A DNA stretch of 42,800 bases from an uncultured Thermoanaerobaculia bacterium (lineage in GTDB: Bacteria > Acidobacteriota > Thermoanaerobaculia > Multivoradales > DATKCC01), in assembly GCA_964539125.1 (NCBI GenBank), contig CAZIIB010000001.1, positions 1 to 42,800 of the forward strand. Direction: 5' to 3'. Position numbers and translations under genes: made by a program. This document shows positions 1-42,800 of the stretch, piece after piece (the first letter of the stretch is position 1; each line of letters opens with the position of its first letter). The notes under the pieces were generated by a model. It was not told the origin of the DNA and ran no database searches. It saw nothing but the letters and a program-made list of their open reading frames with translations.

Positions 1-24
1 AGCAGTAGACTCTGGCCTTCGACC

Positions 25-48
25 GCCGAAGCCGGCGCCGGCTTCGGC
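25..48. terminator. Perfect 24-nt palindrome; candidate terminator hairpin of an upstream off-window gene, or an operator
   Basis: GCCGAAGCCGGC|GCCGGCTTCGGC read directly at 25-48. A TAG at 5-7 could be the upstream stop. There is no T-tract after the hairpin. Confidence 0.3.
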
Positions 49-81
49 CCACACGCCGTCGTCCGACCGGGAGACGAGACC

Positions 82-840
82 ATGGCCCGAAGCGCGACCC
101 TGAACGCGATGCAGAAGCGGATGTGCGAAGAGAGCCGCTGGGACTTCTCCGACCTCCGCGCGCTGTTCCTCAACTGCACCCTGAAGCGGAGCCCGGAACG
201 CTCCCACACCCGCGGCCTGATCGACCTCTCGAAGGCGATCTTGGAGGCCAACGGCGTGGCGGTGGAGGTGCTCCGTCCGGTGGACTACGAGATCGCCCCC
301 GGCGTCTGGCCGGACATGACCGAGCACGGCTGGGAGCGCGACGACTGGCCGGGGATCTACGAGAAGGTGAAGGCGGCCCACATCCTGGTGATCGGCTCGC
401 CCATCTGGCTGGGGGAAAAGTCCTCGGTCGCGAACCGGGTGATCGAGCGGCTGTACTCGACCTCGGGCGACCTCAACGAGCAGGGCCAGTACGCCTACTA
501 CGGCCGCGTCGGGGGCTGCCTCATCACCGGCAACGAGGACGGCGCCAAGCACTGCGCGATGAATCTCCTTTACTCGCTCCAGCACCTCGGCTACACGATC
601 CCGCCCCAGGCCGACGCCGGCTGGATCGGCGAGGCCGGCCCCGGCCCTTCCTACCTCGATCCGGGCTCGGGCGGGCCGGAGAACGACTTCACCAACCGCA
701 ACACCACCTTCATGACCTGGAACCTGTTGCACCTGGCCCGGATGATCGTCGACGCCGGTGGCATTCCGGCCCATGGCAACCAGCGCTCCGAGTGGGACGC
801 CGGCTGCCGTTTCGACGCCGCCAACCCGGAGCACCGCTAG
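82..840 (+). CDS. Flavodoxin-like fold NAD(P)H-dependent FMN reductase / quinone reductase family protein
   Basis: 252-aa ORF. GGAG lies about 9 nt upstream of the ATG. Flavodoxin-like pattern: LFLNCTLKRSP..., ILVIGSPIWLG, ITGNEDG. Composition is normal, unlike the overlapping Arg/Pro-rich frame. Confidence 0.8.
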   Translation: MARSATLNAMQKRMCEESRWDFSDLRALFLNCTLKRSPERSHTRGLIDLSKAILEANGVAVEVLRPVDYEIAPGVWPDMTEHGWERDDWPGIYEKVKAAHILVIGSPIWLGEKSSVANRVIERLYSTSGDLNEQGQYAYYGRVGGCLITGNEDGAKHCAMNLLYSLQHLGYTIPPQADAGWIGEAGPGPSYLDPGSGGPENDFTNRNTTFMTWNLLHLARMIVDAGGIPAHGNQRSEWDAGCRFDAANPEHR

Positions 841-864
841 CGGAGCACGGGGAGAGGACGCGCC

Positions 865-2025
865 GTGCCCACGGGAGCCTGGCATCGCCTCGGCCCGTCG
901 CTCGTCGCCGGGCTCGCCCTGGCGGCGTGCGGCCACGTGATCGGTCCGGGCCTGCCCCTCCAGCGGGGCGCCGACCGCTTCGACTTCGCCTCGCCCCCGT
1001 GCACCCCCGCGCCCCGCCCCGAGTGGGCCCGGGAAGGCGGCGACGACGTGGTCTTGCGCTACCTGGGCGCCGGCGGGCTCTACGTCGGCTGGCAGGGCCG
1101 GGCGATCCTGACCGGGCCGTTCTTCACCGATCCGGGCTTCCTCGACCTCGCCCTGGGGCCCATGACCTGGAACACCGAGGCGATCTTCCGGGGTCTCGAC
1201 GGCGTGCCCCTCGGCCGGGTGGGCGCCATCCTGGTGGGTCACTCCCATTACGACCACCTGGGCGATCTGCCGGTGATCGCCGGCGAGCTCGCCGACTGGA
1301 CCACGGTCTACGTCAACCGGTCCGGGGCCAACGCCCTCGAGGCCTACCCCCGGCTGCGCTCGCGGATCCGGGTGCTCGACGACCTCGAAGGGCGCTGGAT
1401 CCAGGTGGAGGACGCCTCGGGGCGGCGCCTCCCGTTCCGCTTCATGGCCGTGCCGTCGGACCACGCGCCGCACGTCCTCGGGATCGAGCTGATGAAGGGC
1501 ACCAACCGCCCCAGCCGGCGCCCCTGGACCGAGCGGCGCTACACGTCGCTTCTCCTCGGCCGCCCCTACGCCTTCGTGATCGACCTGCTCTCCTCGAGCG
1601 CCCCCGACGCCCGGGTCCGCTTCCGGATCTACTACCAGGACGCGGCGAGCCGGGACGACCTGGGTCACCCGCCGGCGTTCTCGGGCGCCGACCGCCACGA
1701 CTACGACCTCGCCGTCCTGTGCCTGGCCTCGGCCCAGGAGGTGCCCCCCTATCCCCAGGGCATCCTCGAGGCCGTCCGGCCCCGCCACGTGCTGATCGGC
1801 CACTGGGAGGACTTCTTCCGGCCCTGGCGACCGGAGCGGCGCTTCGTGCCCCTCCTGACCGACCGGCGGGCGGCCCGCTTCCTCCGGACGGTGGACCGCG
1901 CCGAGGACGCGTGGCGCGCGACCCTTCAGCCGCCCGTGGACCGCGAAGCCGTGTGCAGCCCGTCGACTCCGGGGTGGACCCTTCCCATGCCCGGGCAGTG
2001 GCTGCGCTTCACGCCGGAGCCGTGA
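865..2025 (+). CDS. MBL-fold metallo-hydrolase, probable lipoprotein
   Basis: GTG start with GGAGAGG 8 nt upstream. Lipobox LALAAC near the N-terminus. The metallo-beta-lactamase HxHxDH motif GHSHYDH is encoded at 1240-1257. Confidence 0.8.
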   Translation: MPTGAWHRLGPSLVAGLALAACGHVIGPGLPLQRGADRFDFASPPCTPAPRPEWAREGGDDVVLRYLGAGGLYVGWQGRAILTGPFFTDPGFLDLALGPMTWNTEAIFRGLDGVPLGRVGAILVGHSHYDHLGDLPVIAGELADWTTVYVNRSGANALEAYPRLRSRIRVLDDLEGRWIQVEDASGRRLPFRFMAVPSDHAPHVLGIELMKGTNRPSRRPWTERRYTSLLLGRPYAFVIDLLSSSAPDARVRFRIYYQDAASRDDLGHPPAFSGADRHDYDLAVLCLASAQEVPPYPQGILEAVRPRHVLIGHWEDFFRPWRPERRFVPLLTDRRAARFLRTVDRAEDAWRATLQPPVDREAVCSPSTPGWTLPMPGQWLRFTPEP

Positions 2026-2047
2026 GGCCCTCTGCTACCATCCGTGC

Positions 2048-2773
2048 GTGATCGGCTGGCGCTCGAAGACCGAGCTGGAGCGGGCCCTGGGCTACCGGTT
2101 CCGCGACCCCGACCTTCTCCAGCGCGCCCTGACCCACCGCTCCTACGCCAACGAGCGGGGGCTCGAGCGCCAGAACGAGCGCCTGGAGTTCCTGGGTGAC
2201 GCGGTGCTGGGGCTGGTGGCGGGGGAGTGGCTCTTCCGGGCCCATCCGGAGCTGCCGGAAGGGGACCTCTCGAAGCTCAAGGCGTACCTGGTGAGCGCCC
2301 CGGCCCTGGCCGGCTTCTCGAGCCAGCTCGGCATCGGGAAGGCGCTCCGGATCGGGGTGGGCGAGGAGCGTTCCGGCGGCCGGACCAAGCGCTCCCTGCT
2401 CGCGGACGCCACCGAGGCGTTGTTCGGCGCCATCTACCTCGACGGCGGCCTCGAGACGGTCCGCTCCGTCATCGAGCCGCTGCTCGAAGGCCTCCTCTCC
2501 GGGCGCTCGCGGGTGCTCGAGGCCGACGCCAAGACTCGGCTCCAGGAGGAGGTCCAGTCCCGCGGCTGGGAGCTCCCCGACTACCGTCTGGTCGCCGAGA
2601 CGGGGCCGGATCACGACAAGCGCTTCACCGTCGAGTGCCGGGTGCGCGAGAAGGCCGCCGGCCGCGGAGAGGGGCGGAGCAAGAAGGTGGCCGAGCAGCG
2701 GGCGGCTGCGGAGGCCCTCGAGGCCCTGCTCGCCGCCGAGCCGGCCGAGGGAGTCGGGGAGACGGTCGGCTGA
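2048..2773 (+). CDS. rnc: Ribonuclease III
   Basis: RNase III signature ERLEFLGDAVLG at 2177-2200. N-terminal LERALGYRF. C-terminal dsRBD (KTRLQE..., GRSKKVAEQRAAAEALEAL). 241 aa. Confidence 0.95.
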   Translation: MIGWRSKTELERALGYRFRDPDLLQRALTHRSYANERGLERQNERLEFLGDAVLGLVAGEWLFRAHPELPEGDLSKLKAYLVSAPALAGFSSQLGIGKALRIGVGEERSGGRTKRSLLADATEALFGAIYLDGGLETVRSVIEPLLEGLLSGRSRVLEADAKTRLQEEVQSRGWELPDYRLVAETGPDHDKRFTVECRVREKAAGRGEGRSKKVAEQRAAAEALEALLAAEPAEGVGETVG

Positions 2774-2880
2774 GGACCGGCCCACCCTCGGTTTGCGAGC
2801 ATTCGGCGGTGCCTGGTAGGCTTCGGCGTTCGATCGCCGGGACCGCGCGCCGGCCCCGCTTCCCGTAGGAATCTCCCGCC

Positions 2881-4197
<1,317 letters not shown>

Positions 4198-4273
4198 AGG
4201 GGGTCGTCGTCGGCGCGACCGGGACGGTTCCGGGGTCGCCCGGCTCGGCTGCTCCCGATCCAGCCTGTAACCC

Positions 4274-5776
4274 ATGATCCGCCGCTTCGCCTTCTATGGG
4301 GTGGTCTTCTCCGGCGGGGCGGTGCTTCTCGCCCTGGAGATCCTGGCCAGCCGGCTGTTGGCGCCGTCGTTCGGAAACAGCGTCTACGTCTGGGGCTCGA
4401 TCATCAGCGTCTTCCTGGCCGCCCTGGCGTCGGGATACCTCCTCGGCGGTAGGATCGCCGACCGCAAGCCGACCATGTCGGGTCTCGCTCAGATGGTGGC
4501 CCTCGGGGGGGTCGCCCTCGCGGCTCTGGTCCTCGGCGGCGCCCGCCTCGTGGCCCTGCTGGGAGTGTGGACCGGCGGGGCGCCGGCCGGGACCCTGCTT
4601 GCGGCCGCCCTCCTCTTCGGGCCGGTGAGCCTTCTGCTGGCGACGATCTCCCCTTATGCGATCCGTCTGGCCGCCGGTGACCTGGCCCGCCTCGGGGGAA
4701 CCGCGGGCGGACTCTACGCCGTCTCGACGTTCGGCAGCCTGGCCGGCGCCCTGGGCTGCACCTTCGGCCTGATCCCGTACCTCGACCTGCAGCGGTCTCT
4801 CGCCTCGTTGCTGGTGGTGACCGCCGCCACCGCGCTCGTGGCGGCGCTGGTGGCCCCCCGTCCCGCCCTTTTGACGTCGGCGCTTGCCGTTCTGCTGGCA
4901 CTCTTCGGCGTCACGGCTCAGCCGATCGCGGTTCCCGGGCTCGGTGGCCTGGTCTACCAGCGCTCGACGCCCTACCAGACGCTCAGAGTCTGGGACCGCG
5001 GTCCCACCCGGTACCTCGAGAGCGACCGGGCGATCCACGGCAGCATCTCGCTGGCGACGGGCGAGGCCGCCCTCGGCTACGTACGGGCGCTGCCGCTCGC
5101 CCTGATCCTCGACCCGCGGGCTCGGCGGGTGTTGATCCTGGGGATGGGGGGCGGCGGTGCGGCCACCTACCTCCAGGGGCACCGGCCCGATCTCCAGGTC
5201 GACCTGGTGGACGTGGACGCAGCCGTGCCGGTGGTGGCGCGGCGGTTCATGGGCTTCCGGGACGGGCCGCGCGCCCGGGTGCATGTGGCGGACGCCCGCC
5301 GGTTCGTGGCGGGATCGAGGGAGCGATGGGACGTGGTGTTCGCCGACACCTACATCGGCTCGGCCGTGCCATTTCACCTGACGACCGTGGAGTTTCTGCG
5401 GCAGGTCCGCAAGCGCCTGGAGCCGAAGGGAGTGTTCGTGCTCAACCTGGCCGCCGCCCTTACGCATCCCTTTCCGCAGGCGATGGTGCGGACCGTGGCG
5501 GAGGTCTTCCCGTGCATCGCCCTGTTTCGAGCTCCGGCGTTGGGCAACACCTTGGTCTTCGCCACCGCCGGTGATCTGTGCGATCCGTCCCCGGAGGAGC
5601 TCCGTCGGAGGATCGCGGCGCTGGACGGCTCGGGCTTCGACCCTTCGCTCTCCACTCTCGCCGGCCTGCGGATCCGCGGGACCCTCGACCTGTCGGAGGA
5701 ACCGGTGCTGACCGACCGGTTTGCCCCCGTCGAGCACCTGATCCGATTGGACGAGGCGGTTCCTCCCTCCCGCTGA
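4274..5776 (+). CDS. Fused polytopic membrane domain / spermidine-synthase-like methyltransferase-fold protein
   Basis: The N-terminal ~220 aa is hydrophobic, with about 7 predicted TM segments. The C-terminal half carries class I MTase / spermidine synthase motifs (VLILGMGGGGAATYL, DLVDVD, DVVFADTY). Confidence 0.8.
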   Translation: MIRRFAFYGVVFSGGAVLLALEILASRLLAPSFGNSVYVWGSIISVFLAALASGYLLGGRIADRKPTMSGLAQMVALGGVALAALVLGGARLVALLGVWTGGAPAGTLLAAALLFGPVSLLLATISPYAIRLAAGDLARLGGTAGGLYAVSTFGSLAGALGCTFGLIPYLDLQRSLASLLVVTAATALVAALVAPRPALLTSALAVLLALFGVTAQPIAVPGLGGLVYQRSTPYQTLRVWDRGPTRYLESDRAIHGSISLATGEAALGYVRALPLALILDPRARRVLILGMGGGGAATYLQGHRPDLQVDLVDVDAAVPVVARRFMGFRDGPRARVHVADARRFVAGSRERWDVVFADTYIGSAVPFHLTTVEFLRQVRKRLEPKGVFVLNLAAALTHPFPQAMVRTVAEVFPCIALFRAPALGNTLVFATAGDLCDPSPEELRRRIAALDGSGFDPSLSTLAGLRIRGTLDLSEEPVLTDRFAPVEHLIRLDEAVPPSR

Positions 5777-5785
5777 AGCCGCGAG

Positions 5786-6664
5786 ATGGCCCCTCGGGGA
5801 GCACAGTTCGGCGCCCTCGCGGCGGTCACTCTGATCTGGGGGTCGACCTGGGCGGCGATTCGGATCGGGCTCGGCGGGATCCCCCCGTTCGCCGGTGTGG
5901 CCCTGCGGTTCGCCGTGGCGGCCCTGGTCCTGCTGGGCGTGGCACGGGCCCTCGGCGTGCGGCTGGGCACCAGCCGGCGCGAGGTGGGCCTCTGGCTGGT
6001 CAACGGTCTGATCACCTTCGTCTTCTCCTACGGCGCCGTCTACTGGGCCGAGCAGAGGGTCCCTTCGGGCCTGACCTCGGTGCTGTTCGCCACGTTCCCG
6101 CTGTTCGTGGCCGTGCTGGCCCATCTCTTCTTGCCGGGCGACCGCCTGCGCCCGCTCTCGGTTCTGGGGGTGGTCGCGGGGTTCGCCGGCGTCGCGGTCA
6201 TCTTCTCCGAGGACCTGGCCGCCGTCGGTGCTCCGGGCGCCTCCGGCGCCGCCGGGCTGCTCCTGGTGGCGTCCTTCGCCGCCGCGGTCGCCAACGTCGC
6301 GGTGAAGCGCTGGGGAGAGGGGATTCACCCCGTGGCCTTGATCGCGGTGCCCATGGGGTTGGCGGCGGTGCTCATGGGGCTGGCGTCGTTCCTCTTCGAA
6401 GGCGGCCGGCCGCTGGTCCTCGACGCGGCTTCGGTGGGCACGGTGCTCTACCTGGCGGTGATCGGCTCCGTCGTCACCTTCTGGCTCTACTTCTGGCTCC
6501 TGCAGCGCATGCGCGCGACGCGACTCGCGCTCGTCAACTATCTGTCCCCGCTCTTCGCCGTCGTCCTGGGAGCCTCCCTCTTCGGCGAGGAGCTCACCGC
6601 CCGGATCGTCGTCGGGGCCGCGCTGGTGATCGCCGGCGTCGCCGTCACCAGCTCCAGCCGATGA
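5786..6664 (+). CDS. EamA/DMT family transporter
   Basis: 292 aa, about 10 hydrophobic segments arranged as two EamA-like halves. The N-terminus (LIWGSTWAAIRIGL) is typical of DMT permeases. Confidence 0.8.
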   Translation: MAPRGAQFGALAAVTLIWGSTWAAIRIGLGGIPPFAGVALRFAVAALVLLGVARALGVRLGTSRREVGLWLVNGLITFVFSYGAVYWAEQRVPSGLTSVLFATFPLFVAVLAHLFLPGDRLRPLSVLGVVAGFAGVAVIFSEDLAAVGAPGASGAAGLLLVASFAAAVANVAVKRWGEGIHPVALIAVPMGLAAVLMGLASFLFEGGRPLVLDAASVGTVLYLAVIGSVVTFWLYFWLLQRMRATRLALVNYLSPLFAVVLGASLFGEELTARIVVGAALVIAGVAVTSSSR

Positions 6665-6697
6665 GGCCGACCGGCTTATGCCGCGAAGCGGAAAGAT

Positions 6698-6726
6698 TTG
6701 TGCTGCGCTGCGGCGGATGCTAGTAT
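6698..6726 (+). promoter_or_regulatory. sigma70-like promoter for the acyl-CoA dehydrogenase gene
   Basis: TTGTGC (6698-6703), 17-nt spacer, TAGTAT (6721-6726). An AAGGAG Shine-Dalgarno lies about 7 nt before the ATG at 6808. Confidence 0.5.
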
Positions 6727-6807
6727 GAATCGAGGGCCGGACCGCGATTCGACCGGGCTTCGTCGGATCGAGCGGCGGCTCGGGACACTTCCGGCAAGGA
6801 GACTCCG

Positions 6808-8727
6808 ATGAGCGCAGACAAGGTCCATCACGTCAGCGAGCAACAGGCCATGGAGGTGGCGGAGGCCTCGCGCGAAAAGGAGTGGCGCAGGCCGAGCTTC
6901 ATGCGCGAGCTCTTCCTCGGCAAGTTCCGGCTCGATCTGATCCATCCGTACCCTCTCCGCGGTGACGACGAGCGTCCGGAGTTCGTCGCCTTCTACAACG
7001 CGATGAAGGAGTTTCTACGCGCAGAGGTCGATCCGCGGACGATCGACCGGCTGGGCGACTATCCGGCGAACGTGGTCGACGGGCTGCGCAAGCTCGGCGC
7101 CTTCGGCATGAAGATCCCGAGAGAGTACGGCGGCCTCGGCTTCACCAACCTCGAGTACCAGAAGGTGATGCAGCTCCTGGGCACCTACGACGGCAACCTC
7201 TCCGCCCTGCTCTCGGCCCACCAGTCGATCGGCGTCCCCCAGCCCCTGAAGCTCTTCGGCACCGAGGAGCAGAAGCGGAAGTTCTTGCCGCGCTGCGCCA
7301 AGGGGGAGATCTCCGCCTTCGCCCTGACCGAGCCCCAGGTGGGCTCCGACCCGGCGCGCCTCATGACCACCGCCGAGAAGACGGCCGACGGCGAGCGCTA
7401 CGTCCTGAACGGCGAGAAGCTCTGGTGCACCAACGGCACGATCGCCGACCTCATCGTGGTCATGGCGCGCGATCCGAAGTCCAACAAGATCAGCGCCTTC
7501 GTGGTCGAGATGAGCTCGCCGGGCATCACGGTCGAGCACCGCTGCCACTTCATGGGCCTGCGCGCCCTCGCCAACGCGGTGATCAGCTTCCGCGACGTCG
7601 AGATCCCCGCCGAGAACCTGATCGGCGAGGAGGGGAAGGGCTTGAAGATCGCCCTGACCACCCTCAACGACGGCCGCCTCTCGATTCCCAACGGCTCGGT
7701 CGGCCTGGCCAAGGGTTGCCTCGAGATCGTCCGCAAGTGGTCGTCCACGCGGGTCCAGTGGGGCAAGCCCATCGGCCAGCACGAGGCTATCGCCCACAAG
7801 ATCAGCGATATCGCCGCCTACACCTACGCCATGCAGTCGATGGCCGACCTGGCCACCGCCATGGCCGACGACAAGAGCCTGGACATCCGCCTCGAGGCCG
7901 CGGCCTCGAAGGAATGGAACACCTTCCGCGGCTGGCAGATCATCGACCAGACGATGCAGGTGCGCGGCGGTCGCGGCTACGAGACCGAGGACTCGCTCGA
8001 GGCCCGCGGCGAGGAGCCGGTGCCGGTGGAGCGGATGATGCGCGACTACCGGATCAACCTGATCTTCGAGGGGTCGAGCGAGATCATGCACCTGTTCATG
8101 GCCCGCGAGGCCGTGGACAAGCACCTCCAGGTGCTGGGCGACCTGGTCGATCCCAAGAAGGACCCCACCGAGAAGCTCTCGAGCCTGCCCAAGGTGGCCG
8201 CCTTCTACGCGACCTGGTACCCGCGCCTCTGGATCGCCGGCGGCCTGCCGGCGCGCTACTCGGAGTTCGGCGAGCTCGCCGGGCACCTGCGGTTCGTCGA
8301 TCGGGCCTCGCGCAAGCTCGCCCGCCAGATCTTCCACGGGATGGTGGTCTACCAGGGCGGCCTCCAGAACAAGCAGGCGTTCCTCTTCCGCCTGGTCGAC
8401 ATCGCCAACGAGCTCTTCGCCATGGCCTCGGCGGTCTCTCGCTCCCAGGCGATGATCGAGCGCGGTGAGCTGGCGGCGACCCGGGCGGTGGAGGTCGCGG
8501 ACCTCTTCTGCCGGATGAGCCGCCGACGGATCCGTCAGCTCTTCTACGAGCTGTGGCACAACGACGACGTTCTCAAGTACAAGACGGCGCAGCGGATCCT
8601 CGACGGCGAGCACGTCTGGCTCGAGGAGGGGATCCTCCACCCGGCCGGTTTCGCCGGGTCGTTGGAACCGTCCGAGGCCCAGATCCCGCCGTCCACCGAG
8701 GACGTGCCGGAGACCGTGACCCACTGA
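6808..8727 (+). CDS. Long-form acyl-CoA dehydrogenase (FadE-like, with extra C-terminal helical domain)
   Basis: 639 aa. ACAD motifs ALTEPQVGSDPA and QVRGGRGYETE. Good AGGAG RBS. Confidence 0.9.
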   Translation: MSADKVHHVSEQQAMEVAEASREKEWRRPSFMRELFLGKFRLDLIHPYPLRGDDERPEFVAFYNAMKEFLRAEVDPRTIDRLGDYPANVVDGLRKLGAFGMKIPREYGGLGFTNLEYQKVMQLLGTYDGNLSALLSAHQSIGVPQPLKLFGTEEQKRKFLPRCAKGEISAFALTEPQVGSDPARLMTTAEKTADGERYVLNGEKLWCTNGTIADLIVVMARDPKSNKISAFVVEMSSPGITVEHRCHFMGLRALANAVISFRDVEIPAENLIGEEGKGLKIALTTLNDGRLSIPNGSVGLAKGCLEIVRKWSSTRVQWGKPIGQHEAIAHKISDIAAYTYAMQSMADLATAMADDKSLDIRLEAAASKEWNTFRGWQIIDQTMQVRGGRGYETEDSLEARGEEPVPVERMMRDYRINLIFEGSSEIMHLFMAREAVDKHLQVLGDLVDPKKDPTEKLSSLPKVAAFYATWYPRLWIAGGLPARYSEFGELAGHLRFVDRASRKLARQIFHGMVVYQGGLQNKQAFLFRLVDIANELFAMASAVSRSQAMIERGELAATRAVEVADLFCRMSRRRIRQLFYELWHNDDVLKYKTAQRILDGEHVWLEEGILHPAGFAGSLEPSEAQIPPSTEDVPETVTH

Positions 8728-8734
8728 TCTCGGA

Positions 8735-9721
8735 ATGCGCGCCGTCCTGCCCGCCGCTCCCCATACGGACCCCGGCGGGAACCCAGAGCCCCGGCTGGGA
8801 ACCGTTCCCGAACCGGGGCTCGGTGCGTCCGAGGTGCTGGTGCGGGTCCGGGCGGCCGGCCTCAACCGGGCCGATCTCCTCCAGCTCCGCGGCCTCTATC
8901 CTCCGCCTCCGGGCGAGAGCGACGTCCCCGGGCTGGAGTGCTCCGGCGTGGTGGTGCGTGCGGGGGACGAAGTCGAGGGCTGGTCTGCCGGCGACCGGGT
9001 GATGGCTCTGGTCGCCGGCGGCGGGCAGGCCGAGCTCGCCGCCGTGCCGGCGGGCCAGCTCATGACCCTGCCCGACGCCCTCTCGTTCGAAGAGGGTGCG
9101 GCCCTCCCGGAAGCCTGCCTCACCGCCTGGACCAACCTGGTCGCCGAGGGGGAGCTCGAGCCCGGCGAGACGGTGCTCGTGACCGGGGCCAACGGTGGGG
9201 TGGGGACCATGGCGGTCCAGATCGCCCGCGAGCTCGGCGCTCGGGTCCTCGCCGCCGGGCGGAGCCGCGATCGCCTCGAGCCGCTGGCCGGCCTGGGAGC
9301 CGACGGGCTGCTCATCGACGACGCCGGCCTGCCCGTGGCGGTCCGGGACCGCACTCGCGGTCGGGGCGTCGACTTGGTCTTCGACCTCGTGGGCGGCGAT
9401 CGGCTCCCGGACCACCTGGGGGCCCTTCGCAACCGGGGGCGACTGGTGCTCATCGGGCTCATCGCGGGATCGCGCTCGGAGCTCGACCTGGGGGAGATCC
9501 TGCGCCGCCGCCTCACCCTGCGGGGCTCGGTGCTCCGCTCCCGCTCCCGCGAGGAGAAGGCCCAGCTCATCGCCGCATTTTCCGAGTTTGCCCAGCCCCG
9601 CCTGGCCGACGGCAGGATTCGCCCGCTGATCGAGCGAATCCTGTCCTTCGACCAGGTCGAGGCGGCCTACCGCCGGCTGGAAGAGGGCGGAGTCACCGGC
9701 AAGCTGATTCTCCGCTGGTAG
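8735..9721 (+). CDS. NAD(P)H:quinone oxidoreductase (MDR / zeta-crystallin family)
   Basis: 328 aa. GLNRADLLQLRGLYPPPPG and the Rossmann motif TGANGGVGTMAVQIA are typical of Qor/PIG3-type MDR enzymes without catalytic zinc ligands. Confidence 0.85.
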   Translation: MRAVLPAAPHTDPGGNPEPRLGTVPEPGLGASEVLVRVRAAGLNRADLLQLRGLYPPPPGESDVPGLECSGVVVRAGDEVEGWSAGDRVMALVAGGGQAELAAVPAGQLMTLPDALSFEEGAALPEACLTAWTNLVAEGELEPGETVLVTGANGGVGTMAVQIARELGARVLAAGRSRDRLEPLAGLGADGLLIDDAGLPVAVRDRTRGRGVDLVFDLVGGDRLPDHLGALRNRGRLVLIGLIAGSRSELDLGEILRRRLTLRGSVLRSRSREEKAQLIAAFSEFAQPRLADGRIRPLIERILSFDQVEAAYRRLEEGGVTGKLILRW

Positions 9722-9731
9722 CGGAGCCTCC

Positions 9732-11654
9732 TCAGTCGTGGCGTAGGAAGACGTCGGTGGCGAGGCGCCGGCCACCGGAGGCGAGCCAGACCTTGGTCGC
9801 GTACCGGAAGCGGTTGCCGAACCGGTCCCGGCGGCGGGACGCGAAGTAGTCGAGCTCGATGGCGGCGATTCCGGCGTCGGGGAGGGATTCGAGCTCGCCC
9901 GCGTCCGTGATCCCGTCGTGATCCCGGTCGAGCCAGAGGCGCAAGGAAGGGAAGACGGCGTCGGCGGCGCTGATCAAGCCGTCCCCGTTGCCGCCCTGGT
10001 CGATGCGGTCGAAGACGGCCAGGGCGAGAAACCCGTTGGGCTCGTCGGATGGCGGCTGGTCGGTCTTGTCGCCGAACAGCTCGCCGCCGTCGTCGATCGC
10101 CCCGTTGCCGTTCCGGTCGAGGGCGAGCCAGGCGTCGTCCCCGTCGCCGGTGGTCCAGGAGACCCGGTCCGTGGAACCGTCGGCGTCCAGGTCGAAGGCG
10201 ACGCCGCCCGCGAGGTCGGTGAGGGTGAAGCCACCCGCTCCGGTCTCGAGGAGCACCGGGCAGCCGTCGATGTCGCAGCCGGGCTGGGGCTTCGGTTCGC
10301 AGAGGCAGGTGCGGGTGAGGCTCGAGGAGTCCGTCTGGCCGCACCGGACGGTACATAGCCCGAACAGCACCTGGTAGTTCGTAACCGTTCGAACCCAGTA
10401 GCGGGTCAGGGAGTCGTGGGAGACGGCCGGACGGGTGAAGAAGGGCGGGCAGGTGATGCCGGGGAAGCAGATCAGGTACCCGCTGTTGACACACCCACCG
10501 ACGCCGTGCAGCGCTCCGTTGCCCTCGCCCAGGTCCCGGCCGTCCTCGGCCTTGCAGTGGAAGTCCCAGGACTCATCGACGTGCCATCCCGCCGACAGGT
10601 TGCAGATCTGGCTCTCGGTCGTGGTCGAGTTGGCGATGGTCTGGCCGCCGCAGTCGCAGTTGAGCGTTCCGGGATCGCCGGCGACCCGAGGCCGGACCGA
10701 GTCCGAGGAGTGGCGAGCTTCACCGCCCGGATGGGTCGCCGGCGCCCCGGGTAGCTCGTCGGGGATGTTCTCGAGCCGCGCGGCGAGGTCGTCGTGCACC
10801 CAACCGGCGAGGTCCTGGAGGGCGCGTACCGCCTGGTCGGGCTGGTCGGCCGCTTGGCGGAGGACCGGCTCGAGGTTGGCGTAGAGGTTGTGGCGTACCG
10901 CCTGGGCCGAGGCGGGAAGCCCGGGCGCCTCGGCGGCGAGCTCGCGATCGATCGCTCGGAGGGCGTCGAGGGCGTGACCCAGCGCGTCCGGGCCCTCGCC
11001 GGCCGCGGAGATGGCGTCATCGATGCGTACCGACCAGTCGGCGAGCTCCTCGGCGGCGGCGGCTCGGGCGCCCAGGATCTCGCGGGCGAGCCCGGGGGAC
11101 CCCGTGAAGGAGGTGTCGGCATAGATCGCCACCGGTACCGACAGGACGAGTCGCCCGACCTCCGCCGCCGTCGCCTTCGTCGGCATGGAGATGCCGAGCT
11201 CCGCGCTCTCGATCTGGTACGGATGGAGGAGCCCCTGTCGATGGGTGCGGGTCACGAAGCCCTTCGCCTCGAGCCGGTTGGCGCCTCCCGCTTCCGAGAG
11301 AAACGACCAATCGTCGGTCTTGCGGGTCACGCCCATGGTCTTCCCCGAGGTCGAGACCGTGGCCACTTGGACGGCCCAGGCCGAGACCTTCCGGTCGCCG
11401 TCGAGCTGGAGCGTGGCGTTGATCCTGCCGTTCTCCGGGTCCCACCTCAGGCCGATGAGCTCGAAAGGCGAGCCGGCGGCGTCGAAAACGAGCCGGAGTG
11501 GCGCGAGATTCTCCCGCGGCAGGGCGAAGAAGCCATCGGGCGAGCGCTCGAGCTCCATGCCGGGGCTCCTGGCCTCCTGGGCCGCGGCGGCCGGGGCAGA
11601 GAGAGTGGGGCCGACGAACAGCAGAGCCGCGAGAACGATGATTCCATGGCGCAC
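9732..11654 (-). CDS. Secreted hypothetical protein: N-terminal beta/helical region, Cys-rich module, C-terminal EF-hand-like Ca-binding repeats
   Basis: Preferred start is the GTG at 11654, with GGAGG 7 nt upstream, giving the signal peptide VRHGIIVLAALLFVGPTLSAPAAAAQEA. In-frame alternatives are 11672 and 11693. I count 13 Cys in about 135 aa (about 10255-10661). There are four DxDxDG-type loops (DLDADGSTD, DRNGNGAID, DQGGNGDGLIS, DRDHDGITD) at about 9740-10250. Confidence 0.75.
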   Translation of the reverse strand: MRHGIIVLAALLFVGPTLSAPAAAAQEARSPGMELERSPDGFFALPRENLAPLRLVFDAAGSPFELIGLRWDPENGRINATLQLDGDRKVSAWAVQVATVSTSGKTMGVTRKTDDWSFLSEAGGANRLEAKGFVTRTHRQGLLHPYQIESAELGISMPTKATAAEVGRLVLSVPVAIYADTSFTGSPGLAREILGARAAAAEELADWSVRIDDAISAAGEGPDALGHALDALRAIDRELAAEAPGLPASAQAVRHNLYANLEPVLRQAADQPDQAVRALQDLAGWVHDDLAARLENIPDELPGAPATHPGGEARHSSDSVRPRVAGDPGTLNCDCGGQTIANSTTTESQICNLSAGWHVDESWDFHCKAEDGRDLGEGNGALHGVGGCVNSGYLICFPGITCPPFFTRPAVSHDSLTRYWVRTVTNYQVLFGLCTVRCGQTDSSSLTRTCLCEPKPQPGCDIDGCPVLLETGAGGFTLTDLAGGVAFDLDADGSTDRVSWTTGDGDDAWLALDRNGNGAIDDGGELFGDKTDQPPSDEPNGFLALAVFDRIDQGGNGDGLISAADAVFPSLRLWLDRDHDGITDAGELESLPDAGIAAIELDYFASRRRDRFGNRFRYATKVWLASGGRRLATDVFLRHD

Positions 11655-11843
11655 GTTGTTTCCTCCTTCCATAACAATATACTGCACGGGCACTATCCCG
11701 GTGCCGGAAACCGCCGGGCGACGGGGCGTCCACCGCGCCGTCCGCGGGCTTCGATTCGGGGTTCAAGAAACCATAGTACAGATATCCAGCAATGTCGGGA
11801 CAGTTGCTGAAGCCTCGCCCGCAGCCTTCGATAGAGTCAGCCG

Positions 11844-13457
11844 ATGGAGCGGGCGCCTCATGCCGATCGCGTCGCCGAGCTGGTCGAAGCGCTCGGCACG
11901 CCCGTCGTCCAGGTCTGGGGCTGGCCGGGAAGCGGCGTGGGGGCGGTTCTCGACGCTCTCCTCGATCGTTTGGGCGAGAGCGCGCGCGGCGTCTCGCCGG
12001 CAGACCTTTCGGAGACCGGCAGATGGACGGTCCTCCTGTCGCAAGCCCTCGACGGCGGCGCCCGTTGGCTGATCTGCCCCGCTTCGCTCGCGGGCCGGAC
12101 CGGAGCCGACCTGCTGCGCGAGAGGGTGCGGGAGCTGCCCGCGGGAGTCCGTCTGGTGCTCGGGACCTCGTCGCGGTTCGAGATCCCCATCGTCGATGGC
12201 GGTCTCGTCACACCCCGGGAGCTGGCGTTGGTCCCGGTCGAGGTCGGCTCCCTGTGGCGCGAGGCGGCGCGGGAGGAGCTTTCCCCCGACCGAGCGGCGG
12301 TGCTGGCCTCCGCCACCGACGGATGGTTCCGGCCGCTCCTCCTGGCGGCGGCGGCCACCCGCCGCGGTGCAACCCTCCTCAGCGACCCGGAACCGCTCGC
12401 GGCGGAAAGCCTCGTGGCGCTCGCTCCCGTGGCGGACTTTCTCCGTCACGAGGTGCTCTCGGAGCTCTCTGGCGCCGAGCGCGACGCCCTCGTCTGGCCC
12501 CGTCGGGCGGCCGAGGGGGTGGTCGCCCGCCTGCGCGACACCGTCGGGCTACTGCTCGACGACGAGGGTGAGCTGCGGCCGCCCAAGCTCGTCCGCGCTC
12601 TTCTCGCCCGCGAGGGGGCTGGCTCGCGCGCCGTCGTGCAGGTGCCGGGCGACGCCCCCGAGCCCCTTCCGGTTGCCGACGTCCGGGTGCGACTCCGGTT
12701 CCTGGGGCGGCCGGAAGCCTGGCGACGTCAGCCCGACGGCTCCTGGAGGCGCCTCCACTGGCCCCTCAAGCGCGCCTTTCGGGCCCTGGCGTACCTGGCG
12801 ACCTCGGCCGAGCGGCGGGCGGCACGCGAGGACCTGATCGAAGCCCTCTGGCCGGAGGAGAGCGCCGAGACCATTCGCCGCAACTTCCACCCCACGCTGA
12901 GCCACTTGCGCCGCGGCCTGCGCCCGGCGTCGGCGGCGGAGCGGGAGGTGGCGCCGCTCCTCCTCGAGGACGGCGTCTACCGGCTCAACCCGGGGCTTGG
13001 CTGGTGGATCGACGTGGAGGAGGTCGCGCGCTGGACGGAGGAAGCGGCGCTCCACGTCGCGGAGGGACGGGACGACGCGGCGATCGCCGCCTGGGAGGCC
13101 GCCTGGCGTCTGTTCCGGGGTGAGCTCCTGGAGGGCCTGTACGACCCCTGGCTGGTCGATCGGAGGGAGGATCTGACGCGGCGCCACCTCGCCCTGCTCC
13201 GCGGCCTGGGCTCGGCCTACGAGCGGCGCGGCTCCCTCGGGCAGGCGACGGACGCCTATCGCGCCGCCCTGATGGAAGACCCGCTCCAGGAGCGCATCCA
13301 CGCAGCCCTCATGCGGCTCTACGCCCGGCGCGGGCGCCGCGACCTGGTGCGCCGCCAGTACGAGCGGCTGAGCGCCCTGCTGCGCGAAGAGCTTGGCGTC
13401 GAGCCGTTGCCCGAGACCACGGACGAGTATCACCGGCTGATGATGGTGCGCGGTTGA
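11844..13457 (+). CDS. SARP/BTAD-family transcriptional regulator with N-terminal degenerate STAND(MalT-like) NTPase-like domain
   Basis: The C-terminal half has an OmpR/SARP winged helix (RFLGRPEAW..., REDLIEALWPEE, LSHLRRGL). It also has BTAD helices (LFRGELLEG..., YRAALMEDPLQERIHAALMRLYARRGRRDLVRRQYERLSALLREELGVEP). The N-terminus has a Walker-A-like GWPGSGVGA at 11919-11945 that lacks the Lys. Confidence 0.8.
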   Translation: MERAPHADRVAELVEALGTPVVQVWGWPGSGVGAVLDALLDRLGESARGVSPADLSETGRWTVLLSQALDGGARWLICPASLAGRTGADLLRERVRELPAGVRLVLGTSSRFEIPIVDGGLVTPRELALVPVEVGSLWREAAREELSPDRAAVLASATDGWFRPLLLAAAATRRGATLLSDPEPLAAESLVALAPVADFLRHEVLSELSGAERDALVWPRRAAEGVVARLRDTVGLLLDDEGELRPPKLVRALLAREGAGSRAVVQVPGDAPEPLPVADVRVRLRFLGRPEAWRRQPDGSWRRLHWPLKRAFRALAYLATSAERRAAREDLIEALWPEESAETIRRNFHPTLSHLRRGLRPASAAEREVAPLLLEDGVYRLNPGLGWWIDVEEVARWTEEAALHVAEGRDDAAIAAWEAAWRLFRGELLEGLYDPWLVDRREDLTRRHLALLRGLGSAYERRGSLGQATDAYRAALMEDPLQERIHAALMRLYARRGRRDLVRRQYERLSALLREELGVEPLPETTDEYHRLMMVRG

Positions 13458-13524
13458 CTCGAAAGCTCGGAGCCCTGCGATCGGGTCCGCTGGAGGCGCC
13501 GGCGCTGGTACCATCCGGGCGCTC

Positions 13525-14982
13525 ATGATTCCTGTCGGCGCCCCTTCGTCCACCCGACCCCGGCGCGTCGCCCGCCTCTCCTCGAGCGGAGACGGCGGCG
13601 CCCGGCCCCGGGCCGGGATCCGGGCTCTGGCGGGTCTCGTCCTGGTCGCCCTGGCCGCCGGCGGCTGTCGCGGCGAGCGGTTCGACGGCCGGCTCCGCGA
13701 CCCGGTGATCCTGGTGACGATCGACACCTTGCGCGCCGACCACCTGGGCGCCTACGGCTACCCCCGTCCGACCTCCCCGTTCCTCGACGAGCTCGCCCGG
13801 CGTGGCGTGGTCTTCGACCGAGCGGTCTCCGCTTGCTCGCACACGGCCCCGTCCCACGCCTCGATCATGACCTCCCTCCAGCCCCTCCAGCACGGGCTGC
13901 TCAAGAACGGCCAGGCCCTCGACCCTTCGCTGTACACCCTCGCCGAGATGTTCCGGGACGCCGGCTACGACACCGCCGCCTTCACCAGCGTCGGGTTTCT
14001 CGGCGAGCTCGCGCCGGGATTCGACGTCATGGACGCCCGCTGGCGCTCGGGGGACCGGACGGTCGCACGGGCCCTGGCGTGGCTCCGGAAGCGATCGGAA
14101 GGCGCCGGGGCCCGCGGCCGGCCCTTCTTCCTCTGGGTCCACCTCTACGACGTCCACCAGCTCCCGGGGCCGCGCGCTGCCCTGCGCCCCGACGAGGCCG
14201 CCCTCGAGTCGTGGAGCGACGAGGAGCGGGAGCGGTTCTTGACCGGCCTCACGACTCTGCGCGGCGTCGACCCGGGCTTCTATCCCGACCGGCGAACCAT
14301 GATCGACCGCTACACGCAATACGACGCCGGCGTCCGGTTCGACGACCGCCAGGTCCGCCGCCTCTACGAGCGGGTGGAGACGGCGAATCCCCAGGCGATC
14401 TGGATCGTGACCTCGGACCACGGCGAGGGTCTGGGCGAGCACGACTACGACGAGCACGGCAAGTACATCTACGAGGAGCAGCTACACGTTCCCCTCATCG
14501 TCGTCGGCGGGCCGGGCAGCCCCCGGCGGATCGATCGCCTGGTGCGGTTGATCGACATCTACCCGACCCTCGCCGGGTGGCTCGGAGCGCCGGCGAAGAG
14601 CGGAGGGCCGCCGCTCCAGGGCTACCCGCTGTTCTCGCCGCGGGCGGTGGAGCGAGACCTGCCGCCGCGGCTGGCCTTCGCCGAGCGTCGCCCCAAGGAC
14701 GGTGCCCGGCACCGCCTGAGCTGGGAGCCCGGCGACGTCTACTCCCTGGAGAGCCTGGCGCTCAAGTACATCTTTCACAGCCAGGGCCGCGACGAGCTGT
14801 ACGATCTGCGATCCGACCCGCTGGAGCTCCACAACTTGATCGACGAGCCCTCGAAAGCCGGCAAGGCGATGCGCAAGCGACTCCTCGGCTACGTCCGGGC
14901 CCTCGCCGACGGCGCCCTCGGCCCGGCCGCCGACGAGTCGGCGAAGCACGCCGCGGAGCTCGAAGCGCTGGGGTATCTCTGA
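13525..14982 (+). CDS. Alkaline-phosphatase-superfamily 'sulfatase-like' hydrolase/transferase, secreted or lipoprotein, Thr at the nucleophile position
   Basis: PF00884-type N-terminal motif ILVTIDTLRADHLGAYGY. At the FGly position it has T-A-P-S-H-ASIMTS (Thr codon 13843-13845) instead of C/S-x-P-x-R. Signal/lipobox LAAGGC. Confidence 0.85.
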   Translation: MIPVGAPSSTRPRRVARLSSSGDGGARPRAGIRALAGLVLVALAAGGCRGERFDGRLRDPVILVTIDTLRADHLGAYGYPRPTSPFLDELARRGVVFDRAVSACSHTAPSHASIMTSLQPLQHGLLKNGQALDPSLYTLAEMFRDAGYDTAAFTSVGFLGELAPGFDVMDARWRSGDRTVARALAWLRKRSEGAGARGRPFFLWVHLYDVHQLPGPRAALRPDEAALESWSDEERERFLTGLTTLRGVDPGFYPDRRTMIDRYTQYDAGVRFDDRQVRRLYERVETANPQAIWIVTSDHGEGLGEHDYDEHGKYIYEEQLHVPLIVVGGPGSPRRIDRLVRLIDIYPTLAGWLGAPAKSGGPPLQGYPLFSPRAVERDLPPRLAFAERRPKDGARHRLSWEPGDVYSLESLALKYIFHSQGRDELYDLRSDPLELHNLIDEPSKAGKAMRKRLLGYVRALADGALGPAADESAKHAAELEALGYL

Positions 14983-14998
14983 TCCGTCCGCGAGCGGG

Positions 14999-16855
14999 CT
15001 AGCCGCCGATGTAGCCCAGAGCCCGGAGCTGCTTCTCGAGCTCGGGGTCGAGGTCTTCGGGGACCCGTGGGGCCTCCGGCCCCTGGGCGTCCTCGACGAT
15101 CCGCGCGACGATGGAGCGCATCCGCTGTAGCACGTCCGGGTGCCGCTGCTGGACGTCCACCTCCTCATCGGGGTCCTGCCGGAGGTCATAGAGCGCCTCC
15201 CAGCCCGGGGCGTCGTCGTGGTCCGGGCGCCTCGGGGTCGCCACCAAGTACTTGAACCTGTCGGTTCGCAGGCCCTTGACCTCGATCGGCCCCCAATAGA
15301 CGTCCTCGGAGAAGGCGGGTGCGGGCGGCAACCGTCCGCCGGCGAGGAGCGGCCGGAGCGAGCGCGCCTGGATCGGGTGGTCCAGCTTCACGCCCAGGAG
15401 GTCGAGGATCGTGGGGTAGAGGTCGAAGAGACGCACCTGCTGGCGAACGACCGCGCCCGGCCCGAGCTCGAGGCCCAGCGCCTTGCGCATCGCCTCCGGC
15501 ACGTGGACGATGAGCGGGACCCGCGTCTGCCGGTCGAACATGGCGTGGCCGTGGCCCCAGCCGGAGCGTTCCCAGAGGTCCTCGCCGTGATCGCTCATGA
15601 CGATCAACAGGGTCCGCGCCAGGAGACCCTCCTCCCGGAGCCTCGAGACGAGGAGGCCGACCTGGTGGTCGGTGTAGTGGATCCCGGAGTCGTAGAGCGC
15701 CCGGACGTACTCCTTCTCGCCGTCGGTCAGGTCGCCGCCCAGCTTGCGGAGGACCGCCCGCGAGAAGACCGGCCCCACGCGCCCGGGATCGAGGCCTCCG
15801 GCGAGGTCGGAGTGCTCGTAGGGATCGTGGATCTCGTAGGTGTGAAGGAAGAGGAAGTGCTTGCGGCTGCGATCGCGACGGAGCTCGCGCACGACCATGT
15901 CGATCGAGCGCGGCCAGCGTGCGATGCGGTGCATCTCGAAGCCTCGCGAGAACCCGAACCGATAGGCGAGCTGGGCACCGCCCGTGATCGCCGCCGTGCG
16001 GTAGCCCGCCCGCCAGAGCATCTCGGCCAGGGGCGCCGACGAGAGCCCGCCGCGGCTCAACGGGTAGAGGCCGGTGAAGAGCGCGTGGTGCGCCGGCCGC
16101 GTCCAGGAGGACTGGCTGACGGTCACCGCGAAGCGGATCGAGCGGCGGGCGAGGGCGTCGAGGCTGGGGCTGGTCGGTCGGTCGTACCCGTAGCACCCCA
16201 GGTGGTCCGGCCGCAGGGTGTCGAGCGAGATCAGGACGACGTTCCAGCCGTCCTGGACCCGGCCCCGGTCGAGCCCCTCGGGCGCGGCCCAGGCGGCCCA
16301 GACCGGCGGCCCCGGGGTCGCGGCCTCGGTTTCGAGCTCGATGCGGACCGTCCGGCCCGCCCACCGCGCCAGCGAGACCTGCCGGTCGAGCCACTCACCG
16401 TCGGGTGCGACCCGGACGCTCTCGTCCAGGACGTCCTCCGCCTCGCCGCCGGAGGGGGTGACGCCGATCCGGAAGCGGAGGGTGGTCTCCCGCTGCGCCG
16501 GCTCGGTCAGGTATCCGAGGGCCACCTGGAGCACGGGGTCGCCCTCCGGGATCGCGACCGGGAACCGGTAGCGGCTGGGCGTGGGAGCGAGCAGGGCGGC
16601 CCGGGAGTCCCGCCCCAGCTCTCCCTGGTGCATGATGACCCGCCCTACCCGGCCGGGAGTCGGGATCGACCCGATCTCGGCGCCGGCGACCTGCGCGGGC
16701 ACACGCGGCGCCGGAGAGGGCCATGCGACGACGGCCCTCGCACCCGCGTCGAGGAGCCGGCTCGGCGGGACGGGCGGGCTCTCCGACCGGAAACAGCCGC
16801 CGGCCAGGGACCCGGCCAGGAGGAGGACGAGCCCGACCTCGGTTCCTCCTCTCAT
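14999..16855 (-). CDS. Alkaline-phosphatase-superfamily 'sulfatase-like' hydrolase/transferase with ~200-aa N-terminal beta-rich domain; probable lipoprotein
   Basis: The internal ATG at 16855 gives MRGGTEVGLVLLLAGSLAGGC (signal/lipobox). The rest of the 1203-aa track ORF upstream is Arg/Pro junk. Motifs VVLISLDTLRPDHLGCYGY and W-T-R-P-A-H-HALFTG (Thr codon 16100-16102). The ATG overlaps the upstream stop as ATGA. Confidence 0.85.
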   Translation of the reverse strand: MRGGTEVGLVLLLAGSLAGGCFRSESPPVPPSRLLDAGARAVVAWPSPAPRVPAQVAGAEIGSIPTPGRVGRVIMHQGELGRDSRAALLAPTPSRYRFPVAIPEGDPVLQVALGYLTEPAQRETTLRFRIGVTPSGGEAEDVLDESVRVAPDGEWLDRQVSLARWAGRTVRIELETEAATPGPPVWAAWAAPEGLDRGRVQDGWNVVLISLDTLRPDHLGCYGYDRPTSPSLDALARRSIRFAVTVSQSSWTRPAHHALFTGLYPLSRGGLSSAPLAEMLWRAGYRTAAITGGAQLAYRFGFSRGFEMHRIARWPRSIDMVVRELRRDRSRKHFLFLHTYEIHDPYEHSDLAGGLDPGRVGPVFSRAVLRKLGGDLTDGEKEYVRALYDSGIHYTDHQVGLLVSRLREEGLLARTLLIVMSDHGEDLWERSGWGHGHAMFDRQTRVPLIVHVPEAMRKALGLELGPGAVVRQQVRLFDLYPTILDLLGVKLDHPIQARSLRPLLAGGRLPPAPAFSEDVYWGPIEVKGLRTDRFKYLVATPRRPDHDDAPGWEALYDLRQDPDEEVDVQQRHPDVLQRMRSIVARIVEDAQGPEAPRVPEDLDPELEKQLRALGYIGG

Positions 16856-18756
16856 CGTCTGCTCCACCCGAAGAGCTCGGCGTTGGCCCTCTTCTGGAGG
16901 CGGCCGCCCTCGACGGCGATCCGCAAGAGCCGCTCCCGGGGAGCCGGGAAGCGGGCGCTCAGGAAGAAGACGTCGGCCCGGGCGGCGGGACCGGCGATCC
17001 ACCGATGGCTCTCGCCACCGGCCAGCAGGCGCAGGTCCGAGGCAGCCGAGCGGTCGAGCCGGAGCCGGACGCGCAGGGAGATCTCCTGGCCGGGGGAGGT
17101 CGTCTCCGGGAGCCGGGCGAGGAGGTCGCCGTGGGGCGTCGCGGCAAAGACGACTCGACGGCCGGCGAGGCCGGGGTCCATTCGGTGGGGATGAAGCCAG
17201 GCGCTCACCTCCGGCCCGCGGCGCCGGAGCCAGGCCGGGGCGAAGCTCTTGGCCTTCCCTCCCGAGCTCGCCCAGCGGGCGACCGCGGCCCGGACACCGG
17301 GGCCGAGGCCTCCCCGATCGACGATCAGGGCATCGGCCTGCCGCAAGTCGTCCGCGGCGGCCGCGGCGGCCGCGGCGAGGGGCTCGTAGGCCGGAGCTCC
17401 GGGCTCTCGCCCCTCGAGATAGGTCCCTGCGACCAGCACGCGGTACGCGCGCCGCGGCGGGCGGAGGCCGTGCTCCACCCAGCCCTGGGCGAGCTCCCAG
17501 GTGGTGGGCACGGCGAGCTGGTAGACCAGGGCGGAGCTGCGGCCGGCGGGGAGTCCCACCACCAGGATCGCGCCCACGACCCCGGCGAGCCGGGCCCGGC
17601 GCCGGCGCTCCGTCCCGAGCAGCAATCGGCCGATGGCGATGCCCCCGGCCACCAGGACCACGGCGGCGAACAGGGCGGTGAAGGGGATGATCTGGAGGAA
17701 GTGATTGGCCTTGGCCCGGGGGCTGAGGGCGACGTAGACCGCGTAATAGGCCACCGGGTACGACAGCACCATCCACCAGCCCAGGCGCTGCCCGGCGCTC
17801 CCGCGGCGGCGCAGCGTCCAGACGAGCAGCACCGCCGCACCCAGGACGGCGAAAGCCCCGATCAACGGGCCGAGAAAGTCGGCGTCGAACGGGTACCGGA
17901 CGATCTTCGCCAACACGTCGAGCGGCCCGCCGGTGGCGGTCTGTCGGTAGTGGAGCTCGTTCCTCCGCAGCGCACGGAGGATCTGCGCGATGTGAGGGTT
18001 GAAGAGCCAGAAGGTCGCGAAGCTGGCCACCCCGGCGAGGGCGAGGCCGAGCCATCGGGCCGTCTCGCGCCAGCGCAGGAGCGTGGCGAGGACCAGCGGC
18101 AGGGCGACGACCAGCCCGTTGAGCTTGGCGCCGGTGGCGAGGCCGACGCCGACTCCGGCGAGGAGGTAGCGGCCGGCGTGGGCCGGGCGGCTGGCCGCCC
18201 ACCATCCGGCGAGGAGCGCCAGGAGCGTCGCCGCCAGCAGCTCCACGTCGGGCTTGAAGATTGCGCCGGCGTGGACCGTTCGGGGGCTGGCGGCCAGCAG
18301 ACCGGCGGCGAGGAGGCCGACCCCCGGTGACGCGAGGCGCCGCGCCAGGGAGAAGAGAAGAAGGGTCGCGCCGGCCCCCACGAGCGCCTGCGAGACCCGG
18401 ATCCAGTGGTACCCGAGCCTCGTCAGCCGCCCGTGGGCGTCGAGAACGGCGAGGGCCCGCCAGCCGGTCAGGTCGTGCGCACGCCTCGCCAGGGCCAGGA
18501 CCAGCGTCTGGGGGACGTAGGAGACGCCGCCGTAGTACCCGTTGGCCGGCGTCCAGCCCTGGTCGCGGAGGAGGGCCTGGATGTTGTGGACGTTGAACCG
18601 CTCGTCCCACCAGCGCCCGGCGTTGGGCTCGGGCCAGCCGAGCCAGAGGGAGAGGGCGAGCTGGAAGGCGAGGATCCCGGCGAGCCCCCAGCGGATCGGC
18701 CGGTCGGGGACGCCCGGGGTGAGAGACTCACGAACGGCGGGGAGGAGTACGGGCAT
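16852..18756 (-). CDS. GT-C fold membrane glycosyltransferase, GT39/ArnT/PMT_2-like, with C-terminal soluble domain
   Basis: 634 aa. First-loop acidic motif WWDERF. About 11 TM segments in the pattern of lipid-carrier-dependent glycosyltransferases. C-terminal ~200 aa are non-membrane. Translationally coupled to the downstream AP-superfamily gene. Confidence 0.8.
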   Translation of the reverse strand: MPVLLPAVRESLTPGVPDRPIRWGLAGILAFQLALSLWLGWPEPNAGRWWDERFNVHNIQALLRDQGWTPANGYYGGVSYVPQTLVLALARRAHDLTGWRALAVLDAHGRLTRLGYHWIRVSQALVGAGATLLLFSLARRLASPGVGLLAAGLLAASPRTVHAGAIFKPDVELLAATLLALLAGWWAASRPAHAGRYLLAGVGVGLATGAKLNGLVVALPLVLATLLRWRETARWLGLALAGVASFATFWLFNPHIAQILRALRRNELHYRQTATGGPLDVLAKIVRYPFDADFLGPLIGAFAVLGAAVLLVWTLRRRGSAGQRLGWWMVLSYPVAYYAVYVALSPRAKANHFLQIIPFTALFAAVVLVAGGIAIGRLLLGTERRRRARLAGVVGAILVVGLPAGRSSALVYQLAVPTTWELAQGWVEHGLRPPRRAYRVLVAGTYLEGREPGAPAYEPLAAAAAAAADDLRQADALIVDRGGLGPGVRAAVARWASSGGKAKSFAPAWLRRRGPEVSAWLHPHRMDPGLAGRRVVFAATPHGDLLARLPETTSPGQEISLRVRLRLDRSAASDLRLLAGGESHRWIAGPAARADVFFLSARFPAPRERLLRIAVEGGRLQKRANAELFGWSRR

Positions 18757-18923
18757 GGACAGCGGTTCAGACGGCGCGTGCAGGAGGGCTCCCGGGACCC
18801 GCGCAGTCTACCCCGTGCGCGTCGCGGCGTCGTCCCATGGGCTCGTGGAGGCCGGGCGCTGGCGCGACGCCGGGCGGAGTCGGTAGGCTCTCGCCGAGCG
18901 GGCCCGAAGGCCGGGCGCCGGCC

Positions 18924-18949
18924 GAGCCTCGCCGGGGAAGTCGAGGCTC
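18924..18949 (+). promoter_or_regulatory. 8-bp perfect inverted repeat (hairpin or operator) in the divergent GT39 / MBOAT control region
   Basis: GAGCCTCG (18924-18931), 10 nt, CGAGGCTC (18942-18949), 39 nt upstream of the MBOAT ATG. Confidence 0.3.
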
Positions 18950-18987
18950 TCCGGAGGTATCTTCACTTCGAGGCGGAGCTTCAGTAG

Positions 18988-20451
18988 ATGGTCTTCTCGT
19001 CCCACCTCTTCGTCTTCTACTTCCTGCCGGCGGCGCTGCTCGCCTACTACCTGTCGCCCCGCCGGCTCCGCCACCTCGCGCTGACCGGGCTCAGCTACCT
19101 CTTCTACGGCTGGGCGAACCCGGCCTTCATGGCTCTGATGCTCGCCTCGACGGGGATCGACTACGTCTGCGGCCTGGTCGTGGCCGGGGTCGCGCCCCGG
19201 GGGCCCGGGCGCCTCGCGCCCGCGGCCCCGCTCGATCCGGCGGGTCCCCGGAGCCGGCGGCAGCGCGCGGCGGTGGCCGTCTCGGTGGTGAGCAACCTCT
19301 CCCTGCTCGGCTTCTTCAAGTACTTCGACTTCGCGGTGGAGAGCTACGACGCCCTGCTCCAGGCCGTGGGGCTCTCCGGCGTCGGCGTCGAGAGCGCCTT
19401 GCGGGTCACCCTGCCGCTCGGCATCAGCTTCTACACCTTCCAGTCCATGAGCTACAGCATCGACGTCTACCGCGGCCGTGCCACGGCCCTCCGGAACCCG
19501 GTGGACTTCGCGTGCTTCGTCTCCCTCTTCCCGCAGCTCGTCGCCGGCCCCATCCTCCGGTTCTCGGAGGTCGCGGAGCAGCTCCAGCACCGCCGCCACA
19601 CGACGGCGAAATTCGCTCGCGGTATCGCCTTCTTCAGTCTCGGCATGGCCAAGAAGATCCTGCTCGCCGACCCGTGCGGGCGGCTCGCCGACGCCGCCTT
19701 CGGCGCGGGCTCGATCGCCGCCGGCGACGCCTGGTTCGGGGTGGGCGCCTACGCGCTCCAGATCTACTTCGACTTCTCGGGCTACTCGGACATGGCCATC
19801 GGACTGGGGCTCATGCTGGGGTTCGTCTTTCCCAAGAACTTCGACTCGCCCTACAAGGCCGACTCACTCACCGACTTCTGGCGCCGCTGGCACCTCTCGC
19901 TCTCCACCTGGCTGCGCGATTACCTCTACATCCCGCTGGGAGGCAACCGCCGGGGCCGGGCGCGGACCTACGTCAACCTGTTCGCGGTCATGCTCCTGGG
20001 CGGCCTGTGGCACGGCGCGTCCTGGAACTTCGTCATCTGGGGCGCCCTCCACGGCGGCGGCCTGGCCGCCGAGCGGGCCCTGGGCAAGAAGCCGCTCTAC
20101 GCGGCCCTGCCCCGCCCCGTGCGGGTGGCGCTGACCTTCCTGCTGGTCCTGGTGGGCTGGGTCTTCTTCCGCGCCCGGGATCTGGGCGCGGCCGGCCGAT
20201 ACCTGGCCGCGATGGCCGGCCTGGGCGAGCCGGGTCCGGGGGCTGCCCTCCTTCCCGGCATGCTCTACCGGCCGTACGATCTCGCCGTATTCGCCGCCGG
20301 GGCGTTGATCGCCTTCACCGGTCCCCAGACCTGGGACTGGACTCGCCGGCTGTCCTGGCCCCGGGCCCTGATCTGCCTGGGACTGCTCTGGCTCGCCCTG
20401 GCGACCCTGGAAACCGAAGGGTACAGCCCCTTCATCTACTTCATCTTCTGA
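18988..20451 (+). CDS. MBOAT-family membrane O-acyltransferase (AlgI/DltB/PatA-like)
   Basis: 487 aa polytopic protein. Motifs FWRRWHLSLSTWLRDYLYIPLGGNRRG and LLGGLWHGASWNFVIWGALHG (conserved His codon 20011-20013). Confidence 0.92.
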   Translation: MVFSSHLFVFYFLPAALLAYYLSPRRLRHLALTGLSYLFYGWANPAFMALMLASTGIDYVCGLVVAGVAPRGPGRLAPAAPLDPAGPRSRRQRAAVAVSVVSNLSLLGFFKYFDFAVESYDALLQAVGLSGVGVESALRVTLPLGISFYTFQSMSYSIDVYRGRATALRNPVDFACFVSLFPQLVAGPILRFSEVAEQLQHRRHTTAKFARGIAFFSLGMAKKILLADPCGRLADAAFGAGSIAAGDAWFGVGAYALQIYFDFSGYSDMAIGLGLMLGFVFPKNFDSPYKADSLTDFWRRWHLSLSTWLRDYLYIPLGGNRRGRARTYVNLFAVMLLGGLWHGASWNFVIWGALHGGGLAAERALGKKPLYAALPRPVRVALTFLLVLVGWVFFRARDLGAAGRYLAAMAGLGEPGPGAALLPGMLYRPYDLAVFAAGALIAFTGPQTWDWTRRLSWPRALICLGLLWLALATLETEGYSPFIYFIF

Positions 20452-20455
20452 GGCC

Positions 20456-23400
20456 ATGAACCGCGAACCCACCCCGGCCTACGAGCCCTGGACTCCCTCC
20501 GGACGCGAGGCACAGGCCCTGCGCGAGGTGGGCCGGACGACCGTGTCCCGGCGGCTGGCCGGGCTCCTGGTGGGGGTCTTCCTGCTCACCGTGGGGGGCG
20601 TGACGGTGGTGGAGCAGGTGGAGATCGGGCGCTCGGGCGGCGGTCTCTGGCCGGACCTCGGCGGGCTGGGAGGCCGGTTCGAGCGCGCCCTCCTCGACGC
20701 CGGTCCCCTCGCCGCAAACCGGGTGCTCCTGGCCGCGATCGACGCCTTCGAGGGCCGCCTTGACGAGCGCTCGATTCTGGTCCAGCGGGTGGTCCCCTAT
20801 GCCCAGTGGGCCGAGACCGCCGTGCTCGGGGCGGGCAACCGGCGGGCGTGGACGGGCCGCGACGGCTGGCTGTTCTACCGGCCGGACGTCACCTATGTCA
20901 CCGGTCCCGGGTTCACCACGCCGGCGGCGCTCGCGGCGCGCCGGGAGGCCGAGCCCTCCTGGCGCGCGCCCGTGCGGCCGGACCCGCGGCCCGCGATCCT
21001 CGATCTGGCGCGCCGGCTGCGCTCCCGGGGGATCACCCTGGTGGTGATGCCCACGCCGGTCAAGCCGGTGGTGCATCCGGGGCGGTTCGCCCGGCGGGCG
21101 GAAGGCCTCACGCCGCCGGTCCAGAATCCCTCGTTCGCGGGCTTCGTCCGGGACCTCACCGCGGGAGGGGTCGAGGTCTTCGATCCGGCGCCGCTCCTCG
21201 CACGGGCCGCGCGAACGACCGGCGAGCCCCAGTTCCTGGCCGGCGACACCCACTGGACGCCTGCCGCGATGGAGCGTGTGGCCCACGGCCTGGGAGACCT
21301 CCTGGGGGGCCTCCTGGGGCCGCCCTCCGAGCCGGTCGCGTACCAGCGCCGGCGGGCCCGCGTCGCCGGCGAGGGAGATCTCGTCCGCATGCTCCGGCTG
21401 CCCGCGGGCGCCGGGGTCTTCACCCCCCAAGAGGTCGAGATCTCGCCGGTCCTGGACCCGGCCGGGGCGCCCTGGCGGCCCGACCCGCGGGCCGAGGTCC
21501 TGCTGCTCGGTGACAGCTTCACCAACGTCTACTCCCAGGCGGAGCTCGGCTGGGGCCAGGGCGCCGGCCTGGCCGAGCAGCTCAGCGTGGAGCTCCAGCG
21601 CCCGGTGGACCGGATCGCGGTCAACGCCGGCGGCGCCCGGGTCGGCCGCGAGCGCCTCGCCCGGCTCCTGACCGCGGGGGGAGATCGGGTGCGCGCCAAG
21701 CGGGTGGTGGTCTACCAGCTCGCCGTGCGAGAGCTGGCCGCCGGTGACTGGCGTCCGGCGCCCTCCCCGGCACCCGAGGAGGCCGCCGCCCCGGGCGCCG
21801 AGGCGGAACGGGCGCTGCTCGGCGACGGCTTCGTGGTCTGGGAGTCGAACCGCGGTGGTGACTGGCGCATCTGGCAGGTCCGCCTCGACGGCACCGGCCT
21901 GCGCCGGCTCAGCCCCGACGAGCCCGGCCGCCAGCACTGCTGCCCCCACCTGTCGCCGGACGGCAAGCGGATGGTCTATCTGAGCCGGTCCGGGAGCCGA
22001 ACCGAGTATCCCGAGGGGCCGGCCCCGGGAGCGCTGCGCCTGGTCCACTTGGACGACCGCTCGGAGGAGACCCTGGTGGAGGCGGCCCGGACCTACGGCT
22101 GGGGCGACCGCGCGGCGGTCTGGAAGAGCGACGACGAGCTGATCTACATCGACGGCGACGGCCGGACGGTCCTTCTGGACCTGGAGACCGGGGTCTCGCG
22201 GCCGTTGACCGCCGAGCCGCGGGGCGAGCTCGCCTGGCTGATCGACCCTACGTTGCGCCACGCGACCACCGGCGCCCCCAGCTTCTCCCTCTACGACGCC
22301 GCGCACCGCCGGGTCCTCGAGCGGCGGGAGCTGGGCGGCTGCGAGCCCTACTTCTCCCAAGACGGCCGCTGGGGCGTCTACATCGCCGGGGCCGGCGGGC
22401 CGATCGACAAGATGGACCTGGCGTCACGCGAGACCTCCATCCTCCTGCGGAAGAACGATCCCCGGCTGAGCACCAAGGGGTATCTCTACTTCCCCATGCT
22501 CTCCCGGGACGGGGGTGCTCTGGCTTTCGGCGCCTCGGCCGGCGAGCACAACCACTTCACGGCCGACTATGACGTCTTCGTGGTGCCGACCGACCCCGAG
22601 ACGCTGGAGATCCTCGGCCCGCCGGTGAGGATCACCCGAAACCCCGCGACCGACCGCTACCCCGACGTCCACCTCGCCTCGCCGCGTCCGCGACGTCCTC
22701 GCGGCGAGGCGCCCTCGCCCGTTCGGGCGGCGCCTGCACCTTCCGGGGAGCCACAGCTCTGGCCCGCGGCCCGCGACTCCCTGGTCTTTCTCTGGCAGAC
22801 CGGCGACAGCCCGAACCTGGTCTTCGACCCGGCGATCGGCGCCGAGCGCTCCGTGAACCTGAAGGCCCAGGGGCGGGCCCACCTCGACCACGACTACGCC
22901 ATGGCGCTCGCCGGCGGAGCGTACGTGGCGCCCCCGGACGCGGCCGAGAGGCTGCTCGCGGCGGTCAAGGCGACGAACGAGCTCACCATCGAGGCGCGGG
23001 TGACGCCGGCCGAGTCGGCGCCGGACGGTTTCCGGCCCATCGTCACGTTCTCGAGCGGTCCGGCGAAGCGCAACTTCACCCTCGCCCAGGAAGGCCGCAA
23101 CCTCGTCGTTCGGCTGCGCACCGGGAAGACCGGTGCCAACGCCGACCGGCCCCAGGTGGCGCTCTTCCCGGTCCGTCCCGGCGAGCCGGTACACGTGGTG
23201 GTGACCTACTCGCCGGGGCGCCTGGTCGCCTACCGGGACGGCGAGCGGGTCGTCGCGTCGGATGCGATTCAAGGGAGCTTCGACATGCACTGGAGCTTTC
23301 GCCGCCTGCTGTTCGGCCGGGAGTGGGGCGGCGGTGGCGACTGGGCCGGCGCCCTGGAGGGCGTCGCCCTCTACGACCGGGCGCTGGCGCCGGAGGTGGT

Positions 23401-23779
23401 CCGGGAGAGCGCACGGCGCTACCAGCGGCTGGTGGCGTCGCGCCCGCGAGTTCCGCGATGGGCACTCCGGGCGCGGCTCGTTGCGAAGTCGACGATCCCC
23501 GGCCTGAAGGAGATCTCCCCCTACCGGAGGGCCCTGGCGGTCTACGACTACCGGGTGGTGGAAGGCCCGCCCGAGCTGGCGGCGGGGACGCGTCTGCGGG
23601 TCGCCCGCTGGGTGATCCTGGACGGCGAGACCCTTGCCGCGGCCCGCGAGGCCGTCGGGAGGGTCCGGCGCCTCGAGCTCGAGTCGTTCGAGGCCAACCC
23701 GCAGCTCGACGGGGTCTACCTGTCCGACACCCTGGGGCCGGCTCCCCAGGGGCCGCTCTACTACGGCGTCGAGCCCTGA
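20456..23779 (+). CDS. Signal-anchored AlgJ/AlgX-like (DHHW/SGNH-like) acyltransferase fused to PD40/TolB-like beta-propeller, LamG/ConA-like domain and an unassigned C-terminal domain
   Basis: Starts 4 nt after the MBOAT stop. TM anchor LAGLLVGVFLLTVGGVTVV. AlgJ/AlgX motifs GDTHW (D-T-H-W at 21245-21256) and LLLGDSFTN. PD40 repeats (SPDGKRMVYLS, SQDGRWGVYIA, SRDGGALAFGA). LamG-like ELTIEARVTP...HVVVTYSPGRLVAYRDGERV. Confidence 0.8.
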   Translation: MNREPTPAYEPWTPSGREAQALREVGRTTVSRRLAGLLVGVFLLTVGGVTVVEQVEIGRSGGGLWPDLGGLGGRFERALLDAGPLAANRVLLAAIDAFEGRLDERSILVQRVVPYAQWAETAVLGAGNRRAWTGRDGWLFYRPDVTYVTGPGFTTPAALAARREAEPSWRAPVRPDPRPAILDLARRLRSRGITLVVMPTPVKPVVHPGRFARRAEGLTPPVQNPSFAGFVRDLTAGGVEVFDPAPLLARAARTTGEPQFLAGDTHWTPAAMERVAHGLGDLLGGLLGPPSEPVAYQRRRARVAGEGDLVRMLRLPAGAGVFTPQEVEISPVLDPAGAPWRPDPRAEVLLLGDSFTNVYSQAELGWGQGAGLAEQLSVELQRPVDRIAVNAGGARVGRERLARLLTAGGDRVRAKRVVVYQLAVRELAAGDWRPAPSPAPEEAAAPGAEAERALLGDGFVVWESNRGGDWRIWQVRLDGTGLRRLSPDEPGRQHCCPHLSPDGKRMVYLSRSGSRTEYPEGPAPGALRLVHLDDRSEETLVEAARTYGWGDRAAVWKSDDELIYIDGDGRTVLLDLETGVSRPLTAEPRGELAWLIDPTLRHATTGAPSFSLYDAAHRRVLERRELGGCEPYFSQDGRWGVYIAGAGGPIDKMDLASRETSILLRKNDPRLSTKGYLYFPMLSRDGGALAFGASAGEHNHFTADYDVFVVPTDPETLEILGPPVRITRNPATDRYPDVHLASPRPRRPRGEAPSPVRAAPAPSGEPQLWPAARDSLVFLWQTGDSPNLVFDPAIGAERSVNLKAQGRAHLDHDYAMALAGGAYVAPPDAAERLLAAVKATNELTIEARVTPAESAPDGFRPIVTFSSGPAKRNFTLAQEGRNLVVRLRTGKTGANADRPQVALFPVRPGEPVHVVVTYSPGRLVAYRDGERVVASDAIQGSFDMHWSFRRLLFGREWGGGGDWAGALEGVALYDRALAPEVVRESARRYQRLVASRPRVPRWALRARLVAKSTIPGLKEISPYRRALAVYDYRVVEGPPELAAGTRLRVARWVILDGETLAAAREAVGRVRRLELESFEANPQLDGVYLSDTLGPAPQGPLYYGVEP

Positions 23780-23780
23780 C

Positions 23781-23797
23781 GGCCCCTGGCCGGGGCC
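23781..23797 (+). terminator. Weak GC hairpin just after the stop of the AlgX-like gene
   Basis: GGCCCC-TGGCC-GGGGCC at 23781-23797. There is no clear U-tract. Confidence 0.25.
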
Positions 23798-23935
23798 CCG
23801 GGCCGCCTTGTTCGGACAGGCCCTTTGCGCTAGCCTGGGCCTCCGTTTCCGCGCGCCTTCCGGGCGCGACACCTACCAGGCCATACTCCGTGACTGCCGA
23901 GTCGAGTTTCCGAGCGGAGCCGAGACCTGGGAGGG

Positions 23936-23998
23936 AGCGTCCCCTTTCCCCCCAAGGGGTGGGAAGGGGATCGAGATGCGGGGGGGATCCCGTGAATC
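23936..23998 (+). repeat. REP-like palindromic intergenic element, copy A
   Basis: The hairpin TCCCCTTTCCCCCC-AA-GGGG(T)GGGAAGGGGA (23939-23969) has the same flanks as copy B at 27987-28052. These are GCGT on the 5' side, then (T/C)CGAG, GATCC and TGA(A)TCC on the 3' side. Confidence 0.6.
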
Positions 23999-24135
23999 CA
24001 GGGGTCTGGAGAAGCCTGGCCGGTGAGCGCAGGCGCGCTCAGTCGTCGTGGGCGGGGGAGCCGCGCCTCGCGAAGCCCACGGAGTGTCAGACCTCCCGTC
24101 GGTTTGAGGCGGAAGTTTTCTAGAAGGAGCCTTGC

Positions 24136-25185
24136 ATGCGAGCTCTGGTCACCGGACACCGGGGATACATCGGCGCCGTCCTCACCCCCATGCTGGCCGC
24201 CGCGGGTCACGAGGTGGTGGGTCTCGACAGCGACCTGTTCGCCGGCTGCGACTTCGGCGCCCCGCCGCCGGAGGCTCCGGTCGAGCTCCGGAAGGACTTG
24301 AGGGACCTGGAAGCCTCCGACCTCGAGGGCGTCGCCGCGGTCCTCCACCTGGCGGGCCTGTCGAACGATCCCCTGGGCGACCTGGACCCGTCGCTCACCT
24401 TGCGGATCAACGAGGAGGCCTCGATCCGCCTCGCCCGGCTCTCGCGGGCTGCCGGCGTCGAGCGCTTCGTCTTCTCCTCCTCGTGCAGCACGTACGGAGC
24501 GGCCGGAGACGAGATGCTGGACGAGGAGGCGGCCTTCAACCCGGTGACCCCCTACGCGCGATCGAAGGTGCGCATGGAGGCTGCGCTCCACGACCTCGCC
24601 GGCCCGGGCTTCAGCCCCGTCTACCTGCGCAACGCCACCGCCTGTGGCGTCTCGCCGCGCCTGCGCCTCGACCTCGTGCTCAACAACCTGGTGGGTTGGG
24701 CACACACCACCGGCCGGGTGCGTCTCCTCTCCGACGGCACGCCGTGGCGACCCCTGGTCCACGTCGAGGACATCTGTCGGGCGTTCCTCGCCGCCCTCGG
24801 CGCGCCGCGCGAGGCGATCCACGACCAGGCCTTCAATGTCGGCCGGACCGACCAGAACTTCCGCATCCGGGAGCTCGCCGAGATCGTGGCCGAGACGGTG
24901 CCCGGCTGCGAGGTGGAGGTGGCCGAGGGCGCCGGTCCCGACACCCGGACCTACCGGGTCGACTTCGGCAAGATCGAGCGGACGCTCCCGGGCTTCGAGG
25001 CGCGCTGGACCGTTCGCGACGCCGCGCGCGAGCTCTACGACGCCTACCGGGAGACCGGGCTGAGCAGCGAGGACTTCCAGGGGCCGGCGTTCAAGCGCCT
25101 GGGCCACATCCAGGGCCTCATCGACCGTGGCCTCCTGGCCGACGACCTGCGCTGGCGCCGCGCCGCCGCCCCGGCGCTCGGGTAA
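24136..25185 (+). CDS. NAD-dependent epimerase/dehydratase (extended SDR)
   Basis: 349 aa. Glycine-rich ALVTGHRGYIG, catalytic YARSK, GAAGGAG RBS upstream. Confidence 0.88.
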   Translation: MRALVTGHRGYIGAVLTPMLAAAGHEVVGLDSDLFAGCDFGAPPPEAPVELRKDLRDLEASDLEGVAAVLHLAGLSNDPLGDLDPSLTLRINEEASIRLARLSRAAGVERFVFSSSCSTYGAAGDEMLDEEAAFNPVTPYARSKVRMEAALHDLAGPGFSPVYLRNATACGVSPRLRLDLVLNNLVGWAHTTGRVRLLSDGTPWRPLVHVEDICRAFLAALGAPREAIHDQAFNVGRTDQNFRIRELAEIVAETVPGCEVEVAEGAGPDTRTYRVDFGKIERTLPGFEARWTVRDAARELYDAYRETGLSSEDFQGPAFKRLGHIQGLIDRGLLADDLRWRRAAAPALG

Positions 25186-25195
25186 CCGCTCCGCC

Positions 25196-26125
25196 GTGCT
25201 CCGCTCCCTGAGGTCCGCCTACCGCCGCGGGCACCGCCTCGCGCTGCGCATCCTCGAGACCTTGGGGCTGAACGTCGCCCGCACCCGCGACTACTACTCC
25301 CCGCTGCCGGTGCGCTCGCGTCTGGAGCGCACCCGGGAGCGCTGGGACCGGCCGAGCGAGATGCCGGGCGTCGAATGGGATCTCGAGGCCATGGAGCGCC
25401 TGCTGGAGCGCCTGGTCGCCGAGCACGCGGCCGCGTACGAGGCACTCCCCCCCTACGAGGAAGCCAAGGGGCTCGGCTACGGGCCGGGCTTCACCCGCCT
25501 CGACTCGCTCTTCACCTACCTCGTGGTGCGCCATCTCCGACCCCGCCGGGTGATCGAGATCGGCTCCGGCCTGTCGACCTACTACCTGGCGCAGGCGGCG
25601 GCCGCCAACGCGAGCGACGGTGCCGGGTGCGCCATCACCTCGATCGATCCCTACTCGGGCGATCGGGTGGCCGGGCTGCCCGGCGTCGAGGTGCTCCGCC
25701 GGGAGGTCCAGGACGTGGAGCCGGCCTACTTCTCCCGCCTGGAGGCCGGCGACGTGCTGTTCATCGACTCGACTCACGTGGTCAAGATCGACGGCGACGT
25801 GCCCTTTCTCTACCTGGAGGCCCTGCCCCGGCTGGGCCGCGGGGTGGTGGTGCACAGCCACGACGTGCACTTTCCCTACAACGTGCCGTACCCGGCCCAA
25901 GAGTACGTCTTCGACGCCAAGTGGCCCATGGTCTGGACCGAGGCGATGCTGCTCCAGGCCTTCCTCGCCTGCAACCGGGAGTTCGAGATCTTCCTGGCGC
26001 CGCCCATGATCCGCCACCACGACGAGGCCTTCCTCGAGCGAACGGTGCCCGGCTACCGGCCGGTCGCGGCGGCGGACTACGACACACACTTCGGTTCGAT
26101 CTGGTACCGCCGCGTCGCGGGCTAG
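25196..26125 (+). CDS. Class I SAM-dependent methyltransferase (Methyltransf_24 / TylF-CmcI-like)
   Basis: Motif I VIEIGSGLSTYYLA; FIDSTHVVKIDGDV. I prefer the GTG at 25196, 10 nt after the epimerase stop. The track ATG at 25127 would overlap the upstream gene by 59 nt. Confidence 0.75.
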   Translation: MLRSLRSAYRRGHRLALRILETLGLNVARTRDYYSPLPVRSRLERTRERWDRPSEMPGVEWDLEAMERLLERLVAEHAAAYEALPPYEEAKGLGYGPGFTRLDSLFTYLVVRHLRPRRVIEIGSGLSTYYLAQAAAANASDGAGCAITSIDPYSGDRVAGLPGVEVLRREVQDVEPAYFSRLEAGDVLFIDSTHVVKIDGDVPFLYLEALPRLGRGVVVHSHDVHFPYNVPYPAQEYVFDAKWPMVWTEAMLLQAFLACNREFEIFLAPPMIRHHDEAFLERTVPGYRPVAAADYDTHFGSIWYRRVAG

Positions 26126-27906
26126 CCCGCCGGCCGGGGGTCGGAGAGACGGAAGCGGAGGGGCGTGGCGCGCTCTTCCGCGCCCTGGGGCAGGCCCACC
26201 TTCAGGCGGTAGAGCCAGACGGGCTCCCGGGACCACCACATGCGGTGCCGTGCGGCCGGCCGTCCCAGGGTGAGGAGGAAGACCGAGGAGCCGCCGGGTC
26301 GGGCCATCAAGAGCTCCGCCCGGGCGCCCGAGACGCGGATCGAGGCCGGCGCGGGAGGCGCCACCTCGAGGCGGAGGGTGTCGAGGCGGCGGGGCACCGC
26401 GAGGAGGAGCTCACCGGGCCGCCGCCCGCGGAGCTCGAGCCAGGACCCACCCTCCACCGGCTCGAGGTTCGTCCCCAGGGACTTGACCCAGAGGCCGTTG
26501 TGCACAACGTCCTCGTGCCCCGACGGCTTGAGGTGGTCGAGGGTGGTCTCGTAGGGGAGCAGCTCCTCCGCGACCGACGAGACGTAGCGATATCCTCCGC
26601 CGCGCGCGAACGGGTCGGCCCGAGGCGCGGTCCACACCGGCCACAAGAACGGCGCCGCCAGAGCCGCGGCCAGCAGGGCCCAGGCACCGCTGGCCCGGCG
26701 GCCCGCCAGGAACCAGAACGCCGGGTAGACCGGCAGGATGTAGCGGTTGGCCATGGAGCCGCCGCCGCCGTAGAAGTTGAACGGCCGCACGTAGAGGAAG
26801 CAGGCGGCGGTGACCGCCACCGCCACCAGCAGGGCCCACCGGCCGCGCCGAGGGCGGAAGGCGACGAAGCCGAGGAGAGCGGGCAGGAAGTAGGGCAGGA
26901 CCCCCACGTGGCGGCCTGCCAGGAAGTAGACGACGTCCCAGGCGGCGACCCGGGGGAAGAGCTCGAAGTGGAGCTTGCGGGGAGCCACCCACGAGCCGCT
27001 CCCGGTCCGCCGCGCGAGCTCGGCCGGCCAGTCGGAGACGGGGAAGTCGACCTCGGGGAACCCGGTGTAGGAGTAAAAGCCCATCCGCTCGCCGCCGTAG
27101 CTGGTCCAACGGCCATGGACCGCCAGGCTCAGGGCCACGCCGCCGGCGGCCAGGGCGAGGGCGCCGACGAGAACGCCGGTGAGGGCGGGCCGGCGCCGGG
27201 AGCGGGGCGTGGCGAGGGCGACGGGAAGGAAGAGGATGCCGTAGAACGGCCGCGAGAGGGTCACGACGGCGAGGAGGGCGCCGGCGGCGGCCCAGCGCAG
27301 GAAGGTTCGACGCGGGGAGAGCGCCGGCGGGGGCCGCGACGGATCCTCGCCTTCGGAGACGGGCGTCTCGTTGCGTTCGGCGTCTCCGTAGGCGAGGGCC
27401 AGCGCCACGGCCACGAGGTCCATGAGAAAGAGGTCCGCGTGGACCCAGAAGACGTAGGCGAAGGCCACGGAGGCGAAGAGGAAGGCGGCGACCCACAGCG
27501 GCGCGGCGGGCCCGAGCCGGCGGCGCAGGGCGAGCGCCGAAGCGATGCCCGCGAGCGCCAGGAGCAGCGCGTTGGCCACCAGCGGGCCCCGCACCGGGGC
27601 GAGGCGGACGAAGGGGGCGAGGAACAGGGGGTAGAAGGAGGGCTTGCCGAACGACAGGGAGCGCCCCCGGTCGCCGGTCTGGAGGATCAACCCTTCGGGG
27701 ACCCGGTGCCAGAGGGCGACGAACCGCCGGTAGTCCTCTCCCGAGTAGGCGAAGTCCCGGTCCCAGGCCAGGCTCTGAGCCTCCATCAGGTAGGTGGCCT
27801 CGTCGCCCACCAGCCCCGGCCACTGCCGGCGGTCGAAGGTGGCGGCCGCCGCGAGAGTCGCCGCGAGCAGCACGATCAGGACGCTCCAGGAAACGCGGGC
27901 ACGCAT
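26122..27906 (-). CDS. GT-C-like polytopic membrane glycosyltransferase (divergent ArnT/GT39-like) with C-terminal soluble domain
   Basis: The internal ATG at 27906 gives MRARVSWSVLIVLLAATLAAAA. First-loop acidic motif LVGDEATYLMEAQSLAWDRD. At least 10 TM segments and a ~150-aa non-membrane C-terminus. The track's 62-aa N-terminal extension runs through the REP-like element. Confidence 0.65.
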   Translation of the reverse strand: MRARVSWSVLIVLLAATLAAAATFDRRQWPGLVGDEATYLMEAQSLAWDRDFAYSGEDYRRFVALWHRVPEGLILQTGDRGRSLSFGKPSFYPLFLAPFVRLAPVRGPLVANALLLALAGIASALALRRRLGPAAPLWVAAFLFASVAFAYVFWVHADLFLMDLVAVALALAYGDAERNETPVSEGEDPSRPPPALSPRRTFLRWAAAGALLAVVTLSRPFYGILFLPVALATPRSRRRPALTGVLVGALALAAGGVALSLAVHGRWTSYGGERMGFYSYTGFPEVDFPVSDWPAELARRTGSGSWVAPRKLHFELFPRVAAWDVVYFLAGRHVGVLPYFLPALLGFVAFRPRRGRWALLVAVAVTAACFLYVRPFNFYGGGGSMANRYILPVYPAFWFLAGRRASGAWALLAAALAAPFLWPVWTAPRADPFARGGGYRYVSSVAEELLPYETTLDHLKPSGHEDVVHNGLWVKSLGTNLEPVEGGSWLELRGRRPGELLLAVPRRLDTLRLEVAPPAPASIRVSGARAELLMARPGGSSVFLLTLGRPAARHRMWWSREPVWLYRLKVGLPQGAEERATPLRFRLSDPRPAG

Positions 27907-27986
27907 CGGGAGGATTCTCTCAGAGCCCCGGAGAAAACCAGCGCGCACTACGCAGTGTCCGGCGACGGTGTTCCCTCTGGATGGGG

Positions 27987-28052
27987 GCGTCCCTCTCCCC
28001 CCAGGAGGGGATGGAGAGGGACCGAGGGTGAGGGAGGTGATCCGCCTGATCC
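27987..28052 (+). repeat. REP-like palindromic intergenic element, copy B
   Basis: Hairpin TCCCTCTCCCCCC-AGGA-GGGG(AT)GGAGAGGGA (27990-28021) followed by CCGAGGGTGAGGG. Same architecture and flanks as copy A. Lies between two minus-strand genes. Confidence 0.6.
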
Positions 28053-28170
28053 ACCGGTCCGCAGACACCACGCTGGCGAAGGTCGTCTCCAACGCCTGCC
28101 GTGGTCGGGGGGAGCGGCCGGCGAAGTCGATGCCCAGTGATGCTCCGCGCAGGATTTTGGCGGAGGTTCT

Positions 28171-28932
28171 TCAAAGTTGCCGGTGGAGCCAGTCCAGGTT
28201 CGAGCGCTTGTACCAGTGCCAGGAGCGCGCGCGGCCGAGGGCCAGGAGCTCGGGCACGGTGACGAAGCGGTACCGGGAGCCCAGCTCCTCCAGCAGGCGA
28301 GCCACCGCCTCGATCACCGGCTCGCGGTCCCGGTGCGCTTCGGCGTCGGTGTCGTAGAGGGCGTCGTGGAGCACGACCACGCTCCCCGGCCGGATCCGGG
28401 ACCGCATCCGGTCGAGGAGGGTGTCGGCGTCGTCGCCCCGCCAGTCCTCGGCCATCACGTCCCAGGCCACGACCCGGAAGCCCAGGCGCCGGGCGTCGAG
28501 ATAGCTGCCCGGGCTCTGATGCCCCCACGGCGGCCGGAACAGCCGGCAGGCTCCGGGCGGCAGGGCCTCCTGGCACCAGCGGAGCTGCAGGCGTCGCCAG
28601 TGGCTCTTGAGCAGGGGCATCGAGACGTGGCCCCAGGTGTGGTTGCCGATCGCGTGCCCTTCGCGCGCCACCCGCTCGGCCAGCGTCCGGTGGCGAACGG
28701 CGGCCTTGCCGACCATGAAGAAGGTCGCGCGAGCCCGGGAGTGGGCGAGGATCTCGAGCAGGCGGGGAGTGGCCTGCGGGTTCGGACCGTCGTCGAAGGT
28801 CAGGGCGACCGCCGGTTCCTCGGTGTCGACCCGGATCAGGGTACCGACCCCGCGAGCGCTGGCGGCCACCCAGTCCTTGACCCGCTCGCGGGCGGGAGCG
28901 CCCTTCGCGAGCCAGCGGGGGAGCGGGCTCAT
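28171..28932 (-). CDS. Polysaccharide deacetylase (CE4 / NodB homology domain)
   Basis: NodB motifs ALTFDDGP and GNHTWGH. I prefer the ATG at 28932, with GGGGGAG 6 nt upstream, over the track start at 29052. Confidence 0.85.
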   Translation of the reverse strand: MSPLPRWLAKGAPARERVKDWVAASARGVGTLIRVDTEEPAVALTFDDGPNPQATPRLLEILAHSRARATFFMVGKAAVRHRTLAERVAREGHAIGNHTWGHVSMPLLKSHWRRLQLRWCQEALPPGACRLFRPPWGHQSPGSYLDARRLGFRVVAWDVMAEDWRGDDADTLLDRMRSRIRPGSVVVLHDALYDTDAEAHRDREPVIEAVARLLEELGSRYRFVTVPELLALGRARSWHWYKRSNLDWLHRQL

Positions 28933-29072
28933 GGTCGCTCCCCCGCGATGCTCGAGCGGCCTGGACTGGGCGGGTTCGCAGTTCCCATCGCGGCTCTCGG
29001 GGGGAAAGGCGACGGTAGCACAGGCGCCGCCGGTTGTCCCTGCCCGCCCCATGGAATAGCCTTGCGGCGCCC

Positions 29073-29963
29073 ATGTCGGAGCCTTCCTCCCCGCCCGCTC
29101 TCGCGTTGAGCGTCGTCGTGCCCTGCCGCAACGCCGCCGGCACCCTGGGCGAGGCTCTCGAGGCCTTGGCCGCCCAGAGCTGGGACGGCCCCTGGGAGGT
29201 GATCGTCGCCGACAACGGCTCGACCGACGGCTCGCGACGCCTCGCCGAATCGTTCCGGGAGCGGCTGCCCTCCCTGCGGGTCGTCGACGCCTCCGGCCGC
29301 CGCGGGCCGGCGCACGCCCGCAACCGGGGCGCGGCCGAAGCGGTGGGCGACGCCCTCCTCTTCACCGACGCCGACGACCGTGTGGGCGGGGGCTGGCTCC
29401 AGGCCATGGGCCGGGCGCTGGGCCGCCAGGAGCTCGTCGCCGCGAGCTACGACGCCGAGGCCCTCAACCCGCCCGCGGTGGTGCGCGCCCGGGGCAACCC
29501 CCAGCGAGACGCTCCCATGGCGTATACCTACCCCCCGTTTCTCCCCCACGCCGGGGGGAGCAGCCTGGGGGTGCGCCGGGCGCTCCACGAGGCGGTGGGC
29601 GGTTTCGACGAGGAGCTGCCGGCGCTCGAGGACACCGACTACTGCTGGCGCATCCAGCTCCGGGGCGTGCCCCTCGCTTTCGTCTCCGACGCCGTGGTCC
29701 ACATCCGCTACCGCGGCGATGCCGGCGGCCTTTTCCGCCAGAGCTTCACCTTCGGGATCTACAACGTCCTCCTGTACCGGCGCTACCGCCCGGAGGGCAT
29801 GCCCCGGCTCTCTCTCGCGGCCGGCTTGGCGCGCTGGGGCAAGCTCCTGCTGACCCTGCCGGTGGTCGCCCGTCCGTCCCGGCGGCAGGCCTGGCTCGGC
29901 CAGCTCGGCTGGCGCCTGGGGCGCCTCTGGGGTTGCCTGCGCTTCCGCGTGATGGCTCTCTGA
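29073..29963 (+). CDS. Glycosyltransferase family 2
   Basis: LSVVVPCRNAAGTLGEALEAL, VIVADNGSTDGS, FTDADD (DxD). I prefer the ATG at 29073; the track start is 29034. Confidence 0.85.
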   Translation: MSEPSSPPALALSVVVPCRNAAGTLGEALEALAAQSWDGPWEVIVADNGSTDGSRRLAESFRERLPSLRVVDASGRRGPAHARNRGAAEAVGDALLFTDADDRVGGGWLQAMGRALGRQELVAASYDAEALNPPAVVRARGNPQRDAPMAYTYPPFLPHAGGSSLGVRRALHEAVGGFDEELPALEDTDYCWRIQLRGVPLAFVSDAVVHIRYRGDAGGLFRQSFTFGIYNVLLYRRYRPEGMPRLSLAAGLARWGKLLLTLPVVARPSRRQAWLGQLGWRLGRLWGCLRFRVMAL

Positions 29964-30635
29964 TCACCCGCCGCGCCGGTACATCGCGACCAGCCAGACG
30001 CCGCGGCGAGTGGCCACGCGCACCTCGTCGCTCCCCGGGAGCTCCCGGGCCAGGAGGCGGGCCAGGCCCCGTGTGCGGCCGGTGAGGAACATGGAGACGA
30101 CGAGGAGGCCCCCGGGCCCGAGGGAGGCCGAGGCCCTTCGGACGAGCTCCAGGGGCTCCCGCATGTAGTAGAGGCACTCGTTGAGCACCACGGCGTCGAA
30201 GCGGCCCAGGAGCGGCCAGCTCTCGGCGTCGGCCACGGCGAAGGAGGTGCCGGCGACGGCTCGGCGGCGAGCGGCGGCCACCGCCGTCTCGGAGAGGTCG
30301 AGCCCCAGGTAGCGCCGGTACCCGTCCGGACGGAGGTGGTCGGCCAGCACCCCCTCGCCGCAGCCCACGTCGAGCACCTTCCCCCCGGGTACCAGGCGGC
30401 GGATCGCGCCGGCCACCACGCCGTAGCGTGCGAGCTCGCCGGGCCCCTCGAGGAAGCGCCAGGTCCCGGCCCGGTATTGATCCTCCCACGCTCGCCGGGT
30501 CAGGGGCACGTCGCCTCGGCCGCTCCGGAGCTCGACGGAACGGAGCCACCGCTCCAGGGCGCCGGAGCCGGGGAAACGGCGGCCGAGGAGCCTGCGGTAG
30601 TAGAGCTCGAGGAAGATCCGGAGGAGCTTGCGCAA
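29964..30635 (-). CDS. Class I SAM-dependent methyltransferase
   Basis: Motif I KVLDVGCGEGVLADHL; post-I LGLDLS. TTG start with no obvious SD, so the start is uncertain. Its stop abuts the GT2 stop in the palindrome TGATCA. Confidence 0.75.
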   Translation of the reverse strand: MRKLLRIFLELYYRRLLGRRFPGSGALERWLRSVELRSGRGDVPLTRRAWEDQYRAGTWRFLEGPGELARYGVVAGAIRRLVPGGKVLDVGCGEGVLADHLRPDGYRRYLGLDLSETAVAAARRRAVAGTSFAVADAESWPLLGRFDAVVLNECLYYMREPLELVRRASASLGPGGLLVVSMFLTGRTRGLARLLARELPGSDEVRVATRRGVWLVAMYRRGG

Positions 30636-30736
30636 GGCGGCGGGCGTCGATGGGCGGGGTCGGTTCGCTAACCTCCTGAGAAGTCTAGCACTTGGGAGAC
30701 GACGGGTGGGTGAGCTATAGTCTGCCGCAACCCGCC

Positions 30737-31762
30737 ATGTCCGCCAAGGTTCCCTTTGCCGTCGTCGGCTGCGGCGCCGTCGCCACCAGTCACTACCTGC
30801 CGGCGCTCGCCGGTAGCCGGCGAGCGGAGACCGCCCTGGTGGTGGACCGCGACGCGGGGCGCGCCCGAGCGGCCGCCGAGCGGTGGAGGGTTCCGGAGAT
30901 GGCCACGGACCCCGCCGAGATTCCGGGACGGGCGGAGGTGGCCGTTCTGGCGCTGCCCAACCACCTTCACGCGCCCGTGGCGGTGGAGCTGCTGCGCGCC
31001 GGCGTCCACGTGCTGGTGGAGAAGCCCATGGCCCTCTCCACGGCCGAGTGCGACGCCATGATCGAGGCGGCAGAGGCCGGAGGCGCCCTCCTGACGGTTG
31101 GGCTGCAGTTCCGCTTCTTCGACTCCACCCGGCTCATGGGCGACCTCCTGGCCGGCGATCTGCTGGGCCGTGTAGAGCGCTTCGAGATGCGCCTGGGCGT
31201 GGTCTCGAGCTGGCCGTTCACCACCGACTTCATGCTGCACCGGGAGACGGCGGGAGGCGGCGTGCTGGTGGACTACGGTGTGCACGTCCTCGACCTGTTG
31301 CTCCTCTGGCTGGGCGAGTGGGGAGAGGTCCGCTACCGGGACGACGCCATGGGCGGCGTGGAGTCCGATTGCGAGATCGAGCTCGCCTTCGCCTCCGGCA
31401 TCTCCGGGAGCATAGAGATCAGCCGCACCCGGAACCTCCGCAACACCTGCTCGTTTCTGGGCGATGGAGCGCGCCTCGAGGTCGGCATCTGGGACCCCGA
31501 TCCGCCGATCACCCTCGAGCTCGACGGCGCGGAGGTGGTGCTCTCGGGTCGGGCGCGCCGGCAGGGGCAGGCGGGGCTCGACTTCCTGGGCGCGTTCCGG
31601 CGCCAGATCGACGACCTGGCCCGGGCGCTCGGCGAGGAGCGCGAGCCGTTCGTCACCGGCCGGGACGGCCGGCGATCCATCGCCCTGATCGAGGCGTGCT
31701 ACGCCGCCCGCGAGCCCCTCGTCTTTCCCTGGGTGCAACCGGCCGCCGCGGCCGCGGGGTGA
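30737..31762 (+). CDS. Gfo/Idh/MocA family sugar oxidoreductase
   Basis: Rossmann FAVVGCGAVATSHYLPAL and the EKP motif VLVEKPMALS. I prefer the ATG at 30737; the track start is 30692. Confidence 0.85.
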   Translation: MSAKVPFAVVGCGAVATSHYLPALAGSRRAETALVVDRDAGRARAAAERWRVPEMATDPAEIPGRAEVAVLALPNHLHAPVAVELLRAGVHVLVEKPMALSTAECDAMIEAAEAGGALLTVGLQFRFFDSTRLMGDLLAGDLLGRVERFEMRLGVVSSWPFTTDFMLHRETAGGGVLVDYGVHVLDLLLLWLGEWGEVRYRDDAMGGVESDCEIELAFASGISGSIEISRTRNLRNTCSFLGDGARLEVGIWDPDPPITLELDGAEVVLSGRARRQGQAGLDFLGAFRRQIDDLARALGEEREPFVTGRDGRRSIALIEACYAAREPLVFPWVQPAAAAAG

Positions 31763-31764
31763 GC

Positions 31765-32964
31765 ATGGATCTGCGGGCGGCGGGCGAGGCGCTCGAGGGC
31801 CGTCGGGTCCTGGTGACCGGCGCCGGCGGGTTCATCGGCGGCCGGCTGGTGGAGCGCCTGGTGCTCGAGTGCGGCGCGCGGGTGCGCGGCCAGGTCCGCC
31901 GCGTCGCCGGCGCCGTCCGCTTGGCCCGCTTTCCCCTCGAGATCGTCCGGGGCGACGTCACGGACCGAGAGGCTCTGGCAGCCGCCGTCGCGGGTTGCGA
32001 CGTGGTGTTCCACTGCGCCTACGGCACGCGGGGTGGCCGGCGGGCGCGAGCGCGGGTGAACCGGGAGGGGACGCGCCGGCTTCTCGAGGCGGCGGCGACG
32101 GCCGGCGTGGCGCGCGTTGTCCACCTGTCGACCCTCATGGTCTACGGCCGCACGGCGGACGGCGACCTCACCGAGGAGGCGCCCCGGCGCCGCCTGGGCG
32201 AGGTCTACGCCGACAGCAAGCGGCAGGCCGAGCGGATCGCCCTCGGCTTCGCGCGGGCCGGGCGGGTGCCGGTCGCGGTGCTCCAGCCGACGGCGGTCTA
32301 CGGGCCCTACGGCGGGGTCTGGACCGAGCGCGTCCTGGCGTCGCTCCGGACCGGGAGGGTGGTCCTGGTGGACGAGGGCCGGGGCCTCGCCAACCACGTC
32401 TACGTCGACGACCTGGTGAGCGCCATGCTGCTGGCCGCGGTCGAGCCGGCGGCGGTGGGCGAGGCGTTCCTGATCTCGAGTGCGGAGCCCGCCACCTGGC
32501 GGGAGTTCTACGGCCGGTTCGAACAGATGCTCGGTGCCTCCCGGACGGTGGCGATGAGCGCCGCCGAGGCACGGGAGGCGTGGCGCCGGCACCGCCGCGC
32601 CCGCCCCTGGGCCTTGCCCGAGCTCGCCTCGGCGGTGCTCGCCGATCGGGAGCTCCGCGAGCGGCTCTTCGCGACCCGCGAGCTGGTGGCGCTGCGCGAG
32701 CTGGCGAGCAACCTCCTGCCCGAAACCCGGCAGCAGCGGATCAAGGACCGGTTGAGCGGCGCCGGCGGAGACGAGGCGCGCGGGGCCTCCGATGAGCTGC
32801 CGATCCATCCCGTCAGCCCGCAGGGCATCGACTTCTTCCTCGCCCGCACCCGAGTGCGCATCGACAAGGCCCGGGAGCGTCTCGGCTACCGGCCGGCCTG
32901 GGACCTGGGCGCCGGCATGGAGCTCACCGAACGCTGGGCGCGGTGGGCGGGCCTGCTGCCGTGA
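31765..32964 (+). CDS. NAD-dependent epimerase/dehydratase (extended SDR) with ~90-aa C-terminal extension
   Basis: The internal ATG at 31765 is 2 nt after the upstream stop. VLVTGAGGFIGGRLVERL; YADSK. The track's 693-aa ORF N-terminus is an overlapping out-of-frame artefact. Confidence 0.85.
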   Translation: MDLRAAGEALEGRRVLVTGAGGFIGGRLVERLVLECGARVRGQVRRVAGAVRLARFPLEIVRGDVTDREALAAAVAGCDVVFHCAYGTRGGRRARARVNREGTRRLLEAAATAGVARVVHLSTLMVYGRTADGDLTEEAPRRRLGEVYADSKRQAERIALGFARAGRVPVAVLQPTAVYGPYGGVWTERVLASLRTGRVVLVDEGRGLANHVYVDDLVSAMLLAAVEPAAVGEAFLISSAEPATWREFYGRFEQMLGASRTVAMSAAEAREAWRRHRRARPWALPELASAVLADRELRERLFATRELVALRELASNLLPETRQQRIKDRLSGAGGDEARGASDELPIHPVSPQGIDFFLARTRVRIDKARERLGYRPAWDLGAGMELTERWARWAGLLP

Positions 32965-34379
32965 GCGGCTCCGAGGTCGCCACCGACCCGTCGACCCCCC
33001 GGCGCTTCCTCGCGTCGTCGCTGGCGAGCTACTGGAGCCTCGGCGTCCGGCTGCTGGTCGGCCTCGGGGCGCGGAGCGTCCTGGCACACCTGATCATCCC
33101 CGATGACTACGGGCTCTACGACCTGGCGCTGCGCATCGTCACCATCGCCGGGGCGGTGCGGGACCTGGGGCTGATCTTCCATCTGATCCGGGACGAGCGC
33201 CGGCCCTACGGCACCGTGCTCGGCTTCAGCTGCTTCTCCGGGGTGCTGGTCACGCTCGCCCTGGTGATCGGGGCCCCGCTGGCGGGCGTGCTGGATCCCC
33301 GGCTCCCGGCGGTCCTGCGGGTCTTCGCCTTCTGGGTGCTGCTCGACGGCCTCGCGGGTGTCCCGAGGACGTTCTTCGAGCGGGAGCTGCGCATCGGGCG
33401 CCTGGTCGTTCCCGAGATCGCCCGCGGGCTGCTGATGGCGATGGTCGCGATCGGCCTCGCCTGGGCGGGCGCGGGGGTCTGGAGCCTGCTCGCCGGCGAC
33501 CTTGCGGCCTCCGCCCTGTTCGCCGCCCTGATCTGGCGCCGCGCCTGGGGCAAGGTGCCGCTGCGCTTCGAGCCGGCCCTCCTCGGGAGCCTGCTGCGCC
33601 AGAGCCTCGGCCTGTTCTTCATCTGGATCACCTTCCAGCTCGTCACCTACATCGACGTCTTCATCGTCGAGCTGCAGGTGAACACCGCCATGGTGGGCCA
33701 GTACGCGCGCGCCTACATGCTGGCCTTCCTGGTGCGCCAGGTGGTGTTCCCCCGGGCCCTGGTGCCGGCCCTCGTGGAGTACCGCTTCGACCGCGAGCGC
33801 TTCCGCGCCGCGTTCCGGGTCACCATCGTCTTCCTCATGTCGTTCGAGGTGACGGCCGGCTATTTCCTCTTCCTGAACGCCGAGACCGTGGTGAACCTGG
33901 TTCTGGGGCCGCAGTGGGGGCCGGCCGTCGGCCTGCTCAAGATCCTCTGCTTCGTGCCCTTCCTCGACGTCTTCTCGGAGCTGGGCGGCGAAGTACTCAA
34001 GGTCCGGCGCGAGGACCGCTTGTGGCTCGTGATCATGGTCCTCAACCTGGCCTCGCTGCTGGCGTTCGGAGTGCTCTTCACCCGGCGTTGGGGAGCGCCG
34101 GGAATGGCGGTGGCGAACTTCTTCCTGCTCGGCAACGCCCTGATGGCGTGGAGGATGGCGCGGATCTTCGCCGGCGGCTTCGCCCGCCTCCTGGGCGACA
34201 TGGCGCTCATCTACGTGGTGCCGCTGCCGCTGTTCGCCGCCGCCGCCCTCCTCCCCGCAGCGGGCTGGTGGCGCCTGGTGGCCTCGGTGCTCGCCGCCCT
34301 CGGTGCCCTGGCGCTTCTCGCCTGGCGCTTCTGGACGCCCACCAAGAGCTTCCTCCAGGGGCGCTCGGCCGACGGCTGA
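32943..34379 (+). CDS. MOP-superfamily polysaccharide flippase (Wzx-like)
   Basis: 478 aa with about 12-14 TM segments and the usual Wzx/PST layout. An alternative GTG start at 32961 would give a GTGA overlap with the upstream stop. Confidence 0.75.
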   Translation: MGGPAAVSGSEVATDPSTPRRFLASSLASYWSLGVRLLVGLGARSVLAHLIIPDDYGLYDLALRIVTIAGAVRDLGLIFHLIRDERRPYGTVLGFSCFSGVLVTLALVIGAPLAGVLDPRLPAVLRVFAFWVLLDGLAGVPRTFFERELRIGRLVVPEIARGLLMAMVAIGLAWAGAGVWSLLAGDLAASALFAALIWRRAWGKVPLRFEPALLGSLLRQSLGLFFIWITFQLVTYIDVFIVELQVNTAMVGQYARAYMLAFLVRQVVFPRALVPALVEYRFDRERFRAAFRVTIVFLMSFEVTAGYFLFLNAETVVNLVLGPQWGPAVGLLKILCFVPFLDVFSELGGEVLKVRREDRLWLVIMVLNLASLLAFGVLFTRRWGAPGMAVANFFLLGNALMAWRMARIFAGGFARLLGDMALIYVVPLPLFAAAALLPAAGWWRLVASVLAALGALALLAWRFWTPTKSFLQGRSADG

Positions 34380-34385
34380 GACAGG

Positions 34386-34413
34386 ACGGGCCAGCGCTCG
34401 AGCGCTGGCCCGT
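34386..34413. terminator. Bidirectional intrinsic terminator candidate (perfect 28-nt palindrome) between convergent genes
   Basis: ACGGGCCAGCGCTC|GAGCGCTGGCCCGT followed by TTTCGG. It sits between the flippase stop (34379) and the orphan secreted-protein stop (34437). Confidence 0.65.
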
Positions 34414-34436
34414 TTCGGTCGTTCCCTGCCGCCGAT

Positions 34437-35828
34437 CTACTTGAAGACCTCGAGCAGGAAGTTGCTGTAGTGCCAGCCGTAGCTCGGCGGCTCGTTGGCG
34501 TTCGCTCCCAGGACGTTGCTGAAGTCGGCCGTGATGTCCTCCCCGGCGCTGATGTCGATGGACTTGACGTTGGGCTTGTCCCGGATCTCGTGGAGGACCT
34601 TTCCGTCGGGGTCGAGGATCTTCAGATCGAGGATCCTCTGGGCCGGGTTGTAGACGTAGTCGAAGATGTAGGTCTTGCCCGGCGTGGAGACGAAGTGATC
34701 CTCGAACTTGGCCTTGTCGCCCGCGGGGATGCCGATGCCGTGCCGGAAGAGGATGGTGTTGCGGTTCGGACCCTTGAAGCCGGCGAACCCGTAGAGGTTG
34801 AAGTGGCGGCCGGCCTTGGCGAGCCAGAAGCACAGGTTCAGGCCCGAGGTGGGCGCGGTCCAACCCCCGTTGAAGACCTCGACCCGGAAGTGCAGAGAGG
34901 AGTAGGAGCCGGCGGGAACCGGAACGCTCACGCGCCGGTAGTCGTCCCTGACCGTCGGAGTGAAGAACGTGCCTTCCTTGGAGAAGCACACGTCGGCACC
35001 TCCGGCACACGAAGGCGCGGGGTCTCCGCCAGGCCCCGGGGGATCGAGGCCTGCTGCGGCGCGGGCCGAGGGGGCCAGGAAGCGGACCTCGCCCGTCTCC
35101 AGGTCCCGGACGGTGGAGAAGGGGTAGAAGTCCTGGTCGCACGATACGGAAAGCCGGACGTTGGAGATCTCGGGCTGCTGGAGGATCGCCAGGGCGTCGG
35201 GGAAGAAGACGTTGGAGAGCGGCTGGAGCGTGAGCAGCACGGTACCCTGGATCTGCTCGGCGTTGCCCCGGTACACCCGGACCGTGCACTGGCTGGCGTC
35301 TTGGCCCAGGTTGATCAGCCCGAAATCGGTGAGAACCTTGTCGGGCTCGCGCTGCCATCCCAGGATGTCGGCTTCCTCGCCGGCCGGGATCAGGTTCTCC
35401 ATGGAGATCACGGGCACGCCGGCGCCCAGGCCGGCGCCGAAGAAGGGATGGTCTCCGACCAGACGAGAGCTGGCGACGATGCCGTCGTCGCCGTCGATCT
35501 CCAGCATTCCCACCGTTCCGGGCTGAATCGACGGCTTCAGGAGCTTCGTGGCACCCGCGGCGATCCGCGTGGTGTCCGGCTGGGCCCCGGCGTCGCGCTG
35601 GGTGCCGTCGGCGAGAGCGGGGATGAAGTAGGTCGAGAAGCTCGCCGCCTTGTTGCCGGTGTTCGAGATCCAGACCTCGGTCGACAAGCCGATGTCCGCG
35701 AGGTCGACGTCCGTGGTGAACGGCACGTAAACCGTCTTCGCGCGTAGCGGACCGGTCGCGAGGGTGACGGTGGAGGCGATCGCGAGCGCTGCGACGGTTC
35801 TGAAGGTCGTGCTCAGCTTGGTTTGCAT
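34437..35828 (-). CDS. Orphan secreted protein: two tandem beta-sandwich-like modules plus an unassigned ~190-aa C-terminal domain
   Basis: 463 aa. Signal peptide MQTKLSTTFRTVAALAIASTVTLATGPLRA. GAGGG RBS. Its own promoter and terminator. N/K/F/Y/I-rich composition and lower GC than the neighbours. I cannot name a family. Confidence 0.8.
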   Translation of the reverse strand: MQTKLSTTFRTVAALAIASTVTLATGPLRAKTVYVPFTTDVDLADIGLSTEVWISNTGNKAASFSTYFIPALADGTQRDAGAQPDTTRIAAGATKLLKPSIQPGTVGMLEIDGDDGIVASSRLVGDHPFFGAGLGAGVPVISMENLIPAGEEADILGWQREPDKVLTDFGLINLGQDASQCTVRVYRGNAEQIQGTVLLTLQPLSNVFFPDALAILQQPEISNVRLSVSCDQDFYPFSTVRDLETGEVRFLAPSARAAAGLDPPGPGGDPAPSCAGGADVCFSKEGTFFTPTVRDDYRRVSVPVPAGSYSSLHFRVEVFNGGWTAPTSGLNLCFWLAKAGRHFNLYGFAGFKGPNRNTILFRHGIGIPAGDKAKFEDHFVSTPGKTYIFDYVYNPAQRILDLKILDPDGKVLHEIRDKPNVKSIDISAGEDITADFSNVLGANANEPPSYGWHYSNFLLEVFK

Positions 35829-35921
35829 CCGTTGATCCCTCTTCGGCGAGGTTCACATGTCCGGGCGATTCTCATCAACAGCAACCGCACCGGGCGACTG
35901 CCTGTGCCTGTAGGCAGCGTA

Positions 35922-35950
35922 ACTATAGATGATCGTTGAGAAAATCGCAA
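35922..35950 (-). promoter_or_regulatory. Near-consensus sigma70 promoter driving the orphan secreted-protein gene
   Basis: Minus strand reads TTGCGA (35950-35945), exactly 17 nt, TATAGT (35927-35922). This predicts a leader of about 87 nt to the ATG at 35828. Confidence 0.6.
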
Positions 35951-36008
35951 TCGGGTCTGGACCTGGAAGAGGCCGCGGCGGAGGCGCCGCGAGCCGTCTG
36001 ACCGGCCT

Positions 36009-36800
36009 TCAGGGTTCCCCGTCGCGCTCCAGGGCACGGATCGCCTCCCGGGGCGTCGCCAGGTCCAGATACGAACCGCCCGGGAAGGGCACGCCGTGGA
36101 TCGGAAGTCCGTCGGCGAGGGCTGCCTCGAAGACCTCGCCGAGCTGGAGCTCGCGGCCCTGGTCGCGTTGCGGGCGCCGAACCCAGAGGTGGAGAAACTC
36201 GGTGAAGCGCCGGTCCCACACCGCGAGGAGCCAGTTGAGCGCCAGGTCGCTGGTCTCCGGCCGCACCTCGATGCGGCGCACCACGCCGTCCGGGTCGGCG
36301 TCCACCATGTCCGTGGTCGAGGGATCGGCGGCGGGGAAGAGACCCAGGACCAGGGCCGCGCCGGTCCCCTGCCGGCATTCGAGCAGGCGGTCGAAGGCGT
36401 CGCCCGGGGTGAACAGGACGTCGGCGAAGCCGAGGCCGACCACCGCCTCGGGCGACCGTGCGAGAAAGGGGTAGGCGCGGTCCAGCGTCTCCGGCACGCT
36501 CGGGGAGTCCGCGACGCCCAGGAAGGCGAGATCGGGCAGGCGCTCGCCGACCTCCTCGCCGAGCGCCGTCAGGTACCGGGGAATGTCCCACTTGTCCCGG
36601 TCGACGACCAGGAAGGCGACGCGCGCTCCGGAGGCGCGCAGCCGCTCCAGGAGGACCTGGCAGGCGACCCGCAGCCGGGGGCCCTCGGCGCCCTGGTACC
36701 AGCCCACTGGAAGGAGTTCCTTGCTGCAGGGCAGGGGGCCGTGCCGCCGCGCCTTGCCTGCGGCGGGGACCAGGCCGACGAAGGAGGCGGAAGAGCTCAT
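36009..36800 (-). CDS. Sugar-phosphate nucleotidyltransferase (NTP_transferase family)
   Basis: The internal ATG at 36800 gives MSSSASFVGLVPAAGKARRHGPLPCSKELLPVG, a GalU/RfbA-style PAAGxGxR...KELLPV motif. The 56-aa upstream extension in the track looks non-coding. Confidence 0.75.
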   Translation of the reverse strand: MSSSASFVGLVPAAGKARRHGPLPCSKELLPVGWYQGAEGPRLRVACQVLLERLRASGARVAFLVVDRDKWDIPRYLTALGEEVGERLPDLAFLGVADSPSVPETLDRAYPFLARSPEAVVGLGFADVLFTPGDAFDRLLECRQGTGAALVLGLFPAADPSTTDMVDADPDGVVRRIEVRPETSDLALNWLLAVWDRRFTEFLHLWVRRPQRDQGRELQLGEVFEAALADGLPIHGVPFPGGSYLDLATPREAIRALERDGEP

Positions 36801-36855
36801 GGGCGCGAGGGCTGCGGGCGGCCCCGGACCTCGGGGAGCTGGTACGATACCGCGG

Positions 36856-38013
36856 ATGCGGAGAGCCTGCCTGCGCAGCATGGGAATCTGCGCCGTGTGT
36901 TTCCTCTGCCTGGGAGCCGTCCGGCTCCGTGCGCAGACGGTGTATGTCGGGTTCGGGGACAGCATCACCGCCGGGGTCGGCGACGACCCCGCGCGGGCCG
37001 AGCCCGGTTACCCGCCCCGCCTCCAGGACCTGCTGCAGACGGCGGGCGAGGCGGCGACGGTGCGCAACCGGGGAGTGGGTGGCGAGAAGACTCCGGAAGG
37101 TCTGTCGCGAATCGACCAGGTGCTCGACGAGGGCGGCGACGTGCTCCTCCTGATGGAGGGCTCCAACGACATCTCCCGGAACATCTCCGTCGAGACCACG
37201 CTGTTCGACCTGGAGGAGATGGCCCACCGCGCCGAGCAGCGCGGCTGGACGGCGGTCCAGGCGACGGTCATTCCCCGGATCCCCCAGGCCACCGTCGACC
37301 CCGACAACGTGATCAACGGCCAGCTCAACGAGGGCATCCGCGACATGGCGGGCCACCAGGGGCGGGACCTGGTGGACAACTTCGAGGTCTTCGGCGAGCT
37401 GCCCAACCGCTTCGACCAGTACTACCTGAAGGAGGCGGACGACCACGTGGGCCACCCCAACGCCCAGGGGTACGACGTCATGGCGCAGGCGTTCTTCGAC
37501 GTCCTGACCGGCGTCGACAGCGTGCCGCCGGTGCCGGGCCTGGTCTCGCCCCCCGACGGCGCCACCGGCGTGTCGTCGGCGAGCACCATCGCGGTCGACG
37601 TCTGGGACTTCGGCGCCGGGATCGACCTCTCGGCCACGCGCCTGGAGCTCAACGGCACGGCGGTCTCCGCCACCCTCGACGGTGACCAGCGTCACGCCAT
37701 GCTGCGCTACACGCCGCGCCGGCCTCTGCCGAGCGTCGTCCACGTGACCCTCAGGAGCCGCGACCTGGCGACGCCGGTGCACACCCTGAACCGGGAGGTC
37801 TCGCGCTTCGTGATCGCCGGGGCCAAGCTGATCGCGGGCGACCTGAACGTCGACGGCCGGGTCGACGGCGTCGACCTGGTCCAGCTCGCCATCCACTTCG
37901 GCGCGGCGCGCGGCAGCGCCCGCTACGACCCGGAGGCGGACCTGGACGGCTCGGGCGTCATCGACGGCAACGACCTCGCCATCCTCGGCTCCAACTTCGG
38001 GCAGTCCTCCTAG
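36856..38013 (+). CDS. Secreted SGNH/GDSL esterase with Ig-like middle domain and C-terminal dockerin-like (EF-hand pair) module
   Basis: ATG at 36856 followed by the signal peptide MRRACLRSMGICAVCFLCLGAVRLRAQ. GDSL block VGFGDSITAG. Blocks GSND and DHVGHPN. C-terminal DLNVDGRVDGVDLVQL and DLDGSGVIDGNDLAIL. Confidence 0.8.
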   Translation: MRRACLRSMGICAVCFLCLGAVRLRAQTVYVGFGDSITAGVGDDPARAEPGYPPRLQDLLQTAGEAATVRNRGVGGEKTPEGLSRIDQVLDEGGDVLLLMEGSNDISRNISVETTLFDLEEMAHRAEQRGWTAVQATVIPRIPQATVDPDNVINGQLNEGIRDMAGHQGRDLVDNFEVFGELPNRFDQYYLKEADDHVGHPNAQGYDVMAQAFFDVLTGVDSVPPVPGLVSPPDGATGVSSASTIAVDVWDFGAGIDLSATRLELNGTAVSATLDGDQRHAMLRYTPRRPLPSVVHVTLRSRDLATPVHTLNREVSRFVIAGAKLIAGDLNVDGRVDGVDLVQLAIHFGAARGSARYDPEADLDGSGVIDGNDLAILGSNFGQSS

Positions 38014-38042
38014 GCCGCTCCGAGCCCGTCGTCTCTCCTCCC

Positions 38043-39281
38043 TTGCGGATCGCGGTCCTAGCCCACAGCTTTCCCCGCTTCGCCGGGGATGGCCACGGGA
38101 CGTTCGTCAAGAGCCTCTCGGAGGCTCTGGCCCGGCGGGGTCATCGGGTCTGGGCGGTGATTCCGTTCGACCCGGCGATCCGGCCCGACCCCGGTACGCC
38201 GCTCGCGATCGAGCCGTTCCGCTACGTCTGGCCCGATCGCCTCCACCGGCTGGGCTACTCGCGGACCCTCCAGCGCGACCTGGGCCTCAAGCTCTGGGCC
38301 GTGGCGGAGGCACCGCTCTACTTCGCCTTCGCCCAGCGGGCGCTCGCGCGCCTGGTGCGCTCCGAGAAGATCGACCTGATCCACGCCCACTGGATCCTGC
38401 CCAACGGCTACGTGGCCGCGCGCGTGTCGCGAACGACGGGCGTCCCCTACGTGGTGACGCTCCACGGCTCGGACGTGTTCATGGCGGAGCGCAACCGGCT
38501 CTTCGCCTCCCTCGCGCGGCGGGCGCTGGCCGGCGCCGCCCACGTCACCTCGTGCAGCGCCGAGCTGAGCGCGCGGCTGGTGGCGCTCGCAGGGGGCGAG
38601 CACGCCTCCAAGGTGCTGCTGGTGCCCAACGGCACCGAGCCGGCGGGGGTCGCGACGGAGCGTGAGCCCGGCGCCGCCGGAGCTCCCGAGCTGCCGGCGG
38701 GCTGCCGTCCGGTGGTCGCCGTCGGCCGGCTGGTGGACAAGAAGGGCTTCCGCCACCTCCTGGACGCGGCGCCCCGCATCCTGGCACGGGTGCCGGAGGC
38801 GCGGATCGTCCTGGGCGGCGGCGGGCCGCTCGAGGCGCCCCTCCGCGAGCAGGCGCGCCGGCTGGGGATCGAGGGCTCGGTGGTCTTCACCGGCGCCCTC
38901 GACCACGGCCGGGTCCTGGCTCTGCTGGCGGGCGCGGAGGTCGTGGTGATGCCCTCGGTGCGCGACCCGCGGGGCAACGTGGATGGGCTTCCGATCGTGG
39001 TGCTCGAGGCGATGGCCGCGGGCCGGCCGGTGGTGGCGAGCGAGGTCTCGGGCATCCCGCTGGCGATCGAGGACGGGCGGAGCGGCCTCCTGGTGCCCGC
39101 GGGCCGCCCGGAGGCGATCGCCGAGGCGGTGATCGGTCTGCTCGAGGACCGGGACCGGGCGCGGGAGCTGGGGGAGCGGGCGCGGGAGCGGATCGAGACC
39201 GAGCTGAACTGGGACGCGGTGGCCGCAATCCACGACCGCCTCGACCGGCGGGCGGCGGGCGGTGCCGCCGAGGTGGATTGA
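38043..39281 (+). CDS. Glycosyltransferase family 4 (GT-B fold)
   Basis: TTG start. MRIAVLAHSFPRFAGDGHGTFV. C-terminal EX7E-type region VVMPSVRDPRGNVDGLPIVVLEAMAAGRPVVAS. Confidence 0.85.
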   Translation: MRIAVLAHSFPRFAGDGHGTFVKSLSEALARRGHRVWAVIPFDPAIRPDPGTPLAIEPFRYVWPDRLHRLGYSRTLQRDLGLKLWAVAEAPLYFAFAQRALARLVRSEKIDLIHAHWILPNGYVAARVSRTTGVPYVVTLHGSDVFMAERNRLFASLARRALAGAAHVTSCSAELSARLVALAGGEHASKVLLVPNGTEPAGVATEREPGAAGAPELPAGCRPVVAVGRLVDKKGFRHLLDAAPRILARVPEARIVLGGGGPLEAPLREQARRLGIEGSVVFTGALDHGRVLALLAGAEVVVMPSVRDPRGNVDGLPIVVLEAMAAGRPVVASEVSGIPLAIEDGRSGLLVPAGRPEAIAEAVIGLLEDRDRARELGERARERIETELNWDAVAAIHDRLDRRAAGGAAEVD

Positions 39282-41164
39282 CCGTGGCGACGACGAGAGC
39301 GCTTCGAGAGGGCCTGCGGGCGGCGTCCCCGGCCCTGGTCCTGGCGGTGATCCTGGGATCGGCCGTGGGCCTGGTCCGCGGCTGGCACTACCTGGAGGCC
39401 GGCTTCCCCATGATGCTCGTGGTGTCGATCGCTCGCGAGCTCGACTGGTCGCTCGTGGGCGCGGCGCTCTTCGCTCTCCTCTACGGGCTCCTGCGGTGGG
39501 CTGTCGTCCGCGGGCCGGGCCGGGTGGCGGTGGGCCTGGCGGTCGCCGTGGCCGGAGCGCCGGTACTGGCCGTGGCCGGCTATCGGCTGAACCGGACGGA
39601 GGGGATCCGGCCGTCCGAGCTCCTCGCCGCCTATCCGCTGAAGCTCAACCTCTCTCTGGTGACCGGCGGGCTGGCGGTGGCGCTCGTTCTCTGGTGGTGG
39701 ATCTCCCGCGGCGAGGGGCGGGGAGCGGACGAGGGTGGACGGGCCCGGACCTGGCCGGTCTGGCTGGCTCTGGCCGCTCTCCTCCTGGCCCACGGTGCCG
39801 CCTGGACGGGCTTCTCGTTCCGGGCTTCGGCGGCCGGCGCCGCCTCCCGGCCCGACGTCCTGATCGTGCTGGTCGACGCGCTACGCTTTGACCACGTGGG
39901 TGCCTACGGCTACCCGCGCGCCACCACGCCCGCCATCGACTCCCTCGCCGCCGACGGCGTCCTCTTCCGACAGGCGGTGAGCGACAGCACGTTCACCAAG
40001 AGCAGCATCTCGTCGCTCTTCACCGGCCGCTACCCGTACCAGCACGGCGTCTACTGGGGATCCCGGACCGACGATCCCGAGTTTCCGGGCGCGGTGACCT
40101 CGGACGTCCTCCCGGCCCGGGAGACGACGCTCGCCGAGGCGCTCCGCCCCCTCGGCTACTTCACCGCGGCCTGGGTCCAGAACAGCCACCTGCGCGGCTT
40201 CATGGGGTTCGGCCAGGGGTTCGTGGACTATCACGACCAACAGGGGAGCGCCCGGCGGATCGACCGCCAGTTCCTCTCGTGGTTCGACCGAGCGGGGCGC
40301 CACTACCCCTTCTTCGCCTACCTCCACTACATCGACCTGCACGACCCCTACCGTCCCTCCCCCCCCTACGACACCCTCTTCGGGACCTACCCCGATCCCT
40401 ACGCGGGGATCGATCTCGCCCAGGGGGGCAAGTACCTCGAGGAGGTCCGCCGGGGAGAGACCCGGCCCTCCGCGGCCCAGGTGAAGGCGTTCGAGGCCGA
40501 CTACGACGGCCAGCTCCGCCTGGTCGACGACCAGATCGGACGGCTGCTCGCCCGGCTCAAGAGCACCGGGGTCTACGACCGGAGCCTGATCCTGGTCACC
40601 GCCGACCATGGCGACGGCTTCATGGAGCACGGCTTCATCTCCCACAGCACGACGCCGTACGACGAGCTCGTCCGGGTGCCGCTGATCGTCAAGCTTCCCG
40701 GCCAGCGGGACGCCGGCCGCGTGGTGGGCGAGCAGGTGCGGCTGGTCGACGTCGTCCCCACCGTCCTCGACCTGGTGGGCGGGCGCGTGCCGGCGCACGT
40801 GGCGGGCTGCAGCCTGCGCCCGCTCATCGAAGGGGACGGCGGCGAACGTCCGCCAGCCTGCGCCACCGCGGTGATCGAGATCGCCGAGCCGGGTGTCACG
40901 GAGCCCACCGTCGCGGTACGGACCGAGGGGTGGAAGTACATCCACCGCGGCGACGGACGGGAGGAGCTCTACGACCTGCGCTCCGACCCCGGTGAGCATC
41001 ACGACCTGCTCCCCGAGCCCCCGCCGGCCGCCCGGCCGTCGCTCGCGCGGCTGCGCGCCGTCGCCCAGCACGCCATCTCTGCCCGCAACACGAAAGGCGT
41101 GGGCAAGATCGAGCTCGACCCGGAAGCGATCCGCGAGCTCAAGGCGCTGGGCTACGTGCAGTGA
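39278..41164 (+). CDS. Membrane-anchored (about 5 TM) alkaline-phosphatase-superfamily transferase, LtaS/EptA/OpgB-like architecture
   Basis: TTG start overlapping the GT4 stop (TTGA); an alternative GTG is at 39284. About five N-terminal TM segments. Motifs VLIVLVDALRFDHVGAYGY and F-T-K-S-S-I-SSLFTG (Thr codon 39995-39997). Confidence 0.85.
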   Translation: MTVATTRALREGLRAASPALVLAVILGSAVGLVRGWHYLEAGFPMMLVVSIARELDWSLVGAALFALLYGLLRWAVVRGPGRVAVGLAVAVAGAPVLAVAGYRLNRTEGIRPSELLAAYPLKLNLSLVTGGLAVALVLWWWISRGEGRGADEGGRARTWPVWLALAALLLAHGAAWTGFSFRASAAGAASRPDVLIVLVDALRFDHVGAYGYPRATTPAIDSLAADGVLFRQAVSDSTFTKSSISSLFTGRYPYQHGVYWGSRTDDPEFPGAVTSDVLPARETTLAEALRPLGYFTAAWVQNSHLRGFMGFGQGFVDYHDQQGSARRIDRQFLSWFDRAGRHYPFFAYLHYIDLHDPYRPSPPYDTLFGTYPDPYAGIDLAQGGKYLEEVRRGETRPSAAQVKAFEADYDGQLRLVDDQIGRLLARLKSTGVYDRSLILVTADHGDGFMEHGFISHSTTPYDELVRVPLIVKLPGQRDAGRVVGEQVRLVDVVPTVLDLVGGRVPAHVAGCSLRPLIEGDGGERPPACATAVIEIAEPGVTEPTVAVRTEGWKYIHRGDGREELYDLRSDPGEHHDLLPEPPPAARPSLARLRAVAQHAISARNTKGVGKIELDPEAIRELKALGYVQ

Positions 41165-42800
41165 GCGCTTCGATTCGGTCGACGGAGAGGCCGGCGAGGC
41201 GGCTGCCGGCCGGCAGCTCGGCGTAGACGAAGAACTTCTCCCCGTCGCCCAGCGAAACCGCCACCGAGGGCTCGCCGGCGAACCGCTCGTCGGCCCAGAC
41301 GCGGGCGCTCCGATCGAGGATCCGGACCCGCCCGGACCGGGCGCCGGTCTCCAGGCTCACCCGGTATCGCCCCGGCTCCAGGTAGGCTTTGAACAGGCTC
41401 CACTGACCCGGCGCGGTGTAGGTGACGAGCCCGGCGCGAGCGCGCATCGCGTCGTCGGGCAGCCGGGCGTCGGCGGGGGAGAACCGCCGCTGGGTCGTCC
41501 ACGGCACGGGGTCCGGATCGATCCGGTAGAGCCGCAGCTCGCCGCCGTCGCGCCACGACCCGGCGGACCAGGTCCGCACCGGCGGGAAGCTCTCGAAGAT
41601 CCGGCGGTAGCGGGCGGCGGAGGCGGCGAGCCCGGGGTCCTCGAGGTTGTCGGGGTGGAGGAAACGCCCGTACGAGCCGGAGGCGAGGAACAGGAAGTCG
41701 TACGCCGGGTCCCGGAGCTCCTCCGGGGTGAGGCGGATCGCGAAGCGTGGCTTACGGGCCGGGAAGCGCCATGCCGGGACCAGCGCGGGGGTATAGGACT
41801 CCTGGATGAAGGTGGAGCCGGGGGGCAGGTGGGCCTCGATCCAGCGGGCGGCCACCTCCCGGGTCGTCGGCCGGGCGAGGCGCACGACCTGGCCGGCGCT
41901 GTGGGCTGCCGGCACTGCGAAGACGGCGAGCGCCAGGGCCATGCGGGCGGCCGGGACGCTCCCTCGCGGCGTCCCCCGAGGGGCGAGCCGCCGGCCCAGC
42001 CACCGCCAGCAGCCGGCGAGGCCGGCGCCCAGAATCACCGCCAGCATGGGGAGGATGGGCAGGAGGTTGCGCGGGACCGCCATCTCCATCTGGAGGACCA
42101 GCCCGGCGAAGACCACGGGAAAGGGCAGCATCCAGGCGAGGCGGGCCCGCTCCGGGCGCTCCAGCGCGGCCGCGCCCAGGAGACCCGCGACCAGGGCGGG
42201 GGCACCCGAGCTTCGCGCGAGCTGTCCCAGGTAGTACAGCGAGTTGCTGGCCCTCACCACGCCCGTCCAGCCTCGGGAGGTGTACTGCCGGACGCCGAAC
42301 AGGATGTCGGCGCCGCCACCGAAGACCGCGTGGGGGAAGGCGAGGAGGCTCGGGGTGGTGGCCAAGAACGCGGCGAGGGCGGTGAGGGCGGCCCACCCGA
42401 GGCCACCGCCGAGCCGGCGCTCGCGCAGCCGCCAGCGCAACCAGACCGCGGCGACCGCGACGGCCACCAGGCCGGCTGGGTACTTGCTGCCGGCGGCAAG
42501 CCCCGCCCACAGGCCGGCGAGGACGTAGTCCCGGGTCCGCTCATGCTCCAGGAGCGCCGAGGTCTGCATCAGGCAGAGGGCGGCGAAGAAGGCTCCGGGA
42601 ACGTCCGAGATGTTCAGGTGGGCGATGCCCATGTACAGGGGGGAGAGCACCGCCAGGCCGCCGGCCGCCACCGCCGCGTCGTCGCCGGAGATCCGCCGCG
42701 CGGTGACGAAGACCGGAACCACTGTCAGGGCCCCCAGGCTGGAGGTCACGACGCGGGTCACCAGGACGGCCCGGGCAAGCTCCCCGTCGACTCCGTACAG
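41139..42800 (-). CDS. GT-C fold membrane glycosyltransferase, GT39/ArnT/PMT_2-like (5'-truncated by the window edge)
   Basis: The frame stays open from 42761 to the window end at 42800. PMT_2-like TM pattern (LGALTVVPVFVTARRISG..., LSPLYMGIAHLNISD). C-terminal ~200-aa soluble domain. The 3' end overlaps the convergent gene by 26 nt. Confidence 0.8.
   Translation of the reverse strand: MYGVDGELARAVLVTRVVTSSLGALTVVPVFVTARRISGDDAAVAAGGLAVLSPLYMGIAHLNISDVPGAFFAALCLMQTSALLEHERTRDYVLAGLWAGLAAGSKYPAGLVAVAVAAVWLRWRLRERRLGGGLGWAALTALAAFLATTPSLLAFPHAVFGGGADILFGVRQYTSRGWTGVVRASNSLYYLGQLARSSGAPALVAGLLGAAALERPERARLAWMLPFPVVFAGLVLQMEMAVPRNLLPILPMLAVILGAGLAGCWRWLGRRLAPRGTPRGSVPAARMALALAVFAVPAAHSAGQVVRLARPTTREVAARWIEAHLPPGSTFIQESYTPALVPAWRFPARKPRFAIRLTPEELRDPAYDFLFLASGSYGRFLHPDNLEDPGLAASAARYRRIFESFPPVRTWSAGSWRDGGELRLYRIDPDPVPWTTQRRFSPADARLPDDAMRARAGLVTYTAPGQWSLFKAYLEPGRYRVSLETGARSGRVRILDRSARVWADERFAGEPSVAVSLGDGEKFFVYAELPAGSRLAGLSVDRIEALTARSPAP

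Follow-up and report, generated by a model that had tools for sequence, protein, structure and literature searches.

The window (the whole 42,800-nt stretch of DNA that was analysed) encodes an MBOAT protein and a long AlgJ/AlgX-like partner that we interpret, with moderate confidence, as an extracytoplasmic MBOAT-SGNH O-acyltransferase, most likely an O-acetyltransferase, accompanied by a conserved third module consisting of a β-propeller, a LamG domain and a small β-barrel. Judged from sequence and gene order, the fusion found in the window belongs to a conserved trio that also exists in other forms, with the extra modules usually encoded by a separate adjacent gene. Many uncultured bacteria make the propeller/lectin/barrel part as a separate neighboring protein, so a known type of system appears to have a widespread third part. 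The unit has the following features:

18988..20451, + strand: MBOAT membrane O-acyltransferase, 487 aa (Pfam MBOAT, E = 1.5e-31)
19891-19893, + strand: putative catalytic His302 in WRRWH, from the motif position in MBOAT
20431-20448, + strand: FIYFIF acyl-shuttle motif with Tyr484 (FxYxxF at the MBOAT C-terminus)
20456..23779 (stop codon included), + strand: fusion ORF, 1107 aa, with anchor, AlgJ/AlgX-like domain, PD40 propeller, linker, LamG and C-terminal barrel
20552..20620, + strand: predicted type II signal anchor, hydrophobic segment aa 33-55, preceded by RTTVSRR (hydropathy scan)
20633..21790, + strand: AlgJ/AlgX-like SGNH-type acyltransferase domain, aa ~60-445 (Pfam ALGX)
21245-21247, 21251-21253 and 21515-21517, + strand: AlgJ/AlgX-like triad D264, H266 and S354 (GDSF), respectively
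21809..22690, + strand: six-bladed PD40/TolB-type β-propeller, aa 452-745 (Pfam, profile, AlphaFold2, Foldseek)
22694..22747, + strand: disordered Pro/Arg-rich linker, aa 747-764 (the only segment with a pLDDT below 50)
22781..23437, + strand: LamG/concanavalin-A-like jelly roll, aa ~776-973, and connecting helix, aa 979-994 (Pfam, AlphaFold2)
23438..23776, + strand: conserved C-terminal small β-barrel ('tail'), ~110 aa, carried by all architectural variants

An intact fusion ORF downstream from the MBOAT gene

Two ORFs are present on the + strand, at 18988-20451 (487 aa) and 20456-23779 (1107 aa), separated by a gap of 4 nt (junction TTC TGA GGCC ATG); the earlier note had described an MBOAT gene followed within 4 nt by an AlgJ/AlgX-type gene, and the corresponding motifs and anchor were also found. 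The G+C content at third codon positions (0.95 for the MBOAT gene and 0.91 for the 1107-aa ORF) is as in real genes, in a window with 72% G+C. The long ORF, for which a split had been set beforehand as counter-evidence, is unbroken. Full-length homologues on independent contigs (P0002 and P0007) cover 92-99% of the 1107-aa protein, and the fusion was found at about 22 independent loci. This ORF is therefore neither a chance fusion nor one created by assembly. A promoter/terminator scan of positions 18600-24300 yielded nothing informative.

The closest relative, L017 (81% identity), has two genes at the place of the window's one, as might be expected if a sequencing or assembly frameshift had joined two genes in the window, or if the long ORF were a decaying pseudogene. 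However, the split in L017 is genuine: the lipoprotein gene is separate and translationally coupled, its start overlapping the preceding stop cleanly in GTGA and leading into a lipoprotein signal peptide. This signal peptide is absent from the window ORF, indicating an in-frame fusion rather than a frameshift. Furthermore, the same fusion recurs not only at the independent loci but also in many metagenomic proteins, the third-position G+C content is uniform, and every catalytic and invariant residue is intact. We therefore consider an artefact or a pseudogene to be hardly conceivable.

The MBOAT protein and its AlgJ/AlgX-like partner

The 487-aa protein also matched Pfam MBOAT_2 (E = 1.1e-6), and the NCBIfam DltB model only below its cut-off. 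Its C-terminus reads SPFIYFIF immediately before the stop codon, and a terminal NPFIYFxF was kept in all 18 of the related loci checked. The hexapeptide FxYxxF is the C-terminal acyl-shuttle motif of MBOATs, and its tyrosine is auto-acetylated in PatA (PMC12148441). No DltA/DltC-like D-alanine loading or carrier genes were found among the genes of the window, an absence that offers indirect evidence for a putative acyl-CoA-dependent acylation of an envelope polymer.

The hydrophobic segment at aa 33-55 is the only one of its kind in the 1107-aa protein according to the hydropathy scan, and this predicted signal anchor places the remainder of the protein outside the cytoplasm. The N-terminal domain can be assigned by sequence to the AlgJ/AlgX family: Pfam ALGX (PF16822) matched aa 133-396 (E = 8e-20, 72 bits versus a cut-off of 26.5), and a profile of the family matched the structures of AlgJ (4O8V, E = 1.3e-19) and AlgX (4KNC, 7e-13), and the alignments pair up the DTHW and G(T/D)S(Y/F) motifs. 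The triad and signature residues of AlgJ/AlgX have been defined (PMC4148444). Their counterparts in the window protein are PTPVK at 199-203 (P201-x-K203), GDTHW at 263-267 (D264, H266 and W267) and GDSF at 352-355, and the order of the triad is permuted, with the histidine before the serine. The signature residues P-x-K, D-x-H-W and G-D-S-F were invariant across 26 family sequences. Thus, the D264/H266/S354 triad, the absence of which had been named as grounds for abandoning the assignment, is present, aligned to the AlgJ/AlgX structures and invariant in the family. The MBOAT histidine region, the FxYxxF motif and the adjacent triad-bearing partner, predicted to be extracytoplasmic, together identify the pair as a member of the MBOAT-SGNH systems.

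The propeller, LamG domain and C-terminal barrel

The domain calls that had been proposed for the 1107-aa protein returned ALGX, PD40 and Laminin_G_3 from Pfam, and these sequence matches, together with the structural models, place two of the additional modules in the PD40 superfamily and the LamG/Laminin_G_3 family. The AlphaFold2 model of aa 449-1107 was confident (pLDDT 90, pTM 0.83). For the propeller, with a pLDDT of about 90 or higher, the PD40 match lay at aa 496-512 (E = 1.9e-5, 24.9 bits versus a cut-off of 20.9), the profile matches were Atu1656 (2OJH, 3e-9) and TolB (about 1e-6), and the Foldseek comparison with TolB gave a target-normalised TM of about 0.5 and an rmsd of about 4 Å. 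Among the extracytoplasmic modules, the propeller was the best conserved in 50 loci: identity to the window averaged 63% for the MBOAT, 54% for the propeller, 46% for the AlgX-like domain and 45% for the tail, with LamG far below these values. An alignment of 32 sequences from several phyla gave invariant propeller residues including E463, R466, R471, H494, R545, R552, W556, C629, D636, D668, Y678, S694, H698, Y705, D733 and R734, and the invariant His, Cys, Glu, Asp, Arg and Tyr residues vary from blade to blade. Conservation beyond that of the enzyme domain, with invariants specific to individual blades, exceeds the needs of a passive tether. The propeller and lectin modules may tether the enzyme, as previously proposed, but the propeller is so strongly conserved that it could well do something more specific.

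The Pro/Arg-rich linker stands where longer relatives have a PKD segment and a further stretch of ~100 residues; the PKD-bearing insert was seen in the alignment in P0004, P0008, P0010, P0014 and P0016. Beyond the linker, Pfam Laminin_G_3 (PF13385) matched aa 821-982 (E = 1.9e-14, 54.5 bits versus a cut-off of 27.6), in a region modelled as all-β (pLDDT about 90) with Foldseek matches to the lectin-like domains of trans-sialidases and to Hc fragments of clostridial toxins. LamG is the most variable module, detected by tblastn in only 5 of the 50 complete loci. It was nevertheless still found by Pfam in the split partner proteins. The order AlgJ-like domain, propeller, Pro/Arg linker and LamG given in the earlier note agrees with Pfam and AlphaFold2/Foldseek, and its coordinates were off by no more than a few tens of bases.

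By contrast, the 'unassigned tail' of that note, aa ~995-1107, is predicted to be a folding domain in its own right, a fourth conserved module rather than a leftover. It carries the motif S-x-x-P-x-L-x-E-I-x-P-Y-R-x-A-L ... R-V-A-H-W ... L-D-G ... G, and AlphaFold2 modelled it with a pLDDT of 90.6 and a pTM of 0.83. Searches with its sequence against Pfam and the PDB returned only noise (Spy and DUF7586, E > 0.04), and a Foldseek search of the PDB with the model gave no match below E = 0.01, the best being OB-like folds (E = 0.015, TM 0.41). As modelled, the tail is a conserved small β-barrel matched by no known family. A total of 988 representative clusters matched it at E <= 1e-10, nearly always at the C-terminus of the protein.

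Fused and split forms of the trio

The architecture search was carried out on a set of 80 loci with 703 ORFs, all from MAGs. The AlgX-like domain was fused to the propeller and tail in about 22 loci, which belonged without exception to Acidobacteriota. About 38 loci, representing five phyla or more, had a separate gene next to the MBOAT and AlgX genes, encoding a secreted protein or lipoprotein with the propeller-(PKD)-LamG-tail layout seen in the window. The gene order in these split loci was propeller-tail, MBOAT and AlgX, with junctions of 0-30 nt, and the split partners had signal peptides or lipoprotein signals. In about 18 of the 80 loci, the propeller-tail gene was found without an MBOAT or AlgX gene within 8 kb, and no alternative acyltransferase partner (AT3) was found at these orphan loci. 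In a de novo clustering of the 703 ORFs for a conserved fourth gene, only the members of the trio occurred in more than 10 of the 80 loci; the recurrent neighbors of the trio (T2SSE, DinB and COX1) reflect a gene order common to one lineage.

The combination of modules had been described as unfamiliar. This still holds for the literature, as our search, limited to the searchable library, found no paper joining MBOAT/AlgJ with PD40 or LamG. However, the combination is not a one-off, being instead one form of a populous unnamed family.

Substrate and roles of the third module

The trio in the window lies in a glycan cluster with genes for a Wzx-like flippase, GT2 and GT4 glycosyltransferases, an epimerase, methyltransferases, a deacetylase, GT-C-like proteins and sulfatase-family proteins, parts of which are also found in the closest relatives L017, L031 and L036. 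The substrate in the window is probably the product of this flippase-type polysaccharide cluster. Outside the clade of the window, the trio occurs in unrelated neighborhoods, so it is not generally accompanied by a polysaccharide cluster of its own, and its substrate could be of another kind. The trio might instead modify a conserved envelope polymer, as PatA/PatB does with peptidoglycan, the candidates being peptidoglycan and a lipid-linked or lipopolysaccharide glycan, with the TolB-like propeller docking on a conserved component and the polysaccharide cluster of the window being incidental. This would be consistent with the conservation of the trio alone, the neighbors in 45 loci being heterogeneous and glycan genes a small minority, and with the conservation of the propeller across phyla, which suits a conserved ligand. 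In addition, the closest fold is the TolB propeller, a binding partner of Pal, the peptidoglycan-associated lipoprotein (PDB entries), and PagL-like lipid A deacylase genes lie close to the trio in a few loci. However, the genes of the window and of its closest relatives L017, L031, L036, L002 and L001 lie inside a common glycan cluster (a GT-C-like 656-aa protein, an epimerase, Methyltransf_24 and PMT_2), the strong variability of LamG is what a variable glycan would predict, and the AlgJ/AlgX-type (PF16822) domain is known from exopolysaccharide systems. That the trio modifies a conserved envelope polymer thus seems unlikely to us.

The conservation of the propeller (48-66% identical to that of the window across phyla, above the AlgX-like domain) also raises the question of whether it is itself an enzyme that works on the same glycan, for instance an esterase, lyase or hydrolase requiring a metal, in which case the fusion would be bifunctional (writing and editing, or cutting and acetylating) rather than an enzyme with a binding module. 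The invariant residues include some of metal-binding or catalytic type (H494, C629, H698, D733 and several Arg/Tyr, with H498, E630 and H700 near-invariant), which sit for the most part on inner (A) strands, spread over different blades with no repeated motif, although others are generic PD40 hallmarks (WESNR-G-x-W, SPDG and S-x-DG). Orphan propeller-tail genes without an adjacent MBOAT gene would also fit an independent activity. The best relatives by sequence and structure are, however, the non-enzymatic TolB and the uncharacterised Atu1656. A propeller enzyme, oligogalacturonate lyase, gave only weak matches (0.038 with a single sequence and 2e-4 with a profile), and the alignment puts the H-x-H of the window on no known site; this lead was not retained. 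Similarly, the propeller-plus-lectin layout resembles that of (trans-)sialidases (Foldseek E = 2e-13), but with a TM of just 0.25 and no sialidase (BNR/Asp-box) Pfam match. An enzymatic propeller is therefore quite improbable in our view.

We favor an acyltransferase pair with a third, conserved module. The sequences show which domains and motifs are present, how the genes are ordered and where they are fused or split; from this we infer a donor, a substrate and roles for the propeller, LamG and barrel. The MBOAT would take an acyl group from a cytoplasmic donor, presumably acetyl-CoA, and load it, at the outer face of the membrane, onto Tyr484 in the FIYFIF peptide that forms its C-terminus. 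This peptide would hand the acyl group to Ser354 of the membrane-anchored AlgJ/AlgX-like domain (triad D264/H266/S354), which would transfer it to a glycan hydroxyl in the periplasm. The third module would act fused to the enzyme here, and elsewhere mostly as a separate secreted protein or lipoprotein encoded beside the pair. By analogy with the carbohydrate-binding module of AlgX, the variable LamG most likely recognises the glycan, and the conserved propeller and barrel most likely hold a conserved partner or ligand, which could be the two enzymes or a shared component of the envelope.

More tentatively, the propeller-(PKD)-LamG-barrel protein could be a third subunit, obligatory and hitherto unrecognised, of envelope-acylation systems that form a widespread MBOAT-SGNH class. 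In that case, a putative, strongly conserved pocket in the propeller would select or feed the acceptor, or carry out a second catalytic step, and the barrel would constitute a new domain family dedicated to the system. The class might then extend, as an equally tentative part of the same proposal, over Acidobacteriota, Planctomycetota, Verrucomicrobiota-related groups and other little-studied phyla.

The O-acylation of surface glycans governs biofilm properties and resistance to lytic enzymes. To our knowledge, its mechanism has been resolved for no more than a handful of pathogens, in which between two and four components are known. What is new here is a third conserved component, comprising a propeller, a lectin-like domain and a novel barrel. 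It is defined by gene fusion/fission and gene order, and hundreds of uncultured bacteria from soil and water have it alongside the MBOAT-AlgJ/X pair. Should this module select the substrate or add a catalytic step, it would extend the model of acyl delivery to extracytoplasmic polymers and provide a function for about 1000 protein clusters labelled 'hypothetical' or 'LamG-like'.

Comparison with known systems

The alginate system of Pseudomonas (AlgI/AlgJ/AlgF/AlgX) shares with the window an MBOAT followed by a signal-anchored PF16822 protein with a permuted D-x-H ... S triad. As in the window protein, the SGNH-like domain of AlgX is joined to a jelly-roll module, its own carbohydrate-binding module (PMC4148444), and AlgF is a non-catalytic periplasmic third partner required in alginate acetylation (bioRxiv 10.1101/2023.07.25.550544). 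However, the window has a single AlgJ/X-like domain where the alginate system has two proteins, and its module is LamG (PF13385) rather than that of AlgX, with the PD40 propeller and novel barrel added. Neither AlgF nor alginate synthesis/export genes were found among the Pfam matches of the window genes, and the cluster is of the flippase/glycosyltransferase type. The window system is thus not the alginate acetylation system (AlgIJFX) itself.

Trypanosomal sialidases and trans-sialidases (GH33) were the top Foldseek matches by E-value for aa 449-1107 and also combine a six-bladed propeller, a helix or linker and a concanavalin-A-like lectin domain. Their identity to the window protein is only 11-12%, and the TM of about 0.25 with an rmsd of about 15 Å shows that the domains match singly, in a different arrangement. 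Homology to trans-sialidases was rejected on this TM, the lack of a sialidase/BNR Pfam match and the grouping of the propeller with PD40/TolB by sequence profiles. TolB (Tol-Pal) and Atu1656 (2OJH) are six-bladed PD40 propellers, as is aa 452-745, and provide its best profile and Foldseek matches. Nevertheless, the window protein lacks the N-terminal domain of TolB and has family-specific invariants not common to TolB. The TolB equivalog TIGR02800 scored 21.7 bits (cut-off 343), over aa 459-514 only, so the protein was not identified as TolB; no tol/pal genes were found in the window.

The PatA/PatB system for peptidoglycan O-acetylation and the WssH/WssI system for cellulose acetylation have no propeller, LamG or barrel component, and PatB is a canonical SGNH protein, whereas the partner in the window is of the AlgJ/X type. 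These systems nevertheless share with the window a putative two-step chemistry, from the MBOAT His to the Tyr of FxYxxF and on to the Ser of the partner, and patAB is, like the window unit, a self-contained cassette occurring in varied genomic contexts.

An MBOAT protein and a fused AlgJ/AlgX-type partner

Only two ORFs in this region of the window (G+C 72%) had a gene-like third-codon-position G+C:

18988-20451, + strand, MBOAT protein, 487 aa (third-codon-position G+C 0.95)
20456-23779, + strand, fusion protein, 1107 aa (third-codon-position G+C 0.91)

Between them lie 4 nt (TGA GGCC ATG), and Pfam matches to MBOAT (E = 1.5e-31) and ALGX (aa 133-396, E = 8e-20, 72 bits vs a cut-off of 26.5) confirmed the MBOAT and AlgJ/AlgX-type pair proposed in an earlier note. 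The domain order and coordinates suggested there for the 1107-aa protein were also borne out by the PD40 (aa 496-512) and Laminin_G_3 (aa 821-982, E = 1.9e-14) matches. That description is therefore correct.

The MBOAT protein matched DltB (NCBIfam) only below the cut-off. The histidine of its WRRWH motif is His302, and it ends in FIYFIF, a FxYxxF hexapeptide; all 18 related loci inspected shared the ending NPFIYFxF*. In PatA the tyrosine of FxYxxF is auto-acetylated; it has been proposed that in every bacterial MBOAT-SGNH system this residue ferries the acyl group to the SGNH protein (PMC12148441).

The sole hydrophobic segment of the fusion protein (aa 33-55) follows a basic stretch and forms a signal anchor. 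The family profile of the N-terminal domain matched AlgJ (4O8V, 1.3e-19) and AlgX (4KNC, 7e-13; 7ULA, 9e-12), with DTHW aligned over DTHW/DHHW, and GDSF over GTSY, of these structures. P201-x-K203, D264-x-H266-W267 and G352-D-S354 correspond to the signature and triad of AlgJ (PMC4148444); across 26 family members these residues varied little or not at all. The triad (D264, H266 and S354), the loss of which would have spoken against the earlier reading, lines up with that of AlgJ/AlgX. The sequence thus shows an AlgJ/X-type domain that is anchored in the membrane, retains its triad and faces the periplasm.

Architectures and gene order among relatives

A first homologue search yielded 143 proteins (E <= 1e-5). 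Among the best 120, in which domains were mapped, 32 were AlgX-propeller-tail proteins (about 870 aa), 19 had the AlgX-propeller-LamG-tail architecture (plus one with a doubled LamG call), 11 were propeller-LamG-tail proteins without AlgX and 41 belonged to a different, tandem AlgX-AlgX family. Tandem proteins of this kind (P0062-P0101; about 900-950 aa, two AlgX-like domains; Abditibacteriaceae, for example) look like a fused counterpart of AlgJ and AlgX, and some match the SGNH domain that typically occurs as a fusion with AT3 acyltransferases. A second search, with aa 449-1107, retrieved more than 500 proteins (E <= 1e-20), the majority free-standing; those with a name were annotated simply as "hypothetical" or as "LamG-like jellyroll fold domain-containing protein". 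Giant variants included a 1797-aa ORF ending in propeller-LamG-tail (locus L034, 1717-7110) and a 1598-aa protein (P0121) with two copies of the tail.

In a genomic scan (one genome per species; 119 relatives), 80 loci, all MAGs, were kept and examined, from Acidobacteriota (Thermoanaerobaculia, Vicinamibacteria and Holophagae), Planctomycetota, Kiritimatiellia/Lentisphaeria/Verrucomicrobiales groups, "delta proteobacteria", Armatimonadota and Spirochaetales. Arrangements were read by tracing ORFs and by tblastn with the proteins of the window. The architecture, singled out in the earlier note as unusually elaborate, turned out to be one of several forms: MBOAT was followed by the fused gene in about 22 loci, all Acidobacteriota, and about 38 loci had three separate genes, mostly in the order propeller-...-tail, MBOAT, AlgX, and with 0-30 nt at each junction. 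A further 18 or so had an orphan propeller-...-tail gene, with no MBOAT or AlgX within 8 kb. The separate partner proteins have the layout propeller-(PKD)-LamG-tail and carry signal peptides, with lipoprotein-type cysteines in several. The sequences thus show a conserved extracytoplasmic propeller-LamG-barrel module, which either forms one protein with the enzyme or has its own gene alongside. A Spirochaetales MAG (L080) has two propeller-tail paralogues (3768-6401 and 9692-12280), one on either side of an MBOAT-AlgX pair.

The closest relative, locus L017 (81% identity), shares the window's gene order. Its AlgX-like gene ends in ...GDWRPIAGEGP* and overlaps, at GTGA, a separate downstream gene opening with a lipoprotein-like signal peptide. 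The window's ORF, whose splitting by a stop or frameshift would have refuted the earlier note, is therefore a clean in-frame fusion, in which the PKD segment and the lipoprotein-like signal peptide have been lost.

Averaged over 50 complete loci, identity to the window was 63% for MBOAT, 54% for the propeller vs 46% for the AlgX-like domain, and 45% for the tail; LamG was recovered by tblastn in only 5 of them.

The propeller, LamG and tail domains

The propeller (aa 452-745) is of the PD40/TolB class, its profile matching Atu1656 (3e-9), TolB (about 1e-6) and oligogalacturonate lyase (2e-4). The predicted model of aa 449-1107 (pLDDT 90.2, pTM 0.83), in which disorder is confined to the Pro/Arg linker (aa 747-764), gave a target-normalised TM of about 0.5 and an rmsd of about 4 A to TolB propellers (Foldseek). 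TolB identity was rejected, the NCBIfam TolB match being below the cut-off and covering one blade only. The top Foldseek E-values were for trypanosomal (trans-)sialidases (about 650 columns), but with a TM of only 0.25, and a sialidase identity of the module was also rejected; this match reflects a common "six-bladed propeller + ConA-like lectin" layout, in which the domain arrangement differs. The invariant residues (E463, R466, R471, H494, R545, R552, W556, C629, D636, D668, Y678, S694, H698, Y705, D733 and R734) exceed the generic PD40 hallmark and, in the predicted secondary structure, lie mostly on inner strands of different blades. The propeller may therefore hold a specific pocket, which might bind metal or be catalytic.

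The tail, left unassigned in the earlier note, is instead a conserved domain present in every architectural variant, with S1012, P1015, L1017, I1020, P1022, Y1023, R1024 and L1027 invariant in the alignment. Pfam and PDB searches found no sequence relative. The tail alone was confidently predicted to fold as a small beta-barrel (pLDDT 90.6, pTM 0.83), for which Foldseek found no convincing structural neighbour (best E = 0.015, TM 0.41, OB-like folds). In a search of 1.84 billion cluster representatives, 988 clusters matched the tail profile (E <= 1e-10), with the domain nearly always at the extreme C-terminus of proteins of about 700 or 850 aa.

Genomic neighbourhood

When the 703 ORFs of the 80 loci were clustered de novo, the trio (MBOAT, AlgX-like enzyme and propeller-...-tail part) alone proved recurrent, in 77 and 46 loci. 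Proteins related to the 656-aa membrane protein of the window made up the next cluster, present in 10 of the 80. The immediate neighbours of the trio are heterogeneous across loci, glycan genes being a small minority. In the window, as in its nearest relatives, the trio belongs to a glycan cluster, which in the window also encodes an epimerase, Methyltransf_24, GT2 and GT4 glycosyltransferases, a GFO/IDH/MocA oxidoreductase and a Wzx-like flippase. Features of the region are:

11835-13457, + strand, BTAD/Trans_reg_C-type regulator, upstream of the cluster
13525-14982, + strand, sulfatase family (PF00884)
14999-16849, - strand, sulfatase family (PF00884)
16852-18756, - strand, PMT_2 (ArnT/PMT-like GT-C) protein
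26122-28092, - strand, multi-pass membrane protein, 656 aa, no Pfam match
28171-29052, - strand, polysaccharide deacetylase
34437-35828, - strand, 463-aa protein with a signal-peptide-like N-terminus, no Pfam match
36583-38013, + strand, GDSL/SGNH esterase with a C-terminal dockerin domain
39278-41164, + strand, sulfatase family (PF00884)
41139-42761, - strand, PMT_2 (ArnT/PMT-like GT-C) protein

The 656-aa protein looks like a GT-C-type glycosyltransferase, and the dockerin-bearing esterase could be a de-acylating counterpart. Regulators of the BTAD type also adjoin the trio in L017 and L036, and sulfatase genes lie near the trio or propeller gene in about 10 further loci; two of the window's three PF00884 proteins have about 190-200 additional N-terminal residues, and all three may be either true sulfatases or phospho-transferases sharing the fold. 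One PMT_2 gene is divergent from MBOAT, with 231 bp between them (18757-18987). The 463-aa gene is located in a stretch where G+C drops to 0.67 (vs about 0.72). About 390 nt are shared by the ORFs 36009-36968 (-) and 36583-38013 (+), which run in opposite directions and both have gene-like codon bias; gene calls are ambiguous here. On a 12-Mb chromosome, GT4, YfhO-like and Methyltransf_24 genes adjoin an orphan partner gene; a YfhO-like protein is encoded close to an orphan propeller gene in L081.

Proposed function and comparison with known systems

The assignment of function put forward here draws on homology and gene order. The acyl donor would be acetyl-CoA, because no Dlt-type carrier genes were found in the window, and, following the PatAB scheme (PMC12148441), the acyl group would pass from His302 to Tyr484, then to Ser354 and on to a hydroxyl of the glycan. 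LamG, being variable, would be a glycan-recognition module, on the model of the carbohydrate-binding module of AlgX (PMC4148444), and the conserved propeller and barrel may bind a conserved partner or ligand. Our best guess for the substrate in this organism is the polysaccharide of the local cluster; a conserved envelope polymer is also in play, since the distribution of the trio is cassette-like.

The window's pair has the sequence-level defining features of AlgI/J/X, PatA/B and WssH/I. An alginate acetylation system was rejected: the window differs in lacking alginate genes and AlgF, and has a single AlgJ/X-like domain. AlgF provides a precedent for a non-catalytic partner. Our literature search found no paper joining MBOAT/AlgJ to PD40 or LamG. 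We propose a putative, hitherto uncharacterised three-module MBOAT-SGNH acylation system, common in uncultured phyla. Its chemistry would follow that of AlgI/J/X, PatA/B and WssH/I; what is new is the third module, with its candidate new domain family.
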